Positions 1 to 64,000 of a stretch of DNA of 64,000 bases are shown here, piece by piece. Origin of the DNA: a virus; IMG/VR virus record IMGVR_UViG_3300045995_000345, positions 9,025 to 73,024 of that record. One strand, written 5' to 3'. The position numbers and the translations under genes were made by a program. The notes beneath the pieces were generated by a model, which was given only the letters and a program-made list of their open reading frames with translations, had not been told where the DNA came from and did not search any database. How positions within the stretch are numbered: the first letter of the stretch is position 1; the number at the start of each line of letters is the position of its first letter.

Positions 1-1
1 C

Positions 2-340
2 AGGCTGACCGTGGCTTTACTTGCAATGAGTGAAGCCTCCGGGAACAGGCTTCCGATGGACACGGTCCTGATCGTGCCGGAGTGTTACGACTTCAATGAA
101 GTCTGGAACTTCATCGCCAGCAAACCGTTCGCGCATCAGATGGGGCAGAAACAAAGCGACCCAGATTCGGAAGGCTGGACCGTTCAAGCCTCCGACTACG
201 ACCGTGTGTCCAACGCGCTGCGTGCATTGCGCAACGCTTGCGAGGACAGGCTGCCACCGGGACACTACGAAAAGCTGGAAGAGGAATGCCGGGAAGCGGA
301 CGTGGTGCTGGGCAGAAAGACGAAAGCTGACAAACCATGA
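2..340 (+). CDS. hypothetical phage protein (probably 5'-truncated by the window edge)
   Basis: Frame is open from position 2; ATGA overlap with the next gene at 337-340. Confidence 0.55.
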   Translation, partial: RLTVALLAMSEASGNRLPMDTVLIVPECYDFNEVWNFIASKPFAHQMGQKQSDPDSEGWTVQASDYDRVSNALRALRNACEDRLPPGHYEKLEEECREADVVLGRKTKADKP

Positions 341-672
341 CACCCGGCAACTGGGACGAACCACAGGGTCGTGCGGCACAGGCGGAGGTGCCTGGGGCGA
401 CGTGTTCGGCGTCTGATACCCCAATAACCGACCGACTGGAACACGAACAAGAGTGCAACTTCGATGTCGGATGGGAAGACGCATGTCGAGAACTTGAACG
501 CGAAAGCACGCGACTGCGAAAGGCGCTGAAAACCGTCTTGGCATCAGCGCATCCTCACCCAATGGAAAACGGCGCGATGTATGAAGCGTGGGAATTTGCG
601 AAGAAGGCCCTGACGCCGAACACTGTTAATCGCATCACCCCAGTTGACGCCGCTCAAACCGTGAAGCCGTAA
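337..672 (+). CDS. hypothetical phage protein
   Basis: 111 aa ORF coupled to the upstream gene by ATGA. Confidence 0.6.
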   Translation: MTPGNWDEPQGRAAQAEVPGATCSASDTPITDRLEHEQECNFDVGWEDACRELERESTRLRKALKTVLASAHPHPMENGAMYEAWEFAKKALTPNTVNRITPVDAAQTVKP

Positions 673-679
673 AAAAACT

Positions 680-925
680 ATGACAATCGAACAAAAGCTG
701 AAAACCCTTTGCGAAGAGAACGGGCTATGGAAAGAGGAAGCTGACGCCGTGGTTGCCGCTTATCGTGAAGAAGTAGACGGCGACATGAAGCGAAGGTGGA
801 ACGACAACGTTGAGGATTACCCCGTGCAAATGATTGCCGTGCTCTGGATGGGCACGAAGCGCTGCGCTCTGGACTACATTGACAAGAAATGTCCGGAGCA
901 CTTTGCGCGTCCAATGTTCGCCTAA
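680..925 (+). CDS. hypothetical phage protein
   Basis: 81 aa ORF with an A-rich leader and protein-like composition. Confidence 0.65.
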   Translation: MTIEQKLKTLCEENGLWKEEADAVVAAYREEVDGDMKRRWNDNVEDYPVQMIAVLWMGTKRCALDYIDKKCPEHFARPMFA

Positions 926-1049
926 TTCTTTCTCAGCCAGCGGACGCGGCCGGGATGTTCTGGTAGTGCATCCATCGGTCTGGAACTCTGCGAAGGCTCC
1001 GGGATCCGCTCCTTTCATACGGACACCAGGAGCCGGCTGAACTTTTCGG

Positions 1050-1216
1050 TTGACAGAATTTAGATGCGTGTTTCATTGGAGACGTCCCGCAAATCAGGAC
1101 ACATCGACTAGACCCGATGAAACACACAACGACAGTTCCGAAATGCCAGCCAGCCGGGAGCAGCACGTCCTCGCTGTTCCGGTCTAGCGGTTGGCTGGCA
1201 TTTCAGAGTGGTCACC
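1050..1216 (+). promoter_or_regulatory. structured leader RNA, copy A (C4/CI antisense-like architecture)
   Basis: TTGACA at 1050; hairpin CATCG-ACTAGACC-CGATG at 1102-1119; 17-bp stem 1140-1156/1188-1204 with a bulge GGTCTAG (1181-1187) complementary to the loop; homologous to 46454-46617. Confidence 0.7.
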
Positions 1217-1897
1217 ATGAGTTCGAGATACGAGAAGAACTGCCCCATCTGCGGCAAGATCTTCGTAGTCGCACAAAATCTCTGCGCCTGTTCGCGTGAT
1301 TGCCGAAGACAGATGAACCAACGGTGGGCGAAGGCCAAGCTAGAGAAGCGACGACTCGCCACTCAGTCTCGGCAATCGGGCAGCCCATCAATCCAGACTT
1401 CCAGACCGTGCAAGAACTGCGGCCGCGACCGCAGGAAGAACAAGATCTTCTGCTGCGTATCCTGCTATGAATCGTTCCAGAAGAGGCCAAAGACTACGCA
1501 GGAACTGGCGGAGATAAAGCTCGCGAAGTCGGAGAAGTTCAGGCGCAAGCGGCAGGCCCGTGGTCAACGCGAGTTTGAGCTGAACCCCACCCGGTTCACC
1601 TACTACCACCACGTCTATCTAAACTCCGATCGGTGGGGGGAACTTCGGAAGCTCAAACTCCAAGAGCGCGATTGCTGCGCCAATTGCAGCAGCCGGACGA
1701 AGTTGCACGTCCATCACTGGGATTACCACAACCTGACCGATGTCCTCCTGATTGATCTGGAAGTCGTTTGCGAGCTGTGCCACAACGAGATTCACCGCCG
1801 GATCGACCGCTTTCCCAAGTCGGAGTGGACCAGATTGAGAGACCTGTTCAGGGAACTCGGAATGGACGGGCTTCCCATCAATCCGAAGCACCATTAG
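1217..1897 (+). CDS. HNH endonuclease with N-terminal Zn-ribbon motifs
   Basis: CPICG..CSRDC and CKNCG..CCVSC motifs; C-terminal CANC..LHVHHWDY..LEVVCELCHNEIH; alternative GTG start at 1208. Confidence 0.8.
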   Translation: MSSRYEKNCPICGKIFVVAQNLCACSRDCRRQMNQRWAKAKLEKRRLATQSRQSGSPSIQTSRPCKNCGRDRRKNKIFCCVSCYESFQKRPKTTQELAEIKLAKSEKFRRKRQARGQREFELNPTRFTYYHHVYLNSDRWGELRKLKLQERDCCANCSSRTKLHVHHWDYHNLTDVLLIDLEVVCELCHNEIHRRIDRFPKSEWTRLRDLFRELGMDGLPINPKHH

Positions 1898-1901
1898 AAA
1901 C

Positions 1902-2690
1902 TCAGTTTCCATCCTTGGGCAAATCAATTACAGCCGGCGCCGGCAGGTGACTCCTTCCATTTCCATTCGCCACCGTCACATTTCCGTCAACACGCATGTT
2001 GACCATTGGCGACAGCGGCGAGAACTTCGGGCTCCGTTTATTCTGGATCGCTTCCTTCTGCTCCGCGCGCCGCAACTCAATCATGGCTGCCGCGATTCCA
2101 GCCTGCCGGATCTTGTCGTAGGTATCGAGCATGAGGCCGTAGAGCGTGGCCCTGTCCTGCCTGAGCATCCTCAGCCTGACCAGCCTTTGGTCAAGGTTCT
2201 CTCCGGTCAGTGGATCCAAGGGTGCGGTATCGAGCAAGGCGATCCTCTCCGTTGTTGCCTTGGCTTCAGTCTGGAAACTCAGGTAGAGGGACAGGAGGCC
2301 ACCGCCAGTCATGGCGCCGATCTGCTTGAAGTGTTTGGCGAACAGGTCGGCTTGATTGATGGCGGTCTTGGCTACGTCTTCGGGAATTCCGATGGAGGTA
2401 AGAGCTTCTGCCGTCATGCAGACATTCTCCAAACGCTTCATTGAGGATTCAACGTCGCGAGCTAATGACGCTCCCGGATCTCTCGCATCCACCGCCGATG
2501 CTTTCTCAGCTCTGAGTTGATCGAAGACGGCCTTTAGCTTTGCGTTGTCCATGATCCGCAAGCGTAGCTTCTCCGGATTCCTTCCGAGCAATCTAGCCGC
2601 CCCCGCTATGGATCCAGACTGAAGCAAAGCCTCCCTTATCTGTAATTGCGTGGTTACTCTAGGAGCTTGCTCTGGTGTGGCGGTGTTCAT
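1902..2690 (-). CDS. Fis-type HTH/coiled-coil protein (regulator or displaced terminase small subunit)
   Basis: IREALLQSGSIAGAARLLGRNPEKLRLRI resembles an HTH; ATGA-coupled to the giant gene. Confidence 0.6.
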   Translation of the reverse strand: MNTATPEQAPRVTTQLQIREALLQSGSIAGAARLLGRNPEKLRLRIMDNAKLKAVFDQLRAEKASAVDARDPGASLARDVESSMKRLENVCMTAEALTSIGIPEDVAKTAINQADLFAKHFKQIGAMTGGGLLSLYLSFQTEAKATTERIALLDTAPLDPLTGENLDQRLVRLRMLRQDRATLYGLMLDTYDKIRQAGIAAAMIELRRAEQKEAIQNKRSPKFSPLSPMVNMRVDGNVTVANGNGRSHLPAPAVIDLPKDGN

Positions 2691-5600
2691 CTCCCAAACC
2701 CCGCAGCGATTGAACGGTAATCCCTTGCCCCACCACCGCCACCGGACATGGAGCTGGATCCGTAGATGTTCACGGCCCTGCGTTCTGTGCCGAAGAACGG
2801 GGTGAGCCCTCCCGTGTTGGCTCGGCTCTTTCGCACCTGCGCTCCGTAGGCGTTGAAGTTGCGGATGGCTGCCGACACTTCGGTTGCGCTGTCACCCAGA
2901 GAAGCCAGCATCTTCTGGTACTCGCCAGCGCTGGGGGACTTGTTGAACGTGGAGCGGAGAGGATTCATGCGCTCGTAAGCTTCAGCCACGTCTGCGTAGG
3001 GATCAACCTCCGGGTCAGTTACAGCCTTCAGGCTGGCGACTTCAAGGGCCTTGGAGTACGCCTCGCGGAATGCGGCCGGGTCGTTGACGTAGGCAGCCAG
3101 GACCATGTTTCCCACCCAAGGTTTCACCGGGTTGGGTATGGCGTTGATCATGCCGGCGGCTGAACCCCGGAAGATTCTCAGGTCAAGTCCCTGTTCCCTG
3201 CCGGCCACACGGATCAGGTTGCCCACGTTGATGCGTTCAACAATGCGGCGCTCGGTGTTGTCGAGGTCCAGCATGTTGTTGATCGCATCAAAGTTCTGGA
3301 GGTAACCAGTTCCACCAGCAGCCTGAATGAACTGGCGCCAGGTTGAAGCGTAGGTGGAATTCGACGGGCCTTGACGCGCCAGCTTGGTGAGCACAGCGCC
3401 AAGGTTCATGATGGTGGAGGCGACGAACACCCGGCTGTCCACGCTGAACTCTCGGGCAGTGGACACGTTGAAGATGGAGTTGACGGGTTCGCTGATGATT
3501 CCGAACGTGCCAAGGCGGGAGAACGAATCAAGCAGGGCGAGGGGCAGGTTCTCATCCAGCTTGAACGGAAGCTGGTTGGGCGCCTTGCCAACGATGTCCT
3601 TCTCGTACTCCTTGCGCATCACGGCGTAGGCGATGGTCACTGGAACGATGGCCAGGGTGAATGCTGTGGCGGCGGAAGCGGCTGCCCTCAAGGATGCTCT
3701 ACCCTCCGGCTCTCGCGAACTCTTCACCACGTCGGCGGTCTTGATCAGAGCCCAGCCAGTCAGGGGTGAGACAATGCGGCCGAAGGTATTGTTGAGCGTC
3801 CAAGGCGCACGCGTGGTGATGCCCGTGTTGAGCAGCACCTCGGTGTTCGCCAGCGCAATGACGGATCGAATCTGATCGAAGGTCAAAGGCTCCGCTCCAG
3901 AAAGTCGCTTTCTAGCAGCGTCCTCCAGTTGGATTCCGTTCTTCTCCAGCGTGGTGTAGAAGTACTTGAACGCCCGATCGTCCAGCATCAGCCCGCTCAG
4001 GTTCTTGCGCGAGAAGTTCGCCGTCTTGGCGCTGAACTTGAAGTTGGGATCCGCTGCATCTGCCGGGTGGTATTGGAAATAAAGGGCTGCCTTGTTGATC
4101 CCGTCGTTCGTGAACTCAAGCCACGTCCGAGCTGCGGCGCGCTGCATGATGATGTTGTTCATGGAGAACGGTGCCCACCACTTGAGGGTAGCGGCTGCCG
4201 TCTCAACGTTCTTCGGCTTGCCAACCCCAGTGCTCAGGAACACACGCGCTGCCGCGTTGACCCGCTTCGTTACGGCGCGCACCACTTCACCGGGCACCCT
4301 CAGCGGGGATGCCGTGCTTCTCCACGCCACAGCCCAGAGGGACGCCTCCGCTCCAAGCTGCTGCCGATAGCGGTCCAGCATACTTCTCCACCCACGGCGT
4401 TCGGTGAGCGAGTCAAGGTCCGCCGCCCCACCGCTGTTCAATAGGCGAGTGTTCTTGGCGTTCTCCGCGTTCATCCGCATCTCCCAGCTCATCGCCTGCC
4501 ACATGCTGTGCATCAACTCGAATGCGTAGTTCTTGTAGTACCCACCGAACAGGACGGACACCGCTTCCTTGCTGAACCCGAACTTCCGGAACGCATGGTC
4601 AGGCAGTGAGATGTGATCGGACACGGCGGAGGTGACGCCCTGCAGTACGAACCCGCTCATAACGCCAACCATGTCCATCAACGTCTGGTAACTCTGACCT
4701 CCGCCGCTGTGGGTGCGAATGAGTGAGAAGAGAACGTCCTCGTTCTTTTGGGCGTACTCGAGATTGTAAACGGCATTCTCGCGCATCTTCCTCAGTCCAG
4801 GCCGATCTCCATTCAGCCCGTTCTCCATGTAATCTTTCGACAGCGCTGGGTTGCTGGTCTTGATCGCCTCTGCCGCCTTGAAGTCATCCGCCAGCAGCGT
4901 CAGTTCAGTCTGGAGTTTCGCCAGGTTGGCCTTCAGGTCTGTGGCTCCAGCTCCGTAGGCATCCTGCTCTGCCAGGACGCGGATGTAGTTCGCGTAATCC
5001 TTGTGTCCGTAGGTTCGGAAGTTCAACCATCCAGGAGGGAAGTCCTCTCCCTTGCGCGCATCCAGGAAGGCGCGCCCAATCGTTCTCAAGTCGTTGCCCT
5101 GATCTCCTTCGTCCACCTTGGCGACCTTGTAGAGTTCGTCCATGTAATGTTGGAACGTGGCCATGGTCTGGCCTACGAAATCCGAGAGTGTATCGGGACT
5201 TCCACCAAGGTCAGCGTGCAGCGTCTCGGCAAACTTCAGGGCATCGAAGGTGCCATCGGCGCGACCAGCCGTGGCTGCTTGGTAGGCTCCCCTCAACTGC
5301 GCGTGCGGGGCCATGTCCACAACTCCGCCAACCTCCGGGCCTTTGAAGTTCGTTTGACCGGGCTTGGAAATCAGTTCGGCAACGAACGTCGTGTTGACTG
5401 GAGCGGTGAACCTCGCGTCCAGCACGGCCTGCAACGCTGCCCGATCCTTGGAGTGCAGCAATGCGACGGCGCTCTTGGTGAGGCCGACGTGTTCGACGGG
5501 GGTGGGATTGCCAGCATCGTCTGTCTCGGCTCCCATCCATGGAGTATTCCAGAACAGCTTCTCACTTCCCTTCATCCGCATCGCGAGAGCCACGGCTGGC

Positions 5601-8600
5601 CCTGCGGTGTAACGGCTCATGGTGCTCATCACGCCACCGATGACATCGCGGAAGATGACGCGCCCTCCAACCATGACATCGCGGATCTTGAGCTTTATCC
5701 CGCGTCGGACGTTCTGAAGATCCATCGCCGCCGCGAAGTTGGCACGGATGTACTTGTCCACCGCTTCCCATGCGCCCTTTCGCTCCATGCCTGGGAGCGC
5801 CTGCACGAACCTCTTTCCGGTCGCCATGAACTGGTCGAGCTGCTGCTCCGGAGTCAGCCTTGGATCGTAGAGGTGCTGCTCGGATTGGAACAGGCCGAGG
5901 ATGTTGTGGTAGAAGTTGGCGTGAAACTCAACAGGGTTGTCGATGCCGGTGGCGATCATTGCGGCACGGGCAAGTTCGTCCACCTTGTAGTAGAGCCGCT
6001 CGTTGATCGAGTTGCGAAGCGACTGCTCCCGGTTGTTGTGCGTCACGATCTGCTGCTCGATGGCGCGCGCTGTCTGCGTTCCGTGTTGCCGGAACCGCGT
6101 CCCGATGTCGCCCATGGAACGGAGGATCCAGCCGCCCAAGCCACGCTGAATATTCTCATTCGCGCTGTTCGCTTGACGCCCGGCAGCCTCTCTCACCACA
6201 CGTTCCAGAAAAGCGAATCTCCCTGATCCTTGAGATCCCGGGTGCTCCGCCATCCAGCTCACAATCTTCGTGAGATTCTGCTGAATATTCGCGTCGCTGT
6301 AGTTGTCGCCATGCTGAACCGTCTGGCGAAACTCAGGCTTCGTGAAAAGATCATCCTCAGTTGTCAGGTTGCTCTCGGGAACCAAGTAAACCGCGTTGTT
6401 CACCCACTTGAACTGCCGGCTTTGTTCTCCGAAGGTGCCTTCCTCCAGGTCGCGCATTCGTTCCAGCTTGCGAATCTCCTCAGCCTGAATCTTGGAAATG
6501 ATGTGCCACTCCACATCCCACTGCGAGAGTTGTGCCGCCTGCTTGAGCAGCTTCTCGTTCTCCGCCTTGATTGTGTCGAGGCGCTTTAGGATTCGGTCGG
6601 CGTGAACGAACAGGGTGCCCACGCGGGAGAGCTGGCCCACTGCAAGCGCCCGGGCATCCGGCTTGTTGCTGACCGCCAGTTTGATCATCTGGTTGATGGC
6701 GGTCTTCTGGACACCCTTGTCATCGTAGGCTGTCCGCACCGCCAGGAGATCCATCGCGATCGGCCGGCGTCGTGCGAACTGGAGAGCCAGGGCAAGGCGA
6801 GCTGGGTCGGCTGCGATGTTCCGAGCGTTCGGGTTGGCGCTGGCTGCCGCCGCTGCCTGCACGTCGCCTGGGGTCAGGGACACCTTGCCAGCGGATGTCA
6901 GTGAGACATTTCCCACGGTGGAGTAGTCGATGCCTAGCTCTGCTAGGGCTTGAAGCTGGTCGCCAAAGGCAATCTTGTTTCCCTCAATCGCTCCAGCCGC
7001 GATCCTCAGCGCTTCCTTGAAGCCAGTCTTAATGCCCAAGGCTTCAAGGATGGATTGCGCCCCGGTGCCAGTGGCCTCGCGCAAGGCGTCCTTCATGGAC
7101 TTCAGGAACTGGCCGGTCACCACGTCGAGGTTCTGGTAGTTCTGGGTCAGCTCGTAAAGCTCCAGGTTCGATTCGCTGATGCGCTCGGTGAGCTTGCCTT
7201 CGCCGAACTCATGATCGGAGAGTGCCTTGCGCGCCTGCCACCGGGTCCGGTCCTTGTAGTGAATCTCCAGGGCTGCCATCTGCGCCTTGGGCGCTTCGTT
7301 GGTCTGCTCCAGGTCTGCGAACGTGAGGCTGGTAGAAACTGGCTTTCCAGTGGTGCCGTCTTTGGTGAGCGCGCTGTTGATTGCGGCCTTGATGTCCTCG
7401 GCTGGATCTTCCCCGCCTTGAATAAGTGAGGCGAACGAGTTCTGAATCCACTCGGCCTCCGTGGCAACCGGCTTCCCTGTGGTGGTGACGTTGTTCCCGC
7501 TCTTAACGAGGGCGTCGAAGTACTTGGAACGTGCGGCGGCAACCTCATTCGTGACCGCCATCATTCGCTTGGCCTCGTTCTCGTACTCTCGCGTTGGGCT
7601 GATCTCTGTGCGTTCCCCGGCGAGGCCCTTGATCTGGCGGTAGCGCATCTCATCCGCATTCATCGGCCCCGTGTTGGGTCGCAAGACGCGCCACGCCTTG
7701 TCCCTCGCCGCCGCCGCTTCGTCGTAGTTCTGGAGCAACGTGGTGACCAGCTTGTAGGCTTCGTCCGCAACGTTCTTGTCGCTGGTCAGGCCAACTGCCT
7801 TGAGCAGGTTCGCCACCAGGCGCTTGAACGCATCCCACAAGGACAACGATGTCGGGTCACCGAAGTTCGGAGGCAGCGCAATCTTGGTGAGCTTGTCTCG
7901 AAACTCCGGGTCTGACAGCACGGCAACGGCGAACTCATCCGATCCAACCAGACCTTCCGCTGACTGCTGCCACGTCAGGCCCGCTGCCTTTGCGGCTTCA
8001 ACCAGTGTGTGCAATTTTTGCACGAACTCCTGTTCGCCAACTGTCAGCGATGCCGGGTTGTTCCTCGCACGCAAGAGCAGTCGCGAGATGAAAGGATGCA
8101 GCGCCTCGTGAACAACTGAGACATGGAAGTCCTCCACGTTCCGAGCGTTGGCTGGGAACACGGTGGCTTCATTGTTGGCCACGCTGTAAGATCCACCAAG
8201 CGGAGTCCCGACTTGAGTCTCTGGAGAGATTGTCAGCTTTGCCTCAGTGACATCCGCTCTTCCGGCAAGGAACTTGGCTAAGGCAGCCAGTTCCCCACCC
8301 GCCTCCGCCACCTTCTCCAAGGCAGCCGCCAGCGTCGGGTAATCCTTCTTCAACGCGGCGATGTTCATCTCGCTCAGCAACCCGTGCTGAGTGGCTGGCA
8401 GCTTGCTCTTGGCCAGTCGTTTGAGATTGAAGATGACGTTCTCCACGGAGTCGGGAAGAAGCTCCGGCGCCGTGATCGTCTGCGCATCCAGGTCAACGGC
8501 GTCCATCGCGTCTGGATCCAACTGGCGTTCGCGGGATGGCGTGACGGCTTCTTGAGCCACGTCCAGGGCGGTCTCGATTCCGTGCGGAGTCCTCGCCTTC

Positions 8601-11600
8601 GTGATCATGTCGAGGATCTGATCCCTCTGACCATCACTCAACCCGCCGTCTTCGTGCAGACTCAAGATGACGCCAACCGCCTCCGCCTTCAGCGGCACAA
8701 GGGCGCGCATCTTCTCCGACATCGCGTCTAGAGTTGCTACGGAGGTGGGGCTTGGTTCAAGTCTTGCACTTGTTCCGGTCTCACTTGGGGCTTGCGCGGG
8801 TTGCGCTGCTGCCGGCGGCGTGCCTTGGCCAACGCCTGCGACAATCCCACCATCAGCAGCATTATCCCGTTGCGAATTTCCGGTCGCGCCTTCTGCAATG
8901 GCGGAGGAACTTCCAGCATTTGTGTTCTCATTGGAAAGAGCCTTTCTAACTCCATTCCAGTTCGTGATGATGGTTGGCAGTGTTTCATCCAACATTCGCT
9001 GGATCATTGCCCGGTCTTCGATGGAGTCGTAGGAGGCCGCAACGCTTGCCTGAAGTTCTTTCGCGAACTGCTGAATCAACTCGGGCGACGTAACGACGTG
9101 GTCCTTTTGAAACGCCACGATCTGCGCCACCATCGGCATGTTGTTCTTCACCCAATCAGCAAACCTGAGTTGCTCCTTCCGGTTCAACGCCTGCTCTGGT
9201 GTGAAGTTCCTCGCGTTGACGATGTCTCCGGACGCCGTCCTCACGTTGTCGGTTGAGTATCCGTAGGCGTCATCCCTTGCCTGCTTCAGTCCACCGAACT
9301 CGCCCTCGTAATCAGCCACGCTGCGGATGGCTCGCGCAAGCTGGTTGCGTGGCGACCGCAAGAGCATGGACGAATACGGCACGAACCCAGCCTCCAGCAA
9401 ATCAATCACCCCAACTGTGTCCTTGGCCCCATCACCAATGGCGAATCGGAATTGCAGGTTGGCAATGACTTTGTTCGCGCGGAGCTTCTTGCTCACCGCG
9501 TTCACGTCGCCCTTGGTCTTCTTCAGCGCCTTTCCGAGTTCCGTCAGCGTGACTGTCTTGGGTGAAGACTTCAACGCCTTGGCCGCTTCCTTTTTCGTAA
9601 TACCGAAACCCGCCGCCGCCTCTTCCAGCGTGTAGGTGATCGCCCTGTTGCGGTTGTAGGCCAGCGAAAGAATGACGCGGCCGGCCGGGGTGATCCAACC
9701 AGCAACCCGTCGGCTCAACGAAGAGGACTGCTTGCCCACCGCAACCTGCTTGCCCTTCTCACTTCTCTTGGCTGTGCCCACCTGGGACTGGGCAGTGAGC
9801 AACGTGCCGATCAGCTTCGCGGCGTATTCCTTCTCGCCCTGAGTCTTGGCTTCGTTGTAGAGCTTGTGAGCTTCAGACAGATCGTGACCGCCACCAGTGT
9901 CGTCCTTCGTGTCGTAGTAACCCGGGAGCTTGGCGATCTTGCGAGCGGCCTCTTCGCTGTCCAAAGTAGCCTGCGCATCAGAGGATTCGTCAGGCGTCAT
10001 TCCTGGCTCGTCACCAGACGTCGGATCTTCCACGCGGCCGAATGCGTTTTCGACTGCGGTGGATCCAGAATCATCAACGAGCGAATCACCATGCCCGCGT
10101 TGAGACGGATCTTCCGAAGGCTTGGCTGCATCCAGAGAACCATACTCGAACTCCACCGCTGCCGGCCCGATGGCTTGAACGATGGATTGCTCCTCCGCTT
10201 TGAAGTTGGCAATGGCACGCTCCAGCTTTGAGATGCTCAGGATCAGATCAGCGTGTCGGTCAACGAGCGCCTCGGCGTCCTTGTCAGCCTTCTTCAGCTC
10301 GGCAATGAGCGATTCGACCTGCTTGAGTTCAGCCTGCTGGGCAGCCAAGTCGGTCTTGAGATACTCCAGGTTCTTCTTGCCATCGTAGTTCTCTCCGAGC
10401 GCATCGACCTTGGCAACGACGTTGGCGGCGAAACCGAGAGCTTCAGGCTTCAGTGCTTCTTCGACTTTGCGTACTTCTTTGCCCACGACGGGAGCTTGTC
10501 CTTTGACTTCACCTTGGACGGGAGCTTGCTGAACGACGGTGTTTCCTTGGCCCACCGCTTGGCCCACGGTTGGTGCGTTGAGAATGCGAACTTCTGTTGC
10601 GAGGTGCTGAGGAATGGGGGCATTGGATTCCTTGGTTGGTGCTGACTGGCTGCGCGCTTGGATCTTGGCAGCCATCTCGGCGGGCCTGGGTTGGCGAGAC
10701 TGACTGAGCCGCTGAATGCGTGCGGCCATATCCGCTGGGCGCGGAGCCTGCGTCTTGAAGTACGTCTTGAGCGCGGCAACTGCGGCCTTGGGAGTTTCGG
10801 GAGGAGAAGCCTGTTGAGCCTCCGATGGAGGCGGTGCTTCCTTGGTAGCGAGCGCTGCGGGTGCAGCCGGCACAACAGGTGAAGGCGATTGGGCAACCTC
10901 AGCGTTGCGCGTCACGGTCGGGTCACGCATGGCTTCAGCGTAAACCATCAGGTGCGCTTCAACGGGCGTGCCAGCCGGGATCATCTGCGTGTCCACGGGA
11001 ACGAACGTAGCGCCAGCCTTGACGAACAGTTCGAGCTTGTTGCCCCCGTCCTTCTGCGGCGTCACCACGGAACGGAACAGCACCTTGCCCGTGTCATCCT
11101 TGGCTTCGAGGATGCGTGGTGTCAGCGGAACTCCCAGCTTGCGCGATTCGGCCCACGTCAACTGTTGGTTCACGTTGCGCTGCTTCACCACATCAGGAAT
11201 CGAGGCTTCTGTCTTGGGATCATATCGAAGCCCCAGCTTGGCAGCCATCTGTTGCAGGTCGGCGCGCGTGAGCGTGTCCTTATTTAGCAGTTCGGCTACA
11301 TCGCGAACCTCCGGGCTTCTCTGGTCTTCGGGAACGGACTGAACCAGATCCTTCGCGAACTGGTAGAGCGGCACCTTGGAGACGGCGGGGCGTTCAGCTT
11401 CAGCCGTAGCCGAAACCCCACCCGCACCAGTTTCGCTGGGAACGCTGGCTGGTGCGGGCGTTGATGTCTCGGTAACCGGAGGTGCTACTTGCAACTCTTG
11501 GGTCCCTTGACCTTGGGCATTTGCTTCTTCGCCATTGGGAGTCTCACCGCCTTTCTCGTTGGAAAGTGACTTTCCAAGTTCGTCGCTTCTGGCTTGAAGG

Positions 11601-13087
11601 ATCCTGGTCCACTCCTGATTGAAGATTGCTTTCGAGTCTGAGTTGAGTTTCAGGATCTCAAGCTCGACGGCGGGGTCGCCGGCAGCCTTGCGCTGCACCA
11701 GTAATGCGATGCCGGCCCTGTCAACATCGTAGATGTCCTTGGCTACGTCGCTCCCAATCGTCCCGGTCTTCAGCGCGTCCGGCGGCGGAGGCGGTTCGTT
11801 CGTCGCCTCCTTCTTGGGCGGGGGCTGCTGCTCTCCACGCTTCTTGCCTGTGAACAGTTCGGTAACGGCGGACGTGGCGCCACCGCCCATGGTCCCGGCG
11901 ATACCAGAGTTGATGATGTCATCCTTCTCCGCCTGATTCAGTGGAGCCCAAAGCTTGCCCTCGTCATGGTCATGCAGGAAAGCTCCGTAACGCTGGCCGG
12001 CAACGTCAACAAGCGATTGGAACGCCTCAGTGCTCCCTTCCCATGGCACCGTCTTGGCGACCTCTGGGGCGAGGCGTGTGACGTAGGCGTAAAACGGCTT
12101 CTTCAGAGGTTCAACCGCCGCGTCTGTCAGCTCGCGGCCGGCCCTGCCCATTGCCTTGCCCAACCGTCCGACGATGTAGGTGGGCAGGACTGTATCGGGG
12201 ACCGCCTTTATGCCACCACCCACCAAGGCGATGTTGGCCGCGTCATCCTGGCTGAGTTCGCCCTTGTTCACCTGATCCTGCAACTCCATGAACAACTCGC
12301 CGGAGTTCTGCTGCATGGACGCAGCGGCACCACCCGTGAGGTTGCCGATCATCTGGCCGACCGTTGCCGCCTGGCGAACCGTTGCTGCCCGCAGGAGTTC
12401 CTTGGCCGGAGCGCTGAGTGCGTCCTTCAGGATCGTGCCAGCTGCGTACTTCTCGATCTCACCCTTCAGTTCAGCCGACACCTTCGCCTTCACCAGCGCC
12501 TTGAGGGCTCCACGTTCAAACAACCCAGCCGCCGCGCCCGGAATCCCGCCCACGCCAGCACCAGTCGCCGCACCAATGGCGGCGCCCGCACCCGCCGCAA
12601 CCACGGACTCACCAATCGACGGCACCAAGTTGCCAAACTGGTTGGCCGCATAGAGCATCGCCGTGCGCGGCCCGCTCACGTCACGCCAGTTGGCCACTGC
12701 CGGCTGGTAGTAATCCGCCGCCTCTTGCTGTTGCTCCGCTGCCTTGCCGATCAGGGTCTTGGCGATGTTAGTCGCGCCTAACTTCTGCGCCACCATGCCG
12801 CCTGCCCCGTAGGCAAGCGCCTGAGTCTGGTCAATGCCCGCACCCAGAGAACCCTTGAACTCCTGCCACGTTGACGTGTTGGCAATGCGGTCCTCCTTCT
12901 GGATTCGGTCCCAGTCAGCGGCGAAGTCCGGGTACTCCTTGAACACGTCCCTGCCTTGGGCGGAATACTCGGGGGCCTGAGCGGCGTAGAGCCGTGTGAT
13001 GTCGTCATCCTTGAGGGCCGACATGTCCTCCGGATTCCAACCCAAAGGGTTGTTCTTCCGAACGAAGTCAACGAGTTGGTTGGGCAT
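2687..13087 (-). CDS. giant (3466 aa) ejection/internal virion or polyvalent protein with a zincin-like HExxH motif
   Basis: Last of three Ala/Gln/Gly-rich helical proteins after the GNAT, in the podovirus ejection-protein position; VVHEALH at 8096-8110 followed by DEFAVAVLSDPEF. Confidence 0.75.
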   Translation of the reverse strand: MPNQLVDFVRKNNPLGWNPEDMSALKDDDITRLYAAQAPEYSAQGRDVFKEYPDFAADWDRIQKEDRIANTSTWQEFKGSLGAGIDQTQALAYGAGGMVAQKLGATNIAKTLIGKAAEQQQEAADYYQPAVANWRDVSGPRTAMLYAANQFGNLVPSIGESVVAAGAGAAIGAATGAGVGGIPGAAAGLFERGALKALVKAKVSAELKGEIEKYAAGTILKDALSAPAKELLRAATVRQAATVGQMIGNLTGGAAASMQQNSGELFMELQDQVNKGELSQDDAANIALVGGGIKAVPDTVLPTYIVGRLGKAMGRAGRELTDAAVEPLKKPFYAYVTRLAPEVAKTVPWEGSTEAFQSLVDVAGQRYGAFLHDHDEGKLWAPLNQAEKDDIINSGIAGTMGGGATSAVTELFTGKKRGEQQPPPKKEATNEPPPPPDALKTGTIGSDVAKDIYDVDRAGIALLVQRKAAGDPAVELEILKLNSDSKAIFNQEWTRILQARSDELGKSLSNEKGGETPNGEEANAQGQGTQELQVAPPVTETSTPAPASVPSETGAGGVSATAEAERPAVSKVPLYQFAKDLVQSVPEDQRSPEVRDVAELLNKDTLTRADLQQMAAKLGLRYDPKTEASIPDVVKQRNVNQQLTWAESRKLGVPLTPRILEAKDDTGKVLFRSVVTPQKDGGNKLELFVKAGATFVPVDTQMIPAGTPVEAHLMVYAEAMRDPTVTRNAEVAQSPSPVVPAAPAALATKEAPPPSEAQQASPPETPKAAVAALKTYFKTQAPRPADMAARIQRLSQSRQPRPAEMAAKIQARSQSAPTKESNAPIPQHLATEVRILNAPTVGQAVGQGNTVVQQAPVQGEVKGQAPVVGKEVRKVEEALKPEALGFAANVVAKVDALGENYDGKKNLEYLKTDLAAQQAELKQVESLIAELKKADKDAEALVDRHADLILSISKLERAIANFKAEEQSIVQAIGPAAVEFEYGSLDAAKPSEDPSQRGHGDSLVDDSGSTAVENAFGRVEDPTSGDEPGMTPDESSDAQATLDSEEAARKIAKLPGYYDTKDDTGGGHDLSEAHKLYNEAKTQGEKEYAAKLIGTLLTAQSQVGTAKRSEKGKQVAVGKQSSSLSRRVAGWITPAGRVILSLAYNRNRAITYTLEEAAAGFGITKKEAAKALKSSPKTVTLTELGKALKKTKGDVNAVSKKLRANKVIANLQFRFAIGDGAKDTVGVIDLLEAGFVPYSSMLLRSPRNQLARAIRSVADYEGEFGGLKQARDDAYGYSTDNVRTASGDIVNARNFTPEQALNRKEQLRFADWVKNNMPMVAQIVAFQKDHVVTSPELIQQFAKELQASVAASYDSIEDRAMIQRMLDETLPTIITNWNGVRKALSNENTNAGSSSAIAEGATGNSQRDNAADGGIVAGVGQGTPPAAAQPAQAPSETGTSARLEPSPTSVATLDAMSEKMRALVPLKAEAVGVILSLHEDGGLSDGQRDQILDMITKARTPHGIETALDVAQEAVTPSRERQLDPDAMDAVDLDAQTITAPELLPDSVENVIFNLKRLAKSKLPATQHGLLSEMNIAALKKDYPTLAAALEKVAEAGGELAALAKFLAGRADVTEAKLTISPETQVGTPLGGSYSVANNEATVFPANARNVEDFHVSVVHEALHPFISRLLLRARNNPASLTVGEQEFVQKLHTLVEAAKAAGLTWQQSAEGLVGSDEFAVAVLSDPEFRDKLTKIALPPNFGDPTSLSLWDAFKRLVANLLKAVGLTSDKNVADEAYKLVTTLLQNYDEAAAARDKAWRVLRPNTGPMNADEMRYRQIKGLAGERTEISPTREYENEAKRMMAVTNEVAAARSKYFDALVKSGNNVTTTGKPVATEAEWIQNSFASLIQGGEDPAEDIKAAINSALTKDGTTGKPVSTSLTFADLEQTNEAPKAQMAALEIHYKDRTRWQARKALSDHEFGEGKLTERISESNLELYELTQNYQNLDVVTGQFLKSMKDALREATGTGAQSILEALGIKTGFKEALRIAAGAIEGNKIAFGDQLQALAELGIDYSTVGNVSLTSAGKVSLTPGDVQAAAAASANPNARNIAADPARLALALQFARRRPIAMDLLAVRTAYDDKGVQKTAINQMIKLAVSNKPDARALAVGQLSRVGTLFVHADRILKRLDTIKAENEKLLKQAAQLSQWDVEWHIISKIQAEEIRKLERMRDLEEGTFGEQSRQFKWVNNAVYLVPESNLTTEDDLFTKPEFRQTVQHGDNYSDANIQQNLTKIVSWMAEHPGSQGSGRFAFLERVVREAAGRQANSANENIQRGLGGWILRSMGDIGTRFRQHGTQTARAIEQQIVTHNNREQSLRNSINERLYYKVDELARAAMIATGIDNPVEFHANFYHNILGLFQSEQHLYDPRLTPEQQLDQFMATGKRFVQALPGMERKGAWEAVDKYIRANFAAAMDLQNVRRGIKLKIRDVMVGGRVIFRDVIGGVMSTMSRYTAGPAVALAMRMKGSEKLFWNTPWMGAETDDAGNPTPVEHVGLTKSAVALLHSKDRAALQAVLDARFTAPVNTTFVAELISKPGQTNFKGPEVGGVVDMAPHAQLRGAYQAATAGRADGTFDALKFAETLHADLGGSPDTLSDFVGQTMATFQHYMDELYKVAKVDEGDQGNDLRTIGRAFLDARKGEDFPPGWLNFRTYGHKDYANYIRVLAEQDAYGAGATDLKANLAKLQTELTLLADDFKAAEAIKTSNPALSKDYMENGLNGDRPGLRKMRENAVYNLEYAQKNEDVLFSLIRTHSGGGQSYQTLMDMVGVMSGFVLQGVTSAVSDHISLPDHAFRKFGFSKEAVSVLFGGYYKNYAFELMHSMWQAMSWEMRMNAENAKNTRLLNSGGAADLDSLTERRGWRSMLDRYRQQLGAEASLWAVAWRSTASPLRVPGEVVRAVTKRVNAAARVFLSTGVGKPKNVETAAATLKWWAPFSMNNIIMQRAAARTWLEFTNDGINKAALYFQYHPADAADPNFKFSAKTANFSRKNLSGLMLDDRAFKYFYTTLEKNGIQLEDAARKRLSGAEPLTFDQIRSVIALANTEVLLNTGITTRAPWTLNNTFGRIVSPLTGWALIKTADVVKSSREPEGRASLRAAASAATAFTLAIVPVTIAYAVMRKEYEKDIVGKAPNQLPFKLDENLPLALLDSFSRLGTFGIISEPVNSIFNVSTAREFSVDSRVFVASTIMNLGAVLTKLARQGPSNSTYASTWRQFIQAAGGTGYLQNFDAINNMLDLDNTERRIVERINVGNLIRVAGREQGLDLRIFRGSAAGMINAIPNPVKPWVGNMVLAAYVNDPAAFREAYSKALEVASLKAVTDPEVDPYADVAEAYERMNPLRSTFNKSPSAGEYQKMLASLGDSATEVSAAIRNFNAYGAQVRKSRANTGGLTPFFGTERRAVNIYGSSSMSGGGGGARDYRSIAAGFGR

Positions 13088-13090
13088 GGC

Positions 13091-14803
13091 TTACTCGTAG
13101 GGACTCGGCTGCTGCGCCCGAAGAATGCTGAGAAGATCCGACACGTTCTGAATCGGAGCTTGATACTGTGCAGGAAGGGAAGTCTGGCCTGGATAGAGTT
13201 GCCTTAAAAGATCCGCTGCCTTCAAGATGTCGCCTTGCTGAGTGGCCTCTTGCGCACGCTGCTGGATGATCTCTTGGAAGGTGGCGGGGATCATACGCGA
13301 GGGCTCCGAGAAAGATGCGCCTGCTCCATGGAACATGGGAACGACTTGACGGACCATGCCTTGAGGATTCACAATCCCCACCGGAGCCGCTGCTGCTTGA
13401 AGATTGGAGATGGCCCGCGCCGTTGCGCCCGGCATGATGTCGGCCGGAGGAAGGCTGGCGTAATTTGGCATCACCTGCTGGACGGCTGGCATGGCTGCCT
13501 GGGGAATTCCGGCTGTGCCCATCAGACTCAACTCTTGCGGAGAGAGTGGCGGAGCGTTTATGCCACCGGGAGGTGGGGGTTGAGTTCCGTCTGGAGGAAG
13601 GGTCAGAATTCCATTGCCACCAGCGCCACCTGATTGCCGGCCACCGAATCCGGTAGCAGGATTCCGAACCCTTCCGGCCCCCCAAATGGGCGTCGTGCCA
13701 TTCCGTTCGTTGAGAGCCTGATTCACCAGCTTGTCTTCAGAAGTCATGCGCTTAAGAGCCAGCCCAACTTGCATTCCATACTTTTCATCCAGTGAGTTCA
13801 GAAAGTTGATTCGATCCGTAGTATCGTTCTGCTGACCGCGTGCGACGTTGGTCAAATCTCTGAGGTAGGCGTTGGCATCCGTTCTCTGATTTATCGCCTG
13901 ATCCATGGCCCCAGCCTTAGCGAGCATGTCGCTCTGCTCGAAGATGATCTGTTGGAGTCTGGCCTTGGTGGCTGGATCCAGCTTGTCAACGGCAGCGATC
14001 ACAGAACCGGGCATACCAGAAGTCAACCCCGTCCGAACGATGGACTGCTGGTTGGGCTTGAGTGTAAGCAGCTCGGCTTGGAACTTTTCGTTGTTCAAGA
14101 GCAACTGACCGAGCGCTTTCTGGGTAACGGGAGTCATCCCCGGATGAGCTTGGGCGTCTGGAATAACTGCCCTCGCACGAGGCAAATTCCGGTCAAGCAG
14201 AAAGTTACCGTAGTCAGATTGCGCATTCTCCCAGATCGTCTTCCCATTCTCCGCCTTCACGGGATTATTCACAACCTCGTTGATCAAGTCCATGTCGTGC
14301 TGGGTACGGAGCGCGGCCTCTTGCTTTGACTCCGAGATGGCGATTTGCTTGGCCAGTTCAGCATGAGAAACCGGTACCCCATCAGGCCACATCGTTGTCA
14401 CGCCCATCATCTCCGCTTTGTTCTGGAGCTTTCCGACCTCAAGCGCGAGGTTGTCCTTGATCGCTCCGGCCAGCTTGAGGCCGGACATTGCAGCCGCCTT
14501 CTGGGGAGTTGTCAGGTTTGGGTCTGTCCCTCCAGCGGCAGCGTAATCACGATCGATCTGTTTTGAGTACGTCTCCTCCGCGTCCGCCTTGGTCTCAGTC
14601 CTGAGTTGCTGGTGCTGCCCCTCCTGATAGCGCCGGGCGTCCTCCGTCACCTTCTGGTTGTAATTGCGCTGGGACTCAACGATGGCGTTCTGGTAGGCGC
14701 GCGTGATGGCCTGGTCGTTGAGCGCAATCCGGCCACGCTGAAGCGTTTCAAGCGGCTGCGTCGCCGCCTGCATTCCAGTCCGAAGAACTTCGTAAGGGTC
14801 CAT
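13091..14803 (-). CDS. putative DNA ejection protein
   Basis: 570 aa, Q/A-rich coiled coil; synteny. Confidence 0.6.
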   Translation of the reverse strand: MDPYEVLRTGMQAATQPLETLQRGRIALNDQAITRAYQNAIVESQRNYNQKVTEDARRYQEGQHQQLRTETKADAEETYSKQIDRDYAAAGGTDPNLTTPQKAAAMSGLKLAGAIKDNLALEVGKLQNKAEMMGVTTMWPDGVPVSHAELAKQIAISESKQEAALRTQHDMDLINEVVNNPVKAENGKTIWENAQSDYGNFLLDRNLPRARAVIPDAQAHPGMTPVTQKALGQLLLNNEKFQAELLTLKPNQQSIVRTGLTSGMPGSVIAAVDKLDPATKARLQQIIFEQSDMLAKAGAMDQAINQRTDANAYLRDLTNVARGQQNDTTDRINFLNSLDEKYGMQVGLALKRMTSEDKLVNQALNERNGTTPIWGAGRVRNPATGFGGRQSGGAGGNGILTLPPDGTQPPPPGGINAPPLSPQELSLMGTAGIPQAAMPAVQQVMPNYASLPPADIMPGATARAISNLQAAAAPVGIVNPQGMVRQVVPMFHGAGASFSEPSRMIPATFQEIIQQRAQEATQQGDILKAADLLRQLYPGQTSLPAQYQAPIQNVSDLLSILRAQQPSPYE

Positions 14804-14817
14804 AGAAACTCACTTTC

Positions 14818-15825
14818 TTAGCCTGCGCCAGTGCCGGGATCCAGCATGTAGTTGGTGCTCGGTTGCTGGTATTGGTAACCCGTGTTCTGGTTGGCGAGGA
14901 TCATCCTGAGCTGTTCCATCTGCTGCTGCTGAAGCTGCTGGTTGGCGTAGTAATTGCCGATGGCGCCAGCGCCCTGAGCTGCCCCAGACAACACCATCTG
15001 TCCGGCCGACGGGACCGCGCTGTATTGCGGGGTGTTCGGCTGCGGCGGGTTACCCGGGTTCAGCTTGAAGAAGTTCAAGGGCTGCATCGCCAACTGCTGC
15101 CGCTGCACTAGCGCCTGGGCTGGAGCCTGCGAGAGCTGGATCAACTGGTTGGCCCGGTTGATGGGCGTGTCCAGCGATCGGAGTTGCAGGTCAACCATGC
15201 CTTCCTGCACGGTCCTGGTGTCCCCAGCGTTCTGCAAGGTGGCGTTCGCGCGTGCGCCAGCGGCTGCCTGCCTGCCTGCGATGGTGGCGCCCAAGAGCTG
15301 GTTCTGCGTGTAACCACTCTGACCCACGAAGCCGCGCCGGTTGTTCTCGGTGTTGATGCGATTCAATTCCTGCTGCAAGCCGAGTTCGAGGGCTGACCCC
15401 TGAACGTCTCCGGCTGCCGTCCTTGCCGCAAGCACGGGTTGGAGAGAAGCCATGCGTTGGGCCTCAAGGTCGCCAGAGTAGATACCGCTGATCAAACGAT
15501 TCCCGGCGTCGATGGTGGGTTGCTGCTGGTCGATGATGTTCTGATATTCCTGCATCGTCATCGTCACTGGTTGCCCGGTGATGGAATCGAAGACTTGAAT
15601 GGCGCTGTCCGCCAGCCGGCGCTCGGTCCCGGTCGGCATGTACATGGGCAGGATGGCGCTGCCATTGCTCCCGCGAGATTCCTGGAACTGCTGGTAGGCC
15701 AGCGCGTTCGTGTCCCGAACGGACTGGGCCTGCTGCTGGGACGCCTTCTTCTGGGCGTTCGCGGCCATGACTCCTGAACCGATGGCGGCACCAGCCGCGA
15801 TTACCGCACCTGTGATGGCTGCCAT
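14818..15825 (-). CDS. putative DNA ejection/pilot protein (P22 gp7-like)
   Basis: N-terminal hydrophobic Gly/Ala helix (MAAITGAVIAAGAAIGSG), Q-rich, directly after the GNAT. Confidence 0.65.
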   Translation of the reverse strand: MAAITGAVIAAGAAIGSGVMAANAQKKASQQQAQSVRDTNALAYQQFQESRGSNGSAILPMYMPTGTERRLADSAIQVFDSITGQPVTMTMQEYQNIIDQQQPTIDAGNRLISGIYSGDLEAQRMASLQPVLAARTAAGDVQGSALELGLQQELNRINTENNRRGFVGQSGYTQNQLLGATIAGRQAAAGARANATLQNAGDTRTVQEGMVDLQLRSLDTPINRANQLIQLSQAPAQALVQRQQLAMQPLNFFKLNPGNPPQPNTPQYSAVPSAGQMVLSGAAQGAGAIGNYYANQQLQQQQMEQLRMILANQNTGYQYQQPSTNYMLDPGTGAG

Positions 15826-15828
15826 AAA

Positions 15829-16287
15829 TCAAATCACTTTCTCGTAAAGTCTCTCTTTAAGGGAGTAGCCTGATCGTTCGTACCACTTCGCCATACGTTC
15901 CGCAACATCGTTCTCAAGGTGGACCATCCAGATCCGCTTGGCGCCATGCACTTTCGCCTCATCTTCGTAGGCTTTCAACAGGAGGTGGGCCTTGCCCCTC
16001 GCCTCCGGGTGAGCGTAGAAGAATGTCTCGCACGCAATGACGTCTCCCGTGTGATCGCACTTGGCAACCACGGCCCCGAACGCTGCGATGATCTTGGAAA
16101 GCGAGTTTCCAGGATCTTCGTCCAGCACTAGGATGAACCGGATGCCTCCAGCAATCCCGGCGGTCATGGCTTCAATGAAATGCCCGGGATTCCAGACGCC
16201 CTTCTGCTTCGATTCCTTGAAGAACAATTCCCCCAGCTCCAGGAGTCTGGGAACTTCGTGAAGGTGCAGGAGTCTTGGTGTCATCAT
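15829..16287 (-). CDS. GNAT-family acetyltransferase
   Basis: FFYAHPEARG motif A and ..KWYERSGY motif B; typical position before ejection proteins. Confidence 0.8.
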   Translation of the reverse strand: MMTPRLLHLHEVPRLLELGELFFKESKQKGVWNPGHFIEAMTAGIAGGIRFILVLDEDPGNSLSKIIAAFGAVVAKCDHTGDVIACETFFYAHPEARGKAHLLLKAYEDEAKVHGAKRIWMVHLENDVAERMAKWYERSGYSLKERLYEKVI

Positions 16288-17249
16288 ACGCAGGTTGCCC
16301 GGACGTAGAGCAGGGCGGAGATGGTTGCGTCCCCGCTGGTCACCGTGGTAACCGCCCTCACTTCAAGTGGGTTGTCCGCGTTGTGGCCGGCCTCCACGAT
16401 GCCTTGGTGGATCCACCTGCCCATGCGCTGCGTGTTGTTGGCTACCGGGATAACGTGACCCGTTGTGCTGAAGCCGTCACCTGGATCGCTGCCTGGGCCA
16501 GTCGTTGGAGTTCCCGGAGTGCCGCTGTGGTAGGTCAAGTCTACCTTGATTGACCCGCCGGCTGCCGTGCCGAGGTCCGCATCAACACCGATCTCGATCT
16601 CCTTCCACGTCGTCTTGCCCGCCGGGAGAGCCAGGCTGAGAGTCGTTGTCCCGGCTGTAACGATGGTGTCCGATGCGTAAACCGACGTCGGATACTGGTT
16701 CGCGATGGCCGTGGAGTGGTCCGGGTTGAGCAGTTGGAAGTTCGTCCCGTCGTACACCAACGCAAGGATGGAGTTCGCCTTGATCATCCCAGCCGTGAGC
16801 GCGATACCGAACGCGAGCACCGGAGTTGCCGCCAATCCATTCACCGCGAGCGTGGTGGCACCCGTGTTCTCAGCGGGCACCTTCACCTGGGCGATAATCC
16901 CAGTCAGGGCTGCAAGGTCGGGGATGTAATTCTCGTCTGCGAACGTGACGGAGAAAGCGTCCCCCGTGTTCGTGGCCTCAGCGTAGAGCTTCCGGTTTCC
17001 AACGCGCCGCCACTTGCTGGCTGCCGAGTCCCAGAACATCAAGCCGCGCATGTCGGTTGGCACCCAGAGGATTCCTTGGCGATCGCCGACGGCGGGCTCG
17101 TCTCCGAAGACGAAGTGGGCGCCCGTGAGTACAGTGGCAATCGCGAGGATCGCCGCCTTCAAGTTCTGAAAGTTGGTGTCCGTTTCCTGCTTGGTCAGGG
17201 CGCTTCCCTTGATCAGCCGCAGAACCAGATCGATGTCAGATGGGATCAT
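16284..17249 (-). CDS. tail fibre/receptor-binding protein, paralog 2
   Basis: N-terminal ~175 aa similar to the neighbouring gene; NTGATTLAVNGL..LVYDGTNFQLLN fibre motif. Confidence 0.7.
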   Translation of the reverse strand: MIPSDIDLVLRLIKGSALTKQETDTNFQNLKAAILAIATVLTGAHFVFGDEPAVGDRQGILWVPTDMRGLMFWDSAASKWRRVGNRKLYAEATNTGDAFSVTFADENYIPDLAALTGIIAQVKVPAENTGATTLAVNGLAATPVLAFGIALTAGMIKANSILALVYDGTNFQLLNPDHSTAIANQYPTSVYASDTIVTAGTTTLSLALPAGKTTWKEIEIGVDADLGTAAGGSIKVDLTYHSGTPGTPTTGPGSDPGDGFSTTGHVIPVANNTQRMGRWIHQGIVEAGHNADNPLEVRAVTTVTSGDATISALLYVRATCV

Positions 17250-17253
17250 GGGA

Positions 17254-18384
17254 TTAGTATTCGATGGTTACTTGGCCGTTGGCACCCGCTCCACCTGTGG
17301 CTCCAGACGTTGGGTTGAACGCCCCCTGCCCACCTTCTCCGGGATGAACGCCAGCAGCGCCGGCCGCTTCGGTGTATCGGAAGGAACCAGATCCCCGGCG
17401 TCCGGACTTCGCATTGATGGCAAGAATGCCAGCTCCGGAAGACGACGCTGTCCCGCCGGCACCTTGATCTCCGTAACCCGCAGACCCAACCTTACCACCC
17501 GCCCCGGCGCCGGCCGTCAGAACCCAGCTTGAAGAGAAATAGTTGGCGACGGTGTTGGACCCAACGGCACCGTCCGAGGCTCCGACACCACCCGCACCAC
17601 CCGCACCAGTGGTGAACACGATCTCCTGTCCGGGAGCAACTGTGCAATCAGCGGTAAGGCTGGCGCCATCGCCGCCGTCCCCAGCGACTACGTTCTGGCC
17701 GAGCTGGCTGCCTCCGCCTCCTCCGCCACCACCCACCAGCGTCACTCGAATCTTGGTAATCCCAGCCGGCACAGTCCACGGGCTTGACGGATCCACCACC
17801 ATGGTTGGAACGGGCGAGGGAACTACAGGCACAACGTAATCCTCGAACGCACCCTTGGCGTTCAGCAGGTTGAAGTTTGTCCCGTCGTAAACGAAAGCGC
17901 ACGTCTCGCCCGACTGCATGGCACCGGACTTGAGCGCGGCAGCAAAGGCTGTAATCGGGGTGACCGCGAACGTGTTCAGCTTCAGCGTCGATGCGCCTGA
18001 GTTCGTGGCTGGGATCTTGGCGAAGACCGTGAAGCCAACGATCGAGGCCAGGTCCGGGATCTTGTTCTCCGCCGCCAGGGTCAGCGAGTAGGCATTCCCA
18101 ATGTTCGTCGCGACGGCGTAGAGCTTCCGATTGCTCATCCGAATCCAGCCCGTTCCGTCCCAAGCGTAGATCGCTCGAAAGTCCGAAGGCACCCAGAACG
18201 TGTTCGTCCTGTCAGCAATGGCAGGCTCAGGCCCGAACACAACGCGGCCACCAGCACTCGTGAGCGATGCGGCAATGGCAAGGATGGCGTCCTTGAGAGC
18301 TTGGAAGTCAGCGTCCGTCTCGTCGTGCGTCAGGGGCGATCCCTTGGTCTGCCGCAGCGTCAGTTGAATGTCAGAGGGAATCAT
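17254..18384 (-). CDS. tail fibre protein with a glycine-rich C-terminal domain, paralog 1
   Basis: WTVPAGITKIRVTLVGGGGGGG...GANGQVTIEY Gly-rich domain; N-terminus shared with the downstream gene. Confidence 0.75.
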   Translation of the reverse strand: MIPSDIQLTLRQTKGSPLTHDETDADFQALKDAILAIAASLTSAGGRVVFGPEPAIADRTNTFWVPSDFRAIYAWDGTGWIRMSNRKLYAVATNIGNAYSLTLAAENKIPDLASIVGFTVFAKIPATNSGASTLKLNTFAVTPITAFAAALKSGAMQSGETCAFVYDGTNFNLLNAKGAFEDYVVPVVPSPVPTMVVDPSSPWTVPAGITKIRVTLVGGGGGGGGSQLGQNVVAGDGGDGASLTADCTVAPGQEIVFTTGAGGAGGVGASDGAVGSNTVANYFSSSWVLTAGAGAGGKVGSAGYGDQGAGGTASSSGAGILAINAKSGRRGSGSFRYTEAAGAAGVHPGEGGQGAFNPTSGATGGAGANGQVTIEY

Positions 18385-18535
18385 ATTTTCGCGTGAGAAC
18401 TTCTTGAACCTGCACCCACCACGTATCCAGGGCCGCTTGTTCCTCTGGGGTCAGCGTCGGAAAGCGAGGAACATCCGGCAGCTCATTGAGCAGATCCGGG
18501 GTCGTCTTGCGCGTGCTCTTGGCTTCGATGGGCAT
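18371..18535 (-). CDS. small hypothetical protein (54 aa, below the ORF-track cutoff)
   Basis: MPIEAKSTRKTTPDLLNELPDVPRFPTLTPEEQAALDTWWVQVQEVLTRKYDSL fills the gap between tail genes. Confidence 0.55.
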   Translation of the reverse strand: MPIEAKSTRKTTPDLLNELPDVPRFPTLTPEEQAALDTWWVQVQEVLTRKYDSL

Positions 18536-18537
18536 GG

Positions 18538-20955
18538 TCAGATCCGGTGGTAGCTGGCGCTGTTCACGTAGAAATAATCAAACGTTCGGCTGTGAATCCG
18601 GATCGGGTTGTTCGTCCCGGTAACCGTGATCGTGTCCCGGAAGAAGTGAGCAATGGAATGCACTGGGATCAGGCCGTGATCCTCAGCGTTCGTGATCGTC
18701 ACGGTGCCAACCAGATCCTCCGCCGCAAGCTGGTTGAGCGATGCGTAGAGGCTGGCGGTATAGAGCGGCTGAGTTGACCCTTCCACCTGGGGCTGGCTGG
18801 AAAGCTGAATCACGTAGGATGTCAGCTCGTGCTCGCCGTGCAGTTCTCCGAAGTGCATCTTGCCACCGGTCAGCGTGCTGGTAATTCCTACAAGCGTTGC
18901 GTTGTACGGGCGCGCGCTCCGTCGGTAGTAGATCCTCTTGCCGTCTTGCCACGACTGAGGACTAGCCACATGCCACGCCGCGACCGGTTCCGTCGCGAGG
19001 CCGTAAAAAAGGAGAACCCCCTGCGTTGTACCCAAGAGAAACCAGTTCCCCGTTTCACGGAGAATCGGGAAGACTGCCTCCTTAACCGTGGCGGCAGCGG
19101 ACGGTGCGAAATCGACCGTTGAAAACGTGTTGTACAGGTAGTCGTAGGCCAGCACTGGCGTTGCAGTATTGGCGGGGCAGACGACCCATATTTCCTGCGA
19201 AGGATGATTATCGGCGGCGTAAATCCGCTCCGTGTCCGCCAGTCGGGCATAATCGTAAAAGACGTTGCCCACGAGATCCGAGTTGGCAAGGTATTGTGGC
19301 TGACGCGTGGTGAGGTTGAACTGGTAGAATCGATCTCGCCCAGCGTAAACGTGCTGTATGTCACCGATGGAGACGAGGGTGTGACGGTAAAAGAGTCCTC
19401 GCCCTTGCTGAATGTTAACGCGTTCAAATTCAAATGGGTTGGCTGCGATTCCGGTGTAGGTTCCAATGAAAAGGTTGGTGTCCTTGTAAACGATGATGCG
19501 CCCACCGAGCGGCAGCATTCGTAAGATGCCACTGCCGTCATCCTGAAGATCATCCCGGAATGCCGACGAGCCAACGGACGCGCTCTGCATTAGCGCCACC
19601 GTTCCACCCGTGATCGCCAGCTTGTCGAGGCGCACAATGCCAGGCCCAAGCGCGCCGATGGTCGCGTCTGTGAGAACGCCACCAGCCGTGCCGGCACCGT
19701 CCACCAGAACGCTGTCGTATTTCGCCAAGGACCGAGCTGTCCGGGTCAGCGTAAAAAGTGAGTTTCCAGCGGTGGCAATCACTGGCGTCCGGGCCGCGAA
19801 TCTGTCCGGCTTGTTCAACTCGGATCCAATGATGCGGTACTGGAACTCATTGAACGTGGTGATACCTGCGGTGATGAGCGCTTCCTTGCCAACGTAGGCC
19901 AGCGGGTTGTTGAGCGTGCCCTCCTGGGCGGTGAGCGCGTAATCCGTGTCGGTCTTGGCAAGCGTCGAGCTGATTACCTCAACGATTTTGCGAACGCTTC
20001 CATCCGGAAAGCTGATCAATTCTCCAACCATCCAGCTTGCGAAGAACGCCCCACTCGCGCGGAGTGCGTAAGCCTCCCATTGACTGTCGAAGAATCCATC
20101 CGTAACCCGGAAGGATTGTGACACGGCAACCGTGTGCCCACTGGGAACGGCCATCTGGGTAGGGCTGAGATACGTGGTGAGGCGTTCCTTGGTTCCGTTG
20201 GACCAGACAATGAGACGGTTGGCATCGCCAGCATTGAACATCGAAGTGTCGGCGGTCAGAACGCTGAAATCTGAAACACCAGCCCCAAGCCTGAATCCCG
20301 CCTGCTGAATCGTCACCGATCCCGACTTAACCACGTTCAGAACTGTGTCCATGCCGCCAGTTGTAAGCTCGGTGATGTCGGCCAGAAGCAGGACGCCGTT
20401 CAATTCGGAGATGGTTCCAACGCAGACAATGCCCTGCTCACGAAGCTCGTAGGCTGGGCGCACCGCTTCCCACTCAGCCCGGTATTCAACCGGAAGATCG
20501 ATTCCATTGCTGAACGTCGTGGTCCCGTCGATGTCGGCGAATTCCCAGCGCCGTCCGTTGGCGGAGAAGCCGCTTCCGATCACCCGCCAGCGCACGGGGG
20601 TTTCCCAGTAGCCGTCGCAGTAATCGGGATCGTCCTCCGTGTACCCGGACATGTCAGCGTAGAAACGGTAGAGCGTGGTCTTCGTTCCCACCACAATCGC
20701 AGCCTCTCCATTGGGCCTTCGGACCAGGTGAATGAGTGTGATTGGATCCGATGAAGGCGACGGGAAGGCTTGCTCCAAAGCATCGTCAGCGGTGGGGAGT
20801 GGGGTGAAGTAATCGTGGCCCTCTCTCCGGATTTCGTCGGACAAGTCCCTACGCCAGTTCGTCTTGGCGGTGTAGTGGGTGACTCCGGCGTCGGCAGCAG
20901 ATGCTCGCGTGATGAGTTGTCCACCGTCCGCCGGCCTTACTGTCTGAACGGCCAT
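18538..20955 (-). CDS. tail hub/nozzle protein (P22 gp10/T7 gp12-like)
   Basis: 805 aa beta-rich protein with propeller-like segments (RIIVYKDTNLFIG, VLAYDYLYNTFS); upstream of the fibres. Confidence 0.6.
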   Translation of the reverse strand: MAVQTVRPADGGQLITRASAADAGVTHYTAKTNWRRDLSDEIRREGHDYFTPLPTADDALEQAFPSPSSDPITLIHLVRRPNGEAAIVVGTKTTLYRFYADMSGYTEDDPDYCDGYWETPVRWRVIGSGFSANGRRWEFADIDGTTTFSNGIDLPVEYRAEWEAVRPAYELREQGIVCVGTISELNGVLLLADITELTTGGMDTVLNVVKSGSVTIQQAGFRLGAGVSDFSVLTADTSMFNAGDANRLIVWSNGTKERLTTYLSPTQMAVPSGHTVAVSQSFRVTDGFFDSQWEAYALRASGAFFASWMVGELISFPDGSVRKIVEVISSTLAKTDTDYALTAQEGTLNNPLAYVGKEALITAGITTFNEFQYRIIGSELNKPDRFAARTPVIATAGNSLFTLTRTARSLAKYDSVLVDGAGTAGGVLTDATIGALGPGIVRLDKLAITGGTVALMQSASVGSSAFRDDLQDDGSGILRMLPLGGRIIVYKDTNLFIGTYTGIAANPFEFERVNIQQGRGLFYRHTLVSIGDIQHVYAGRDRFYQFNLTTRQPQYLANSDLVGNVFYDYARLADTERIYAADNHPSQEIWVVCPANTATPVLAYDYLYNTFSTVDFAPSAAATVKEAVFPILRETGNWFLLGTTQGVLLFYGLATEPVAAWHVASPQSWQDGKRIYYRRSARPYNATLVGITSTLTGGKMHFGELHGEHELTSYVIQLSSQPQVEGSTQPLYTASLYASLNQLAAEDLVGTVTITNAEDHGLIPVHSIAHFFRDTITVTGTNNPIRIHSRTFDYFYVNSASYHRI

Positions 20956-20986
20956 GGCCTATCCCTAACCCGCTTCCTGCCAAGGT

Positions 20987-21634
20987 TCAAGCCCCAACTG
21001 GAGGCAAGCCGTAAGCGACTTCTTCGGGATCCATGTGCAAAGATCCAGGCACCATCACCCCGGCATGATTGGCGAGAGACTGGATCGGCTTGAAGCACCC
21101 GCAGGAAATGGTCACCAGATCCCAGTCGTAAGCGTGACTCCATTCTTCCGGCATGAGTTCCAGGCTGCGCTTCACGAGCTTGCGGTGGCCGTACAGGGTT
21201 GCCCCTCCGAACGCGTGCCCCAGCACGGTCTCGAATTCCCATTGCCTGTCGCTCTTGACGTGCTTGGCGCTCCGGTAAGGCGACACCCAGAAGAACGGCC
21301 TGAGCGCGTGGCTTGCAACGCACTCGTAGCAGAAAGCGTCGTAGTGTTTGGAAAAGGTCATGTCCCCATCCACGAACAGGCCGTAGCAGTCCGACTCGCC
21401 GGGATCCGTTTCGTCCAGGAAGAGTTCCATGGCAGCTCGCCGGGCCTCTCCCTGTCCCTTGTGCGGCCAGGTAATCACTTGGTCAGCGTGAATCGCCAGC
21501 TCGGTTGTGTCGCACCCACCGCCATCGTCAATGACAGTGATCGGGAAGTTCTCGCTCGCGTTCTCGCGCAAGCTCTTGACCGTCTGGACCGCGAGGTCGA
21601 TCCGCTTGTAAACGTTGACGTAGCAGTGAATCAT
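20987..21634 (-). CDS. glycosyltransferase, GT-A (family 2-like)
   Basis: ITVIDDGG, GQGEARR and LFVDGD (DxD) motifs; start reassigned to the ATG at 21634. Confidence 0.75.
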   Translation of the reverse strand: MIHCYVNVYKRIDLAVQTVKSLRENASENFPITVIDDGGGCDTTELAIHADQVITWPHKGQGEARRAAMELFLDETDPGESDCYGLFVDGDMTFSKHYDAFCYECVASHALRPFFWVSPYRSAKHVKSDRQWEFETVLGHAFGGATLYGHRKLVKRSLELMPEEWSHAYDWDLVTISCGCFKPIQSLANHAGVMVPGSLHMDPEEVAYGLPPVGA

Positions 21635-21639
21635 AAAGG

Positions 21640-22224
21640 TTAATACACTAAAGGCGTGTCGGAGCGTTCTAAATGCGGCATGATCTTCCCCATCCTTGAG
21701 GGGTGTCTCAATTTCCTGAGTGCTTTCGTTTCGACCATCCTGATAGTTTCGGGAAACTTTCGGTAACGTGCTGCGATTTCCGCTAACGTCTTTCCCTCCC
21801 AAAATCTGGCTCTTATGACGGGTGCATGATAATCGCCTAATGATTCAACATTGGCTTCGATTGCCTTATCCAGCTCAGTTGTATCGTCGGGGCTGGGGGC
21901 TGGTAGCAACATTGCTTCCGAGCAGCCAAGCAGATTCTCCATTTCCACATCGGCTGTCTGTTCTATCTTAAACCCTCGCTTGAAACCTGCGAAAGATTCC
22001 GGCCATTCCGATAGGACATCTAAGTATTCTCCGGCTTCTCCGAAGGCTTTCTGAATTGCATCGGCTTGTTCTGGAAGCGGTCGCCTAATCAGGTTAATAA
22101 TCCTCCCGATTATGAATATCGAAAGCCCAGACTTCTCGGCGAGATCCTTTTGGGTCCAGTTCAACTTCTTCAGGAGCGCGTAAATGTTTCCGTGCTTGTA
22201 TCGCGTGACGGCGGTGATCTTCAT
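21640..22224 (-). CDS. XRE HTH fused to a sigma-70 region-4 domain
   Basis: WTQKDLAEKSGLS at the N-terminus; TLAEIAARYRKFPETIRMVETKALRKLRHP at the C-terminus. Confidence 0.8.
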   Translation of the reverse strand: MKITAVTRYKHGNIYALLKKLNWTQKDLAEKSGLSIFIIGRIINLIRRPLPEQADAIQKAFGEAGEYLDVLSEWPESFAGFKRGFKIEQTADVEMENLLGCSEAMLLPAPSPDDTTELDKAIEANVESLGDYHAPVIRARFWEGKTLAEIAARYRKFPETIRMVETKALRKLRHPSRMGKIMPHLERSDTPLVY

Positions 22225-22298
22225 TTCAGCACAGTGTAAGCGATGTTCGTCCCTTCGACATGCCGGACATCAAGTTTGTGTAACCCTTTCTTTGTGGT

Positions 22299-22919
22299 TC
22301 ACGGCCTTGCAATCAACGTGTTTGCGCTGCGTCCCTCAATCGTTGTGCGGCCGATGATCTTGGTGAAACCGTAACCGCTCAGAAGCGCCAGGACGGAATC
22401 GTAATACGCCTGGGAGAATGCAGTGAACGGAAGGGCGTCCTCGAAGCACAGGAGGCGCGTGTTGGAAAGTAGGTTTCCAGCCACGCTCAACACACCGAAG
22501 TCCGCCCCCTCGATGTCGATGGAGACGAAGTCCCATTTGCTCCCAAGTGTCTTCACGATGTCATCTGGCGTGATGGCGGCGATCCAGTACTCACGCTGGA
22601 CGTATTCGTACAGATAACCAGCCCCATCGGTGGCGCTGGTAAGTTGGCTGTTCGTGTCCGCAAGATGCACCAGGCCAGAGTGTGGCATCACCGCAGCGTT
22701 CACGCAGACGATCTCGGGGACCAGTCGATTCTCGATCAGCTTGGTGAAGTTGAATGGGCTCGCCTCAATCAGTGCGCCTTTCCAGCCTCGATCGTCCAGC
22801 GCCCGCGTGTTGCTGCCCTCCACCCCGTCGTAAGCGCCAAGGTCAAGGAATGTTCCGACGTGGTCCCCGAAATAATCGAGGATGATTTGCTGCTCTCCCC
22901 ATTGGGAATAATCGATCAT
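22299..22919 (-). CDS. FkbM-family SAM methyltransferase
   Basis: YSQWGE, FLDLGAYDG..SNT and SIDIEG motifs. Confidence 0.85.
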   Translation of the reverse strand: MIDYSQWGEQQIILDYFGDHVGTFLDLGAYDGVEGSNTRALDDRGWKGALIEASPFNFTKLIENRLVPEIVCVNAAVMPHSGLVHLADTNSQLTSATDGAGYLYEYVQREYWIAAITPDDIVKTLGSKWDFVSIDIEGADFGVLSVAGNLLSNTRLLCFEDALPFTAFSQAYYDSVLALLSGYGFTKIIGRTTIEGRSANTLIARP

Positions 22920-22931
22920 GGTGCGCTCTCC

Positions 22932-23549
22932 CTATTCAAGTGGTCGATGCGCTCCGAACGATCCGTTTGGTTTCGTCCCGTGAGTCGAGAACATTTGCGC
23001 CAAGCCAGCGGTGGCAAATTGACAACCCATATCCTCCAGCCTCTTTCTCTGCTCAACGCAGATAACGTAGTCTTCATGACGCCTCCATCTGGGGGTTGTC
23101 CACGTCTCGTAACTGAGCTTGTGCATGCAGTCCAAGAGACGCTGGCTACGCAGGGAGAATCCCCCGCAGCCCACCACGCCGCTTCCGAACGGGGCACCGA
23201 TGTAATCGCAGAACAGGAAGTCATCCGTCCACGCGGCCGGGTTCACGATGAATCCGTCGTGCTGAATGACGAGGATGTGAGACCCCAAGAACAGATGCCG
23301 CTTCAGCGGAAGCTCGTGGATCATGTAGTGAGAATACTCCTCAATGGATCGGACGCAGTTGGGGTAAACGTTGACTCCTCCGGCGCAGTCGGAGACGAGA
23401 TCCGTGAACCACCAGACAGAGCTGAAATCACAGTAGTCCCGGCAGCGCTTCAATGAGGATAGGCACGCATTCGTGTAAGCCTCCCGCTCCAGGGTCGCGG
23501 ACCTGTTTCCGCTGACCATTACCAGGTCAATGTCGAGTTTCAGCTTCAC
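22932..23549 (-). CDS. DUF5672-like glycosyltransferase-associated protein
   Basis: LVIQHDG..W..DFL.CDYIGAP..VGCGGFSLRS..HED; GTG start overlaps the upstream stop (GTGA). Confidence 0.75.
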   Translation of the reverse strand: MKLKLDIDLVMVSGNRSATLEREAYTNACLSSLKRCRDYCDFSSVWWFTDLVSDCAGGVNVYPNCVRSIEEYSHYMIHELPLKRHLFLGSHILVIQHDGFIVNPAAWTDDFLFCDYIGAPFGSGVVGCGGFSLRSQRLLDCMHKLSYETWTTPRWRRHEDYVICVEQRKRLEDMGCQFATAGLAQMFSTHGTKPNGSFGAHRPLE

Positions 23550-23737
23550 GCGCTGACCTTTCTGCTTCTCCAAGCGTGGGCCAAAAGGATCATTCTTCGC
23601 CAGTCCTTGGAACCATCTTCGAGCTGTTCCGGAAGCAAGTCCATGTCGTAGAGCAACGACAATAGTTCCGGGGTGGAGCTGATGTAACGCATGAGAGCAG
23701 CCTGAAACTCTCGCTGTTTCTTGGTCCATTGTCTCAC
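23546..23737 (-). CDS. small hypothetical protein (63 aa)
   Basis: GTGA overlaps at both ends. Confidence 0.55.
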   Translation of the reverse strand: MRQWTKKQREFQAALMRYISSTPELLSLLYDMDLLPEQLEDGSKDWRRMILLAHAWRSRKVSA

Positions 23738-24681
23738 GCGCTTATCATTTCCAGGAACCGCTTCGGATCCTCGTAGGGGTACGTCTCCATCTGAAACGCT
23801 GCCTCCAGGTTCTTCTCGCTGAACTTCGGCCAGTGCCGGCTGTCGTGGTCTTGGTGCAGGATGTGGCTCTGAGGGTAAAGCCACTCCGCCTCCACCACGT
23901 CAACGTTCTTGATGACCGGAAGCATGAGCATCCACGGCGCCGGGAAGTTGATGATGCAGATCGTTCGGACACCCAAGGCATGGGCGATGTGGTAAGGCCC
24001 TGAGATGATCCCGATGTGCAGGACGCAGGACGCCATGCGCTGAACCACGTCCGCCAGCGGCCAGCCCTTCGTGTTCCGAACCTGATCGGCCAGCACGTCT
24101 CCGCCCACCTCAATGAAGTCGAATTCGCTGTGCTTGGAAATCCACTTTCTAAGGATCTTCAGGTTCTCCGGGTAAACCTCGCGCGCCCTGGGGTGAACCG
24201 CGCGTTGCTGATCCAGAACGTGGGGTCCAGGAACAAGGTGCAGGCTGATCAACTTGCGCTTCCGGGCTCCCTTAGGCGGGATAATGCAGCCCTTGGGCGC
24301 CGGGTCCACCGGTAGGTTGAAGAGTCGCCGCACTCGCTGGAAGTTGTGCCCCGGCCCAAGGTCAAAGTTCTGCTGCATGGTGGACAGGCTCACCATGAAC
24401 GGGCGCTGGGCGTTCTTGTGGTATGGATTGAGCTTGGTTATCTCCGTGAAGTGCGGGCTTGGGATCCATGCCGTAGCCGCGATGTGCGCCAGGCAGATGT
24501 CCGTCATCATCACGCTGTCTCCTATGCCCCCGGCGGCATTTGTAAGCGTCCACTGGTAGGGCTCCAGCTTGCGACCGAACGGCACCTTGGTTGTGCCGGG
24601 TCGGCCACGGTAGAACTTGATGATGTCGTCCTGGGTTACGCGACCCTTGGACAGCTTCCTCTTTGCTGCTCTCAGTATCAT
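23734..24681 (-). CDS. glycosyltransferase, GT-B (family 9-like)
   Basis: GGIGDSVM and HIGIISGPYHIAHALGVRTI motifs; AGGAG upstream of the ATG at 24681. Confidence 0.75.
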   Translation of the reverse strand: MILRAAKRKLSKGRVTQDDIIKFYRGRPGTTKVPFGRKLEPYQWTLTNAAGGIGDSVMMTDICLAHIAATAWIPSPHFTEITKLNPYHKNAQRPFMVSLSTMQQNFDLGPGHNFQRVRRLFNLPVDPAPKGCIIPPKGARKRKLISLHLVPGPHVLDQQRAVHPRAREVYPENLKILRKWISKHSEFDFIEVGGDVLADQVRNTKGWPLADVVQRMASCVLHIGIISGPYHIAHALGVRTICIINFPAPWMLMLPVIKNVDVVEAEWLYPQSHILHQDHDSRHWPKFSEKNLEAAFQMETYPYEDPKRFLEMISA

Positions 24682-24707
24682 GCTCTCTCTCCTTAGAAAC
24701 TGGGTTT

Positions 24708-26351
24708 CTATGTCTTCTTCATGGTGACTCGGTCGATGACTTCGTTGTCCACGGTCCGCATTTCCCACTGAAGCTCCGTGGCCGTAGCCGTGAAGCGCAG
24801 GAAACCGTGCTTGGAATTGTAGAAGAACTGGCTGCCGGGCAGGCTGACCGTAGCCGCAGCGCCCCGCAACGTGGATCCACCCGTGCCGCAAATGACGTGC
24901 GTCAACCCGGTGGCGTCTCTCAGGCGCTCGTAATTGTGCGCGTGGCCGGACACTACAAGATCAACCCCGAGATGGAGCAGTTCGTCCGTGAACTGCTTCA
25001 CCACGGCTGATCCCGGATAATGGTTCACGTCTGAACACGCAGCCGGCCGGTGAACACAGACAATCACCCAAGGCTCAGAGGCAGCGTTGATGGTTGACTC
25101 CACCCACGTCAACTCCGTGTCCAGCGTGACCAGCGGGTCTGAATCATCCAGGCCGGAGTTCACCACGATGAACCGCACGTTCCCCCTGGCGAACGTGTAA
25201 TGTAGGAGGTGGGCGACCAGGTTGTCGTGACCAATCAACCCGCTGGTGGTGGTGAGCACGTTCAGGAATGGCTGTCCGTAGCCAGTCTCCAGATCGTGGT
25301 TTCCCATCGTCAGGTAGAACTTGTCCGGCAGGAAGTTCCAGTAGTGCTTCAGGAGTAGATCGTAAATCAGGTAGTCGGCCCCTCCGGTCTGGGTGCCCAC
25401 AGCCTGGGATGGCGTCTCTTCGCTTCCTGCCCGGCGGTTCTCAGCGTAGGCCGCGTCGCCAAGGTGAACGATGAACTGGGGATCCACCGCCTTGACGGCC
25501 GTAGCCACGGCGATCGTGTCTGCGATCGTGGTCTGCTGGCCGCTGTCACCGAACATCACCCACTCGTCTTGAGGAATCACAATCTCTGGGCAGTAACCGG
25601 AAGCGTAACTGACGGAGGTGTCGCCACAGGCGCAAAGGCCGTTGTCGAACATACCCTCCGCGCAAGGTTGGGGAACGCAGCCGGCCTGGGACTCGGCGAC
25701 CTTGAGGCGTTGACGTTCCTCCGCTTCAGCGAAGAGCTTCGCGCGCGCCAACCTGTAACCGTCCCGGTATTCCCGAGAGAGGGAGACATTCCGGTCAACC
25801 TCACGCGTGAGCTTCCACTTCACGAACTCGTGAACTGCATCGGCGAAAGGCTCATCGAACGGGACTTCATCCGCGTCGAGGTAATCGGCGTTTGTCCGCC
25901 CGATGATGGCATCCCAGACGATTTGAACCGCGTAACCCTCCGTCACCCTGGGGTAAACCCAGAACGTCTTCCCGCCGTCGCGCTTGTCCAACACGAATCG
26001 GAACTGGGAACGCTCCGTGCCGATGCTGAGAACGCCAGCCCGCAAATCATTCCGCAGGGAAAACTCGTAGGGCACCATCGGACGCCGCACCCACATCGAA
26101 CCGGTCTTGACGTGGTAAAGCTCACGCAGAGCCGCCCCTCTTGGAATGGATCCCTTGGACGCGAACCCGTCCGAACTCAGATCATCTTCCTCCAGCGTGG
26201 TGGTGATGCCCTTGCGGTAGTAGGGGATGAAGGATTGAAGATCACCAACGGCAATGCGGACCTGGGCGTCAATGAATGTCTGGGCGCCAAGGCGCTTCCG
26301 TTCAACTGCGAGGGATCCGTCAACCAGCGTCTTGAACGCGCTCCAGATCAT
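24708..26351 (-). CDS. putative head-tail adaptor fused to a calcineurin-like metallophosphoesterase
   Basis: C-terminal FGDSG, HLGDAAY, MGNHD, VHRP and SGHAHNYER motifs; helical N-terminal ~215 aa in the adaptor position. Confidence 0.8.
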   Translation of the reverse strand: MIWSAFKTLVDGSLAVERKRLGAQTFIDAQVRIAVGDLQSFIPYYRKGITTTLEEDDLSSDGFASKGSIPRGAALRELYHVKTGSMWVRRPMVPYEFSLRNDLRAGVLSIGTERSQFRFVLDKRDGGKTFWVYPRVTEGYAVQIVWDAIIGRTNADYLDADEVPFDEPFADAVHEFVKWKLTREVDRNVSLSREYRDGYRLARAKLFAEAEERQRLKVAESQAGCVPQPCAEGMFDNGLCACGDTSVSYASGYCPEIVIPQDEWVMFGDSGQQTTIADTIAVATAVKAVDPQFIVHLGDAAYAENRRAGSEETPSQAVGTQTGGADYLIYDLLLKHYWNFLPDKFYLTMGNHDLETGYGQPFLNVLTTTSGLIGHDNLVAHLLHYTFARGNVRFIVVNSGLDDSDPLVTLDTELTWVESTINAASEPWVIVCVHRPAACSDVNHYPGSAVVKQFTDELLHLGVDLVVSGHAHNYERLRDATGLTHVICGTGGSTLRGAAATVSLPGSQFFYNSKHGFLRFTATATELQWEMRTVDNEVIDRVTMKKT

Positions 26352-26767
26352 GGGGTGACAATCTCAGCCCGGCGCCGCTGCGGAACCGGAGCCGGCTTGG
26401 CGAGTGAGTCGAGGGAAAGTTCAGCAACCTTGGGTGGCCTTGCCGGTTCCGCTTCAGGCTTTGCTGCCCTTTCCGCCGCAAGTGGAACACCCTGGCTGGA
26501 CGGCACTAGCCTGAAGTTGTCCGAGGGCGATTGCCCCTGCGCTTTTTTTTTCAGTTGGTCCTCGTATTCCGCCTTGGAAATCTCAGCGGCCCCGCGCTTC
26601 CTCAGCCTGGCCAGTTCCACCTCGTCACCCTCGATCTTGCCGACGCCGTACCACGTCCCAGTGATGTGGCCCACCGGATCGAAGTAGGGCGATTCATCGG
26701 TGGCAAACAGGCGGAAGAAGACTGGCGGTTTGGGATCGGGTTCTGGGGGATTCATGGTCAGTGTCAC
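26348..26767 (-). CDS. hypothetical virion-module protein with an A9 slippery run
   Basis: 139 aa; ATGA overlap with the downstream gene; AAA AAA AAA at 26543-26551. Confidence 0.6.
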   Translation of the reverse strand: MTLTMNPPEPDPKPPVFFRLFATDESPYFDPVGHITGTWYGVGKIEGDEVELARLRKRGAAEISKAEYEDQLKKKAQGQSPSDNFRLVPSSQGVPLAAERAAKPEAEPARPPKVAELSLDSLAKPAPVPQRRRAEIVTP

Positions 26768-26821
26768 AGTGTCGTTGTTTCAATCGCACCAATGCCTCAT
26801 TCCGTCAAGAACTCACGTCCG

Positions 26822-27604
26822 TCAGATCGTTACTCCGCCATAGGTCGCTAAGTAATTCTTATGAACCGCCTGAATTGCATCTCCGTTCGAGGCGTTGGAG
26901 ATGATGCACGCACCCAAGTCGAACTTGGCGTGATAGGCGCCCACCGTCTGGATGCCACCGATCCACGCCCACATCGGGTCGATGGTCGTAGCGTCGGTCG
27001 GGTTGCCGGTCACCGGCGCGAGGTTGTTCACCTGGAGCGTGCTGGCTGCCCCGGCGAACTTCGCAGTAAGGACGAACCACGCTCCCGTCGGGAACGTGGC
27101 GAGCGACGGAGCGAGCAGTGGGGACGACAGCGACAGCTTGCCGGACGTGTTGGGCTGCATACTGATTCCGGCCGTGTTAGCCCTGACCACGTTTCCGCCG
27201 TCAAAGACGTACTTCGGATACTGCCACGTCGGAATCATTAGCAGCATGTAGACGGTGCAGTTGCGGCTGAGGTTGGCCAGGCCACCGCTCTGCGGGGTCC
27301 ATTGAGTCGGGATCGTGACACCCAGATCGGTCGGGTCGAACCGGATGACCGGCTTTCCCGAAGGCAGCGCGACAGGCGCTTCGGCCGAGAGCTTGTAGAG
27401 CGTGTAGCGGTCGGCGTTCGAGGACAGGTGACGAGCCCCAGAACTCCGGTCCAGCCAGTTGTTATTGGAGGACATCTTCTTGCTCGTCGGGTCGTAGGTG
27501 ACCCCGTAGTCGCTCGCCACCCAGAGCCAGAGGTTCGGGTCTGAAGCGGGGCCGCCCGCCCTGGCGGCGTTGAAACCGGTGAGTTGAGAGGTGGAGAGTG
27601 GCAT
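26822..27604 (-). CDS. LamG/concanavalin-A-like domain protein
   Basis: LWLW..D.GVT..W.DRS..G.P.IRFD..NYLATYGG pattern; TAATG overlap fixes the start. Confidence 0.65.
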   Translation of the reverse strand: MPLSTSQLTGFNAARAGGPASDPNLWLWVASDYGVTYDPTSKKMSSNNNWLDRSSGARHLSSNADRYTLYKLSAEAPVALPSGKPVIRFDPTDLGVTIPTQWTPQSGGLANLSRNCTVYMLLMIPTWQYPKYVFDGGNVVRANTAGISMQPNTSGKLSLSSPLLAPSLATFPTGAWFVLTAKFAGAASTLQVNNLAPVTGNPTDATTIDPMWAWIGGIQTVGAYHAKFDLGACIISNASNGDAIQAVHKNYLATYGGVTI

Positions 27605-28323
27605 TACGCGTCCGTGTGAGCGTTCTCGGTGAAGAACAATTTGACTCCGATCAGCTTCGCGTCCTCGGCGAGATTGTCGGCGCTGACGTCGCGGAAGACC
27701 TGGAGGAACGAGATGGACGGGTCGTCCGTGCTTCCGCCGAGGGTGAAGGCGGCCGTTTCCGGGGACCACCTCACCACGTTGCCGACCCCTCCGAACGTGA
27801 CTACGCCAGCCACTACGGGAGCCCCGAAGGCAGCGTCAATGTTTTCGTCGTCCACCATGACCTGACCTTGTATCGCCCACGCCACCGTCTTGTCTTGCGC
27901 CCCGGCGGCGGCGGTGCAACAGAAGCGCGCGGTGAGCGTGCCGCGGTTCCAGCTCTTGGGGAGTGCCACCGTGAACTGCGCGAACTCGTCCGCCGCCGCG
28001 TCGAAGTCGAGCGTCGCGAGCATGACCTTGTTGGTGGCCGTCTCCACGGTCCCGGCAGCCGCGCCGGAAGTGGTCCGGGCCACCATGGCCGTGGCGGGAA
28101 TCCAGACGGTCGACTTCTTCGGCAAGAGGTCCGCCGCGTTCGCCTTCAAGGCGAGGTCTGCCGCAGTGGCTCCCTGCAGCTCTTTGGGCAGTGCATCCCG
28201 AGGATCCACTGGAAGCTGCAAACCCTCCAGCTTGTGTTGGTTCATGCTCACGTTGCCAGGCTCCGTTCGCATCGGAATCTGCGTGGCAAACGTCTGGTAA
28301 GGGGGGACCCGTGATTGTGCCAT
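27604..28323 (-). CDS. putative capsid decoration/structural protein
   Basis: LDFDAAADEFAQFTVALPKSWN...RDVSADNLAEDAKLIGV beta-sandwich pattern; follows the MCP. Confidence 0.55.
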   Translation of the reverse strand: MAQSRVPPYQTFATQIPMRTEPGNVSMNQHKLEGLQLPVDPRDALPKELQGATAADLALKANAADLLPKKSTVWIPATAMVARTTSGAAAGTVETATNKVMLATLDFDAAADEFAQFTVALPKSWNRGTLTARFCCTAAAGAQDKTVAWAIQGQVMVDDENIDAAFGAPVVAGVVTFGGVGNVVRWSPETAAFTLGGSTDDPSISFLQVFRDVSADNLAEDAKLIGVKLFFTENAHTDA

Positions 28324-28352
28324 GTCGTTATGTCCTGTCTTAATAATTACTC

Positions 28353-28390
28353 AAAACCCCGGCGCGACGCTTGTGACGCCGGCCGGGGCT
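28353..28390 (-). terminator. intrinsic terminator
   Basis: On the minus strand, a CCCCGG..GGCG/CGCCGGGG stem followed by TTTT. Confidence 0.6.
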
Positions 28391-28426
28391 GCGTAAGGGG
28401 GCAGGAGAGAGGGCAGCCCCCAAAAA

Positions 28427-28837
28427 TTAGGACGCCGACCAAGTGGTTCCGTCGATGCAGCGGTACGTCCGGGGAACTTTGGTGACGTGCGAGAAAGCTG
28501 CATCGGTGCTGCCGTCATTGATGTCTCCGCCGACGGGCGGGTACACCTTGAGGGTGCTTGCCGTTCCGTTGTAGAGGATGATCTCCAGGCCGGCGGAACC
28601 GGGCGGGAGAACCACTCCCTTGGTGTTATCGGCAGCCGTGACATCAATGATGCGCGCCGTGGTGGGGACGGCGGCGGCGTCAGCCTGCGTGCTGCCGGTT
28701 GCAGCCACGGTTCCAACCGTGCTGACCGGGGGAACGCTCTGGGTCACGGGGCCTTTGAAGACTCTCTGGCCACCCACGGTAACCTGGGGCACCTGGGTCG
28801 CGTAAGTCTGACTGGATGGGACTTGGGAATTTGCCAT
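28427..28837 (-). CDS. putative capsid decoration protein
   Basis: GVVLP..G.EI..YN.T..LKVYP..G..IN..DG.TW motif, common in phage structural proteins. Confidence 0.6.
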   Translation of the reverse strand: MANSQVPSSQTYATQVPQVTVGGQRVFKGPVTQSVPPVSTVGTVAATGSTQADAAAVPTTARIIDVTAADNTKGVVLPPGSAGLEIILYNGTASTLKVYPPVGGDINDGSTDAAFSHVTKVPRTYRCIDGTTWSAS

Positions 28838-28882
28838 AAACTGTGAGTGTCGAGTGTTGCTGTTGCTGTCTGTCGGGGTTGA

Positions 28883-29287
28883 TTACGGGATTGGTGCCCA
28901 TTCAGCGGGCAGGACCAGGTAGGAAACTCGGTTGGTGTCCGCCGCTTCAGTGCTGAAGATCGTGAACGAGACGCCATTCGTGATGTTGCCAGTCCATAAG
29001 ATCCCATTCGTAATGCTCCTACTCCCGGTTGCCTTGGAAAGCAGGATCATCGAATGCGTGTTCGTCACGTAGGACGATGCCACCACCACACCGCCGGTCG
29101 AAAGGATGGCCGTGCCGTACTCGGCATACTTCAGCCACGCCAGGCGGTTTGTGGTAACGGTGGAAGCTGCGAGCTTGCTCCGGATGGTTCCCAGCGAATC
29201 AGTGTTCCTGAACGGCTGGTCAGCAATCGCCAGTGCGAACATCGCCACCAGCGAGCAGAGGATAACGGCTGCGAGAAGTTTCTTCAT
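28883..29287 (-). CDS. signal-peptide-bearing beta protein
   Basis: MKKLLAAVILCSLVAMFALA leader; SFTIFSTEAADTNRVSYLV C-terminus. Confidence 0.6.
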   Translation of the reverse strand: MKKLLAAVILCSLVAMFALAIADQPFRNTDSLGTIRSKLAASTVTTNRLAWLKYAEYGTAILSTGGVVVASSYVTNTHSMILLSKATGSRSITNGILWTGNITNGVSFTIFSTEAADTNRVSYLVLPAEWAPIP

Positions 29288-29318
29288 GGTATCAGATGGG
29301 TTGGATCGTTGAGTTGGA

Positions 29319-29353
29319 ATCCGGCCGGAGGCTGCCTAAACACTCCGGCCGGA
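29319..29353. terminator. inverted repeat downstream of the MCP
   Basis: TCCGGCCGGAG...CTCCGGCCGGA. Confidence 0.45.
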
Positions 29354-29367
29354 CCACCATGCACCTG

Positions 29368-31158
29368 TTAGCTAATCTCACACCCCGGAACCGTGACGGT
29401 CGGGCACGAATCCGGGAAGTTCTCGATGATCGCGTGACGGTTCACGTTCCCAACCTGAACCTCAATCGTGCGGGAGTTCAGCTTGTAGTGATTGATGTTC
29501 GGATCGATCACGCAGTTGTAAATGTTGTCCGCCACGTTGGTCTGGCGCGTCACCGACCGGCTGCCCAGCACGCCGATGTTGATGTCCGACCAATCGATGA
29601 ACCACAGCGAACGCGCCCGGTTCTTGGTGGAGTTCAGCGTCGCGGAGGCGCCGATGCGATCGTCGAAGTACTGGTCCGTGAAGACCGCCCACTGCACGCC
29701 CTGATCCGGAAGGTCGTAGATGTCGTACTCGAACACGAACCGCTTGCTGACGGTGTCCACGATCTTCTGGTTCGGCTGCATCATGATGTTGATGTCCGCC
29801 GAACTGCGGGCCTTGTAGTACTTGATCATCAGATCCCGAATCTTGCCCTTGGTGAACCTGTCCGTGAACGAATCGATGACGGTGATGGACGAACCATCGT
29901 TCTCGCGCTCGCGCTTGAGCGAGTACACCAGCTCCATGATCGTGTCCGCGTTGAGGGCGACGCCTGCGCGGTCCGTGATCTTGGAACACTCGCCGAGCTG
30001 GGTCCGGATGCCGAGCGTGTTGGACTTGTACTCGAGCGTGCAGCCCGGGTTGGTGATGTCGTCCACCGTCGGGAGCGAAGTCCACGTCGAGACGGCCTGC
30101 AAGTTGGAGATGCGCTGGCCGTAGAAGATCGTGTTGTAGTACCAGAGCTGCATCAGGGCTTCCTGCTGCCGGCGCTGTTCCGCGATCGGGAGCGTGCGGA
30201 ATTTCTTGAAGAACTCGCTGGTCGCCGGGGCTTCGAGCGCTTTGAGGTACTCGTCGTTGTACTGGTGCGTCCAGCGATACGTCTGGCGCCAGTATTCAAT
30301 GAGGCCGAGGTTGTTGACGGCCGGCTGTTGGTAGCACCAGGCTTCCTTGTCGGACACGGAGTTGAGACCCAGCATGAGCGTGCCGATTTCGACGCGGACC
30401 TTGTGAGCGAGCGCCTGGGGGGAGGGAGATCCGGAGGTGTCGGCCACGTATGCAGTCCACGCGGAGGCCGTAGCTTCGTAGGATTGGAAGTCCACGGGGG
30501 CGACGGCGACGTAGCAGACGGTCGTGCTGCCAGACTTGCCAACGGCGGAAACCACACGGTAGGCGACGGGGCCAAGGGCGGCGTCGTAATTGCCGGCGGT
30601 CACGTAGGACTTCCAGGCGGCGCCCGCGTAGCGGTTCGTCGATTCGACGTAGAGGTACATCCCGGGCAGGAAGTACTTCTCGATGCTGGTGATGGCCGAG
30701 CCGAATCCGCCAGTGCTCGCGTTGACAGTGAGATACCAAGTGGTCGCTGGGAGCGTGGACGGCCAAGACTGGCCGCTGATCGGATCGGCCGGCTGCGTGG
30801 CCGTGCCTGCCGACACGAGGAAATAGCTGATGTTGACCTGGGACCGGCGCGGCACCAGCCGGTAGGGGGCGATGACGCTCTGGTTGGGGCCGGGCGACGC
30901 GGACTTCATCGGCACATGCCGGCTGATCAAGAGATCCATCAAGGACCGTTGGCGCGCACCCATCAACCGGGCCTCCTTGGTCTGGGCGATGATGCGGTCC
31001 ATGCCCACTTCCTTGAATTCTTGGGCGGAAAAATCGCTTTTGGTGAAGGGGCGGATGTCGGCGCGGGTCAGCGTGCAGCCGGTGCTGCCGTCAACTCCGA
31101 AAAAGAGGGGCGTGCAGTTGTCGGCGTTGAAACCAGGGAAAGCAACGTTTGAGGACAT
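29368..31158 (-). CDS. major capsid protein
   Basis: 596 aa, strongly biased codons, follows portal and scaffold. Confidence 0.75.
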   Translation of the reverse strand: MSSNVAFPGFNADNCTPLFFGVDGSTGCTLTRADIRPFTKSDFSAQEFKEVGMDRIIAQTKEARLMGARQRSLMDLLISRHVPMKSASPGPNQSVIAPYRLVPRRSQVNISYFLVSAGTATQPADPISGQSWPSTLPATTWYLTVNASTGGFGSAITSIEKYFLPGMYLYVESTNRYAGAAWKSYVTAGNYDAALGPVAYRVVSAVGKSGSTTVCYVAVAPVDFQSYEATASAWTAYVADTSGSPSPQALAHKVRVEIGTLMLGLNSVSDKEAWCYQQPAVNNLGLIEYWRQTYRWTHQYNDEYLKALEAPATSEFFKKFRTLPIAEQRRQQEALMQLWYYNTIFYGQRISNLQAVSTWTSLPTVDDITNPGCTLEYKSNTLGIRTQLGECSKITDRAGVALNADTIMELVYSLKRERENDGSSITVIDSFTDRFTKGKIRDLMIKYYKARSSADINIMMQPNQKIVDTVSKRFVFEYDIYDLPDQGVQWAVFTDQYFDDRIGASATLNSTKNRARSLWFIDWSDINIGVLGSRSVTRQTNVADNIYNCVIDPNINHYKLNSRTIEVQVGNVNRHAIIENFPDSCPTVTVPGCEIS

Positions 31159-31302
31159 AGGGTGAAGTTCGTTTTGTTCGATGTTCTTCTATCGCGATGC
31201 TATTCATCTGCAACGGAATGCGTATCTGCAAACAAAAGCCCCGTCTGACGCGATTTTCTTTCACGCCAGACGGGGTGCTGTCCCCGTGCCCGATTGGTCA
31301 GA

Positions 31303-32652
31303 TCACTTTTTCAGTTCTAGAGTGTCCAAAATCTCCCGTTGAAGCTCCGTAAGTTGTTGGGTTGCAGTTCCGTCAACGGCTCCAGGCGCGGCGCTCGGGA
31401 GAACGCGTGTTCCGGATGACTGAGGCAGTCCTTCTGCCTGTTTGGGTGCTGGAGTCACCTTAACCCTCGCGAAACCTCGCTTCACGGCGCGCTCTTCTTC
31501 AGTTTTGATGACGGTTTTCGCGTCGTTGATGGCTTGAACGCGCAACATTCGGAGCACGTCGTTGCTGGTGAGCGTCCAGTTGTTGGAAACCGACTTTCCA
31601 GACTGTTGCAGCTCCATCCATTTCCCGGGCGTGATGAACATCTTGCCGTCGCGCACCTTGGCGTCCCCTCCCTTGCGATCGAATATCTCCGCCTGGGTGG
31701 AAACGAACTGCATGAGGTAGTTGTGACGCTGGAACAGGTCTGGTTCCTTGGCTGGATCTGCAATTCGGTCCACGCCATGGATGAGTCGCAGGTAATCCGT
31801 CGCCAACTGGGATGCCGATTGGCGGAAGCTCTCGAATACCTCAGCCTCCAGTGGATCTTCGCTCTTGGTCTCGGCTGCCAGCTCTGTTTCAAACGTCCCA
31901 ACCTGCTTGTCGATCTGGGGTCTCACTCGCGCCTCGAGGGCGTCGCGCTCTGCTTTTTCGAGCCGGCCAGATTGAGCCTTGTCGCGTTCGGCCATCTTCA
32001 CTTCCGCGCGCGCGTCCGCGATTCGCTCGATGCGAACTCGTTCCCGGCTGCCGGACCAGTCCGGCTTGTTCTTGCCGAGAAACTCCATGAACTGGGGATC
32101 GTTCTCGTCAAACGTGCGGTCTGAGTCCCCCTCATGTTCCTTCACCCACACGTCCATCTTCTTGTAGAACCCGGTGAGCTTGTCCTTCAGCCCTTTGAAC
32201 TTGGGATCGAACTTCTCGGCGTACTCCGCGTCGGCAATCTCCTCAGTCTGCTCCGGGGACATCGCCTCGCCAGCCGATGGCGCGACTGCCTCCTCTTTCT
32301 TCGGCGGCAGCGCCTCTGCTGTCTTGGGAGGAAGGGGAGGTGCCTGGCCGCTCCGGTTCAGCTCCTCCATCTTCTTCGCAAAGACATCCTCCGCGATGGC
32401 CCTTGGATCCTGGCGTTGCTTGGTGGTGACCTTGGGCGCTGGAGGGGGTGTCTCTTCAGCGGGCTTGATGACTGGCGGGGCCTCTGCGGGAGTCCCGTCG
32501 TCCTTCTGCCTCTCGGCTGCGATCACAATGCTGAGGTCGTCAGCAAGTGCGCCCAGTAGCGGATCATCTACGATCCGTGGTATTTTCTCTTCTGCTGCGG
32601 GCGGTGCGCCCGGTGCCTCCGCTTTCGCGGGCGGCGTGCTCTCTCCTGCCAT
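31303..32652 (-). CDS. scaffolding protein
   Basis: Charged, Pro/Ala-rich helical protein between portal and MCP. Confidence 0.65.
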   Translation of the reverse strand: MAGESTPPAKAEAPGAPPAAEEKIPRIVDDPLLGALADDLSIVIAAERQKDDGTPAEAPPVIKPAEETPPPAPKVTTKQRQDPRAIAEDVFAKKMEELNRSGQAPPLPPKTAEALPPKKEEAVAPSAGEAMSPEQTEEIADAEYAEKFDPKFKGLKDKLTGFYKKMDVWVKEHEGDSDRTFDENDPQFMEFLGKNKPDWSGSRERVRIERIADARAEVKMAERDKAQSGRLEKAERDALEARVRPQIDKQVGTFETELAAETKSEDPLEAEVFESFRQSASQLATDYLRLIHGVDRIADPAKEPDLFQRHNYLMQFVSTQAEIFDRKGGDAKVRDGKMFITPGKWMELQQSGKSVSNNWTLTSNDVLRMLRVQAINDAKTVIKTEEERAVKRGFARVKVTPAPKQAEGLPQSSGTRVLPSAAPGAVDGTATQQLTELQREILDTLELKK

Positions 32653-32655
32653 AAA

Positions 32656-34896
32656 TTACTGCGTCGGTAACTGCGCCTGCTCCACGCCCACAGGCGGCCC
32701 TTGCGGGGCCATGGGTGCCTGCGGCTGCGGCGGCAACACCATCATGGCGTCCTGGCCTGGCGGCGGCTCAATGAGCACGTCGGCCCCGGCGCCCGACTGA
32801 CGGACGATGGAGTTAAGCACGTCGGCGAGCTGGCCCTTGGTGACCATGGCCATGGCTGCCGGCTGCATGAGGACACCCAACATCTGGACCAGCGTTTGGG
32901 CAGCCTGAATGTTGCTCGATCGTTCCGACCCGTCCCGAGAGTTGAAGATGTACTCCGCCGAGAGCTTGGCCTTGCTGCCGGTAACCACGAAATGCGTCCG
33001 GTCAGTGCCTGGGGCCATCTCTTCTTCATCCGTGACCCGAAATCCTGCCAGTTCTGCGGTCTTCCGGCGATAACGGGCGATGACCGGAAGGGAAATCTCG
33101 TCTTCACCGCACGAAAGCAGGGCGTTGTAGAGATAACGCTTCAAGGCGGCGCGGCCCGCATCGATGGAGTCCGAGATCATCTGGTAGAGGTTCTCGGTTG
33201 TGCCGGCGATCACCTGAATCTCCGTCGCCGAAGTCTCGCGCGGACTCAGTTGGGCCTGTTCCTGGGGGGACATAGCCATTACGCGTTCGGTGATAGCAAG
33301 CACCTGGGAGATGCAGTTCAGCAACACGTTGATCTGCGTGTTGGGCGTCTGGCGGATGACCTTGAACACGTTGTCCAAGTCAACGCCAAGCTCCTTCATC
33401 TTGATGATACTCACCTCCAGCATGGAGATGGTCGTCCAGAAGTTCTCGCTCCTGAATGCGGCCCTGAATTCTTTCAGCACCTTCTGGGCGTTCTCATCTG
33501 CGGTTGGGAACGCATCGATGTTGAGCACGGCAATCCCGAACAGGTCGCGCCGAGCGCATTCGAGAAGCTGCGTGAACAGGTTCGTGAGCTGGTCCTGCCA
33601 CGGCAGAAGCTCGTGCGCCATGCTCAGGTTGTTCTGCCTCTGAGCTGACGTGTTGTGCGTGAAAACGAATCCTGGGCAGTCGGGCATGAACTCAGCCGCC
33701 ACAACGGTCCGGCTGTTGGCGATAACCAGGTGGAGCCACACCGGGAACGGGTACCGTCCCATCCGCCATTGGTTGGGTTTGATCTTCCAGTAGAGGTGCG
33801 TCAGATAAACCGCCGCGTCCCGCTGGGATGAGGAGTACCTACCAATGTTGGCCTTGCGATCGTTTTCGCTGGCCAGAGTTGGGTCGCTCTGGGGAGCCGT
33901 CACCGTCGTGTAATACTGGGAGAAGTAGCTGCTGTAGCTGCCCATCCAGTTCATGGACACTTCGCCGAAGCTGAGTTCGGAACGGTTGAACATGTCCGCG
34001 TTGTCGGCTACCTGACCGTAACGGACAACGTCCCAGAACCCGAACCACTCGCAGCCCGTGTCGCTGTTGATGCTGTGAATGGGGTGGGCGCTGTCGTAAA
34101 TAACCCGGCTGGGATGCGGAGCCACCAAGGGCACTCCCTGGCGTTTGATCCGGCTCTGAATGATCGGTTCTCCGTCCTCTCCCAACTGGAATTCCGGCGC
34201 CGTTCCATCGTCGGCCGAAACCCATTCGGACTCGCGATCCCAGACGCACGCCGGGAACACCACGCAGTAGGGGTACAGGAGCATGTCCCGAATCCACTGG
34301 ATCTGAGCCTCCCGGTAGCCGTACTGGTCCGCCATAATGTCCTGGCGCTGGGATGTGAGGTCCGCCCGAAGCTTGTCCGCCTCGCCGGTGCCGCGCGTCT
34401 CGTAACGGAAGAACGGGTAGAGGTTCGTGAACCTGGCAGACTGGGCAGCCACGCGCCGGGTAATCACTGAGCGGACGATGTTGACGTTTACCTCCGAGAA
34501 CTTGGGCAGCTCGATGTACTGCTGCTTCTTGTCGGGACTGTTCTTGACGTACTCATCCTTGCATCCCAGCGAATTCAGGGCAGTGATGCACGCTTCGATA
34601 CCGATGCGCCGCTGGGCGTAGAGGACAAGGGGAATGGTGCGACGCGTGATGGTGGACGAATCCCACGCGAGATCCACGGCGGCGAACAGGTGCGAATTCT
34701 TCAGCGTTTGCAGAATGGCGTCATCGATTCGACTGCCAATGAGATCCTCAATGCGGCGGCGCATCTCGCAGTCTAACCGTGCTTCCTCGCGCTCCTTGTC
34801 GCTCGCATCAAGCGCGGCCGGCTTCGCTGTGAACAGCTCTTGGAGTCGCTTCTGGCTGGTTCCCAGCTTTTCGAGCAGCGCATAATTTAGCGGCAT
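32656..34896 (-). CDS. portal protein (P22-like)
   Basis: 746 aa; RETSATEIQ motif; Q/P-rich C-terminal tail. Confidence 0.8.
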   Translation of the reverse strand: MPLNYALLEKLGTSQKRLQELFTAKPAALDASDKEREEARLDCEMRRRIEDLIGSRIDDAILQTLKNSHLFAAVDLAWDSSTITRRTIPLVLYAQRRIGIEACITALNSLGCKDEYVKNSPDKKQQYIELPKFSEVNVNIVRSVITRRVAAQSARFTNLYPFFRYETRGTGEADKLRADLTSQRQDIMADQYGYREAQIQWIRDMLLYPYCVVFPACVWDRESEWVSADDGTAPEFQLGEDGEPIIQSRIKRQGVPLVAPHPSRVIYDSAHPIHSINSDTGCEWFGFWDVVRYGQVADNADMFNRSELSFGEVSMNWMGSYSSYFSQYYTTVTAPQSDPTLASENDRKANIGRYSSSQRDAAVYLTHLYWKIKPNQWRMGRYPFPVWLHLVIANSRTVVAAEFMPDCPGFVFTHNTSAQRQNNLSMAHELLPWQDQLTNLFTQLLECARRDLFGIAVLNIDAFPTADENAQKVLKEFRAAFRSENFWTTISMLEVSIIKMKELGVDLDNVFKVIRQTPNTQINVLLNCISQVLAITERVMAMSPQEQAQLSPRETSATEIQVIAGTTENLYQMISDSIDAGRAALKRYLYNALLSCGEDEISLPVIARYRRKTAELAGFRVTDEEEMAPGTDRTHFVVTGSKAKLSAEYIFNSRDGSERSSNIQAAQTLVQMLGVLMQPAAMAMVTKGQLADVLNSIVRQSGAGADVLIEPPPGQDAMMVLPPQPQAPMAPQGPPVGVEQAQLPTQ

Positions 34897-35149
34897 AGTC
34901 GGCCTTGTCTTTTCGGAATTGAGTCTCCCTCATCAAGAACAGGAGGGCAGCGTGTGGGGGGATGTGATTATCCTTGATCCACCGATCGATGGTGATGGAC
35001 GGAACGCAGCACATGGCCCCGAGAACGTAACGGTTTTCCTGAACGAACTCGCAGCACTTCTCAAAGCGTTCCTTGGTCCACCCGGAGGTGACGCCGAGAT
35101 CCCGGTAAACTCTGAAGAACTGGTAAACACGAGGGTTGCGGACTTTCAG
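34808..35149 (-). CDS. HTH-like protein, probable CTG start or frameshift
   Basis: Frame stays protein-like upstream of the ATG at 35014 (KVRNPRVYQFFRVYRDLGVTSGWTKERFEKCC); CTG at 35149-35147 lies just after the upstream stop. Confidence 0.5.
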   Translation of the reverse strand: MKVRNPRVYQFFRVYRDLGVTSGWTKERFEKCCEFVQENRYVLGAMCCVPSITIDRWIKDNHIPPHAALLFLMRETQFRKDKADYAAKLCAARKAGNQPEATPRAVHSEAGRA

Positions 35150-35157
35150 TGTGCGGT

Positions 35158-35448
35158 CTAGCTCTTCTTCATCATTGCGGCCATGACTGCGGGCATTGCG
35201 CCTCCTTCGGAAGCCCCACTTTCTTCCGCCGTCATCGATTCCCCCATGGCTCCAGCCTCCTCTTCGGTCTCCGGCGGTTCCTCCATGATGCTGGCGCTTT
35301 CGACGGAGAAGACGGCTTGATCCCCGGCGACTTCGTCCAGGGAGGCTTCCACCTCGAATGTGGCCTTGTCGTTGGGGGCCAGTTTGGAGAGCTTTTCCTT
35401 CAGGTCCGGGTTGCCTGAGATCCCGAGAACGAGTTTGTTGGTGTTCAT
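35158..35448 (-). CDS. acidic hypothetical protein
   Basis: MNTNKLVLGISGNPDL... with a Glu-rich tail; the ORF track starts it at 35526. Confidence 0.55.
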   Translation of the reverse strand: MNTNKLVLGISGNPDLKEKLSKLAPNDKATFEVEASLDEVAGDQAVFSVESASIMEEPPETEEEAGAMGESMTAEESGASEGGAMPAVMAAMMKKS

Positions 35449-35544
35449 CGCTGTTTGATGTGCTACCATTTTCTTAGTTTCAATCCGCGCCCGTCTCTCA
35501 ACCGGGCGATGGGGCCACGATGCCATCCAACCAACGCCTAGTCA

Positions 35545-37119
35545 ATGCCCACCGACAAACTCACGGAAATCGAGATCGACACGTTCGCCTCGTTGGATGA
35601 AGTGGAGCAGGGCGATTGGAGGCGATCTCCGATCGATTACGAACCCGATCACAAGCCCCGACCCACCAAGACCGAGCCCTGGGAGCCGGACCTTAATCCA
35701 ACCCAGAAACTCGCTTTCGATGATCCCACCAAGTTCATCTTGATGGCTGGTGAGAAGTTCAGCGGAAAGTCGATCGGGGCGGAGCACAAACTGGTCCGGC
35801 ATTGTTACGAGAACTGGGACGCGCTTGGGTTGGTGTTCACGCCCTCAATCCGCACAGGAAAGTTTGGCGTGATGGCTGACCTTGAAACTCTGATCCTGCC
35901 ATCCTGGGAGGAGGGCATAGGATTGGAGTGGAAACCCAGCCGGCTGGATCCAAGCACCAAGGATAGGGTGATGAAAGTGGGCAACCGGTTCGGAGGTTGG
36001 TCCACGATCCTGCAAATCTCGATCCCCTACGAAGAGGCCATCGCCTCGCGCATCAAGGGCGTTGCGCCTTCCTTCATTTTGGGAGACGAGCTTACGGACT
36101 GCGATGGGCGCAAGTATTTCTCAACGATGGTGAGCCAGCTTGGCAGGCGGCGCAACATCACGGGACCTCAGCAATTCGTTGGGACGTGCAACCCCAAAGG
36201 CCCAAGCAACTGGGTTTACAAGGTCTGGTTTGAGGAACCGGTTGATCACGTCACAGGTGTTTCAAATCCTAATTTCAAGGTTTACCACGTTCCGTTCACT
36301 GAGAACTCCCACCGCCCGGAAGCCACCGAGTACATCGCGACCTTGCTGGAGGCGGTGAGGTACGACCCAATCGAGAAGGCGCGCCTGGTTGACGGCAAGT
36401 GGATCGAGATGCCCACTGGAGATTCTCTGTTCCGGGAACACTTCAAATCCACGGAGCATGTCGTTGGCAACTCAGCCTTGGGAACCGGCATTGTTCCCAA
36501 CCCAGCCTTCCCGTGTTACGTCGGCTACGACTTGGGGCAGGTTTACAGCGCGGCGGTGTTCCTTCAGCTTGTCCCCACAAATCAGGGTGACGTGTGGACC
36601 GTGTTCGACGAGATCGTTCACCTGCGGGAGAAGATCCTCTACAAGAACATGGCCAAAGAAGTGGTTGACCAGATGCTTCTCTGGAACAAGGCGCTTGGGC
36701 GAAACCTCGCCTGGGAACACATCGCGGACGATTCAGCCATCAACCAGTGGCGCCCGGGGTCTGGCTCTTACGATGCCTGGGAATTCGAGCGGGAGTTCAA
36801 CAAGGCCGCTCTGGTGCATGGGTTGCAAGAGATGCGTATGATTGGCTGCCCGAAGGGACCGGGGAGCGTTGGGGCTAGGACACGCATTGGCAAGGCTCTA
36901 CTGATGGCGGATCGCATCCTGATTTCGGACATCTGCGACCGGGTGAAGGACATGTTCCTGATGATCGAATCCGAGAAGGATGACCCAACCAAACCGAAGA
37001 AGACTGTCGCCGGCCACATCCATGTCTGGGACGCCCTGTCCTATCCACTGCTCAAGTATGAACTGAAAGGCGGAGCCTCAGTTGGCCCCGCCGTGCTTTC
37101 GTTCTCCCAAGGGAGATAG
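35545..37119 (+). CDS. terL: terminase large subunit
   Basis: Walker A GEKFSGKS, Walker B GDELTD, motif C GTCNP, nuclease GYDLG and HVWDALSY. Confidence 0.9.
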   Translation: MPTDKLTEIEIDTFASLDEVEQGDWRRSPIDYEPDHKPRPTKTEPWEPDLNPTQKLAFDDPTKFILMAGEKFSGKSIGAEHKLVRHCYENWDALGLVFTPSIRTGKFGVMADLETLILPSWEEGIGLEWKPSRLDPSTKDRVMKVGNRFGGWSTILQISIPYEEAIASRIKGVAPSFILGDELTDCDGRKYFSTMVSQLGRRRNITGPQQFVGTCNPKGPSNWVYKVWFEEPVDHVTGVSNPNFKVYHVPFTENSHRPEATEYIATLLEAVRYDPIEKARLVDGKWIEMPTGDSLFREHFKSTEHVVGNSALGTGIVPNPAFPCYVGYDLGQVYSAAVFLQLVPTNQGDVWTVFDEIVHLREKILYKNMAKEVVDQMLLWNKALGRNLAWEHIADDSAINQWRPGSGSYDAWEFEREFNKAALVHGLQEMRMIGCPKGPGSVGARTRIGKALLMADRILISDICDRVKDMFLMIESEKDDPTKPKKTVAGHIHVWDALSYPLLKYELKGGASVGPAVLSFSQGR

Positions 37120-37140
37120 AAACTCAGTTTCTAAGACGGA

Positions 37141-37245
37141 TCACTTGGCGTATTCCACTTGGGGAAGTTCAATTTGGACTTTCGGCTGAGGCGCCGCGCA
37201 CCCGGACAGGAGTGCTACGGCGACAATTGCGAGGAGGCGTCTCAT
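37141..37245 (-). CDS. small lipoprotein (34 aa, possible o-spanin)
   Basis: MRRLLAIVAVALLSGCAAPQPKVQIELPQVEYAK with lipobox LSGC; ATGA overlap. Confidence 0.6.
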   Translation of the reverse strand: MRRLLAIVAVALLSGCAAPQPKVQIELPQVEYAK

Positions 37246-37685
37246 ATTGTGAGGATAAACAGACTGCGGCGTTCCTGTTCGCTCATCGTGAATTCCATCT
37301 GTGTCTGCGGCTCCCACTCGACGATTACGGCTACGCCGTTACGCTCGACAATCACCGGATTGATCTCGTGCCGCTCCCCATCGTCCCGGTCGTAGATGCA
37401 CCACCCGAACGGAAGCCCGGTCGCCCCGGCGGTTGGTGTCCGGCCGTGCATCGCCGCCGCCTGAGACCACGAGTGCCGCGCGAACTTGTCGCAGTCCCGC
37501 TTGTTCTCCTGGAAGAAGTCGATCCCCATCGCCGCCATGTTCCGACCGAATGCCGGAGCGAACACGTTGACGAGCCACGCCTCAGTCGGGACCTGATAGG
37601 CGGAGTCCAACAGGACGAAGCCGCGCTCCGGCTCCTGGTAGCGCCGGACCAGCATCTCTCCGAGCTGTTGGGTGGTGAGGATCAT
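37242..37685 (-). CDS. papain/transglutaminase-like cysteine protease (Agglutinin_C-like)
   Basis: DCDKFA, HEIN and WEPQT motifs; ATGA overlap at 37682-37685. Confidence 0.6.
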   Translation of the reverse strand: MILTTQQLGEMLVRRYQEPERGFVLLDSAYQVPTEAWLVNVFAPAFGRNMAAMGIDFFQENKRDCDKFARHSWSQAAAMHGRTPTAGATGLPFGWCIYDRDDGERHEINPVIVERNGVAVIVEWEPQTQMEFTMSEQERRSLFILTI

Positions 37686-37873
37686 TGCGGCTTCGGAGGC
37701 AGCGGGCCGTGAACCTTCCACGCGGGAGATGCGAACATGGCGTTCTTCGCAGCATCAAACGCTGCCACCTGTTCCGGCGTCCATTCGTTGGTTCGCACGG
37801 CTTCGTTGCGAATATCCGTAGCTACCTTGATCAACGAGGGCAGCATTCCCATAATCATCATGGCGAGTTCCAT
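37682..37873 (-). CDS. hypothetical protein
   Basis: 63 aa, coupled within the cassette. Confidence 0.55.
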   Translation of the reverse strand: MELAMMIMGMLPSLIKVATDIRNEAVRTNEWTPEQVAAFDAAKNAMFASPAWKVHGPLPPKPQ

Positions 37874-37876
37874 AGG

Positions 37877-38311
37877 TCACTTCACTTTCTTTTGTTGGGC
37901 TTGGGCTTCGGCGAGATGTTTCGTGGTTTCGTCGATGCCGGTTTGGAGGACTGCTAACGCGGTCAACAGGCTGGCTTTGTTGTCAATCGTTCGGTTGGCC
38001 CGATAAGCGTCAACAAGTGCCTGAGCCGTGTTGATCCATCCGGGTGCGTCTTGGCGAACATTGTCAGCGGCCGTGCGAACAGCCTGTCCGAGTTCTCCAT
38101 TCTTGTTGTGGGCGTCCTCGTAATTAACGAAGGTGTCCGTCACGGACTTGCCAATGGCGAGCGTCTGTTCGGCGCGAATCAGCACAGGGTCGCCGTGCAG
38201 GTTGGCGCAGCCAGACGAACACCCCGCGACAATGCCGACGGGCGCGATGTAGGTGAGTGGGATGATGACGGCCAGAATAACGGCCCCAAAGAGTGATCTG
38301 ATTTTGTTCAT
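37877..38311 (-). CDS. membrane-anchored/lipoprotein (spanin-like)
   Basis: N-terminal hydrophobic segment, VAGC and SGC, helical body. Confidence 0.55.
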   Translation of the reverse strand: MNKIRSLFGAVILAVIIPLTYIAPVGIVAGCSSGCANLHGDPVLIRAEQTLAIGKSVTDTFVNYEDAHNKNGELGQAVRTAADNVRQDAPGWINTAQALVDAYRANRTIDNKASLLTALAVLQTGIDETTKHLAEAQAQQKKVK

Positions 38312-38688
38312 GGTTTTCGTGGTGAGAAGTCCTGACCGTCCAAGTTCGGGCGGTTCGGGTCTTTGGTTTTCGGTTTCGTGATGAACTCGGTGTTGCTGGT
38401 TTTCAGTCCAAGGATCTGCCGGAACTGCTGATTGAGTGCAACCGACATCCCGCCGATGGCCGAGCCAAGGACGATGTTGTAAACGAGCGGGCTCTTGACA
38501 GTCGGAACTTGCTTGGCGATGTCAGCGATGAACGGATAGACCAACGCCCCGACAGCCATCGCGATCATCGGCAGCGCCCAGTCTGGGGGCCACGGTGTTC
38601 GCTTGAGCGCGTACAGCAATAGGTTTATCGCCAAGGCCAATATCAGCGGAGGGCTCGCCTCAAGGAGTGTGTTGATCGTTTCGTTCAT
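38308..38688 (-). CDS. holin-like protein
   Basis: Three hydrophobic segments and a basic C-terminal tail. Confidence 0.65.
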   Translation of the reverse strand: MNETINTLLEASPPLILALAINLLLYALKRTPWPPDWALPMIAMAVGALVYPFIADIAKQVPTVKSPLVYNIVLGSAIGGMSVALNQQFRQILGLKTSNTEFITKPKTKDPNRPNLDGQDFSPRKP

Positions 38689-39062
38689 GCCGGTTTCTGA
38701 GCGGCCGTAACTGCTGCAAGTGCGGCCATTACAGCCGTTGAGTGCGCGGGCACGTCATTGAGCGTTTTCCCCGCCGGCAACCCAAGCACAAGCGCCAAGT
38801 CGTTCAACGTGTTGGCGGCCCAATCGGTGTCATAATTCGCTGGCAGAACGAGCCCGTCACACAGCCCTACGGCCCGGCCCTTAATCGGGTTCGTGAGCGG
38901 GAGCGCGCTCATTACGTTGGTCGCATGTCGAACCAGGGATCCGATCGTGTTGTCCTCGTCCAGTTTCAGGATGCTCGCCGATTTGACGAGGATGCTAGTC
39001 GCCCAGTTCTCCAGACTCTCGCCTTGGAGGTTCATTCCGGTGGGGATAGCGATTCGTGTCAT
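38685..39062 (-). CDS. hypothetical protein
   Basis: 125 aa, ATGA-coupled. Confidence 0.55.
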   Translation of the reverse strand: MTRIAIPTGMNLQGESLENWATSILVKSASILKLDEDNTIGSLVRHATNVMSALPLTNPIKGRAVGLCDGLVLPANYDTDWAANTLNDLALVLGLPAGKTLNDVPAHSTAVMAALAAVTAAQKPA

Positions 39063-39427
39063 GATGTTCTGCTTTCTTCCTTGGCCACCAAGGCGGTTAC
39101 TTTTTCTTTTAGGTCGTTTTCTGCAAGTTTCTGGACAAGGGTAGCGTTTGCCTTGCTGATTTCGAGAACCTGCGCGGTGAGATCCGAGATTTTGTTATCC
39201 AGAGCAGTCTTGGAACTATTCACTGCAACGTGGATCTTCGTTAGTTCGTCGGTCTGTCGCTTCGACTCTGCGTTGATCTTCGCCATGAAAATGCCGATGA
39301 TGCTAGGGACGGCCAGACCAAGAATACCAACCAGCGCCATCAAGATTGGATTCCAGTCGGTTGCCACAGCGGCAGCGCCGAGAGTTGCGAGTTGGCCGGA
39401 AGCCAAGAGTGCTGGGTGATGGATCAT
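39059..39427 (-). CDS. membrane protein with coiled coil (holin/antiholin-like)
   Basis: Transmembrane segment followed by IHVAVNS and a coiled coil. Confidence 0.55.
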   Translation of the reverse strand: MIHHPALLASGQLATLGAAAVATDWNPILMALVGILGLAVPSIIGIFMAKINAESKRQTDELTKIHVAVNSSKTALDNKISDLTAQVLEISKANATLVQKLAENDLKEKVTALVAKEESRTS

Positions 39428-39431
39428 AATA

Positions 39432-39659
39432 TCACCAGTGAATGAAACGAGGGTGATCCGTCACTGTGCCGTTCAGGATGTCGATGATCACCACCACAGT
39501 CAGGATAACGAGGATGACAGTCGCAACCTTCTTCCACGGCTCCGGTGGGTTGATCACCCCGAGCGCCCACCATAGGACCCAGAAGATGATGCCCCACTTG
39601 CACACTTCCCAAAGAAGGGCAGCAAGGCCCCCGCCGCTGATGAGAGCGAGGAGGGTCAC
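39432..39659 (-). CDS. small membrane protein
   Basis: Two transmembrane helices joined by PPEPW. Confidence 0.6.
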   Translation of the reverse strand: MTLLALISGGGLAALLWEVCKWGIIFWVLWWALGVINPPEPWKKVATVILVILTVVVIIDILNGTVTDHPRFIHW

Positions 39660-40018
39660 TTGCCACCCCCGAGCGCAGCCTCCACCGCGTTAGTCACTCC
39701 CAGTTTGTTCGCCTCGGCGATCAACTTGTTGACGAACGCCAGTTCCTTCGCTTGTCGGGCGTTGATCTCCACGATCTCCGCCTGCTTTTGCGCCACCTGA
39801 GCGTCCCATTGTTTCTGGATCTCGTCCCGCTGCTTCAGAAGAAAGTCGTAGCTGAACTGTTTTGCCGGCAGCACCTTCGCCGCGACGATCTCCTGCGGTA
39901 CCGTCTCAACTACTGAGATTGTGCCGCTGTTGACCTTCGTGTAGGTGTTGGTCTGTGCGACCAAAGCGAGACAGGCAACGGCCGATACGCAAAGGGTGAG
40001 TGTGAGTTTCTTGTTCAT
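39656..40018 (-). CDS. signal-peptide-bearing coiled-coil protein
   Basis: MNKKLTLTLCVSAVACLALVA leader. Confidence 0.55.
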   Translation of the reverse strand: MNKKLTLTLCVSAVACLALVAQTNTYTKVNSGTISVVETVPQEIVAAKVLPAKQFSYDFLLKQRDEIQKQWDAQVAQKQAEIVEINARQAKELAFVNKLIAEANKLGVTNAVEAALGGGK

Positions 40019-40081
40019 AGGAGTTGGATTTTCTTCGAGATTTGCTTGTGTTGTATGTTACGCTGTGAAATAATTATCGAC

Positions 40082-40702
40082 ATGTCCTGGAAATACAAAG
40101 ACCGGCCCAGACTTTACCGCATATTTGGCAATATGTGTTCTCGTTGTCGCAATCCCAAATTGCCAAGTTTTCCCAATTATGGAGGACGTGGTATTTCTGT
40201 ATGCCCCGAGTGGAAGCGTTACAAACCATTTGAACAATGGGCTTTGAACAACGGATATGAAGCTGGACTGACCATTGAACGCATTGACAACAATGGAAAT
40301 TACTCTCCCGAGAATTGCACATGGATTACACATTCGCAACAGACTAGAAACAAAAGAACCAATAGTCACATTACCATTTTTAATGAGACTAAAACTGTGG
40401 TTGAATGGTCGGAAGACTCCCGTTGTAAAGTTTCCAATTCCTTGTTTCGGAACAGACTGCGTAAACAATGGAATCCCGAAGACGCCCTTACTGAGCCTAA
40501 GCAAGCTATTGCAAAACAAGAATCTCGATTGATTACCCATGCAGGCAGAACTCTGACACTCTTTAATTGGTGTAAAGTCCTTGGTTTGAAACCGGCCGCT
40601 ATCTACGCGAGATGCTATCGGGGACTTACCCCAAGGGAGATTCTGGCTCCCGTTAAGAGAGTTGCCGCTTACGGATCTAAGAAAGTTACTCACAAGACTT
40701 AA
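40082..40702 (+). CDS. free-standing HNH homing endonuclease
   Basis: RC.NP....YGGRGISVC.EW and TIERIDNNGNYSPENC.W motifs; AT-rich and antisense to the flanking operon. Confidence 0.85.
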   Translation: MSWKYKDRPRLYRIFGNMCSRCRNPKLPSFPNYGGRGISVCPEWKRYKPFEQWALNNGYEAGLTIERIDNNGNYSPENCTWITHSQQTRNKRTNSHITIFNETKTVVEWSEDSRCKVSNSLFRNRLRKQWNPEDALTEPKQAIAKQESRLITHAGRTLTLFNWCKVLGLKPAAIYARCYRGLTPREILAPVKRVAAYGSKKVTHKT

Positions 40703-41982
40703 ATCTTCTTGATGACCGCCTCAGCCGAGTAGGTGCAGCCCGTGAATGTGCCCGTCGTCGCGATGGTAATTGTTGTGTTGGCTTTAACTCGCAGGTGCAG
40801 TGCCACGCCCTCGTAGGGAACTGCTCCATTGGCGAAGTTGACGATCGCCACTGAAGCTCCGGCCAGCGTGATGAACGGCAAGGTGAGCGTTCGAGCGGTA
40901 TTGCCCTCATCCGTGTAGACACAGGTGACGGTGAAGTTCTCCGTGCCAGAAGTTGTTACCAGAACATTAGCCGACACCTCGTAGCTCCAGTCCGATGGTC
41001 CAGCGGTATGAGTCGCAACCGAAGCGTTGGCTGCTGTCTGAGCCGTCACCCGTCCGGTAGTGGTGGTCACGATCTTGCTGCGGACTGCACCAGTGGTCCG
41101 CGTGAAGTAAAGGGTATCAGTCAGAAACTCCATCGCTCCAGCTTCAGCCGTGGTAGTCAACGTGCCGGAAGTGAATTTGAGCGGTGCTGTATTAGCCGTA
41201 GCTGTGCCGGCTTTCAGCATCACGACTGCGGTTGGTTCGGGCGTCCCCAACCCGACGTTGCCGCTTTCTCTTATGACCATTGCTGTATTGGGTGTTCCAC
41301 CCTTACTGACAACGAATTTTATGGCATTTTGGTCGGTGCCGTTTATTCCGGCAGGAACATATCCCACCACTCTCGCTGTTCTAGCCGCAACACTAGTTTG
41401 GAAATCAAGAGACCCGAACTCCCTATCGCTTGGGTCTGAACCTGGCGTCAGTCCTATATTCGAGACGATAAGTTTCTTGAATGTCGAGTTGCCACTGTAG
41501 GACAGATGCAGCAAATCGCTCGGCGTCAGCGTCCCGATCCCAACATTCCCATTCGTCGTCGCAAGCGTCGTCGTGTAAATCAGGTTCGACATCGCATTAG
41601 CCCTGTCGCTCGCCGTCGCGAACTCGCCGAGGAAGTTGGCTTTGTGGAGGTCACCAATCCCACCCCGTTCAAGCCAGCGCCCGGCATACCCCGTGGGCTT
41701 GAACACCGAGTTAGTGTTGGTGGCCGTGGAGGAACTGGCGTCGTAGTAGAACAGGCCGCCCAGACCATCTGTAGCCGTGGCCCGCCCAAGGGTGAAGACA
41801 TCCGGGGTCGTCTGGCTGGGCGCGACCAGCACCAGTTGCGCTGTCGTGTTGACCACACGGGGGACGCGTATGGTTGGGGTGGCGATTGCCGCGCCGAACA
41901 GGTCGCAGAGCGCGAGCACGCCGCCCAGTAGTGAACCAATGATGTAACCCCGCAAGAAGCAGAGTGAGAAGTTGCGTTTCAT
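40699..41982 (-). CDS. tail-fibre/spike-like protein with an N-terminal hydrophobic leader
   Basis: DGLGGLFYYD..GRW and two GNVGIGT/GNVGLGT repeats; start reassigned to the ATG at 41982. Confidence 0.6.
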   Translation of the reverse strand: MKRNFSLCFLRGYIIGSLLGGVLALCDLFGAAIATPTIRVPRVVNTTAQLVLVAPSQTTPDVFTLGRATATDGLGGLFYYDASSSTATNTNSVFKPTGYAGRWLERGGIGDLHKANFLGEFATASDRANAMSNLIYTTTLATTNGNVGIGTLTPSDLLHLSYSGNSTFKKLIVSNIGLTPGSDPSDREFGSLDFQTSVAARTARVVGYVPAGINGTDQNAIKFVVSKGGTPNTAMVIRESGNVGLGTPEPTAVVMLKAGTATANTAPLKFTSGTLTTTAEAGAMEFLTDTLYFTRTTGAVRSKIVTTTTGRVTAQTAANASVATHTAGPSDWSYEVSANVLVTTSGTENFTVTCVYTDEGNTARTLTLPFITLAGASVAIVNFANGAVPYEGVALHLRVKANTTITIATTGTFTGCTYSAEAVIKKI

Positions 41983-41983
41983 G

Positions 41984-42580
41984 TTAGAAAGAGGTAATGC
42001 GAACCCATTGGCCGGTTCCTGGATCGTTGATGACATTCACGGCGTCTGGAGTAAGAGTCTGCGACATAGAGCCCCGGAACAACCCGCTCCGGCCGAGTCC
42101 GGCGGAGTCGTAAACCATCATGGGGAGCCCTTCGATTGTCACTGTCTGTGAACCAATATCGGTGAAGTTTACCCACACTCCAGTACCAGTCGCGTTGGTT
42201 GTTCCCCCCGCCATCGTGGTGCCCGAAACACTGATGGATGCTGTGTCGCTCGAACTGATGGGAATTGTGTTGCCCGATAAGCCAGGCACGGTGGCGATTA
42301 CGTAAACTCTCGTTCCGGTGTACGATGCGTAGAGAAAATTGATCGGATTCCCGAGGGTGGCATCTCCAATCGCTGAACCGAGAATGTTTCGGCACGCGTT
42401 GATGGCATTGCTTAGGGACTTTGCCACATCGAAGGTGCTGTTGCCGGAAAAGTCTGTGCCGAACGTATAAGTCCGGAGCCCAGCCGTAATGGTCATCCCG
42501 ATGGCTGGAACAGCACTGACCGTGAAGTAGCCGGTGGCCGGAAGGCCAAACGGCATGTAATATGTAAAACCAGGATTCAT
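41984..42580 (-). CDS. putative virion structural protein
   Basis: 198 aa, Thr/Gly-rich beta protein (ATG.FT, GNTI.IS..SGTTMAGG). Confidence 0.55.
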   Translation of the reverse strand: MNPGFTYYMPFGLPATGYFTVSAVPAIGMTITAGLRTYTFGTDFSGNSTFDVAKSLSNAINACRNILGSAIGDATLGNPINFLYASYTGTRVYVIATVPGLSGNTIPISSSDTASISVSGTTMAGGTTNATGTGVWVNFTDIGSQTVTIEGLPMMVYDSAGLGRSGLFRGSMSQTLTPDAVNVINDPGTGQWVRITSF

Positions 42581-42763
42581 CGCATCCTCTTGTTTTCAGA
42601 TTGTTTGGAACGCTTTACTGCATTGGATGTTCCTTTAATCCCTGAAGAAGAGTTTAGTCAAGCGAAGTTTCTTGAAATAGTCCATTGACCTGATTGGGCA
42701 CAAGAGTATTTTGGAAGCATGAAAATCAGCCAGAGACAGTAAAACACCAACCTCACCATCACC
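42581..42763. promoter_or_regulatory. divergent promoter region (late versus recombination operon)
   Basis: AT-rich gap between divergent genes, with TTGACC on the + strand (~42685) and TTGACT on the - strand (~42661). Confidence 0.55.
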
Positions 42764-44113
42764 ATGTCTGAGCAGCAACAAACCAAAGCACTCTCAACGA
42801 TCGATACAGCGAAGTCGTTCCTCGCGGACCCGGCGCTCCTGGCGCAAATCAGGGTCGCGTGTTCGCGCACCATGACCCCGGAGCGGGTTGCGCGAATTGC
42901 CCTCACGGCGGTCCTGTCCTCACCGAAGCTGGGCCAGTGTTTCATGACGAAGCCCGGGAAGGCGTCCATTGCCAAGGCGCTGATCACGGCCAGTCAGCGC
43001 GGGCTGGAATGCGACGGCAGGCAGGGGCACCTCGTTCCGTTCAACTGCAAGCAACCGGACGGCACCTCGGCAATGACCGCCCAATTCCTGCCGGGTTACC
43101 AGGGCTTGATCGACCTCGCCTACAACCATCCCAACGTCGGCGCAATCTGGGCGGAAGCCGTGTTTGAGAAGGACGAGTTCGCCTACCGTAAGGGATTGGA
43201 CCGAGAGCTGAGTCACGTCCCCTACGCTGGCGAGGATGATCCCGGTCCGCTGGTGGCGACTTATGCTGTCTGCGAAATGAGGAGTGGATCGAAGGTGTTC
43301 GTGGTTCTGTTCCCTCGCGACATCAAAAAGATCATCGCCTTCTCCGCCAGCGCCGCCGGCGAAGATTCGATCTGGAAGAAGCACCCGGAGTCCATGTGGA
43401 AGAAGTCGGCCATTCGTGCCCTGTGCAAGTACATCCCGCAGTCCAACGAGCTGCGCGACCTGCTGAACGACGAAGACGAAATTGACCGCTCGATTGGTGG
43501 AACTTCCCTTGGCGGATCCTTTGCGGACATGAAGCCGGCGAACGTGACGCCGTTGCCGCAGGTGGGGGATGCGATGACGGCCACGCCTCCGGTGGCAGCC
43601 ACTCCGTTGCCGCCGCAACCCCAACCTCCGGTCGCAGTCACCGCTCCGCCGCCGGTTGCCGAACCTGCCAAGCGAGGCCCTGGCCGTCCTAGAAAGCCAG
43701 TTTCCAGCGACATGCCTACGGATGTCACTCCTCCGGCTGAACCCGAAACCGATGCTGCTCCGTCCGATCCTGCGCTTCCTCCGGACTCAACTCCTGCTGC
43801 TACCGAGCCTGAACTTCCAGCCGAAGACTTCATCAACGTCACCCGCGCCACCGACCCGGCCAGCAACCACCACAAGCTGATGCTGGCGGTTGAGGGCGTG
43901 GACGTCCCGGTCAAGATCACGGATCTCGCCGGGGCTGTAACCACGTCCAGCCGCAAGGCCACGTTCAAAGACTTCCGCGATCTGGCAATCGGTTCGGGCT
44001 GGTTTGGTGAGACCGTTAAGAACTGGCCCTCTGTGCCGCAGGAGATTGCGGACATGCTTGTCGTCAGGCAGAAGGCCCTGGCGAAGAAACTCGCTGACGC
44101 GGCCACAGCCTAA
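42764..44113 (+). CDS. recT: RecT/Beta-family recombinase with a Pro-rich C-terminal extension
   Basis: PERVARIALT, GHLVPF, PGYQGLIDLAY and W..H.ESMWKKSAIRALCKYIP motifs. Confidence 0.9.
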   Translation: MSEQQQTKALSTIDTAKSFLADPALLAQIRVACSRTMTPERVARIALTAVLSSPKLGQCFMTKPGKASIAKALITASQRGLECDGRQGHLVPFNCKQPDGTSAMTAQFLPGYQGLIDLAYNHPNVGAIWAEAVFEKDEFAYRKGLDRELSHVPYAGEDDPGPLVATYAVCEMRSGSKVFVVLFPRDIKKIIAFSASAAGEDSIWKKHPESMWKKSAIRALCKYIPQSNELRDLLNDEDEIDRSIGGTSLGGSFADMKPANVTPLPQVGDAMTATPPVAATPLPPQPQPPVAVTAPPPVAEPAKRGPGRPRKPVSSDMPTDVTPPAEPETDAAPSDPALPPDSTPAATEPELPAEDFINVTRATDPASNHHKLMLAVEGVDVPVKITDLAGAVTTSSRKATFKDFRDLAIGSGWFGETVKNWPSVPQEIADMLVVRQKALAKKLADAATA

Positions 44114-44128
44114 CCCGCTCTACAACCC

Positions 44129-45250
44129 ATGGAAGACGAGCGCAAAGGTTGTCCGTCGGCTTCCGGTATGCAGCGGTACGCGCTGTGTGCCGGGAGCTGG
44201 CCCTTGGAGCAGAGCCTCTCCATTCCCGAGTTCACATCTGAATGGGCTGAGTCCGGCACTCGCATTCACGATTACGTTCGGCTTGGGTTACGCGGCACAG
44301 ACGAATCTGCGAAACTCAAGGATGATGCGGAGCGCGAGACTGGCTCTGCCATTCTTGAGCAGACCAAGGTGCTGATCGAGGACGCCATCACGCACTGGGC
44401 CGATGGTGGAAGGCCAACGGAATACACGGAGGTCCGCCTCTGGGACACGCCGCTGTCCAGCATTACTGGCGGTAAGACCTATTCCGGGAAGTTCGACCTT
44501 ATGCTGATCGATTCCAGTGGCCAGCGAGCCATCCTGATCGATTACAAGTCCGGCTGGGGTGAAGTCCCACCTGCCGACCAGAACCTTCAGATGCGCTGTT
44601 ACGCGGCCCTGGCGCGCATCAACTACAACGTCCGCAGCATCATCGTAGCCATCGTTCAGCCCAACAAAGGAAAGCCATCCGTGGCGCATTACAGCGAGAC
44701 GGACTTGGTTGAGTCGGTGAAGTGGATTCGCGCAACCATCTCTGCCTGTCACGAACCTGGTGCGCCACGAAAAGCCGCAGCCGCAGCCTGCAAATACTGC
44801 AATGCCAAATCGAAATGTCCCGAAGCCACTGAAGTCCTTATGAACCTCGCCACCGGAGTTATCCCCAGCGATTTTGCGTCTGCCCTTGAGCAGACTGAGA
44901 TCGCCAAGCTCGTCATCAAAGACATCGAGCAACGCGCCAAAGCGGAACTCGAAAAGGATCCAGCCTGCATTCCTGGCTGGCACCTGAAGCCGGGCAACAC
45001 TCGGCGCACGGCGCCTGAAGTTACCAATGTCCAACAACGGGTGGTTGACCTGCTGCCGTTGGAGAAGTTCCTGCCGTGCTGCACGGTGGCGATTGGCAAG
45101 CTGGAGAAGGCTTACAGCAAGAGCGCCGGGCTCAAAGGAGAAACTGGCAAGAAGGCGCTGGAATCCAGGCTGGGTGAACTGATCGTCAAGAAACAGAACG
45201 CCCCCACGCTGGCGCGAGTCGGCGCTGAGGACGAAGAAGGAGAGGAGTGA
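44129..45250 (+). CDS. PD-(D/E)XK exonuclease, DUF2800/Cas4-like
   Basis: SAS...C.GS, GTRIH, GKFD, IDYKSG, QM.CY and CKYC....C motifs. Confidence 0.85.
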   Translation: MEDERKGCPSASGMQRYALCAGSWPLEQSLSIPEFTSEWAESGTRIHDYVRLGLRGTDESAKLKDDAERETGSAILEQTKVLIEDAITHWADGGRPTEYTEVRLWDTPLSSITGGKTYSGKFDLMLIDSSGQRAILIDYKSGWGEVPPADQNLQMRCYAALARINYNVRSIIVAIVQPNKGKPSVAHYSETDLVESVKWIRATISACHEPGAPRKAAAAACKYCNAKSKCPEATEVLMNLATGVIPSDFASALEQTEIAKLVIKDIEQRAKAELEKDPACIPGWHLKPGNTRRTAPEVTNVQQRVVDLLPLEKFLPCCTVAIGKLEKAYSKSAGLKGETGKKALESRLGELIVKKQNAPTLARVGAEDEEGEE

Positions 45251-45255
45251 ACATC

Positions 45256-45426
45256 ATGAAGCTGACCAAAGAACAATCATCCGAAATGCTCGACGCAGCC
45301 AAGCCGCTCATCAAGTGGCTCAACGAAAACTGTCACCCGCACTGCGAAGCGCACGTGAGCCAGACCACCGTTGAACTCAATGAGGTGATTGCCAGCAACA
45401 TCACCAACGAATACCTGCGAGATTAA
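45256..45426 (+). CDS. small hypothetical protein (56 aa)
   Basis: MKLTKEQSSEMLDAAKPLIKWLNENCHPHC...; GAGGAG upstream. Confidence 0.6.
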   Translation: MKLTKEQSSEMLDAAKPLIKWLNENCHPHCEAHVSQTTVELNEVIASNITNEYLRD

Positions 45427-45439
45427 CACCGTAATTCCC

Positions 45440-45601
45440 ATGCGCAAATTCATCGACAGCGCCGCCTTCCCGTGGGTGGTAACCATCGGGGCAGCCTTGC
45501 TGGTGCTCGCGCTCCGGGAGCTGGGCGTCACGTCCACGCTGGTTCTTCTGGCCGTCTGGTTCGGAATTGGACTTGGCGCCATGTCACTCCGCTTCAAATA
45601 G
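45440..45601 (+). CDS. small membrane protein (53 aa)
   Basis: Two hydrophobic segments. Confidence 0.5.
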   Translation: MRKFIDSAAFPWVVTIGAALLVLALRELGVTSTLVLLAVWFGIGLGAMSLRFK

Positions 45602-45603
45602 CC

Positions 45604-46443
45604 ATGCGCTTCCTGCTCCCATTGATCCTGTGCTACAGCGCCAGCGCCGCTGACTTGATGGATGGCATCGTAAAGGTGGAGTCCGGGGGCAGGAACGGCG
45701 CCAGGGGAGACAAGGTCCACGGCGTTCCGCATTCACGCGGCAAGACCCAGATCCAGAAGGACGCGTGGAACGATGCCTGCAAGCGTCTGCATGTCAGGTG
45801 GCGCTGGGAAACGGACGCGCACGATCCAGCCAAGACCATGATCGTTTCACGCAACCACCTCGACTGGCTGCGAGTTCAGTTCAAGTCCGCGACCGGAAGA
45901 TCTCCCAGCGTTGCGGACGACTACGCACTCTGGAATCTGGGTTTCCAAGGGTACGCACGCCGGGGATTGCGCATTACGAATACCCCGAAGAGAACGCAGA
46001 GGGCTGCGTCTGAGATTTCTCCCACCGCGCTCCGGGTAACACCGACGGCAAGATTAGGGATGGCCGCAACTGCGCGGGAAGGCGCGGCCCCCAAACTCGT
46101 AACGGGTAAATGCGGTCGAACCATGACCAACAGCGAGGACAGAGGTGACAGCCGGGAAAGACCGGCAACCGTCCTACCCCTCCCGTCCGCCAACAACATC
46201 AAGGAGTCCGACCCAATCGGGGCGTTGGGGAACACAGACAACGCCATTCACAAACTCGGATCAAGGACGGGAGGCTCCCTTTCCCCCGCGCCCGCAGAGC
46301 TGGGATTTACTTCCAAACGTAAAACGCCCAGTGAAGCGAGCAAACCTGCCCAGCTTGTGCTGAAGCAGGGCGGGGCCACTTTCCATCCCGCGTTGGCGAC
46401 CAGCGAAACGGCCGACAAGGCGACAGTGCGGACCAGTCGCTAA
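45604..46443 (+). CDS. secreted lysozyme-fold (SLT/i-type-like) muramidase
   Basis: Signal peptide, VESGG..GD, G.TQI...W.DA and LWNLG; the last ~140 codons look non-protein-like. Confidence 0.65.
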   Translation: MRFLLPLILCYSASAADLMDGIVKVESGGRNGARGDKVHGVPHSRGKTQIQKDAWNDACKRLHVRWRWETDAHDPAKTMIVSRNHLDWLRVQFKSATGRSPSVADDYALWNLGFQGYARRGLRITNTPKRTQRAASEISPTALRVTPTARLGMAATAREGAAPKLVTGKCGRTMTNSEDRGDSRERPATVLPLPSANNIKESDPIGALGNTDNAIHKLGSRTGGSLSPAPAELGFTSKRKTPSEASKPAQLVLKQGGATFHPALATSETADKATVRTSR

Positions 46444-46453
46444 CGCGGGATGC

Positions 46454-46617
46454 TTGACTTCCTGAAATACTCAGTTACTCCTTGAGTGAGTCCGAAAGGA
46501 TTCACATCGACTCAACCCGGTGAAGACAGACACGACAATTCCGAACCTCCCACACGTTGGGGCAAGACGCCAGTCCTGCCCGGTTGAGCAGCGCGTGGGA
46601 GGTTCTGAGGTGTCACG
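46454..46617 (+). promoter_or_regulatory. structured leader RNA, copy B (C4/CI antisense-like architecture)
   Basis: TTGACT at 46454; CATCG-ACTCAACC-CGGTG at 46505-46522; stem 46543-46559/46589-46605 with bulge GGTTGAG at 46582-46588. Confidence 0.7.
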
Positions 46618-46806
46618 ATGAAGTTGATATTCAGCAAGCAGGAGATCGCGCAGGCGGTCGAAGTTTACTGGGGCGGCGAATTACTCAACGCGGCAGAGAA
46701 TTACACGGAGGGTGAGTGTGGTGTTTTTTACGACATGGAAACCGGGGAAATAACCGCTGAGATTGAGATCACCCAAAAGTCGTTGAGTGAAAGGAAGGCC
46801 GAATGA
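46618..46806 (+). CDS. small acidic hypothetical protein
   Basis: GAGGTG RBS; ATGA-coupled to the initiator. Confidence 0.6.
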   Translation: MKLIFSKQEIAQAVEVYWGGELLNAAENYTEGECGVFYDMETGEITAEIEITQKSLSERKAE

Positions 46807-47705
46807 GCGCCCCCGCTTCCTTCCCGTTCTACCCCGACGACTTCCTGGCCGGAACCATGGAGATGTCCACTGATGAGGTTGGAGCCTACATCCGGCTCCT
46901 CTCTCACCAATGGAACCGCGGTTCAATTCCGGTTCAAACCGAAAAGCAACAACGGTTGGCTGGGGGCTCAGTCTCGGCCGACGTAATTTCCAAGTTTGAG
47001 GTGTGTGAAGACGGCCTTCTCCGGAACGCGAGGATGGAGTTTGAGCGAGAGAAGCAATGTAAGTATCGTGATGCTCAAGCACTTAAGGGTCGCCTTAGTG
47101 GCCAGGCAAGGCGAACCCCGGTTGAACCCCGGTTGAACCCCGGTTCAGTTTTGGTTGGAACCCAATCGAACCCCCCCGTCCCCGTCCCCGTCCCCGTCCC
47201 AATTGTACAAATACCCAGCAAGCCGGGCGGTGGAGTTTCGGAATTACCGAAAGACGCAGAAGACATCGAGGCTCAGATCGACCAGCTCTACTCCGCCTAC
47301 CCGAAGCACGTCGGCGTAGCGAATGCGAAGAGGGCGATTCGGAAGGCATTGAAAAAGGCGACGTTTGAAGTCCTCTTCGAAGCCGTCACTGCCTTTGCAG
47401 TTTCCCAGGCCAGTAGGTCGGCGGAGACGAAGAAGTTCATTCCCGACCCGGCGACGTGGTTCAACGCGGAACGTTGGACAGACGACCGCACCACATGGAC
47501 GGTTGGGCAGAACGGCTCCACGGTCCCGCCCCACAAGCAGCTTGACGCGGTCAAGCTCTCGATCGAGACGCACCCCGCGAACCGGGAGTATGTCGGCTAC
47601 GACGAACGGAAGGTCACGCCAGAGTTGAAGACCCAGCTCTCCGACCTTCGGAAGGCGGCAGAGCAGTTGACGCTTCGGATCGCGAAAGGATCCATCCATG
47701 GGTAA
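46803..47705 (+). CDS. DUF1376/YdaU-like replication initiator
   Basis: FPFYPDDFLAGT..MS..EVGAYIRLL..QW..G; C-terminal YPKHVG..FIPDPATWFNAERWTD. Confidence 0.85.
   Translation: MSAPASFPFYPDDFLAGTMEMSTDEVGAYIRLLSHQWNRGSIPVQTEKQQRLAGGSVSADVISKFEVCEDGLLRNARMEFEREKQCKYRDAQALKGRLSGQARRTPVEPRLNPGSVLVGTQSNPPVPVPVPVPIVQIPSKPGGGVSELPKDAEDIEAQIDQLYSAYPKHVGVANAKRAIRKALKKATFEVLFEAVTAFAVSQASRSAETKKFIPDPATWFNAERWTDDRTTWTVGQNGSTVPPHKQLDAVKLSIETHPANREYVGYDERKVTPELKTQLSDLRKAAEQLTLRIAKGSIHG
47113..47145. repeat. iterons (GAACCCCGGTT x3), putative replication origin
   Basis: Three exact 11-bp tandem repeats inside the initiator gene. Confidence 0.7.
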
Positions 47706-49125
47706 GCAGTTCCTCAGTGATATGCCCATCGACAGGCTCCCGCCGCACGCACCAGAGGCGGAGCAAGCCGTGATCGGATGCTGCCTACTCACAAACGACG
47801 CCATAGATGAAGTCTTGGAAACTGGACTTTCCAGTGAATGGTTCTATGACCTTCGCTTGCGGGATATGTGGACGGTGTTGTCTACGATGCGCGCTGCCGG
47901 AATTCCCATCGACTTGATTTCGCTTCCGCAGAAGTTGCGCGACGCTGGGAAGCTGGAGGCCGTTGGTGGGATTGCCTATATCACCGCCCTGATTGACGGA
48001 GTTCCGAGCGCAAGCATAGTCGGATACTACGTCGGGATGCTTCGCGATAAGTGGCTTTTGAGGAAGGCTATTGCCGTCTGCACTGAGCATGTGTCGAAAG
48101 CCTACGAGGGTTGCGACGCTGAGGATGTTGTGGCTTCACTTGAACGAGACTCACTCGCCATCCGTGATGACAAGTCTGACAAGCGCGCCGAGACAATGCA
48201 GACCATCGCAAGGCGTGTGGTGGAGAACATCGAGAAACGGATGACTTCCGGTGAGGGAGTTATCAGCACAGGCTTCACGGATCTGGACAAGTACACTTCC
48301 GGAGGGCTGAAGGATTCCGAGATGTGGATCATGGCGGCGCGCCCGTCACTTGGTAAGACTTCGCTCGCGATGAACATCGCCGCTAACGTCGCTGACGCTT
48401 TCCGGTCCGAATGGTTATCCTCGCACGCGAAGGAAGAACCCTACGCAGGCCAAAGCGTTCTCGTGTTCAGTTTGGAGATGACCGCCGAAGCCCTCACTGA
48501 GCGCATGGTGTCCAGCTACGCTAGGGTGGGAACCCGAAGGACGGAGGCGTTCAACGAACGGGAAATGGTAAGGCTCACCACGGCGGTTGGTGTCGTGTCC
48601 AAACTCCCACTCATCATTGAAGATTCTCCAATGACGCTTGGCCGGATTATGGCCAAGGCGCGCCGGCACGTTTCGCGTGACAACACGAAGGTGATCGTTG
48701 TGGATTATCTCCAGTGCATTCTGAGCACCCCCGACGCGCGCTCCCAGGATCGAAGGGTTGAGGTTGACGGGTTCAGCCGGGGCCTGAAGCAAATGGCGAA
48801 AGAGCTGAAGGTCCCCGTGCTGGTTGCCGCCCAGCTCAACCGGGATCTTGAGCGCGAAAAGAACCGACGCCCGCGCATGTCTGATTTGCGCGAGGCTGGC
48901 GGCATCGAAGCCGACGCGGACTTCATAGGGTTCCTTTACAAGCCGTCATCAAAGGGCGAAGAAGAGGAATCGGATTCGTGTGCCGTGAACCTGCTCATTG
49001 GGAAGCAGCGCAACGGAATGGCCAACGTCGATGTCGCCCTAACCTTCCTCAAACAGTTCACGCGTTTTGAAAGCGCCGCAAAAGTATGCTCGGAAGACTA
49101 TCGCCCCACCCACTCGGACCCATGA
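47698..49125 (+). CDS. dnaB: replicative DNA helicase
   Basis: PPH..EAEQAVIG, AARPSLGKT, FSLEM, VDYLQ, AQLNR, DLREAG.IE.DAD and KQRNG motifs. Confidence 0.95.
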   Translation: MGKQFLSDMPIDRLPPHAPEAEQAVIGCCLLTNDAIDEVLETGLSSEWFYDLRLRDMWTVLSTMRAAGIPIDLISLPQKLRDAGKLEAVGGIAYITALIDGVPSASIVGYYVGMLRDKWLLRKAIAVCTEHVSKAYEGCDAEDVVASLERDSLAIRDDKSDKRAETMQTIARRVVENIEKRMTSGEGVISTGFTDLDKYTSGGLKDSEMWIMAARPSLGKTSLAMNIAANVADAFRSEWLSSHAKEEPYAGQSVLVFSLEMTAEALTERMVSSYARVGTRRTEAFNEREMVRLTTAVGVVSKLPLIIEDSPMTLGRIMAKARRHVSRDNTKVIVVDYLQCILSTPDARSQDRRVEVDGFSRGLKQMAKELKVPVLVAAQLNRDLEREKNRRPRMSDLREAGGIEADADFIGFLYKPSSKGEEEESDSCAVNLLIGKQRNGMANVDVALTFLKQFTRFESAAKVCSEDYRPTHSDP

Positions 49126-49334
49126 TCCCCGGCACCCACCGTTCCAGTCTGCGCCACATCGCGAAGCCGCTCAAGGGCGAGTGCTTCGTGTGCGGCCGCA
49201 AAGGTGCGCACAAGTGGTGGGACGATGAATGCAACGCCATGATCTGCGAGCGCTGCGTCCAGCCAACGCTCACCGCCGAACGTTTCCTGCACATCCAAGG
49301 ACCGAGATGCGGCGTGGAGAAACCTCAGCCATGA
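49122..49334 (+). CDS. small Zn-finger protein
   Basis: CFVCG...CERC; ATGA overlaps. Confidence 0.55.
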   Translation: MIPGTHRSSLRHIAKPLKGECFVCGRKGAHKWWDDECNAMICERCVQPTLTAERFLHIQGPRCGVEKPQP

Positions 49335-49654
49335 AGACTCGCAAGTCACACTTTGAATTCGACGCGCACAGTTCCATGTGGCGTGGAACGTTCGATCCAA
49401 CCACAGAGACATTCAGCCTATGGAAAAAGAACTCTCGAAAGACCAAGCGCCTGCGCCTGAGCGGGGACCAGATAGTGGACGCGGCAGTGGGGCAGCTCCA
49501 CTTCGTATGCTCTACACCGATCGTGAAGGAGTCCAGTGGACCCTCAGCGACATCACCGAGAACAAGTCCTTCCCCGGATTCATCAACGCCGTCCGAGTTA
49601 AAGACGGACGAAGAATCTGCATCAACGCCAGCACCAGCAACCCTGATACCCTGA
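49331..49654 (+). CDS. hypothetical protein
   Basis: ATGA overlap at 49331; the Ser-rich tail overlaps the next ORF. Confidence 0.5.
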   Translation: MKTRKSHFEFDAHSSMWRGTFDPTTETFSLWKKNSRKTKRLRLSGDQIVDAAVGQLHFVCSTPIVKESSGPSATSPRTSPSPDSSTPSELKTDEESASTPAPATLIP

Positions 49655-49665
49655 GAATTCTATGA
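49507..49665 (+). CDS. small hypothetical protein (52 aa)
   Basis: MLYTDREGVQWTLSD...; ATGA overlap with ssb. Confidence 0.45.
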   Translation: MLYTDREGVQWTLSDITENKSFPGFINAVRVKDGRRICINASTSNPDTLRIL

Positions 49666-50114
49666 TCGGCAAAGCTACACTCATCGGCCGCGTCACACGC
49701 TGCACCCTCGTTTCACCAGACGGAAAGAAACCGTTCGCGTCCGTCGCCATTGAAGACTTGGTGGGCCGAGAATGGAACGGCAAGACCTACCACGACAAGG
49801 CAGAGATCAAATGCTACCGGCAGCCGGAGGGGCTGGTTCAATCCATGGTCCTTGGCTGCGTCGTGATGGCGTCAGGCACGCCGAAGGCCGAGACGAACGA
49901 ATGGCAGGGGAAGACCTACGGCAAGCTCACCATGATGGCCGATGACTTCTGCGTGGTGCAGGCTGCGGGTGGGAGTGCGGCGCCGGCTCCGGCTACAACG
50001 GCAGCACGCCCAGCAACCACAGCAGCGCCAGCGCCACAGAGCGCGACGGCGCCAGCCCCAGCGCAATCACCGGCTGCAATGGCGGAGGATAAAGATGATT
50101 CGATTCCGTTTTGA
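49662..50114 (+). CDS. ssb: single-stranded DNA-binding protein
   Basis: KATLIGRVT OB-fold start, Ala/Pro linker, acidic DDSIPF tail. Confidence 0.85.
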   Translation: MIGKATLIGRVTRCTLVSPDGKKPFASVAIEDLVGREWNGKTYHDKAEIKCYRQPEGLVQSMVLGCVVMASGTPKAETNEWQGKTYGKLTMMADDFCVVQAAGGSAAPAPATTAARPATTAAPAPQSATAPAPAQSPAAMAEDKDDSIPF

Positions 50115-50118
50115 CCCT

Positions 50119-50739
50119 ATGAAACCTCTCTCCCCCGAATTCCACAAGTACGCTTGGGACTTCAAACTCCTGCGCCGCCGCGACCGAATCGCCATGTTCA
50201 TCAAGACCCGCGGAAAGTCAGTTTCTTACGAGGTGGTGAAGGTGAAGGATCAAAAGGCTCACACCTGGCCGGCTGGGAATACCACCGAAGCCTGCGAGAA
50301 TCTTCCAGGCTCCAACGAGTGGGGCGTAAAAGGCTGGACCTACCAGACCGAAGAAGACGCTCTCCACAAGTTCAACGCTCTTGCGGCCAGCCAACAATCC
50401 CAAGGCGAACCTGCTTCGTCTCCCACGCCCAGCACCCGCCCCCGAAGCGTATCTTCGATGGCATGTGACAGCCACATCCCAGATGGCTTCCTTCCCAGGG
50501 CCGGCATTGATGTCGGTGACGGTTGTAGAGCGTACAGCCGCGACACCAGCCCAGATGCTCCAGGGTATTCTCGCGCGACCTCCAGCTCCAGAACCGAGCC
50601 AGCGTCAGTCCAATCTTCAACCAACGGCGCGGAGTCAGATGCTCTCTGCGCACAGCTTGCCGCCACTCGATCACTCGCTTCTTTGCGCACAACCAAAATA
50701 AAGGGTTCATCGATTCTGGATCTGCCGGTTGACGGCTGA
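50119..50739 (+). CDS. hypothetical phage protein
   Basis: YEVV...E.LPG.NEWG..GWTY N-terminal domain; Ser-rich tail. Confidence 0.55.
   Translation: MKPLSPEFHKYAWDFKLLRRRDRIAMFIKTRGKSVSYEVVKVKDQKAHTWPAGNTTEACENLPGSNEWGVKGWTYQTEEDALHKFNALAASQQSQGEPASSPTPSTRPRSVSSMACDSHIPDGFLPRAGIDVGDGCRAYSRDTSPDAPGYSRATSSSRTEPASVQSSTNGAESDALCAQLAATRSLASLRTTKIKGSSILDLPVDG
50372..50710 (-). CDS. Cys-rich protein (CxxC..C..CGC..C), antisense
   Basis: CRGC, QC, GCGC and GCW motifs; protein-like composition. Confidence 0.5.
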   Translation of the reverse strand: MNPLFWLCAKKRVIEWRQAVRREHLTPRRWLKIGLTLARFWSWRSRENTLEHLGWCRGCTLYNRHRHQCRPWEGSHLGCGCHMPSKIRFGGGCWAWETKQVRLGIVGWPQER

Positions 50740-50782
50740 ACAGACGCAGCGTAACTCAACGCTGAACCAAAGCAAACACACC

Positions 50783-51256
50783 ATGAAGACACCGGGACAG
50801 ATCAACTTCGAGGCGTTCCATAAAAGGCCGGAGCCGCCGAATTATTATACCGATTCGCAGTACTCTCAGAGGGACTGGGAGCGCGCTGCCCAGGCCGTCA
50901 TCAAGGACTACGAACAGCGCCAGTCCCAGATCACCAGCGGGGGCATCGTGAAGCCTACGACGCCACTCTCGCTCGGACCAGAAGTCGGAAGATGCTCGGA
51001 GTGCCATCGATGCACATGGGCTCGTAGCGATCTTGGAACTCCATGCGGAATGACACAACCAGATGGATCGCGATGCTTGGGAGTATTTGGAGAAGCCGTA
51101 TTTGTTTCCGAATCGACTCAACCCTGCATCACCGGAAACTGCATCCAGGCCGGCGGCTACCCCAATGCCACCATCACCATGGACGCTGACATCACCCAGA
51201 TCCAGAACTTCCCATCCAACCTGCTCTTCAAGCGGGTCAAACTCACACTCGAATGA
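50783..51256 (+). CDS. hypothetical protein with a Zn-ribbon
   Basis: KTPGQINFEAF..WERAAQAV; CSEC..CGM..C. Confidence 0.55.
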   Translation: MKTPGQINFEAFHKRPEPPNYYTDSQYSQRDWERAAQAVIKDYEQRQSQITSGGIVKPTTPLSLGPEVGRCSECHRCTWARSDLGTPCGMTQPDGSRCLGVFGEAVFVSESTQPCITGNCIQAGGYPNATITMDADITQIQNFPSNLLFKRVKLTLE

Positions 51257-51513
51257 ATCCTGAACGAAAACAAGTCCCCGTGCATTGCGCCCATGGCAGT
51301 CCATGCACGCCCTGCATCATTTACATCGAGAGGCCGGTTCCTGAGTTCGGCATGGATGGCTGGGAGAAGAAGAGCCTGCAACTCTTCATCGACGAAGCCG
51401 ACACCATCGTTAGCGCGCTGGTGGCCAGCCTTCCTGGCGGAACCCTCTCCCAGGTACACGCCCGGCTGGCTCAGCACTTCGCGGACAAGTGCCTGCTCAG
51501 GGTAACCTCGTAA
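51253..51513 (+). CDS. hypothetical protein
   Basis: ATGA overlap; SLPGGT motif. Confidence 0.55.
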   Translation: MNPERKQVPVHCAHGSPCTPCIIYIERPVPEFGMDGWEKKSLQLFIDEADTIVSALVASLPGGTLSQVHARLAQHFADKCLLRVTS

Positions 51514-51518
51514 ACACC

Positions 51519-51797
51519 ATGTTCAAAGTCACCATCGAAGCAGTAGGAGAAACAAGAGACATAGCAATCGCTCAGGCTATCTCCTGCGCGTCCGGGCTGA
51601 TTGGCCACCCCAATATGGGCATCTATTCGGTGGGGTCCACAGTGAGAGGATCCACAGCCTCGGTCAGTCCAGTGGAAGCTCGAGAACAGAAGCCTCTGGA
51701 TGTCGGGATGGCGCGCGTGGATCGATTCGCGAAACTGGCGGTTCAGCCAACGAAGCCCGAACGCTACTCCCCGCTACGGAGAAATCCTCCAGCTTAA
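51519..51797 (+). CDS. hypothetical protein
   Basis: ATG at 51519, just after the upstream stop. Confidence 0.45.
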   Translation: MFKVTIEAVGETRDIAIAQAISCASGLIGHPNMGIYSVGSTVRGSTASVSPVEAREQKPLDVGMARVDRFAKLAVQPTKPERYSPLRRNPPA

Positions 51798-52137
51798 AAA
51801 CCCGCTTTCTAATCTCCCACTTCATGGCCTTCCCTCCGCGCTTCACCTTGAGCTTCCTCCAGCCCCACAGTTCAAGGTGAGCGCCAGGAGTCTTCAGCCA
51901 GTCCACGCAGTCCTTTGCCTTCTCGCCAAGCATAGCAAGTTCGTGTTCCCGGAACGCCTGTCCCGTTGACTGAATGCCGATCACGCCACGGGAATGATCG
52001 AGGGCAAGTATATCGATGCACCCGAACAGGTCTTGACGAATTCCGTGCGGACCCACGAAGCGGTTGAACTTCTCCACGATCCCCGCGCGGTGCCCCTGCT
52101 TCCTGATCTCCGCTAGCGTTCTCTGGGTTGGGCTCAT
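51664..52137 (-). CDS. PD-(D/E)XK nuclease (resolvase-like)
   Basis: SPTQRTL..G....VEK...DLFG.IDILA...IGIQ.T pattern. Confidence 0.7.
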   Translation of the reverse strand: MSPTQRTLAEIRKQGHRAGIVEKFNRFVGPHGIRQDLFGCIDILALDHSRGVIGIQSTGQAFREHELAMLGEKAKDCVDWLKTPGAHLELWGWRKLKVKRGGKAMKWEIRKRVFKLEDFSVAGSSVRASLAEPPVSRIDPRAPSRHPEASVLELPLD

Positions 52138-52184
52138 GATTCATTATCCTCGCACTGCCCCCTCAGGTGGACCCTGGTCCGCTC

Positions 52185-52379
52185 CTATTCCCTCACTATC
52201 CATTCCCGCACCTGGCCGTAGCGGGCGTACCAGTTTCCGGTTCCGTGGCTCACTCGGATAGTCCCGCTTGCCAGCTCGGACTCATAGCGTGTGGCGAAGA
52301 TGATCACGGCGTCGAAATGCTCACCCAACGCTTCAGCAGCTTCGCGCACACGCTTTTCGTCTGGAGAAAAGTCGGTCAC
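52185..52379 (-). CDS. small hypothetical protein
   Basis: LGEHFDAVIIFAT..GNWYARYG..REW. Confidence 0.6.
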   Translation of the reverse strand: MTDFSPDEKRVREAAEALGEHFDAVIIFATRYESELASGTIRVSHGTGNWYARYGQVREWIVRE

Positions 52380-53449
52380 TGGGAGTTGGGTTTCAGAGGC
52401 TGTCTGAGCTGCCCAGTGAGTCGTTTTATTTCGGTCGCCAGATCTCCGTTCTGCTGAACCAGCTCACCCTCCCTCTGGTTGAGTCGTTCTATCTCCAGCC
52501 TGAGTTCGTCTATCTGATTCAGGAGTTCTGTTCTGGACTGCTCCAGTTCCTGTTCCCTATGGAACGGGATATACACCACGCTCTGCGCATCGGTGCCCGC
52601 CTGAACCAACCGCGTGAAGTCGCCGCACGCGATAGCTTGCTTGAAAGCTTCGATCGTCTGTTCCCTCGTAACACCCTCGATGGCGACAAGCTTTTCGTCG
52701 ATCATCTTCTTGATGGCTTCGTCTGCCTTCGCCCTGTAAGCAGCGAACCCGTAGTTCCCGTCCGCGCATTCAGCAGCAGTCCTCGGCATGGGACCAGGAG
52801 TAATCTGAGTTGCGCTCTTCCCAGCCGGCATACCATCCGCGAACGATTTCGGCGTGGGGAACGTGAACGCGCCTTTCTCCTTGAGCATTTTTTCAAGCGC
52901 GGCCTCATAGGCATCGGATGTATATCTCGACCCCCGCTCCATCGGGGGGCCTGGAACTAATATCGGCAACCTGCTTCTCATCCCGATCAACTCCTCCAAG
53001 ATCCGCTCCAGCAATCCCAGCGACTTGTCACTCATGGCGAAGTGGCGCTCGTTGACCCTGTCAGCTTCCTTCGGCGGCGCCGTCTTGAACGCCTCCCGGT
53101 AGAGAACCTCTTCCCGAACGCGCTCCGCTGCCACCCACCATGCATTCAGAACTTCAGGAATCAAGCTCTCGAATTTCAGCCCAGGCAGACGAGTGTCCGC
53201 CTCCTCTCCGTGCGCCGCCCGGTAACCTGAGTTCCACCCCAGGTAAGCCACCTCCGCCAGGGACACCTTAGAAACTGAGTTTCCAGGCAGCGGCGGATCC
53301 CCAATCAAGGCGTCCAGACCACGCTGGGTTTCCTCACGCGAAAGCCCCACTTTCGGAACCTCTCCCGGGGCCATGGAAGTCATCCCGGGGATTCCCCCGG
53401 AAACGTTACCACCCGAAATCCCACCCAAACCGACAGTCTGATCGTTCAT
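52376..53449 (-). CDS. hypothetical protein
   Basis: 357 aa with a C-terminal coiled coil. Confidence 0.6.
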   Translation of the reverse strand: MNDQTVGLGGISGGNVSGGIPGMTSMAPGEVPKVGLSREETQRGLDALIGDPPLPGNSVSKVSLAEVAYLGWNSGYRAAHGEEADTRLPGLKFESLIPEVLNAWWVAAERVREEVLYREAFKTAPPKEADRVNERHFAMSDKSLGLLERILEELIGMRSRLPILVPGPPMERGSRYTSDAYEAALEKMLKEKGAFTFPTPKSFADGMPAGKSATQITPGPMPRTAAECADGNYGFAAYRAKADEAIKKMIDEKLVAIEGVTREQTIEAFKQAIACGDFTRLVQAGTDAQSVVYIPFHREQELEQSRTELLNQIDELRLEIERLNQREGELVQQNGDLATEIKRLTGQLRQPLKPNSQ

Positions 53450-53499
53450 CTGAATGCCTTTCTTTACATGTTGCGTAGCTCAAGGACGCGTTTTTAGCC

Positions 53500-53769
53500 T
53501 CAGGGTGCCACCTTGGTAGCCAAACCCCCTCCCGACGCGTCCACGGAAGGTTCTTTTTTCTGACCCACCCAAACCCCGCTGGGACCCCAGCGATCCCGAT
53601 AATCCGAAACCGCCTTGTCCGCCCACCGAGTTGCCGTTTCCGGTTGCTCCACCCCGATGACCCCGGAAAGCGTCACCCACACCCTAACCCAGAGGTCCTT
53701 CTCCTGAGCCATGGCTTGGGCCTTCAACGCCTGCTCATCAATCCTCCGCTCAAGTTGTTCCATTGTCAT
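53500..53769 (-). CDS. hypothetical protein
   Basis: Start reassigned to the ATGA overlap at 53769. Confidence 0.5.
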   Translation of the reverse strand: MTMEQLERRIDEQALKAQAMAQEKDLWVRVWVTLSGVIGVEQPETATRWADKAVSDYRDRWGPSGVWVGQKKEPSVDASGGGLATKVAP

Positions 53770-54008
53770 GCTGCACCTCCAGCTTCTTCCACCACGTCCA
53801 CCCTCGCTCCAAGAACCTCCTTGAACTCCCCGATCTTGGCCGTGTCCATCTGAAACCTCAAAGACGCATACCCAGCAGGACACGTTGTGTCCCAGCCAGC
53901 GTATATCACTTTCGCACCAGTCGTGATGATCGCCTCCGCCAGCCGGTAGCCGGACACCTTCGTCAGCCTCCACGGATCTGCCTCTCCAATCGAATAGCTC
54001 TGTATCAT
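53766..54008 (-). CDS. hypothetical protein
   Basis: ATGA-coupled. Confidence 0.5.
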   Translation of the reverse strand: MIQSYSIGEADPWRLTKVSGYRLAEAIITTGAKVIYAGWDTTCPAGYASLRFQMDTAKIGEFKEVLGARVDVVEEAGGAA

Positions 54009-54352
54009 GATTTTGCCTTTCTCGCTTCCTTCATCTCCACCTGCACCTGCTTCATCGCCGCGTAGTGACTCCCCTCCAGCTTCCCAGTCTTCAACATGTT
54101 CGCCTCCGCACGGCGCTCAACCTCCACGACGAATAGGTCCAACGCTTCCTCAAAACCAGGCACCGGCAACGATCGCACGTCCGGATGCTCTTCTCGCAAC
54201 ACGGAACTCCGCACAACCTCAGCCGAGTAGCTCCACGCGTTCCTATACCTCTGTTCCAACAATCCCCACGGTATAGGTTGCTCCATACCAAGGCGCGCGT
54301 AGAACGCTTCGTGATTCAACTCGCCCAACCGAAATTCAGCGGTCTTGCTCAT
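54005..54352 (-). CDS. hypothetical protein
   Basis: ATGA-coupled. Confidence 0.55.
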   Translation of the reverse strand: MSKTAEFRLGELNHEAFYARLGMEQPIPWGLLEQRYRNAWSYSAEVVRSSVLREEHPDVRSLPVPGFEEALDLFVVEVERRAEANMLKTGKLEGSHYAAMKQVQVEMKEARKAKS

Positions 54353-54930
54353 AGTTCCTCTGGTTTCATGTATGGCAGCCCAACAAACGCGAATACCTCA
54401 GCCTCCGATCCCATTGCGCGCGCCTCGCCGCTACCACTATTTGTAAATCCAGATCCATACGGATTCCACTTCCACCCGCGCTCCTGCGCCGCCATGCAGA
54501 TTCGAGTGTTGCTGTCCGCCGGCCCCGTCCGACACACCAGATAGTTCCACCAGTTCTCCGCCGTCGCCGCAAACAAGTCCACAGGCATGCCCGTAGCACA
54601 GTGGCGCATCAGCTTGTTCTTCGGCCCATACATCTCCGACCCATTCACGTTCTTACGCCTCTCCAACACCCCGGCCCTCTCCAATCCCGCAATCACTTCA
54701 TCCGCAAGATTCACCGTGATGCTCGCAAACATGTCCGCAGGATCAGCCCTCACCTCAGTCTTCCCAATGTAGAGTATCTCCACATCACCCACCGTCTCCT
54801 TCCGCCTACGCAACGAACCCGCAACGATAATCCGCTCACACGCCGGCCCCAGCACAGCGCACAGCTCGTCCGACACCGCAAGGCCAACAGCCCTGTCGTA
54901 TCGCTTCTTCTCTGTCGTTGTGCTTTCCAT
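54349..54930 (-). CDS. minimal DNA polymerase X-family nucleotidyltransferase
   Basis: AGSLRR.KETVGDVEIL, VDLF, RTG.A..N and SEAEVF..VGLPY..PE motifs. Confidence 0.85.
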   Translation of the reverse strand: MESTTTEKKRYDRAVGLAVSDELCAVLGPACERIIVAGSLRRRKETVGDVEILYIGKTEVRADPADMFASITVNLADEVIAGLERAGVLERRKNVNGSEMYGPKNKLMRHCATGMPVDLFAATAENWWNYLVCRTGPADSNTRICMAAQERGWKWNPYGSGFTNSGSGEARAMGSEAEVFAFVGLPYMKPEEL

Positions 54931-54940
54931 AGCTCCTCTC

Positions 54941-55699
54941 TCAATCCACCGGCAACGAATCCAAAGTTACTTCATCCTTCTGTACAGCTTCTTTAGAAAG
55001 ATGTTCTCCGGAGGACGGAACGTCCACTCTATCTCCTCCTCCGTAGCCCCCAAGCTCCGCAGCCGACATCGTATGTAAGGCTCGTCCGCCTTCATTCGCG
55101 CCTCGCTGGCTGCTATCTCCGCCCTCACCCTGTCGTTGTGAATCTCCTGCGGTGTCTTTGTCATATTGCTGATTTCCTTTCAAGCCAGCGCACTCAGCGT
55201 CCGGATGCCCAGTCGCCACCTCATACTTCTGCGCAAACGTCAATCCCCCACCCTGACCCATCACCTCCGCCATCGTCAGACGCTCCCTATTTGCCCCCGA
55301 ACCAGCAGCAGACTTCTGCGCCTTCGCCTTATCACGATGCCGCTGTTGAGCCTCCCTCAAATACTCCCTCCTGTCTGTAGCCTTCTTGATCTTGTCGTAA
55401 TACTTCCCATTCACCACCCGGTAAAGATACGCCCCCACCATCACCAGCTTCCTCCCTTCCTCCCTATCACTTCTACTCTCATGATCGGGAGCGCACATCT
55501 CACCTATGACCTTCACAATCTTCTTCACGTCCTCCCCGAGCAGGTAGCCCAGCAACACTGGATTCAACTCCACGCACACATCATCCATCTTCGAGTCATA
55601 CCTGTAGTGTGAAATCACGTACCCCCACACCGCAAAGAACGCACTCCCCTTCCCAACCATCGACCCCGTATACATCGACTCAAAGTGTCTTCCATACAT
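54941..55699 (-). CDS. phage replication-initiator-like (winged HTH) protein
   Basis: YG.HFESMY.GSM, PD..SRS...EGR and VVN..YY...RREY.RE.Q.R.R pattern; GGAGGGG RBS. Confidence 0.65.
   Translation of the reverse strand: MYGRHFESMYTGSMVGKGSAFFAVWGYVISHYRYDSKMDDVCVELNPVLLGYLLGEDVKKIVKVIGEMCAPDHESRSDREEGRKLVMVGAYLYRVVNGKYYDKIKKATDRREYLREAQQRHRDKAKAQKSAAGSGANRERLTMAEVMGQGGGLTFAQKYEVATGHPDAECAGLKGNQQYDKDTAGDSQRQGEGGDSSQRGANEGGRALHTMSAAELGGYGGGDRVDVPSSGEHLSKEAVQKDEVTLDSLPVD
54967..55164 (-). CDS. small protein nested in the tail of the initiator-like gene
   Basis: 65 aa charged helical ORF overlapping a low-complexity tail; AAGGAA upstream. Confidence 0.45.
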   Translation of the reverse strand: MTKTPQEIHNDRVRAEIAASEARMKADEPYIRCRLRSLGATEEEIEWTFRPPENIFLKKLYRRMK

Positions 55700-55762
55700 A
55701 TAATCAATATCCCCTCCGTGTACTTGAACGCTGGGATCGTGCCCCCTGGTGAGCAGTTATTC

Positions 55763-55843
55763 CCGGCCTGTGCCCACTCCGCGAGACGCACTTGCGTTTC
55801 AGGTTCGTTACACCCTCGTCAGTCGCGAGTATATTGTGGCCGG
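55763..55843 (-). ncRNA. hammerhead ribozyme (type I)
   Basis: Minus strand reads CGCGA-CUGACGA-GGGU gUAACGA ACCU-GAAA-CGC AAGU GCG-UC-UCGCG; outer CCGGCC/GGCCGG stem. Confidence 0.85.
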
Positions 55844-56349
55844 ACAGATGCAGCCTGCACAGGGGCACGCTTGGCTGCCCACGATCCCAACGTTCTTTTT
55901 TCAGTGCTTGCACGCTCACACCCATAACCCAACTCACCGCGCCACGTCAACAACTTTGTTTATCGTAATCTTGAATAATCAGAAGTAATCCACCATAAGG
56001 CCAGGTACACTTTTGTAATGCCTTCAGATGCAGCTTCAGCTTCACCCTCAGACCCATCTCAGAACCCAATTCCCAGGAGCCAGAAAGTTTCGATGAGGGG
56101 TGTATTAATTACGCCGCGCCAGTTTGGCTTCCCACCCCTCCCCGCCATCCCTCGCCTTGGAACGTGTTAAACCCTTAGCACAAAGGGTTTACACAAGCGG
56201 CTCAAATGACGACCTAAAATATCGTCGTTTTGACCCCTCCTAGAAACTCACTTTCTAAGCGTGTTCTGCGTACTTGTGCGTCCATAACTCCTACGTAGAG
56301 ACAATTCCCCTGCAATTGCCGGTAGGGATTTGGAAACTTGGTTTCCAAG

Positions 56350-57056
56350 GGTGTGGTTTGCCGGTGTTGCAACCTTTTCCCCTCTTTGTGAGCGGCACAT
56401 CCAAAGCCCGGAACTGGATAGGGTGACTGGAAACCCGAACAAGGCCAGTGTTTGAAAAACATCCCATTGCCGGGTCATGGCCGGCACGGATCGAGTGCGA
56501 GTGGACTGCTAAAGTGTTCCACGCTTGCGAGTAAACCTTGCGAGTCAATGCTGGCGGGTCCGACTCCTTCGTCATGAAGGAGCGACTCTTAAGCCTGAAA
56601 GGGCGAAGCGGTTCAGTGCCGCGCCAAGCTAACCTAAACGCTGGCCTAAGGTCGCCAGTGGAGAAATGGGACGATTGACTCCGGGGATATACATTGCGGG
56701 ATAGAGTGTGGCGGTTCGATGAACTGGCGCGTAAAAGTGCGGTTTAAGGTCAACACTAGTGTTTGCTGTGTGCGTAATGGCACTCTGGCAAGCTAGTGCA
56801 ATGGCTACCGTTCACGGTACTAGTGCGGTGTATTATTCCCTACCGTGTTAAGCGTGGAAATCGTTCAAACCTACTCCCCTGAAAGCATAGATACAGGGCG
56901 AAACAACTTGATGCCGGGTTACGTACTGTGACCCGTTATGTCCGCTTGGTAATGTGAAGGCAAGCGGACGCGAGAGAAAGTCTTTTTGGGAACGCGGGAT
57001 TGGTATGTTCTACCGTTCCGCGTTCCCTTTGACTTTCGCATAGTGCGCTCTGGTTT
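56350..57056 (+). ncRNA. candidate large structured ncRNA
   Basis: No credible ORF; more than 10 consecutive hairpins with G-U pairs on the + strand. Confidence 0.55.
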
Positions 57057-57130
57057 TTGGAAAGCTACTTTCCAAATCCTAAACCACAACATACTTCAGA
57101 GCGTGCTACCACGAAAGGCAAAGTACTATC

Positions 57131-57541
57131 ATGAGCGAATCAACTACTACCATCGCATTGGCGCAAGCCAAGGCTGCATTCATTCTGGCGATCACTGGTT
57201 TCACTGGTGCCATGGTGACGGTTCTGGATGCGATGAATTCGGCGATTGCGTTGGCCAAAAAGGCTGGCGGCGACCGGAAGACGGTGAAGAGTTGGGCGAA
57301 GGATTTCTCGGTGTCCCGCCAATGGATCAACAGGATTCTGTCCATGCCGGAGAACTTCGGGCCGGACGCGAAACCTCGCGGCAAGAAAACCGCGAACAGT
57401 ACGGCTACGGCCAAGTCTCTGTGCAAGCGGGCATTGAAGGCTTGCAAGAATGACGCGGTGAAGGCGGCGGAGCTTCTCATGCAAGCGGCGGAGATGTCGG
57501 AAGCGGTGGCGGCCGAAGAGGATTCGGAAGGCGGGGAGTAA
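57131..57541 (+). CDS. HTH-like DNA-binding protein (candidate palindrome binder)
   Basis: TVKSWAKDFSVSRQWINRILS resembles an HTH; flanked by palindromes at 57058 and 57595. Confidence 0.6.
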   Translation: MSESTTTIALAQAKAAFILAITGFTGAMVTVLDAMNSAIALAKKAGGDRKTVKSWAKDFSVSRQWINRILSMPENFGPDAKPRGKKTANSTATAKSLCKRALKACKNDAVKAAELLMQAAEMSEAVAAEEDSEGGE

Positions 57542-57661
57542 TCCGCTTCACGGTTCTCTGGCAAGGCGACCTTGCGTAGCAGGGGGCGAGGGTTTGGAAA
57601 GTAGTTTCCAAAGCTCGCCCCTTGAAGCGTGCGGTCAAACATCAACGGAAAGGATTAGGCA

Positions 57662-57838
57662 ATGCGTATCGAATTCATGCTTGGGCGGTGGCTTTTCACT
57701 GCTCAGATTTTCCACCGTTACCAGTGCGGCGTGTGGATTGGGCGAGAGATCGGGGAAACGTGGAGTGGCTTGGCGTTCATTCCCGGCTTCATGAAACACC
57801 GGCGGAGTCCGTTCAAGCGGACTTGGATTTGCACGTAG
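57662..57838 (+). CDS. small hypothetical protein (58 aa)
   Basis: MRIEFMLGRWLFTAQIFHRYQCG...; AAAGGA upstream. Confidence 0.5.
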   Translation: MRIEFMLGRWLFTAQIFHRYQCGVWIGREIGETWSGLAFIPGFMKHRRSPFKRTWICT

Positions 57839-58078
57839 AGACCCCGCGGTTCCGCCCTTTGGATTTGGAAAGCGAGTTTCCAAAGGGCGGGCTCGTGCGG
57901 TCAAGAGGGGATCTTGCTTATTGCACAAGGCTGGATTAGCACGGCCGGGACATCGGCAGATGAGCTACCGGAGAACTACCACAACGAGAAGCGACCGTCT
58001 GCTGGCGGTCAAAGGGACGCTATGCGACCGGTGCAACGGAGCGGGCTGGCGTTCTGAGAGATGAAAGGGAAGGCTACC

Positions 58079-58237
58079 ATGTATCGAGTTGAGTACAGAG
58101 TGAACGGCGTGCTGTATCGCGCCGTGGTGCACGCGGCGAACGTGCATGACGTGATCGACAGGGAGTTGGCGCTTGTGCGCCACCTTGGGCGGTCTGGTGC
58201 GCGGAAGGCGTTCGTGAGCGCACGGAGGCTGGCGTGA
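58079..58237 (+). CDS. small hypothetical protein (52 aa)
   Basis: MYRVEYRVNGVLYRAVVHA...; GTGA overlap with the next gene. Confidence 0.55.
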   Translation: MYRVEYRVNGVLYRAVVHAANVHDVIDRELALVRHLGRSGARKAFVSARRLA

Positions 58238-58431
58238 ATACCTGCCGTCATTGTCTGGGCGCCAAGTGCATCCATTGCCAGCGTGAGGCTGGTGACCTGC
58301 CGCCGAACAGGGCGACAAGGCGCGCGGACAGGGCGCGGACAGAGCTTGCGAGCCTGCTCGGTCTGGACATTCCCGGTCGGGACGTCCGGGCGTCTGGTCC
58401 TGATCATGTCAGGAGCAGGCTGTTTGCGTAG
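58234..58431 (+). CDS. small Zn-finger protein
   Basis: CRHC...CIHC. Confidence 0.5.
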   Translation: MNTCRHCLGAKCIHCQREAGDLPPNRATRRADRARTELASLLGLDIPGRDVRASGPDHVRSRLFA

Positions 58432-58687
58432 GGGTTGCGCGTCGCCATGCGAAGTGTGAGCGCGTGGCGAGGCGCGGCTGCCATGCCGCGATTGAAGGGA
58501 AGGTGAGCAATATGTGGCGATAACAGAACCAGCGTGATTACGCCCCGCCCTAAGCTGGAACGTGCGATTATGAGGCGCGCGAAAAGCCGGCTTAGGGTGG
58601 TGACGTGGCCACAACCACGGCTTTGACATTTGGAAACTGACTTTCCAAAGTCTCAAGGCTCAACTCAACCAAGAAAGACAGAATACC

Positions 58688-59158
58688 ATGATCGTAGTGA
58701 CCCAGTACGAAGGCTTCGACCTTCTCAACCTGCCGAATCCCGATCCGAGTCTGAAAAAGGATGGCAACCCTCGGCGTCCGATTACCGCAGGCTGCAAGAA
58801 GATCCGCAACATCGTGAAGCACGGCGAGCTGGCCCGCGACTTCTACGATGACACCTTGGTGGATGCGGTGCTGTCGCATCCGGCTGAGGCTGCCGAATTC
58901 CTGGCGGCTTACGACAAGCCGAAAGAACCGAAGCCGGCCAAGGGCAGCAAGGGCACGCCCAAGGCCAAGGAAACGCCAGCCAAGGCATCGGAAGCGCCGT
59001 CTGGGGCTTCGGCTCGGTTTGTGCCGACGATCGCTCCTGCGGCGACGGTGGCGCCTGCGTTGGCCCCTCCCGTGAGTCTGCCGCCGGCTGGAACCTTCAC
59101 CGTGGCGGAACGGCTGGCTGCCCTGAAGGCCAAGTTGCAGGCTCGGGCGACGGTGTGA
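58688..59158 (+). CDS. hypothetical protein with a Lys/Ala/Pro-rich tail
   Basis: 156 aa, between two palindromes. Confidence 0.65.
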   Translation: MIVVTQYEGFDLLNLPNPDPSLKKDGNPRRPITAGCKKIRNIVKHGELARDFYDDTLVDAVLSHPAEAAEFLAAYDKPKEPKPAKGSKGTPKAKETPAKASEAPSGASARFVPTIAPAATVAPALAPPVSLPPAGTFTVAERLAALKAKLQARATV

Positions 59159-59197
59159 GGTTTGGAAACTCGCTTTCCAAAAAGACAAAACCACCAC

Positions 59198-59695
59198 ATG
59201 AAGAACAATAAATCACTGGCGCTGGTCAAAGCCGCGCCTGAAACGAAACCGCCGCTGACAAGGGCGGAGATCATCGAGGCCACGGCGAGGGCGATGTTCG
59301 TGGAGAACCAGAAGCACGTCGCTCACGTTGGCGAGATGCGCTCCGCCATCATCAAGCGGCGAGACGCCAAGATCATGGACTACGTTTGTGAGCGGCCGGA
59401 TCAGTTGCGCATGTCTAACGCCTGGAATGATGGTAAATTCTTAAAGGTTTCATTGGAGTTGTTCGTGGTTCCGCGCGTCGTCATCCAGTCCGAAGAGGAA
59501 GAGGAAGCGAAGCTGCCGGGTGTGTGTTTCAAGACCGTCGAAGACATCCGTAAGGAACTTCGCGCTGCCGATGCCCAGTGCCGTGACCGCGTGACCGAAC
59601 TGGTTAAGGACGAGGAGATTGCCAAGCGTCTGGTGAAGGCTGGCACGGATCTGCTCCGGGCTGCGCTGGCGAAGCAGCCATCGATCGAGGCTTGA
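59198..59695 (+). CDS. hypothetical protein
   Basis: ATG after an A/C-rich leader; between two palindromes. Confidence 0.65.
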   Translation: MKNNKSLALVKAAPETKPPLTRAEIIEATARAMFVENQKHVAHVGEMRSAIIKRRDAKIMDYVCERPDQLRMSNAWNDGKFLKVSLELFVVPRVVIQSEEEEEAKLPGVCFKTVEDIRKELRAADAQCRDRVTELVKDEEIAKRLVKAGTDLLRAALAKQPSIEA

Positions 59696-59802
59696 TAGTT
59701 TGGAAAGTGACTTTCCAAGCCGCTTGAGCACGGCTGGCCTGAGTGTGACAGGCCCGCCTGCTCAGTCGGTCAAACCACAACCAAGAGAAAGGCAGGACAG
59801 AT

Positions 59803-60051
59803 ATGCAGATGAATCAGCAGACCAAGAGCAAGGGCATGAAGAAGAGCACGGCCACGCCGGGCGAGCGCATCGGCCAGCGTTCGCGGAGTGATCGCAACAA
59901 GGCGCGGAGGATCAGTCGCAATCGCAGCATCGCACAGATCGCCAATTCGCCCGACTTCAAGGCGGACTCGATCTGGAAGCACGGCGTCGCCCCTCACTTG
60001 CCCGGCCAGAAGCGCCGGAACGCCCGGCGGAAGGCGCGGTGGCCAAAATGA
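59803..60051 (+). CDS. small basic protein
   Basis: Arg/Lys-rich; AGGA upstream. Confidence 0.5.
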   Translation: MQMNQQTKSKGMKKSTATPGERIGQRSRSDRNKARRISRNRSIAQIANSPDFKADSIWKHGVAPHLPGQKRRNARRKARWPK

Positions 60052-60141
60052 AGTCGGACGCGGCTGCCCGGCTGAATCAGCAGGCGCAACTGGCTGCCGG
60101 CATGGCGGCGAAAAGAATCTGGAAAGTGAGTTTCCAAACCT

Positions 60142-60423
60142 ATGCAATACCCCACACTGCACATGAACGGAACGGCGCCGCGCGATTTGTTTCGCGAATG
60201 CCGGACGGCAATGGATGGACTGAGCACTGCCCAAGAGGCGCTGGCTGCGATGACCGTGAACGGGCGGGATTACTACCCGCAAGGCGACGATGCCTTCACG
60301 AAGGCAAGGGCTGAACACGTCAAGCGACTGGACGCAATCCGGTGCATCCGTGAGGAGATCGAGAAGATCGCCATGCACATCATGGACAACACCCCGGCGA
60401 CAGGATCGCTGGCGCTGGAGTAG
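60142..60423 (+). CDS. hypothetical phage protein
   Basis: PTLHMNGT...NGRDYYPQG motif. Confidence 0.7.
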   Translation: MQYPTLHMNGTAPRDLFRECRTAMDGLSTAQEALAAMTVNGRDYYPQGDDAFTKARAEHVKRLDAIRCIREEIEKIAMHIMDNTPATGSLALE

Positions 60424-60435
60424 AAAGGACACAAC

Positions 60436-60759
60436 ATGAAGACACTGAAAGAAGCCATTGCGCTGGCGCACGATGGACCGATGTTCGTGGCTGAAAGCTG
60501 GGAAGGGTACAAATTCAACCTGAACGGTGGCGACGGCGACGCCATTGCTAAGTTCGATGATGAGGTGGACGCTCAACTGGCAGCTCACTGCATCAACGTT
60601 CTGCCTGAAGTGGTGGCGGCACTGGAGTCTTGCGCTGAACTCTTGGGAGAACTCGCGCGCACGTCGGCAAGCAACGATCAGGCCGATGCCATTGATGCCG
60701 TTAGCGTAGAGGTGCGAACAGTTCTCTCCAAAGCCAATCAGGTGGAGGTGCTGGCATGA
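60436..60759 (+). CDS. hypothetical protein
   Basis: AAGGA RBS; DAQLAAHCINVLPEVVAALE. Confidence 0.65.
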   Translation: MKTLKEAIALAHDGPMFVAESWEGYKFNLNGGDGDAIAKFDDEVDAQLAAHCINVLPEVVAALESCAELLGELARTSASNDQADAIDAVSVEVRTVLSKANQVEVLA

Positions 60760-60986
60760 GCGGCCCCGCATCCCCAGAGCAGATCATCCACTGCCTCAAG
60801 TCGGACATGGATGGCAACCTGCTGGCTGGTGCACGCTACGCCGAGAAGATCAGCCGTGGATTCATGCACAATCCATGGGCGCACCCGTCCGACTCGGTGA
60901 ACTACGCCGAGGCTGCCCGCCGCTTGCGAGTGGAGCATGAGGAGCGCGAAGCGGAGGACGCACATCGCAGAATGTTTCAAGACTGA
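60756..60986 (+). CDS. hypothetical protein
   Basis: GGAGG RBS and ATGA overlap. Confidence 0.6.
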   Translation: MSGPASPEQIIHCLKSDMDGNLLAGARYAEKISRGFMHNPWAHPSDSVNYAEAARRLRVEHEEREAEDAHRRMFQD

Positions 60987-61021
60987 ATGGAAACTCAGTT
61001 TCCAAAAACGAAAGGTAACCA

Positions 61022-61729
61022 ATGAGCACGAAGAAGAAAGTCACAAGCACAGTGAAGGTTCCGACTACAATGGAAAGTCTCGTAGCGCGAGTCGATGCGC
61101 TGCATCGCAAGCTGATAAGCGTGGACATCCCAATCAGCAATCCCGTTGTGCGTGCACTGAATGACAGGATAAGCGAGCTGGCGGAATCCATCGCGTCGTT
61201 TGAGAGTAGGGTTCTCTCCGGAGGGCGGGTGCGCCTCGAAGCTGTGGAGAAGCAACTCGCCGAACTGCAATCCACCGTCGCCAAGCGCATGGAGTATGGC
61301 AACGACGCGCTGCGAGCCATCGAAGCCAGATTGCGCACGCTGGAGGCCGCCGGCGTGGAGCTGAAGCCCGCCGTGCATCCGCCGAAGGAGAAGTCCATCG
61401 ATCCCGGCGAGGGTTGGCGGCTGCTTGAACCGGATGACATCGTGTTGGCTGCCGACGAGATCATGTGTGGCCCGGGGCGTGAGTGGTTACCAGTCGAGGG
61501 AAGCCTCGGCCATACCGTGCGGTCACTGCGTTCCTACGCTTACCGCCGCCGCATCACCCAGCCAAAGCGCGTGAGGTATGAGCTGGTGCAGGAGGGGGAT
61601 GTCATCCTCCACGGAGATGAATTCTGGAGCACCCACAAGAAGGCGTGGAGATTCGTTGATGGTGGCATTGGGTTGCCAGCGCATCCCGAAAGGAACACCA
61701 CCCCAATCCGCCGCCAGATCAAGGACTGA
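61022..61729 (+). CDS. coiled-coil protein with a duplicated C-terminal domain
   Basis: Two ~45 aa repeats (WRLLEPDDIV..DE..W..YRRRI and YELVQEGDVI..DE..W..IRRQI). Confidence 0.65.
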   Translation: MSTKKKVTSTVKVPTTMESLVARVDALHRKLISVDIPISNPVVRALNDRISELAESIASFESRVLSGGRVRLEAVEKQLAELQSTVAKRMEYGNDALRAIEARLRTLEAAGVELKPAVHPPKEKSIDPGEGWRLLEPDDIVLAADEIMCGPGREWLPVEGSLGHTVRSLRSYAYRRRITQPKRVRYELVQEGDVILHGDEFWSTHKKAWRFVDGGIGLPAHPERNTTPIRRQIKD

Positions 61730-61837
61730 CATGCTACTACTCACCGACCCACTCACCCGCTGGTTGATCAGCGCCTTCGCCTGTTCGTTCGTCGCGGCGC
61801 TGGTGTTCTTCTGGCAGGAGTGGAAGAAAGGAAAGCA

Positions 61838-62011
61838 ATGACAGCCGACGAATACCTGGATCAACTCAGGCATGAGCTTGAGAAGATGCTTGCCCTGATA
61901 AACTCAAGGGAACACGGACTGTCCTCTTGGAACGAGGCTGTGCGTGTTCAACTTGCAACCATCCACCGAATCACTGGCGTCGCCGGGATGGTGCATCCCA
62001 GTGATTCCTGA
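61838..62011 (+). CDS. small hypothetical protein
   Basis: AAGGAAAG leader and ATGA overlap. Confidence 0.5.
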   Translation: MTADEYLDQLRHELEKMLALINSREHGLSSWNEAVRVQLATIHRITGVAGMVHPSDS

Positions 62012-62021
62012 AAGGAAAGAA

Positions 62022-62273
62022 ATGAGCAAAGACATCCGAATGTGGAAGTCTGAGAAGAAGCGGTTCGTTCACCTCGCCTGCCGATCAATGGCGCAAGACA
62101 TCTGCAAGCACATCGATGAGGGCCGAGTGCCGGACGAGTGGGATGGCCATGAACTGCGATGCCTTATTGCCCACCGAGCAGAGCAGTGGGCTGCACCAAC
62201 CAAGATCATGCGTAATCCGAAGTGCGAGAGGGCAAAGGAGTTTCACAATACCATCACCATCACCACACTGTGA
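62022..62273 (+). CDS. hypothetical protein
   Basis: VPDEWDGHELR motif; AAGGA upstream. Confidence 0.6.
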   Translation: MSKDIRMWKSEKKRFVHLACRSMAQDICKHIDEGRVPDEWDGHELRCLIAHRAEQWAAPTKIMRNPKCERAKEFHNTITITTL

Positions 62274-62485
62274 ACCCCTCGCAACTCAAGCCGGGCGACC
62301 GCATCAAGTGGAGCCCGCCGGAAGGAGAATCGGAGGGTGCCGACCCGCCAAGCGAGGGGATTGTCACCCGCAAGCACGGCAGCTTCGCCGTCGCCATCGT
62401 CTGGGATGACGGCGCAAGCTGCGCAATTCCAATCGACTCCACCGCTTGGTGGCAACAAGTCGAATCGGTAAGACCTACAGCGTAG
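62270..62485 (+). CDS. small SH3-like beta protein
   Basis: LKPGDRIKW..G.V...IVWDDG; GTGA overlap. Confidence 0.5.
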   Translation: MNPSQLKPGDRIKWSPPEGESEGADPPSEGIVTRKHGSFAVAIVWDDGASCAIPIDSTAWWQQVESVRPTA

Positions 62486-62701
62486 AGCAACACAACCTTG
62501 CCCATGCGTTTCCCCCGGCTCCCCTCCGTGTTCGTTGTGGTCCACGTCGAGGCGTTCAATTGGGTGCGACTGTCCGTGTGGTAGCGGACAGCTTCACCCA
62601 GCCGGGGCGCATGGGCCTTTCACTCAGAGACCACACCAGTTTGGAAAGTCAGTTTCCAATTTCCAGTTACCGCACAGCAAACCACAAACAGAAAGACCAC
62701 C

Positions 62702-64000
62702 ATGACAGCGACAGAATTAAGTCCAGCAATCGCAGCGAGAACCAAGAAGCTGCGCGCCAAGGTTGAGTATCAGAAGCTCACGCAATCGTTGAGGGAGCTG
62801 GAGTCAACTCTCACCGATGATCAAAACGAGATGGCTGCGATCGTCTTGAGCCAGCTCTTGAGCATGACAGGCAGCGATCTGGGCACCATCAGCAAGGTGG
62901 TGTATGAATGCAAGGCAGAGCATGAGGATGCCGTGCCCGCCTTGTCCACCGTCAATCTCCTGGTGTCCGGCGGACGCTGGGACGAACTGGCGACGCTGGT
63001 TATCGGGCCGGCTGAATCGAAGCCCGAGCCCGCCAAACCCATGGATGGTGGCAATCCTTATCCGAAGCGCACTGCCAAGGCAAAGCCTGCCACCTCCGAA
63101 GCATCACCGCCCGAGATCAAGGATGACATGGTGCGGATGTTGGCCGGACAGATGGCCCCGCTCTGGGATCACCGCGTTCGTGTCGAGTCAGAGAACCTGC
63201 TCAGTAACATCGAGCCGATGATCAGTGAGCTGTCCAAGAAGCTGGATGATTCCATCGAGGGGATCACGTCCCGCATCCTCAAGACTCCGGCCGCTTCTAC
63301 GCTGGATCCCGAAGCCGTCAAGACCCTGGTCAAACACTGCCTGGCCAACGGTGAAGGCGAGGAGATCAAGAAGCTGGTCGCCAAGCAAGGGCCGGCCGTG
63401 TTCGCTGACATCCTGGAGAAAGCGGCAAGGGCAATCGCCAGCACCGCACCCGATGACGAAGCGAAGGCTGAACTCACGGCAACCTACGTCCCGAAGCCCG
63501 ACCCGTTCTATTCCTGGAGCGATGACTTGAAGGAAACGGCTGAACTGGTCAACGAGATCCGATCGAAGCCACCGGAGGGAGCGGTCAACATCCTGTTGGT
63601 TGGTCCAACGGGCGCGGGAAAAACTGAATTCTCATTCCAGCTTGCAGCCATGTTCAAGCTGCCGTGCATCAAGATGGACTGCCCAAATGTGCGTGAAGCG
63701 AGGGATTGGTTCGGAGTCAAGGGTGCCAGCGGTGGGCGCACCTACTTCCGCAAGTCGCAGTTCTGGCTGGCCGTTGAGGCTGGCAACTGCGTCATCATCC
63801 TGGACGAGTTCAACCGTGTGGCGGATCACATCCGAAATCCACTGATGGCATTGTTGGATCACACCCGGACGGCGCACGTCGAAGAGGCTGGTGTGCTGAA
63901 GGTTGGTCCGGGCACCGTGTTCGCCGCCACCATGAATGAGGGCCTGGATTATTCCGGCACGCACAGCACGGATCGGGCGATGAAGAACCGATTCTGTCGG
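62702..64000 (+). CDS. MoxR/CbbQ-type AAA+ ATPase (3'-truncated, absent from the ORF track)
   Basis: In frame from the ATG at 62702: VNILLVGPTGAGKT, VIILDEFNR and ATMNEG..YSGT..DRAMKNRF. Confidence 0.85.
   Translation, partial: MTATELSPAIAARTKKLRAKVEYQKLTQSLRELESTLTDDQNEMAAIVLSQLLSMTGSDLGTISKVVYECKAEHEDAVPALSTVNLLVSGGRWDELATLVIGPAESKPEPAKPMDGGNPYPKRTAKAKPATSEASPPEIKDDMVRMLAGQMAPLWDHRVRVESENLLSNIEPMISELSKKLDDSIEGITSRILKTPAASTLDPEAVKTLVKHCLANGEGEEIKKLVAKQGPAVFADILEKAARAIASTAPDDEAKAELTATYVPKPDPFYSWSDDLKETAELVNEIRSKPPEGAVNILLVGPTGAGKTEFSFQLAAMFKLPCIKMDCPNVREARDWFGVKGASGGRTYFRKSQFWLAVEAGNCVIILDEFNRVADHIRNPLMALLDHTRTAHVEEAGVLKVGPGTVFAATMNEGLDYSGTHSTDRAMKNRFCR

What the first reader, a model, noticed from the sequence alone, without database searches (positions are those of the whole stretch)
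55763..55843. Hammerhead ribozyme in the 5' leader of a replication-initiator-like gene
Seen in sequence: the minus strand carries a complete hammerhead core. It has CUGACGA (55822-55816), stem II GGGU/ACCU, GAAA (55800-55797), stem III ACGC/GCGU, a GUC triplet (55787-55785), and stem I CGCGA/UCGCG extended across an internal loop by CCGGCC/GGCCGG. Predicted cleavage is between 55785 and 55784, ~85 nt upstream of the ATG at 55699. The 10.1-11.1 pair is G-U rather than G-C. The ribozyme is nested in a 16-bp outer stem (55726-55741 with 55880-55895) that ends near the RBS. Inference: self-cleavage creates a 5'-OH mRNA or remodels the leader to control the initiator/PolX operon.
Basis: partly seen in the sequence, partly recalled or inferred. 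Interest (0 to 1): 0.85.

Follow-up and report, generated by a model that had tools for sequence, protein, structure and literature searches.

The report
Hammerhead ribozyme inside larger phage RNA
The reported self-cutting hammerhead RNA is real by every sequence test available here, and it is the centre of a larger, about 150-base folded RNA that recurs in well over a hundred phages and prophages yet matches no catalogued family in the Rfam library.

Summary
Minus strand 55829-55778 carries a complete type I hammerhead, with cleavage predicted between 55785 and 55784. It is the only such site in the window, and 0 of 400 shuffles gave one. Rfam reports nothing, but controls show that Rfam also scores canonical phage type I hammerheads below threshold.

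A model built from 59 IMG/VR phage hammerheads scores the site 37.2 bits, against 12.7 for the next hit.

The hammerhead is embedded in a conserved module of about 150 nt (55884-55735). A model built from 63 other members, without the window, scores it 90.8 bits over its full length.

In this family:
- four extra helices covary and form two pseudoknots;
- the catalytic core is conserved, with N7 free and U3-A8 covariation;

The module is portable. It lies between Q and the holin gene in E. coli prophages, beside tRNAs, or before terminators. None of 111 homologues of the downstream gene carries it. Operon-specific control is therefore not supported. Self-cleavage that leaves a 5'-OH mRNA is inferred and untested.

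The parts
55735..55884 (-). Whole conserved RNA module (about 150 nt), full-length member of the extended hammerhead family
   Evidence: Model R2, built from 63 other members without the window, gives 90.8 bits, E 2e-33, model positions 1-144 of 144. The next hit in the window scores 15.2 bits and lacks the core.
55778..55829 (-). Type I hammerhead ribozyme proper
   Evidence: Model R1, built from 59 IMG/VR phage type I hammerheads, gives 37.2 bits, E 4e-9, positions 1-53 of 53. It is the only match in the 73-kb genome. Descriptor hit.
55816..55822 (-). Core C3 U4 G5 A6 C7 G8 A9 (CUGACGA)
   Evidence: Conservation in the family of 85: C3 83, U4 84, G5 85, A6 85, G8 82, A9 84; N7 is free.
55801..55815 (-). 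Stem II (GGGU/ACCU, 4 bp, closing pair G10.1-U11.1) with 7-nt loop GUAACGA
   Evidence: Family counts at 10.1-11.1: G-C 40, A.A 26, U.U 12, C.A 3, G.U 2, A.C 1, A-U 1 of 85.
55797..55800 (-). G12 A13 A14 A15.1 (GAAA)
55786..55797 (-). Stem III ACGC/GCGU (A15.1-U16.1 plus 3 bp) with loop AAGU
   Evidence: Other phage hammerheads with a 4-bp stem III and 3-5 nt loops appear.
55784..55785 (-). Predicted scissile bond: after C17 (55785), before U1.1 (55784)
   Evidence: Position follows from the hammerhead consensus (established knowledge) applied. Cleavage was not tested.
55823..55828 (-). Stem I, 5' strand (UCGCGA)
   Evidence: Pairs with 55784-55779. The 1.1-2.1 pair covaries in the family: G-C 43, C-G 39, A-U 3 of 85.
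55779..55784 (-). Stem I, 3' strand (UCGCGG)
55838..55843 (-). Helix P1b, 5' strand (CCGGCC)
   Evidence: Pairs with 55768-55763. The family helix is 100% paired in 63 rows, with compensatory changes at 4 of 6 pairs.
55763..55768 (-). Helix P1b, 3' strand (GGCCGG); it lies inside the loop of P3, which makes a pseudoknot
55772..55777 (-). Helix P3, 5' strand (GUGGGC), just after the conserved GGAG
   Evidence: Pairs with 55754-55749. In the family all six pairs are paired in 85 of 85 rows, with 2-5 pair types each; 100% paired.
55749..55754 (-). Helix P3, 3' strand (GCUCAC)
55754..55764 (-). Conserved GGGAAUAACUG block
   Evidence: This block was used as the search anchor, so its invariance in my set is by construction. 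Its presence about 20 nt after the cleavage site in at least 118 IMG/VR loci is the finding.
55873..55878 (-). Helix Pa, 5' strand (GCAGCC)
   Evidence: Pairs with 55855-55850. The family helix is 100% paired, and 5 of 6 pairs show changes on both sides.
55850..55855 (-). Helix Pa, 3' strand (GGCUGC), followed by the conserved CAUCUG (55850-55845)
   Evidence: CAUCU is invariant in 63 rows.
55862..55868 (-). Helix P0, 5' strand (GUGCCCC), inside the loop of Pa, which makes the second pseudoknot
   Evidence: Pairs with 55745-55739. The family helix is 90.2% paired and all 7 pairs show changes on both sides. A 9-nt complementary run is present in the window.
55739..55745 (-). Helix P0, 3' strand (GGGGCAC)
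55883..55895 (-). Terminal helix P1, 5' strand, lengthened in this phage (13 bp in the fold; 16-nt inverted repeat 55880-55895)
   Evidence: Family members mostly have only about 3-4 pairs here (58% paired).
55726..55738 (-). Terminal helix P1, 3' strand; it ends 8 nt before the Shine-Dalgarno-like GGAGGGG (55717-55711)
54941..55699 (-). Downstream 252-aa ORF, the first gene of the minus-strand block (then the PolX-like gene 54349-54930 and others)
   Evidence: It has 66 homologues besides itself.

Best explanation
Minus strand 55884-55735 encodes a compact RNA module of about 150 nt. Its catalytic centre is a type I hammerhead ribozyme (55829-55778). The module is one copy of a widespread, portable phage and prophage RNA family.

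In this family the hammerhead's stem I is continued by a helix (P1b). The flanks form three more helices (Pa, P0, P3) that make two pseudoknots, closed by a terminal helix that is lengthened to 13 bp here.

When the minus strand is transcribed towards the 252-aa/PolX-like operon, the RNA is expected to cut itself between C55785 and U55784. That would leave an upstream piece ending in a 2',3'-cyclic phosphate and an operon mRNA starting with a 5'-OH, 85 nt before the ATG. The two pieces would stay clamped by stem I, P1b, P0 and P1.

Shown here: family membership, covariation of the helices, and conservation of the catalytic core. Inferred: cleavage itself, and its use as a general 5'-end-making or insulating device rather than a regulator specific to this operon.
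For: 1. The complete core and three stems are at the stated coordinates. It is the only such site in the window, and 0 of 400 shuffles gave one.

2. R1, built from 59 other phage type I hammerheads, scores it 37.2 bits (E 4e-9), against 12.7 for the next hit. In 354 kb of related phage DNA the best R1 score is 15.4. Independent members score 18.4-69.2 bits; 51 of 61 score above 37.2.

3. R2, built from 63 extended-family members without the window, scores it 90.8 bits over the full length.

4. Family covariation on A6 (63 rows): 95.6% of cells are paired, against 69.8% in shuffles. The covariation score is 0.659, against 0.170 in shuffles (0 of 500 reach it) and 0.067-0.115 when partners are slid. 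Pa, P1b and P3 are 100% paired and P0 is 90.2% paired. P3 is paired in 85 of 85 rows at all six pairs.

5. CUGANGA was not part of the search pattern, yet it is conserved while N7 varies freely (U 42, C 34, A 8, G 1). Both U3 variants carry A8 (2 of 2). This is the signature of a selected catalytic core. Perreault et al. 2011 report U3-A8 covariation and an active U10.1-U11.1 variant (PMC3088659, section 8, read).

6. The G10.1-U11.1 pair has natural precedents in L212, L247 and L248.

7. The hammerhead-constrained fold is only 2.2 kcal/mol above the MFE. The minus strand folds better than the plus strand (z -4.18 against -2.78).

8. The position fits phage type I hammerheads in general. The nearest downstream ORF is on the same strand in 66 of 90, with a median distance of about 110 nt. 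In E. coli prophages a divergent subgroup of the family sits between the antiterminator Q gene and the holin gene, in the late-operon leader.
Against: - Nothing here shows cleavage or transcription.
- Rfam gives no hit, even at E<=10 on 106 nt. This is weakened by the control.
- 10.1-11.1 is G-U. It is G-C in 117 of 118 plain phage type I hammerheads, so the rate may be reduced.
- The MFE fold is an alternative rod that pairs G5-G8 with 16.3-17.
- About 35 base pairs would hold the products together, which favours re-ligation and could trap the RNA.
- No relative of this locus was available for covariation at this site. Contigs from other runs are identical over the part they cover.
- The family shows no constant orientation to the next gene: opposite strand in 52 of 84. 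Fifteen of 84 members are followed by terminator-like sites and 12 of 84 abut tRNA genes. A 'leader' role is therefore not the family's general role.
- R1's training set shares the candidate's stem III sequence, because that sequence was part of the search pattern. This inflates the 37.2 bits somewhat.
Confidence: 0.7

Rival explanations
1. The module is an autonomous structured non-coding RNA. Self-cleavage is only a maturation step, giving a two-piece RNA held together by its helices. Its job has nothing to do with the operon that happens to lie downstream here. It might act in trans, or act together with tRNA processing.
For: - Four covarying helices and conserved single-stranded blocks lie outside the hammerhead. 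That is more than a plain type I hammerhead has (A2).
- The orientation and identity of neighbouring genes are not constant.
- 15 of 84 members are followed by terminator-like sites, against 3 of 84 control stretches.
- 12 of 84 have a same-strand tRNA within 60 nt, some abutting it directly.
Against: - In this window there is no terminator between the module and the ORF and no tRNA. The ORF starts 36 nt after the module's end, so co-transcription is likely.
- The extra helices can equally be read as tertiary scaffolding for a core with a weakened 10.1-11.1 pair.
- No trans target or partner is known.
Confidence: 0.2
2. It is a hammerhead by descent but catalytically weak or dead in this phage: a relic kept only as a structured leader or inverted repeat.
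For: - G-U at 10.1-11.1, the most conserved pair after 15.1-16.1 (PMC3088659, section 8). It is G-C in 117 of 118 plain phage type I hammerheads.
- There is a competing rod-like MFE fold.
- The R1 score is low within the family range; it would rank 52nd of 62.
- Perreault et al. found some core-variant hammerhead-like motifs inactive (PMC3088659, section 8 and the legend of Figure S7, read).
Against: - All 11 invariant core nucleotides, all helices and both pseudoknots are intact. Decay would not spare them all.
- In this family 44 of 85 members lack a Watson-Crick 10.1-11.1 pair while the rest of the core stays conserved.
- A G.U followed by a U.G is kept in two diverged members whose other stem pairs have compensating changes (L212, L248).
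- The sequence is identical in contigs of other sequencing runs.
Confidence: 0.08
3. It is a chance hammerhead-like motif inside an unrelated element: an RNase III-type processing hairpin, or a DNA-level inverted repeat such as an origin next to a replication gene.
For: - A 16-nt inverted repeat and a stable rod are present.
- A gene that may act in replication lies next door.
- By my own rough estimate (composition-based, not from a call), a genome-wide scan of many windows would be expected to throw up a few chance core matches.
Against: - A 90.8-bit full-length match to a model built from other phages.
- 0 of 400 shuffles gave a descriptor hit.
- The helices contain G-U pairs that exist only on the minus-strand RNA.
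- The plus strand folds less well.
- Homologues of the neighbouring gene lack the element.
Confidence: 0.02

Closest known systems
Type I hammerhead ribozymes of phages and prophages (Perreault et al. 2011, PMC3088659; Rfam RF00163 Hammerhead_1)
   Same: - The same core, the same topology (stem I open, stems II and III capped) and GUC at the cleavage site.
- Stem I of 6 bp and stem II of 4 bp, as in most of 118 IMG/VR examples.
- An intergenic position in a phage, co-oriented with the next gene.
- U3-A8 covariation and a non-canonical 10.1-11.1 pair were already reported as rare natural variants (section 8 of the paper, read).
   Different: - About 100 further conserved nucleotides surround the ribozyme: helices Pa, P0, P1b and P3 (two pseudoknots) and conserved blocks (CAUCUG, GGAG, GGGAAUAACUG).
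- The 10.1-11.1 pair is Watson-Crick in only 41 of 85 members, against 117 of 118 plain ones.
- RF00163 does not report it.
- I read sections 6 and 8 and searched passages of the paper. Its alignments are in supplements I could not open, so members of this family may already be in its dataset.
Tertiary-stabilised ('extended') hammerheads, including pseudoknot-containing ones
   Same: Peripheral elements beyond the three stems, and a helix I that runs through an internal loop into a further helix. This matches the type III hammerheads of HDV-like circular RNAs described in PMC7936874 (passage read). Pseudoknots are reported as common stabilisers in PMC3088659 (section 6) and in PMC11300833 (abstract only seen).
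   Different: The published contacts are between loop II and loop I or the stem I internal loop. Here the covarying pseudoknots join the 3' tail to the stem I extension (P1b/P3) and the loop of a 5' hairpin to the 3' end (Pa/P0). In the window, loop II can form only a 3-bp match with the stem I internal loop (my reading; not significant).
Clustered hammerheads that flank genes in prophages (proposed mRNA processing; PMC3088659 section 6)
   Same: Self-cleavage within a long phage transcript that would separate transcription-unit pieces. Relatives of this phage's 252-aa gene do carry such clusters: three type II hammerheads in L093 and one in L049.
   Different: There is a single copy in this 73-kb genome. 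It is type I rather than type II. It has a large conserved scaffold. In L093 and L049 the ribozymes lie on the strand opposite to the homologous gene.
Theta (minimal HDV-like) ribozymes next to phage tRNAs (PMC10879173; search listing and abstract only)
   Same: A small self-cleaving ribozyme embedded in phage tRNA arrays. 12 of 84 members of the present family abut same-strand tRNA genes.
   Different: A different ribozyme class. This window has no tRNA.

Membership tests
Hammerhead ribozyme, type I | Conserved core: C3 U4 G5 A6 N7 G8 A9, G12 A13 A14, A15.1-U16.1, H17 | tested here: met
   All are present at 55822-55816, 55800-55797, 55786 and 55785.
Hammerhead ribozyme, type I | Three helices around the core with stem I open and stems II and III capped | tested here: met
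   Stem I 6 bp, stem II 4 bp, stem III 4 bp. Full-length alignment to R1.
Hammerhead ribozyme, type I | Closing pair of stem II, G10.1-C11.1 (highly conserved, not absolute) | tested here: inconclusive
   Here it is G-U: G10.1 is kept and the position is still paired as a wobble. It is G-C in 117 of 118 plain phage type I examples. There are three natural G.U precedents, and in the extended family only 41 of 85 are Watson-Crick. The paper reports an active U.U variant (PMC3088659, section 8).
Hammerhead ribozyme, type I | Match to the curated covariance model (Rfam RF00163, gathering score 34 bits) | tested here: not met
   No hit at gathering or at E<=10. As a control, of 9 pattern-defined canonical phage type I hammerheads none reached a gathering score, 3 were reported as RF00163 at 21.8-28.5 bits, 3 under other hammerhead models, and 3 not at all. 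The curated model is therefore not a fair test for phage type I members.
Hammerhead ribozyme, type I | Match to a covariance model of bona fide phage type I hammerheads | tested here: met
   R1: 37.2 bits, E 4e-9, against 12.7 for the next hit. Caveat: the training rows share the candidate's stem III sequence.
Hammerhead ribozyme, type I | Mg2+-dependent self-cleavage 3' of H17 giving a 2',3'-cyclic phosphate and a 5'-OH | not testable with these tools
Extended hammerhead-containing phage RNA (unnamed; defined here by A6 and R2) | Full-length match to the family model | tested here: met
   R2 (window excluded from training): 90.8 bits, positions 1-144 of 144, at 55884-55735.
Extended hammerhead-containing phage RNA (unnamed; defined here by A6 and R2) | Helices Pa, P0, P1b and P3 (two pseudoknots) | tested here: met
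   In the window all are formed: Pa 6 bp, P0 7-9 bp, P1b 6 bp, P3 6 bp with one G-U.
Extended hammerhead-containing phage RNA (unnamed; defined here by A6 and R2) | Conserved blocks CGUGGG (5' end), CAUCUG, GGAG after stem I, and GGGAAUAACUG | tested here: met
   All are present in the window row of A5 and in the R2 alignment. GGGAAUAACUG, GAAAC and GUC were part of the search pattern, so they are not independent evidence in the other rows.

The most novel reading that the evidence does not exclude
The hammerhead is only the catalytic heart of an uncatalogued class of about 150-nt double-pseudoknot phage RNAs. The class would act as a portable 5'-end-making or insulating cassette placed at the head of transcription units. 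Examples are the Q-to-holin late leader of E. coli lambdoid prophages, positions inside tRNA arrays, and the position before this operon. Self-cleavage would discard the triphosphate leader and leave a 5'-OH transcript whose end stays clamped in helices. The peripheral fold would replace or tune the normally invariant 10.1-11.1 pair.
Probability: 0.3. Interest if true: 0.7.

Novelty: new variant of a known kind. Interest (0 to 1): 0.5.

Why it matters
Hammerheads in phages are known, so the ribozyme alone is ordinary. What is worth a specialist's time is the package around it. There is a large scaffold supported by covariation. The 10.1-11.1 pair, one of the most conserved pairs of the ribozyme, is relaxed here. 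The RNA occurs in at least 118 IMG/VR contigs, in named phages of enterobacteria and actinobacteria, and in 15 of 5,426 complete E. coli genomes. No RNA annotation was shown at any match I looked at, and no Rfam family reports it.

It also exposes a blind spot: Rfam's type I model misses phage type I hammerheads at its threshold.

The E. coli prophage copies, which belong to a divergent subgroup, sit between the Q gene and the holin gene. They make the biological role of phage hammerheads, an open question since 2011, directly testable in a standard laboratory system.

Tried and rejected
- **Rfam.** 0 hits on the window at gathering. 0 at E<=10 on 601 nt and on 106 nt. RF00163 over the whole genome gave 0 hits, with 7 candidates scored. 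Only chance-level hits were found in 55850-57250. After the controls I do not count this as evidence against.
- **Close relatives.** blastn of 55400-56200 against named phages found none. The single-protein scan of IMG/VR found none. The exact 29-mer was not found.
- **U11.1 plus G10.2-C11.2 pattern.** 12 hits, none with a stem I.
- **Upstream DNA against the 111 homologue loci.** Only matches of 25 nt or less at E>=0.39; nhmmer found nothing.
- **Sequencing runs.** No RNA holder was listed. Laid contigs of X2 and X4 were identical over the ribozyme. X3 covered only 55300-55652, and X5 laid nothing. These data therefore give neither covariation nor expression. One 274-nt X2 contig matches 55644-55700 with 9 differences and then diverges upstream.
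- **Loop II to stem I internal-loop pseudoknot.** Only a 3-bp match by eye; dropped.
- **CRISPR-repeat (solitary repeat) mimic.** I considered whether the conserved 3' block could be one, from a recalled resemblance to type I-E repeats. I rejected it because the G-rich strand pairs with the upstream P1b strand and covaries with it, and because no Rfam CRISPR-DR hit lies there. In PMC10651486 the hammerhead is only an engineered tool (passages read).
- **Tetraloop-receptor-like reading of CAUCUGG/CCUAGG.** This is recalled and was not tested.
- **Second R2 hit (12334-12463, 15.2 bits).** It lacks CUGANGA, GAAAC and GUC, so I treat it as chance.
- **Flanking-gene Pfam tallies.** No constant partner. 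Downstream, the commonest family is Laminin_G_3 in 6 of 81. Upstream, antiterminator Q families occur in 4 of 77.
- **Genome-contig scan.** 120 rows (capped), of which only 7 passed my core + GGAG + P3 filter.
- **Literature.** Searches found no description of the extended family. Supplements, such as the alignments of PMC3088659, were closed, so 'undescribed' is not proven.
- **Not used or not available.** Structure, complex and protein-atlas tools were not needed.
- **Rows dropped.**
  - A2 used 59 distinct rows with stem I >=5 and stem II >=4, drawn from the 85 matches in the first 80 loci. Its pairing is therefore partly by construction.
  - A5 used 85 distinct rows, window included, from 119 matches. 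Rows without GGAG, GGAA or AGAG, rows with short flanks, and duplicates were dropped.
  - A6 used 63 of 76 distinct non-window rows. The 13 dropped rows (L187, L251, L264, L276, L282, L286, L298, L317, L335, L339, L344, L346, L351) belong to subgroups whose 5' half does not align. The E. coli prophage type is among them.
Full report
**Setting.** The window is bases 9025-73024 of a 73,024-bp IMG/VR virus record, linear and estimated 93% complete. The finding lies at the head of the only minus-strand gene block in this part of the genome. That block holds a 252-aa ORF (54941-55699), then a 193-aa PolX-like protein (Pfam thumb E 3e-8; NCBIfam PolX E 2.7e-7, far below its cut-off), then four more ORFs. 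Upstream, about 1.2 kb (55,900-57,100) has no convincing gene.

**The observation.** It runs: stem I 5' strand UCGCGA, CUGACGA, stem II GGGU-GUAACGA-ACCU, GAAA, stem III (A)CGC-AAGU-GCG(U), C17, stem I 3' strand UCGCGG. I rebuilt the pairs by script and all coordinates agree. A lenient type I descriptor (core fixed, stems of at least 4, 3 and 3 bp, loops of 3-30 nt) finds this single site on both strands of the 64 kb. It finds none in 400 dinucleotide-preserving shuffles. The hammerhead-constrained fold of the 181-nt context costs only 2.2 kcal/mol more than the MFE (-75.1 against -77.3). The minus strand is more structured than the plus strand (z -4.18, 0 of 200 shuffles as stable, against z -2.78, 2 of 200). 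The 16-nt outer inverted repeat is real, 15 of 16 complementary.

**Why Rfam is silent.** Rfam 15 gives nothing, even at E<=10 on 106 nt. I ran two controls.
- Three canonical type II hammerheads in a related locus (L093) score 34.2-41.7 bits. Only one passes the gathering score.
- Of nine canonical G-C type I hammerheads from IMG/VR phages, none reaches a gathering score. Three appear as Hammerhead_1 at 21.8-28.5 bits, three under other hammerhead models, and three not at all.

The curated type I model is therefore weak on phage members, and its silence says little.

- Of 126 matches, 118 have a stem I of at least 4 bp.
- Their 10.1-11.1 pair is G-C in 117 and G-U in 1.
- N7 is U in 75 and C in 43.

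From 59 distinct rows I built model R1. R1 scores the candidate 37.2 bits (E about 4e-9) over all 53 positions, and the next hit in the window scores 12.7. It is the only match in the whole genome. In 354 kb of DNA from relatives of the neighbouring gene the best score is 15.4. Independent members not used for training score 18.4-69.2 bits, so the candidate would rank 52nd of 62. One caveat applies: the training rows share the candidate's stem III, which inflates its score.

**The turn: a larger conserved RNA.** While looking for natural G-U precedents I found three: L212, L247 and L248. The other two of the five U11.1 hits are one chance sequence seen twice. I then noticed that L247, L187 and the window share sequence beyond stem I, including GGAG and GGGAAUAACUG about 20 nt after the cleavage site. 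Of 119 matches, 104 have CUGANGA within 70 nt upstream.

Alignment of 85 distinct sequences including the window (A5), and of 63 main-subgroup sequences without it (A6), shows a module of about 150 nt. It contains:
- a 5' CGUGGG;
- hairpin Pa;
- the conserved CAUCUG(G);
- helix P1b, which continues stem I across an internal loop;
- the hammerhead;
- GGAG;
- helix P3, whose loop holds the 3' strand of P1b and the GGGAAUAACUG block (first pseudoknot);
- CCUAGG or CCAGG;
- helix P0 between the loop of Pa and the 3' end (second pseudoknot);
- a short terminal helix.

On A6, 95.6% of 1,881 cells are paired, against 69.8% in shuffles. The covariation score is 0.659, against 0.170 in shuffles (0 of 500 reach it) and 0.067-0.115 with slid partners. 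Pa, P1b and P3 are 100% paired and P0 is 90.2% paired, with changes on both sides at 5 of 6, 4 of 6, 5 of 6 and 7 of 7 pairs respectively. On all 85 rows, P3 is paired 85 of 85 at each of its six pairs.

Model R2, built from A6 without the window, scores 55884-55735 at 90.8 bits (E about 2e-33) over positions 1-144 of 144. The only other hit above 6 bits (15.2) has no hammerhead core. The 'outer stem' is the family's terminal helix, lengthened to 13 bp in this phage.

**Is the core under selection for catalysis?** CUGANGA was not in the search pattern. Even so, in 85 rows C3 is kept in 83, U4 in 84, G5 and A6 in 85, G8 in 82 and A9 in 84. N7 varies freely (U 42, C 34, A 8, G 1). The two U3 rows both carry A8. 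That covariation, and an active U10.1-U11.1 variant, are reported for natural hammerheads by Perreault et al. 2011 (PMC3088659; sections 6 and 8 read).

By contrast, 10.1-11.1 in this family is G-C 40, A.A 26, U.U 12, C.A 3, G.U 2, A.C 1 and A-U 1. The window's G-U is therefore ordinary for its family and unusual only against plain type I hammerheads. GAAAC and GUC were in the pattern, so their invariance is by construction.

**Context and function.** The module is portable.
- None of 111 loci encoding homologues of the 252-aa protein has a type I hammerhead or similar upstream DNA. Two of them carry type II hammerheads on the opposite strand.
- In 84 family loci the nearest downstream ORF is on the opposite strand in 52 and on the same strand in 31.
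- No Pfam family recurs beside it beyond 6 of 81 downstream and 4 of 77 upstream, the latter being antiterminator Q families.
- 12 of 84 have a same-strand tRNA within 60 nt, some abutting it.
- 15 of 84 are followed by a terminator-like site, against 3 of 84 control stretches.

blastn finds members in named phages: Enterobacter phage SDFMU_EhYP, Pectobacterium and Dickeya phages, Mycobacterium phage Gaia and Arthrobacter phages. At those matches there is no annotation, or only 'hypothetical protein'.

A divergent subgroup, which shares the hammerhead, P3 and the 3' half but has a different 5' half, is present in 15 of 5,426 complete E. coli genomes. No feature is annotated under the match in the 8 records listed. 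In the one I opened it lies between the antiterminator Q gene and the lambda-family holin gene, in the late-operon leader. Seven filtered hits in bacterial genomes, six named in the listing, include Burkholderia, Lysobacter, Ochrobactrum, Asticcacaulis, a Rhizobiales MAG and a Spirochaetes MAG.

For plain phage type I hammerheads, the nearest downstream ORF is co-oriented in 66 of 90, and the median distance from cleavage site to ORF is about 110 nt. The window's 85 nt fits.

**Reading.** The most economical account is a self-cleaving module that severs whatever RNA lies upstream from the transcript that follows. That would leave the operon mRNA with a 5'-OH end held in helices. The chemistry follows from established hammerhead knowledge. 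The biological use is inferred.

An autonomous-ncRNA role for the scaffold cannot be excluded. Nor can a reduced rate from the wobble pair and the long clamp of about 35 bp. Nothing here shows transcription or cleavage.

**Novelty.** The ribozyme class is known, and phage hammerheads are known. I could not find the scaffold, the two pseudoknots or the relaxed 10.1-11.1 pair described in print (literature searches; papers read as stated above). No Rfam family reports it. I therefore file it as a new variant of a known kind, with that reservation.

Noticed in passing
window 1894-62659, densest at 56330-62659: A 19-nt palindrome, TTGGAAA-N5-TTTCCAA, occurs 20 times at up to 2 mismatches (19 distinct sites). 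0.13 are expected by chance, and 0 of 100 shuffles reach 20. In 57-63 kb most copies sit just upstream of plus-strand ORF starts, which suggests a phage-specific operator, promoter or RNA hairpin. Copies at 56330-56348 and 56241-56259 are the nearest upstream of the ribozyme on the minus strand.
   Followed up: partly
window 55900-57100: About 1.2 kb between divergent gene blocks has no convincing gene. The two longest minus-strand ORFs have no Pfam or PHROG hit, and Rfam gives only chance-level hits. If the minus strand is transcribed from here, the ribozyme would cut off a long non-coding leader.
   Followed up: partly
window 52001-56000: There is strong negative GC skew on the plus strand (-0.20 and -0.35 in the two 2-kb bins). 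It coincides with the minus-strand gene block, whose RNA is G-rich.
   Followed up: no
L093 611-663, 1280-1333, 1825-1879 (minus strand); L049 596-667 (minus strand): In L093, three canonical type II hammerheads spaced about 550-670 nt apart lie upstream of the homologue of the 252-aa gene, on the opposite strand. L049 has one more. This is the clustered arrangement described for prophages.
   Followed up: partly
L139, L141, L153, L176, L182, L187, L191: Rfam's Hammerhead_1 model under-detects phage type I hammerheads: 0 of 9 reach a gathering score. Several of these ribozymes sit at the ends of long tRNA arrays (L176, L182), and L191 also has a twister-P5 ribozyme at 48.4 bits.
   Followed up: yes
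L222, L217, L236, L206, L234: Some IMG/VR contigs carry 3-5 plain type I hammerheads within a few kb. This genome has a single one.
   Followed up: no
window 55644-55700 (run X2, record 2): A 274-nt contig from another river metagenome run matches the first codons of the 252-aa gene with 9 differences and then diverges completely upstream of the start codon. A relative therefore seems to lack the module at this place.
   Followed up: no
L304 4881-5050 (minus strand): This is the family member closest to the window in its 3' half. It has an extra hairpin inserted after P1b, and lies between two tRNAs with a type II hammerhead (47.7 bits) 250 nt upstream.
   Followed up: no
window 16725-16997 and 17860-18132: Two direct repeats of 39 nt and 86 nt, 82% and 71% identical, each recur at a spacing of 1135 nt. 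This suggests tandem paralogous genes in the structural region.
   Followed up: no

What the first reader, a model, noticed from the sequence alone, without database searches (positions are those of the whole stretch)
56350..57056. ~700-nt densely structured non-coding region bracketed by two palindromes: candidate large ncRNA
Seen in sequence: there is no credible ORF, and helices are back to back. Examples are TGCCGG/CCGGCA (56468-56486), CTTGCGAG-TAAAC-CTTGCGAG (56524-56544, needs two G-U pairs), CTCCTTC/GAAGGAG (56564-56582), GCCT-GAAA-GGGC (56593-56604), TACCG-TTCA-CGGTA (56806-56819), CGGGTTAC/GTGACCCG (56915-56935), GTCCGCTTG/CAAGCGGAC (56940-56969) and GGGAACGCGGGA/TTCCGCGTTCCC (56988-57027). 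The G-U wobbles point to a + strand RNA. The region lies between the palindromes at 56331 and 57058. Established knowledge: phages encode large ncRNAs of this size class (GOLLD, ROOL). I could not match this one to either by eye, so it may be a new class.
Basis: partly seen in the sequence, partly recalled or inferred. Interest (0 to 1): 0.8.

Follow-up and report, generated by a model that had tools for sequence, protein, structure and literature searches.

The report
Orphan structured non-coding phage RNA candidate
The longest gene-free stretch of a novel 73-kb river phage folds unusually well on one strand, as a large non-coding RNA would, but no relatives were found, so its structure and role remain untested.

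Summary
All listed helices are at the stated coordinates. 55597-57217 is the longest low-coding run of the 73-kb virus record. The 707 nt fold better than shuffles (z -5.6 on +, -3.8 on -). The two inner domains are stable on the + strand only: z -4.7 and -3.5 against -1.2 and -0.2. That points to an RNA read rightwards rather than a DNA structure.

No Rfam family matches, GOLLD and ROOL included. An RNA library holds contigs over 56618-56879. That strain differs at 7 of 47 sites in the predicted linker and at 1 of 155 in the adjoining hairpin domain.

Two corrections:
- The bracketing palindromes belong to a family of about 24 copies across the genome, so they are not marks of this element.
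- Structure continues left of the first palindrome, at 56086-56248.

Every search for homologues failed, so covariation could not be tested. The few strain variants do not support the predicted pairs.

Verdict: a plausible orphan large ncRNA, or a structured first unit of the rightward gene block. It is unproven.

The parts
55700..57130 (.). Whole non-coding stretch. It lies between the leftward gene block (last gene 54941-55699, - strand) and the first rightward gene (57131-57541, + strand).
   Evidence: Six-frame codon-usage scan is negative. It is the longest low-coding run of the genome. ORF list.
56350..57056 (+). The reported 707 nt: candidate non-coding RNA body, read on the + strand.
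   Evidence: MFE -282.5 kcal/mol, z -5.61 on + against -3.84 on -. Top-ranked against native genome windows. 34 of 242 MFE pairs are G-U.
56330..56348 (.). Left bracketing palindrome TTGGAAAC-TTG-GTTTCCAA. It is the first copy of the motif series that runs along the rightward block.
57057..57075 (.). Right bracketing palindrome TTGGAAAG-CTA-CTTTCCAA, 55 nt upstream of the ATG at 57131.
56438..56652 (+). Domain 1: a multi-branch domain closed by the 12-nt long-range helix 56442-56453 / 56636-56647. It contains the hairpins at 56468-56486, 56524-56544, 56564-56582 and the GAAA-loop hairpin at 56593-56604.
   Evidence: z -4.71 on + (0 of 200 shuffles as good) against -1.20 on - (28 of 200). The closing helix is inverted repeat I7.
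56680..56845 (+). Domain 2: a long branched hairpin in which 13 of 61 pairs are G-U. It is nearly invariant in the strain seen in RNA library X5.
   Evidence: z -3.52 on + (1 of 200) against -0.20 on - (87 of 200). G-U count. One listed difference in 155 nt of 56694-56848, against 7 in 47 nt just upstream.
56895..57040 (+). Domain 3: three near-perfect hairpins. The last one (56988-57027) is followed by TTTGACTTT, which makes it terminator-like on the + strand.
   Evidence: z -6.41 on + and -6.50 on -, so symmetric. A variant contig in run X3 replaces 56986-57027 with 83 other letters. The terminator reading is inference.
56086..56248 (.). A further structured domain left of the first palindrome and outside the reported interval. 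It is closed by the 16-nt helix 56086-56101 / 56233-56248.
   Evidence: z -5.66 on + and -3.67 on -. The closing helix is inverted repeat I3.

Best explanation
The region is the non-coding first unit of the phage's rightward (+ strand) gene block. It would be transcribed rightwards into a highly structured RNA of about 0.7 kb, or up to about 1 kb if transcription starts left of the first palindrome.

The RNA has two G-U-dependent domains (56438-56652 and 56680-56845) and a 3' cluster of perfect hairpins. The last of these (56988-57027, followed by a T-rich tract) would end or stabilise the transcript. The flanking copies of the phage's dispersed hairpin signal TTGGAAA-N5-TTTCCAA would mark unit boundaries, as promoters or as processing sites, as they seem to do before most downstream rightward genes.

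I take the product to be a stable structured RNA that acts as RNA, for example as a scaffold or as a decoy for a host or phage protein, rather than through a peptide.

Shown: the absence of coding signal, the excess structure, its dependence on the + strand, the absence of any Rfam match, the presence of part of it in an RNA library, and the uneven conservation between strains.

Inferred: the transcript ends, the role of the motif, and the function.
For: - No coding signal across 55630-57070 in any of six frames, and it is the longest such run in the genome.
- Folding z -5.61 for the whole region on +.
- Strand-specific domain stability: z -4.71 and -3.52 on + against -1.20 and -0.20 on -. 34 of 242 MFE pairs are G-U.
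- Among 145 genome positions, windows 56477 and 56977 rank 2nd and 3rd for + over - excess structure. Window 56477 (+) is the most structured of 290.
- Contigs of an RNA library (X5) cover 56618-56764 and 56747-56879 at about 95-98% identity.
- In that strain, listed differences fall at 7 of 47 positions in 56647-56693, which is mainly the predicted linker but includes 56692 and 56693 in domain 2's outer stem. They fall at 1 of 155 positions in 56694-56848. Fisher p = 1.7e-4.
- The motif copies form a series along the rightward block, mostly 9-55 nt upstream of start codons, and this unit comes first.
- The syntenic low-coding stretch of the nearest full-length relative, G001, shows no comparable structure, so low coding density alone does not produce such z-scores.
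Against: - No homologue was found, so there is no covariation support at all.
- Strain variants do not support the fold. Of 12 listed variant positions, 7 are paired in the MFE fold, and only 2 of those keep the pair (both G-C to G-U) while 5 break it. Two of the breaks come from a low-depth, divergent X3 contig.
- No sigma-70-like promoter was found on the + strand near 56300-56400. The nearest + strand matches are at 55675-55704 and 55807-55835.
- The terminator scan did not call the 56988-57027 hairpin.
- The X5 contigs carry no strand information, and an RNA library can contain DNA.
- Excess + strand structure continues into 57.0-58.7 kb, where small genes lie. High structure may therefore be a property of the whole early transcript rather than of one discrete RNA.
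Confidence: 0.45

Rival explanations
1. It is a regulatory leader or switch region rather than an independent RNA. The 1.4 kb would hold the divergent promoters and operators of the two gene blocks, and the structure would belong to long 5' leaders that control mRNA stability, attenuation or translation of the first genes.
For: - It lies exactly at the divergence of the leftward and rightward blocks.
- It is flanked by palindromes of a kind a dimeric DNA-binding protein could recognise.
- The first rightward protein (57131-57541) has a helix-turn-helix-like stretch by eye, with no family hit.
- + strand structure continues into the downstream small-gene region.
- The phage encodes a tyrosine recombinase and an XRE-type HTH protein, so it may be temperate.
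Against: - 700-1000 nt of dense, domain-organised structure is far more than known leaders need.
- A second motif copy and a strong hairpin separate it from the first gene.
- The XRE-type repressor candidate lies about 34 kb away, at window 22027-22185.
- No Peptidase_S24 repressor was found.
Confidence: 0.25
2. It is non-functional spacer or decayed sequence, and its hairpins have no selected role.
For: - It is an orphan: no homologue in any collection searched.
- Strain variants break 5 of the 7 predicted pairs they touch.
Against: - z-scores of -3.5 to -6.4 for four separate domains.
- Top rank among native genome windows.
- Strand asymmetry.
- Strongly uneven strain divergence, 7 of 47 against 1 of 155.
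- The low-coding stretch of relative G001 is not structured.
Confidence: 0.12
3. It is a replication origin. The form could be transcription-primed, with a structured non-coding transcript serving as primer in the manner of ColE1 RNA II (recalled).
For: - The cumulative GC skew reaches its minimum at about 56200-56500.
- It is non-coding.
- A PolX-like gene, DnaB and RecT lie within 2-14 kb.
Against: - The skew turn coincides with the switch in gene orientation, so it is not independent evidence.
- No DnaA-box match at up to 1 mismatch inside the region; there are 9 in the window, all elsewhere, against 6.5 expected.
- No iterons or tandem repeats in 56070-57300.
- No AT-rich stretch; the lowest GC is 0.48.
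Confidence: 0.08
4. It is an invertible DNA segment. A 708-bp non-coding cassette flanked by 23-nt inverted repeats would be flipped by a recombinase to redirect transcription between the two blocks.
For: - Arms 56326-56348 and 57057-57079 are 87% complementary.
- It sits between divergent gene blocks.
- A tyrosine recombinase is encoded at G000:C1:8334-8831.
Against: - The arms are simply two copies of a 24-member palindrome family.
- The recombinase is far away and looks like an ordinary integrase.
- No strand-changing joint appeared in three DNA runs, although contigs are poor at showing one.
- Inversion would not explain structure that depends on the + strand.
Confidence: 0.03

Closest known systems
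GOLLD and ROOL large ornate RNAs of phages and prophages
   Same: The size class is similar (hundreds of nt). The element is carried by a phage, has no ORF, and has several domains built from back-to-back helices. From the paper search I saw only the listing and the start of the abstract of PMC12286853.
   Different: No match to any Rfam model at gathering score (whole window) or at E<=10 (55900-57300). No tRNA genes in the window; that these RNAs often neighbour tRNAs is recalled. No homologues, so no conserved consensus and no evidence of multimer-forming motifs.
Small immunity or antisense RNAs processed from early leader transcripts of temperate phages (P4 CI RNA, P1 c4 RNA; recalled)
   Same: A non-coding RNA at the 5' end of an early operon of a possibly temperate phage, perhaps released by processing at flanking hairpins.
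   Different: Those RNAs are under 100 nt and pair with defined targets. This one is about 700 nt. The only complementarities to neighbouring genes are 10-15-nt imperfect inverted repeats (I4, I5, I9, I14, I18), which I judged to be at chance level without testing them.
ColE1 RNA II type primer transcripts (recalled)
   Same: A structured non-coding transcript several hundred nt long, whose fold matters on one strand.
   Different: No origin features were found. No antisense partner is evident. The context is a phage, not a plasmid.
For the bracketing motif only: dispersed phage regulatory repeats such as mycobacteriophage L5 stoperators, T7 intergenic RNase III hairpins and N4 hairpin promoters (all recalled)
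   Same: Many copies of one short signal, mostly between early genes and upstream of start codons.
   Different: This motif is a 7-8-bp palindrome with a 3-5-nt centre, and copies also lie inside late genes. Extended outer stems are significant at only 3 of 24 sites. The four related genomes I scanned whole for repeated palindromes (G001, G003, G004, G006) have no such family, and five related records lack this motif. Its function was not determined.

Membership tests
GOLLD RNA (Rfam) | Match to the family covariance model at or above its gathering score | tested here: not met
   cmscan of the whole window gave 0 matches at gathering. cmscan of 55900-57300 gave nothing for this family at E<=10.
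ROOL RNA (Rfam) | Match to the family covariance model at or above its gathering score | tested here: not met
   as for GOLLD.
Any other of the 4227 Rfam 15 families (riboswitches, ribozymes, group I/II introns, 6S, tmRNA, RNase P, OLE, HEARO, raiA and the rest) | Covariance-model match | tested here: not met
   One search gave none. One search gave 9 matches, all at E>=1.1 and far below gathering scores (snoRNA, miRNA and lncRNA models, which are chance hits). ARAGORN found 0 tRNA or tmRNA genes.
Structured non-coding RNA (generic) | Thermodynamic stability beyond shuffles and beyond the genome background, specific to one strand | tested here: met
Structured non-coding RNA (generic) | Compensatory base changes among homologues | not testable with these tools
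   No homologue was found. Strain variants are too few and do not support the pairs: 2 kept and 5 broken.
Structured non-coding RNA (generic) | A transcript of the predicted strand and ends | tested here: inconclusive
   Contigs of RNA library X5 cover 56618-56879. Contigs give no strand, ends or level, and DNA carry-over cannot be excluded.
Replication origin (DnaA- or iteron-type) | Clustered DnaA boxes or iterons, together with an AT-rich unwinding element | tested here: not met
Invertible promoter segment | Both orientations present in a population | tested here: inconclusive
   Inverted repeats are present and a tyrosine recombinase is encoded. No strand-changing joint appeared in the contigs of 3 DNA runs, which could easily miss one.

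The most novel reading that the evidence does not exclude
This is the founding member of a new class of large (about 0.7-1 kb), multi-domain phage RNA. It would be made as the first, non-coding unit of the early transcript and released between two copies of a phage-specific hairpin signal. It would act as a stable RNA machine or decoy during takeover of the host, and it is unrelated in sequence and fold to GOLLD, ROOL or any Rfam family.
Probability: 0.25. Interest if true: 0.75.

Novelty: new variant of a known kind. Interest (0 to 1): 0.5.

Why it matters
Large structured RNAs of phages such as GOLLD and ROOL are few, and their functions are still open. A further, unrelated example at a defined position, as the first unit of an early gene block in a phage lineage with almost no annotated genes, would widen that class. 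Its placement between copies of a dispersed hairpin signal would also give a handle on how such RNAs are made.

The case currently rests on thermodynamics, strand asymmetry and one RNA-library observation from a single lineage. Its present value is as a well-defined candidate for RNA-seq, structure probing and deletion, not as a discovery.

Tried and rejected
**Known families.** Rfam gave nothing at gathering score over the whole window or at E<=10 over 55900-57300. ARAGORN found 0 genes.

**Homologue hunts, all negative.**
- blastn against 50,697 phage records: no match.
- Neighbour proteins against viral contigs: 0 relatives for the 136-aa protein and 0 for the 252-aa protein.
- The 136-aa protein against 5.8 billion proteins: only itself.
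- Relatives by terminase (11 loci): the region was sought in the five records behind L003, L006, L007, L010 and L012, which gave only 17-23-nt chance matches. None of the five holds the motif.
- Relatives by the PolX-like gene (7 loci): they share only that gene. The region is absent from the 5 whole records behind L252-L256. G006 shares only 6 genes with this phage.
- Exact-word scans with five short stretches of the conserved block:
  - viral contigs: 0 and 0;
  - genome contigs: 0 and 0;
  - metagenome contigs: 108 stretches, none extending beyond 22-27 nt, so all chance.
- The motif scan of viral contigs gave 118 single chance hits, none related to this genome.

**Strain variants as a covariation test.** Of the 7 variant positions that are paired in the MFE fold, 2 keep the pair and 5 break it. 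This gives no support.

**Cover in the runs.** RNA run X5 shows no cover of the flanks 55000-56617 and 56880-58500, apart from one 63-nt piece with 12 mismatches. Runs X2 and X4 have holes inside the region.

**The motif.**
- Extended outer stems are significant at only 3 of 24 sites (mean z -0.31), so they are not a general feature.
- 57884-58629 is not a second ncRNA paralogue. It has no sequence similarity to the region, and it contains plausible small ORFs.

**Other checks.**
- The syntenic low-coding region of G001 (35.8-38.4 kb) is not structured.
- No reverse transcriptase or serine recombinase is encoded in the genome.
- I did not build a covariance model from the single sequence, because no plausible target sequence was held.

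Full report
**Setting.** The window is bases 9025-73024 of a 73,024-bp IMG/VR virus record (linear, CheckV completeness 93%). The phage is poorly annotated.
- Recognisable genes include a large terminase, RecT, DnaB and an AAA ATPase.
- A 3466-aa ORF has no Pfam, PHROG or PDB match.
- A tyrosine recombinase lies just outside the window, and an XRE-type HTH protein lies at 22027-22185.
- Near-identical DNA occurs in four riverine metagenome runs, one of which may be the source of the window, and a small share occurs in one soil RNA library.

The region is non-coding.
- A codon-usage log-odds scan trained on the 16 longest ORFs is negative in all six frames from about 55630 to 57070.
- 55597-57217 is the longest low-coding run in the genome, with 17 windows against 9 for the next.
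- None of the 10 internal or adjacent ORFs of 41-94 aa that I scanned hit Pfam at E<=0.1.

The true gene-free stretch is therefore 55700-57130, about twice the reported interval.

**Structure.** The 707 nt fold to -282.5 kcal/mol on the + strand (z -5.61) and -226.9 on the - strand (z -3.84), each against 20 dinucleotide shuffles.

As a control that keeps native sequence properties, I folded 707-nt windows every 500 nt on both strands (290 folds) and regressed MFE on GC and G+U content. The target + strand has a residual of -37 (5 of 290 as low or lower). The overlapping window at 56477 (+) is the most negative of all, at -52. The - strand is unremarkable, at -11.

Domain by domain, with 200 shuffles each:

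| Domain | z on + (shuffles as good) | z on - (shuffles as good) |
|---|---|---|
| 56438-56652 | -4.71 (0 of 200) | -1.20 (28 of 200) |
| 56680-56845 | -3.52 (1 of 200) | -0.20 (87 of 200) |
| 56895-57040 | -6.41 | -6.50 |

- The third domain consists of perfect palindromes, which is why it is symmetric.
- 34 of the 242 MFE pairs are G-U, and 13 of 61 in the second domain.
- A structure that exists on only one strand because it uses G-U pairs is what RNA-level selection predicts and DNA-level selection does not.
This is the main positive result.

**Two corrections to the picture.**

First, the palindromes are not boundaries peculiar to this element.
- TTGGAAA-N3-9-TTTCCAA occurs 9 times exactly in the window, with 0 expected.
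- A slightly relaxed pattern finds 24 sites in the genome.
- In the rightward gene block they lie between genes, mostly 9-55 nt upstream of start codons.
- In the leftward late block they lie inside genes, with degenerate ends.
- The copy at 56330 is the first of the series along the rightward block, which places the 707 nt as the first, non-coding, unit of that block. This placement is inference.
- Outer stems that extend the hairpin are significant at only 3 of 24 sites.
- The four related genomes scanned whole for repeated palindromes have no such family, and the five terminase-related records scanned for this motif lack it.
- I could not decide whether the motif is a promoter, a processing site, a terminator or an operator.

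Second, strong structure also lies left of the first palindrome.
- Domain 56086-56248 gives z -5.66 on + and -3.67 on -.
- Excess + strand structure continues to about 58.7 kb, where plausible small ORFs lie.

**Evidence from other samples.** Laying four runs on 55000-58500 showed that RNA library X5 holds two 151-nt contigs covering 56618-56764 (7 differences and 1 insertion) and 56747-56879 (2 differences).
- The listed differences fall at 7 of 47 positions in 56647-56693. This is mainly the predicted linker between the two domains, but it includes two positions in domain 2's outer stem.
- They fall at only 1 of 155 positions in 56694-56848, which covers most of domain 2. Fisher p = 1.7e-4.
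- That fits selective constraint on the domain, although a recombination mosaic would give the same pattern.
- Contigs say nothing about strand, ends or abundance, and DNA can be present in an RNA library, so this is only a weak hint of transcription.
- A variant contig in DNA run X3 replaces the 56986-57027 hairpin with 83 other letters. Contigs of both X3 and X5 diverge from the window right after 56879, where the window has a short loop sequence.
- As a covariation test the variants fail. Of 12 listed positions, 7 are paired in the MFE fold, and 2 keep the pair through G-C to G-U while 5 break it.

**Known families.** Rfam 15 gives no match at gathering score over the window. A permissive scan of 55900-57300 gives only chance-level hits at E>=1.1. 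This excludes GOLLD, ROOL and every other curated family at the sensitivity of their models. No tRNA or tmRNA was found.

**Homologues.** All routes failed.
- Phage GenBank records gave no match.
- The two flanking proteins have no relatives in viral contigs.
- The 136-aa neighbour has no relative among 5.8 billion proteins.
- Terminase-based relatives share the structural module at 25-73% amino-acid identity but not this part of the genome. They have no DNA match.
- The PolX-like neighbour (54349-54930; Pfam palm and thumb) has 79-80% identical copies in other phage contigs. Those contigs share nothing else nearby.
- Exact-word scans of viral, metagenome and genome collections returned nothing beyond chance.
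- The syntenic low-coding region of the nearest full-length relative is not structured.

The element is an orphan in the data available, and covariation, the decisive test, cannot be run.

**Alternatives.**
- Classical origin: unsupported. No DnaA-box match within the region, no iterons or tandem repeats in 56070-57300, and no AT-rich stretch. The GC-skew minimum there coincides with the change in gene orientation.
- Inverton: suggested by the 23-nt inverted arms and an encoded tyrosine recombinase. It is weakened because the arms belong to a 24-copy family and because inversion would not explain strand-specific structure. No inversion joint was seen.
- Long structured leader or switch region: the most serious rival, because the structure spreads beyond the bracket and into the downstream small-gene region.
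- Non-functional DNA: unlikely given four independently significant domains and the uneven strain divergence.

**Verdict.** The reading as a large + strand ncRNA is plausible (about 0.45) but rests on thermodynamics, strand asymmetry and one RNA-library observation. If real, it would be a new family within the known kind of large structured phage RNAs. Supplementary files of papers were not consulted. The literature was used only for context, from the listing and abstract starts. Statements about N4, L5, T7, P4, P1 and ColE1 are recalled, not tested.

Noticed in passing
Genome-wide. Window 56330, 57057, 57594, 57865, 58630, 59162, 59700, 60119, 60987, 62641, 11559 and others, plus G000:C1:464, 3610 and 7058.: A dispersed palindrome family, TTGGAAA(S)-N3-(S)TTTCCAA. 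There are 9 exact copies in the window against 0 expected, and 24 sites at up to 1 mismatch in the genome. Copies lie between genes in the rightward block and inside genes in the late block. One degenerate copy sits at the convergent gene junction at 1895. Its function is undetermined, and the four related genomes checked have no such family.
   Followed up: partly
window 54349-54930 (-): A minimal 193-aa family-X (Pol beta-like) protein with palm and thumb domains only. Copies 79-80% identical occur in otherwise unrelated phage contigs (L252, L253), which suggests a horizontally mobile gene.
   Followed up: partly
window 2687-13087 (-): A 3466-aa ORF with no Pfam, PHROG or PDB match. ESM Atlas gives only weak leads (scores 0.78-0.86) to viral clusters that carry LPD38 or LPD39 domains of large polyvalent proteins. 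Homologues at 25-35% identity exist in relatives G001 and G004.
   Followed up: partly
window 56086-56248: A separate 163-nt structured domain left of the first palindrome, closed by a 16-nt helix. It gives z -5.66 on + and -3.67 on -.
   Followed up: yes
G000:C1:8334-8831 (+), outside the window; window 22027-22185 (-): A tyrosine recombinase (Phage_integrase, 59.7 bits) and an XRE-type HTH protein, so the phage may be temperate. A low-coding run at window 787-1417, which the structured 707-nt window starting at 977 overlaps, lies about 1 kb downstream of the recombinase gene and could be an attachment region.
   Followed up: no
window 57541-58690: A stretch with weak coding signal that holds plausible small ORFs: ATG 57662 (58 aa), ATG 58061 (58 aa), and GTG 58234 (65 aa, with two CxxC pairs). 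It also holds a structured non-coding tail at about 58300-58700, with z -3.7 to -4.1 on +.
   Followed up: partly
window 45977-47183 (+): The second most structured set of + strand windows in the genome (residuals -47.9 and -33.3). It overlaps a 323-aa ORF with a weak codon score (0.051) and a low-coding run at 46327-46687.
   Followed up: no
window 56880-56884 and 56986-57027: Strain variation seen in contigs. Contigs of X3 and X5 diverge from the window right after 56879, where the window has a short loop sequence. One X3 contig replaces the large 3' hairpin with 83 other letters.
   Followed up: partly
G006 (L261, L264): about 60, 69546 and 70709: This unrelated 73-kb phage, which shares the PolX-like gene, carries three copies of a repeated block. 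The last two copies are about 1.16 kb apart near one contig end, and the third copy is at the other end.
   Followed up: no
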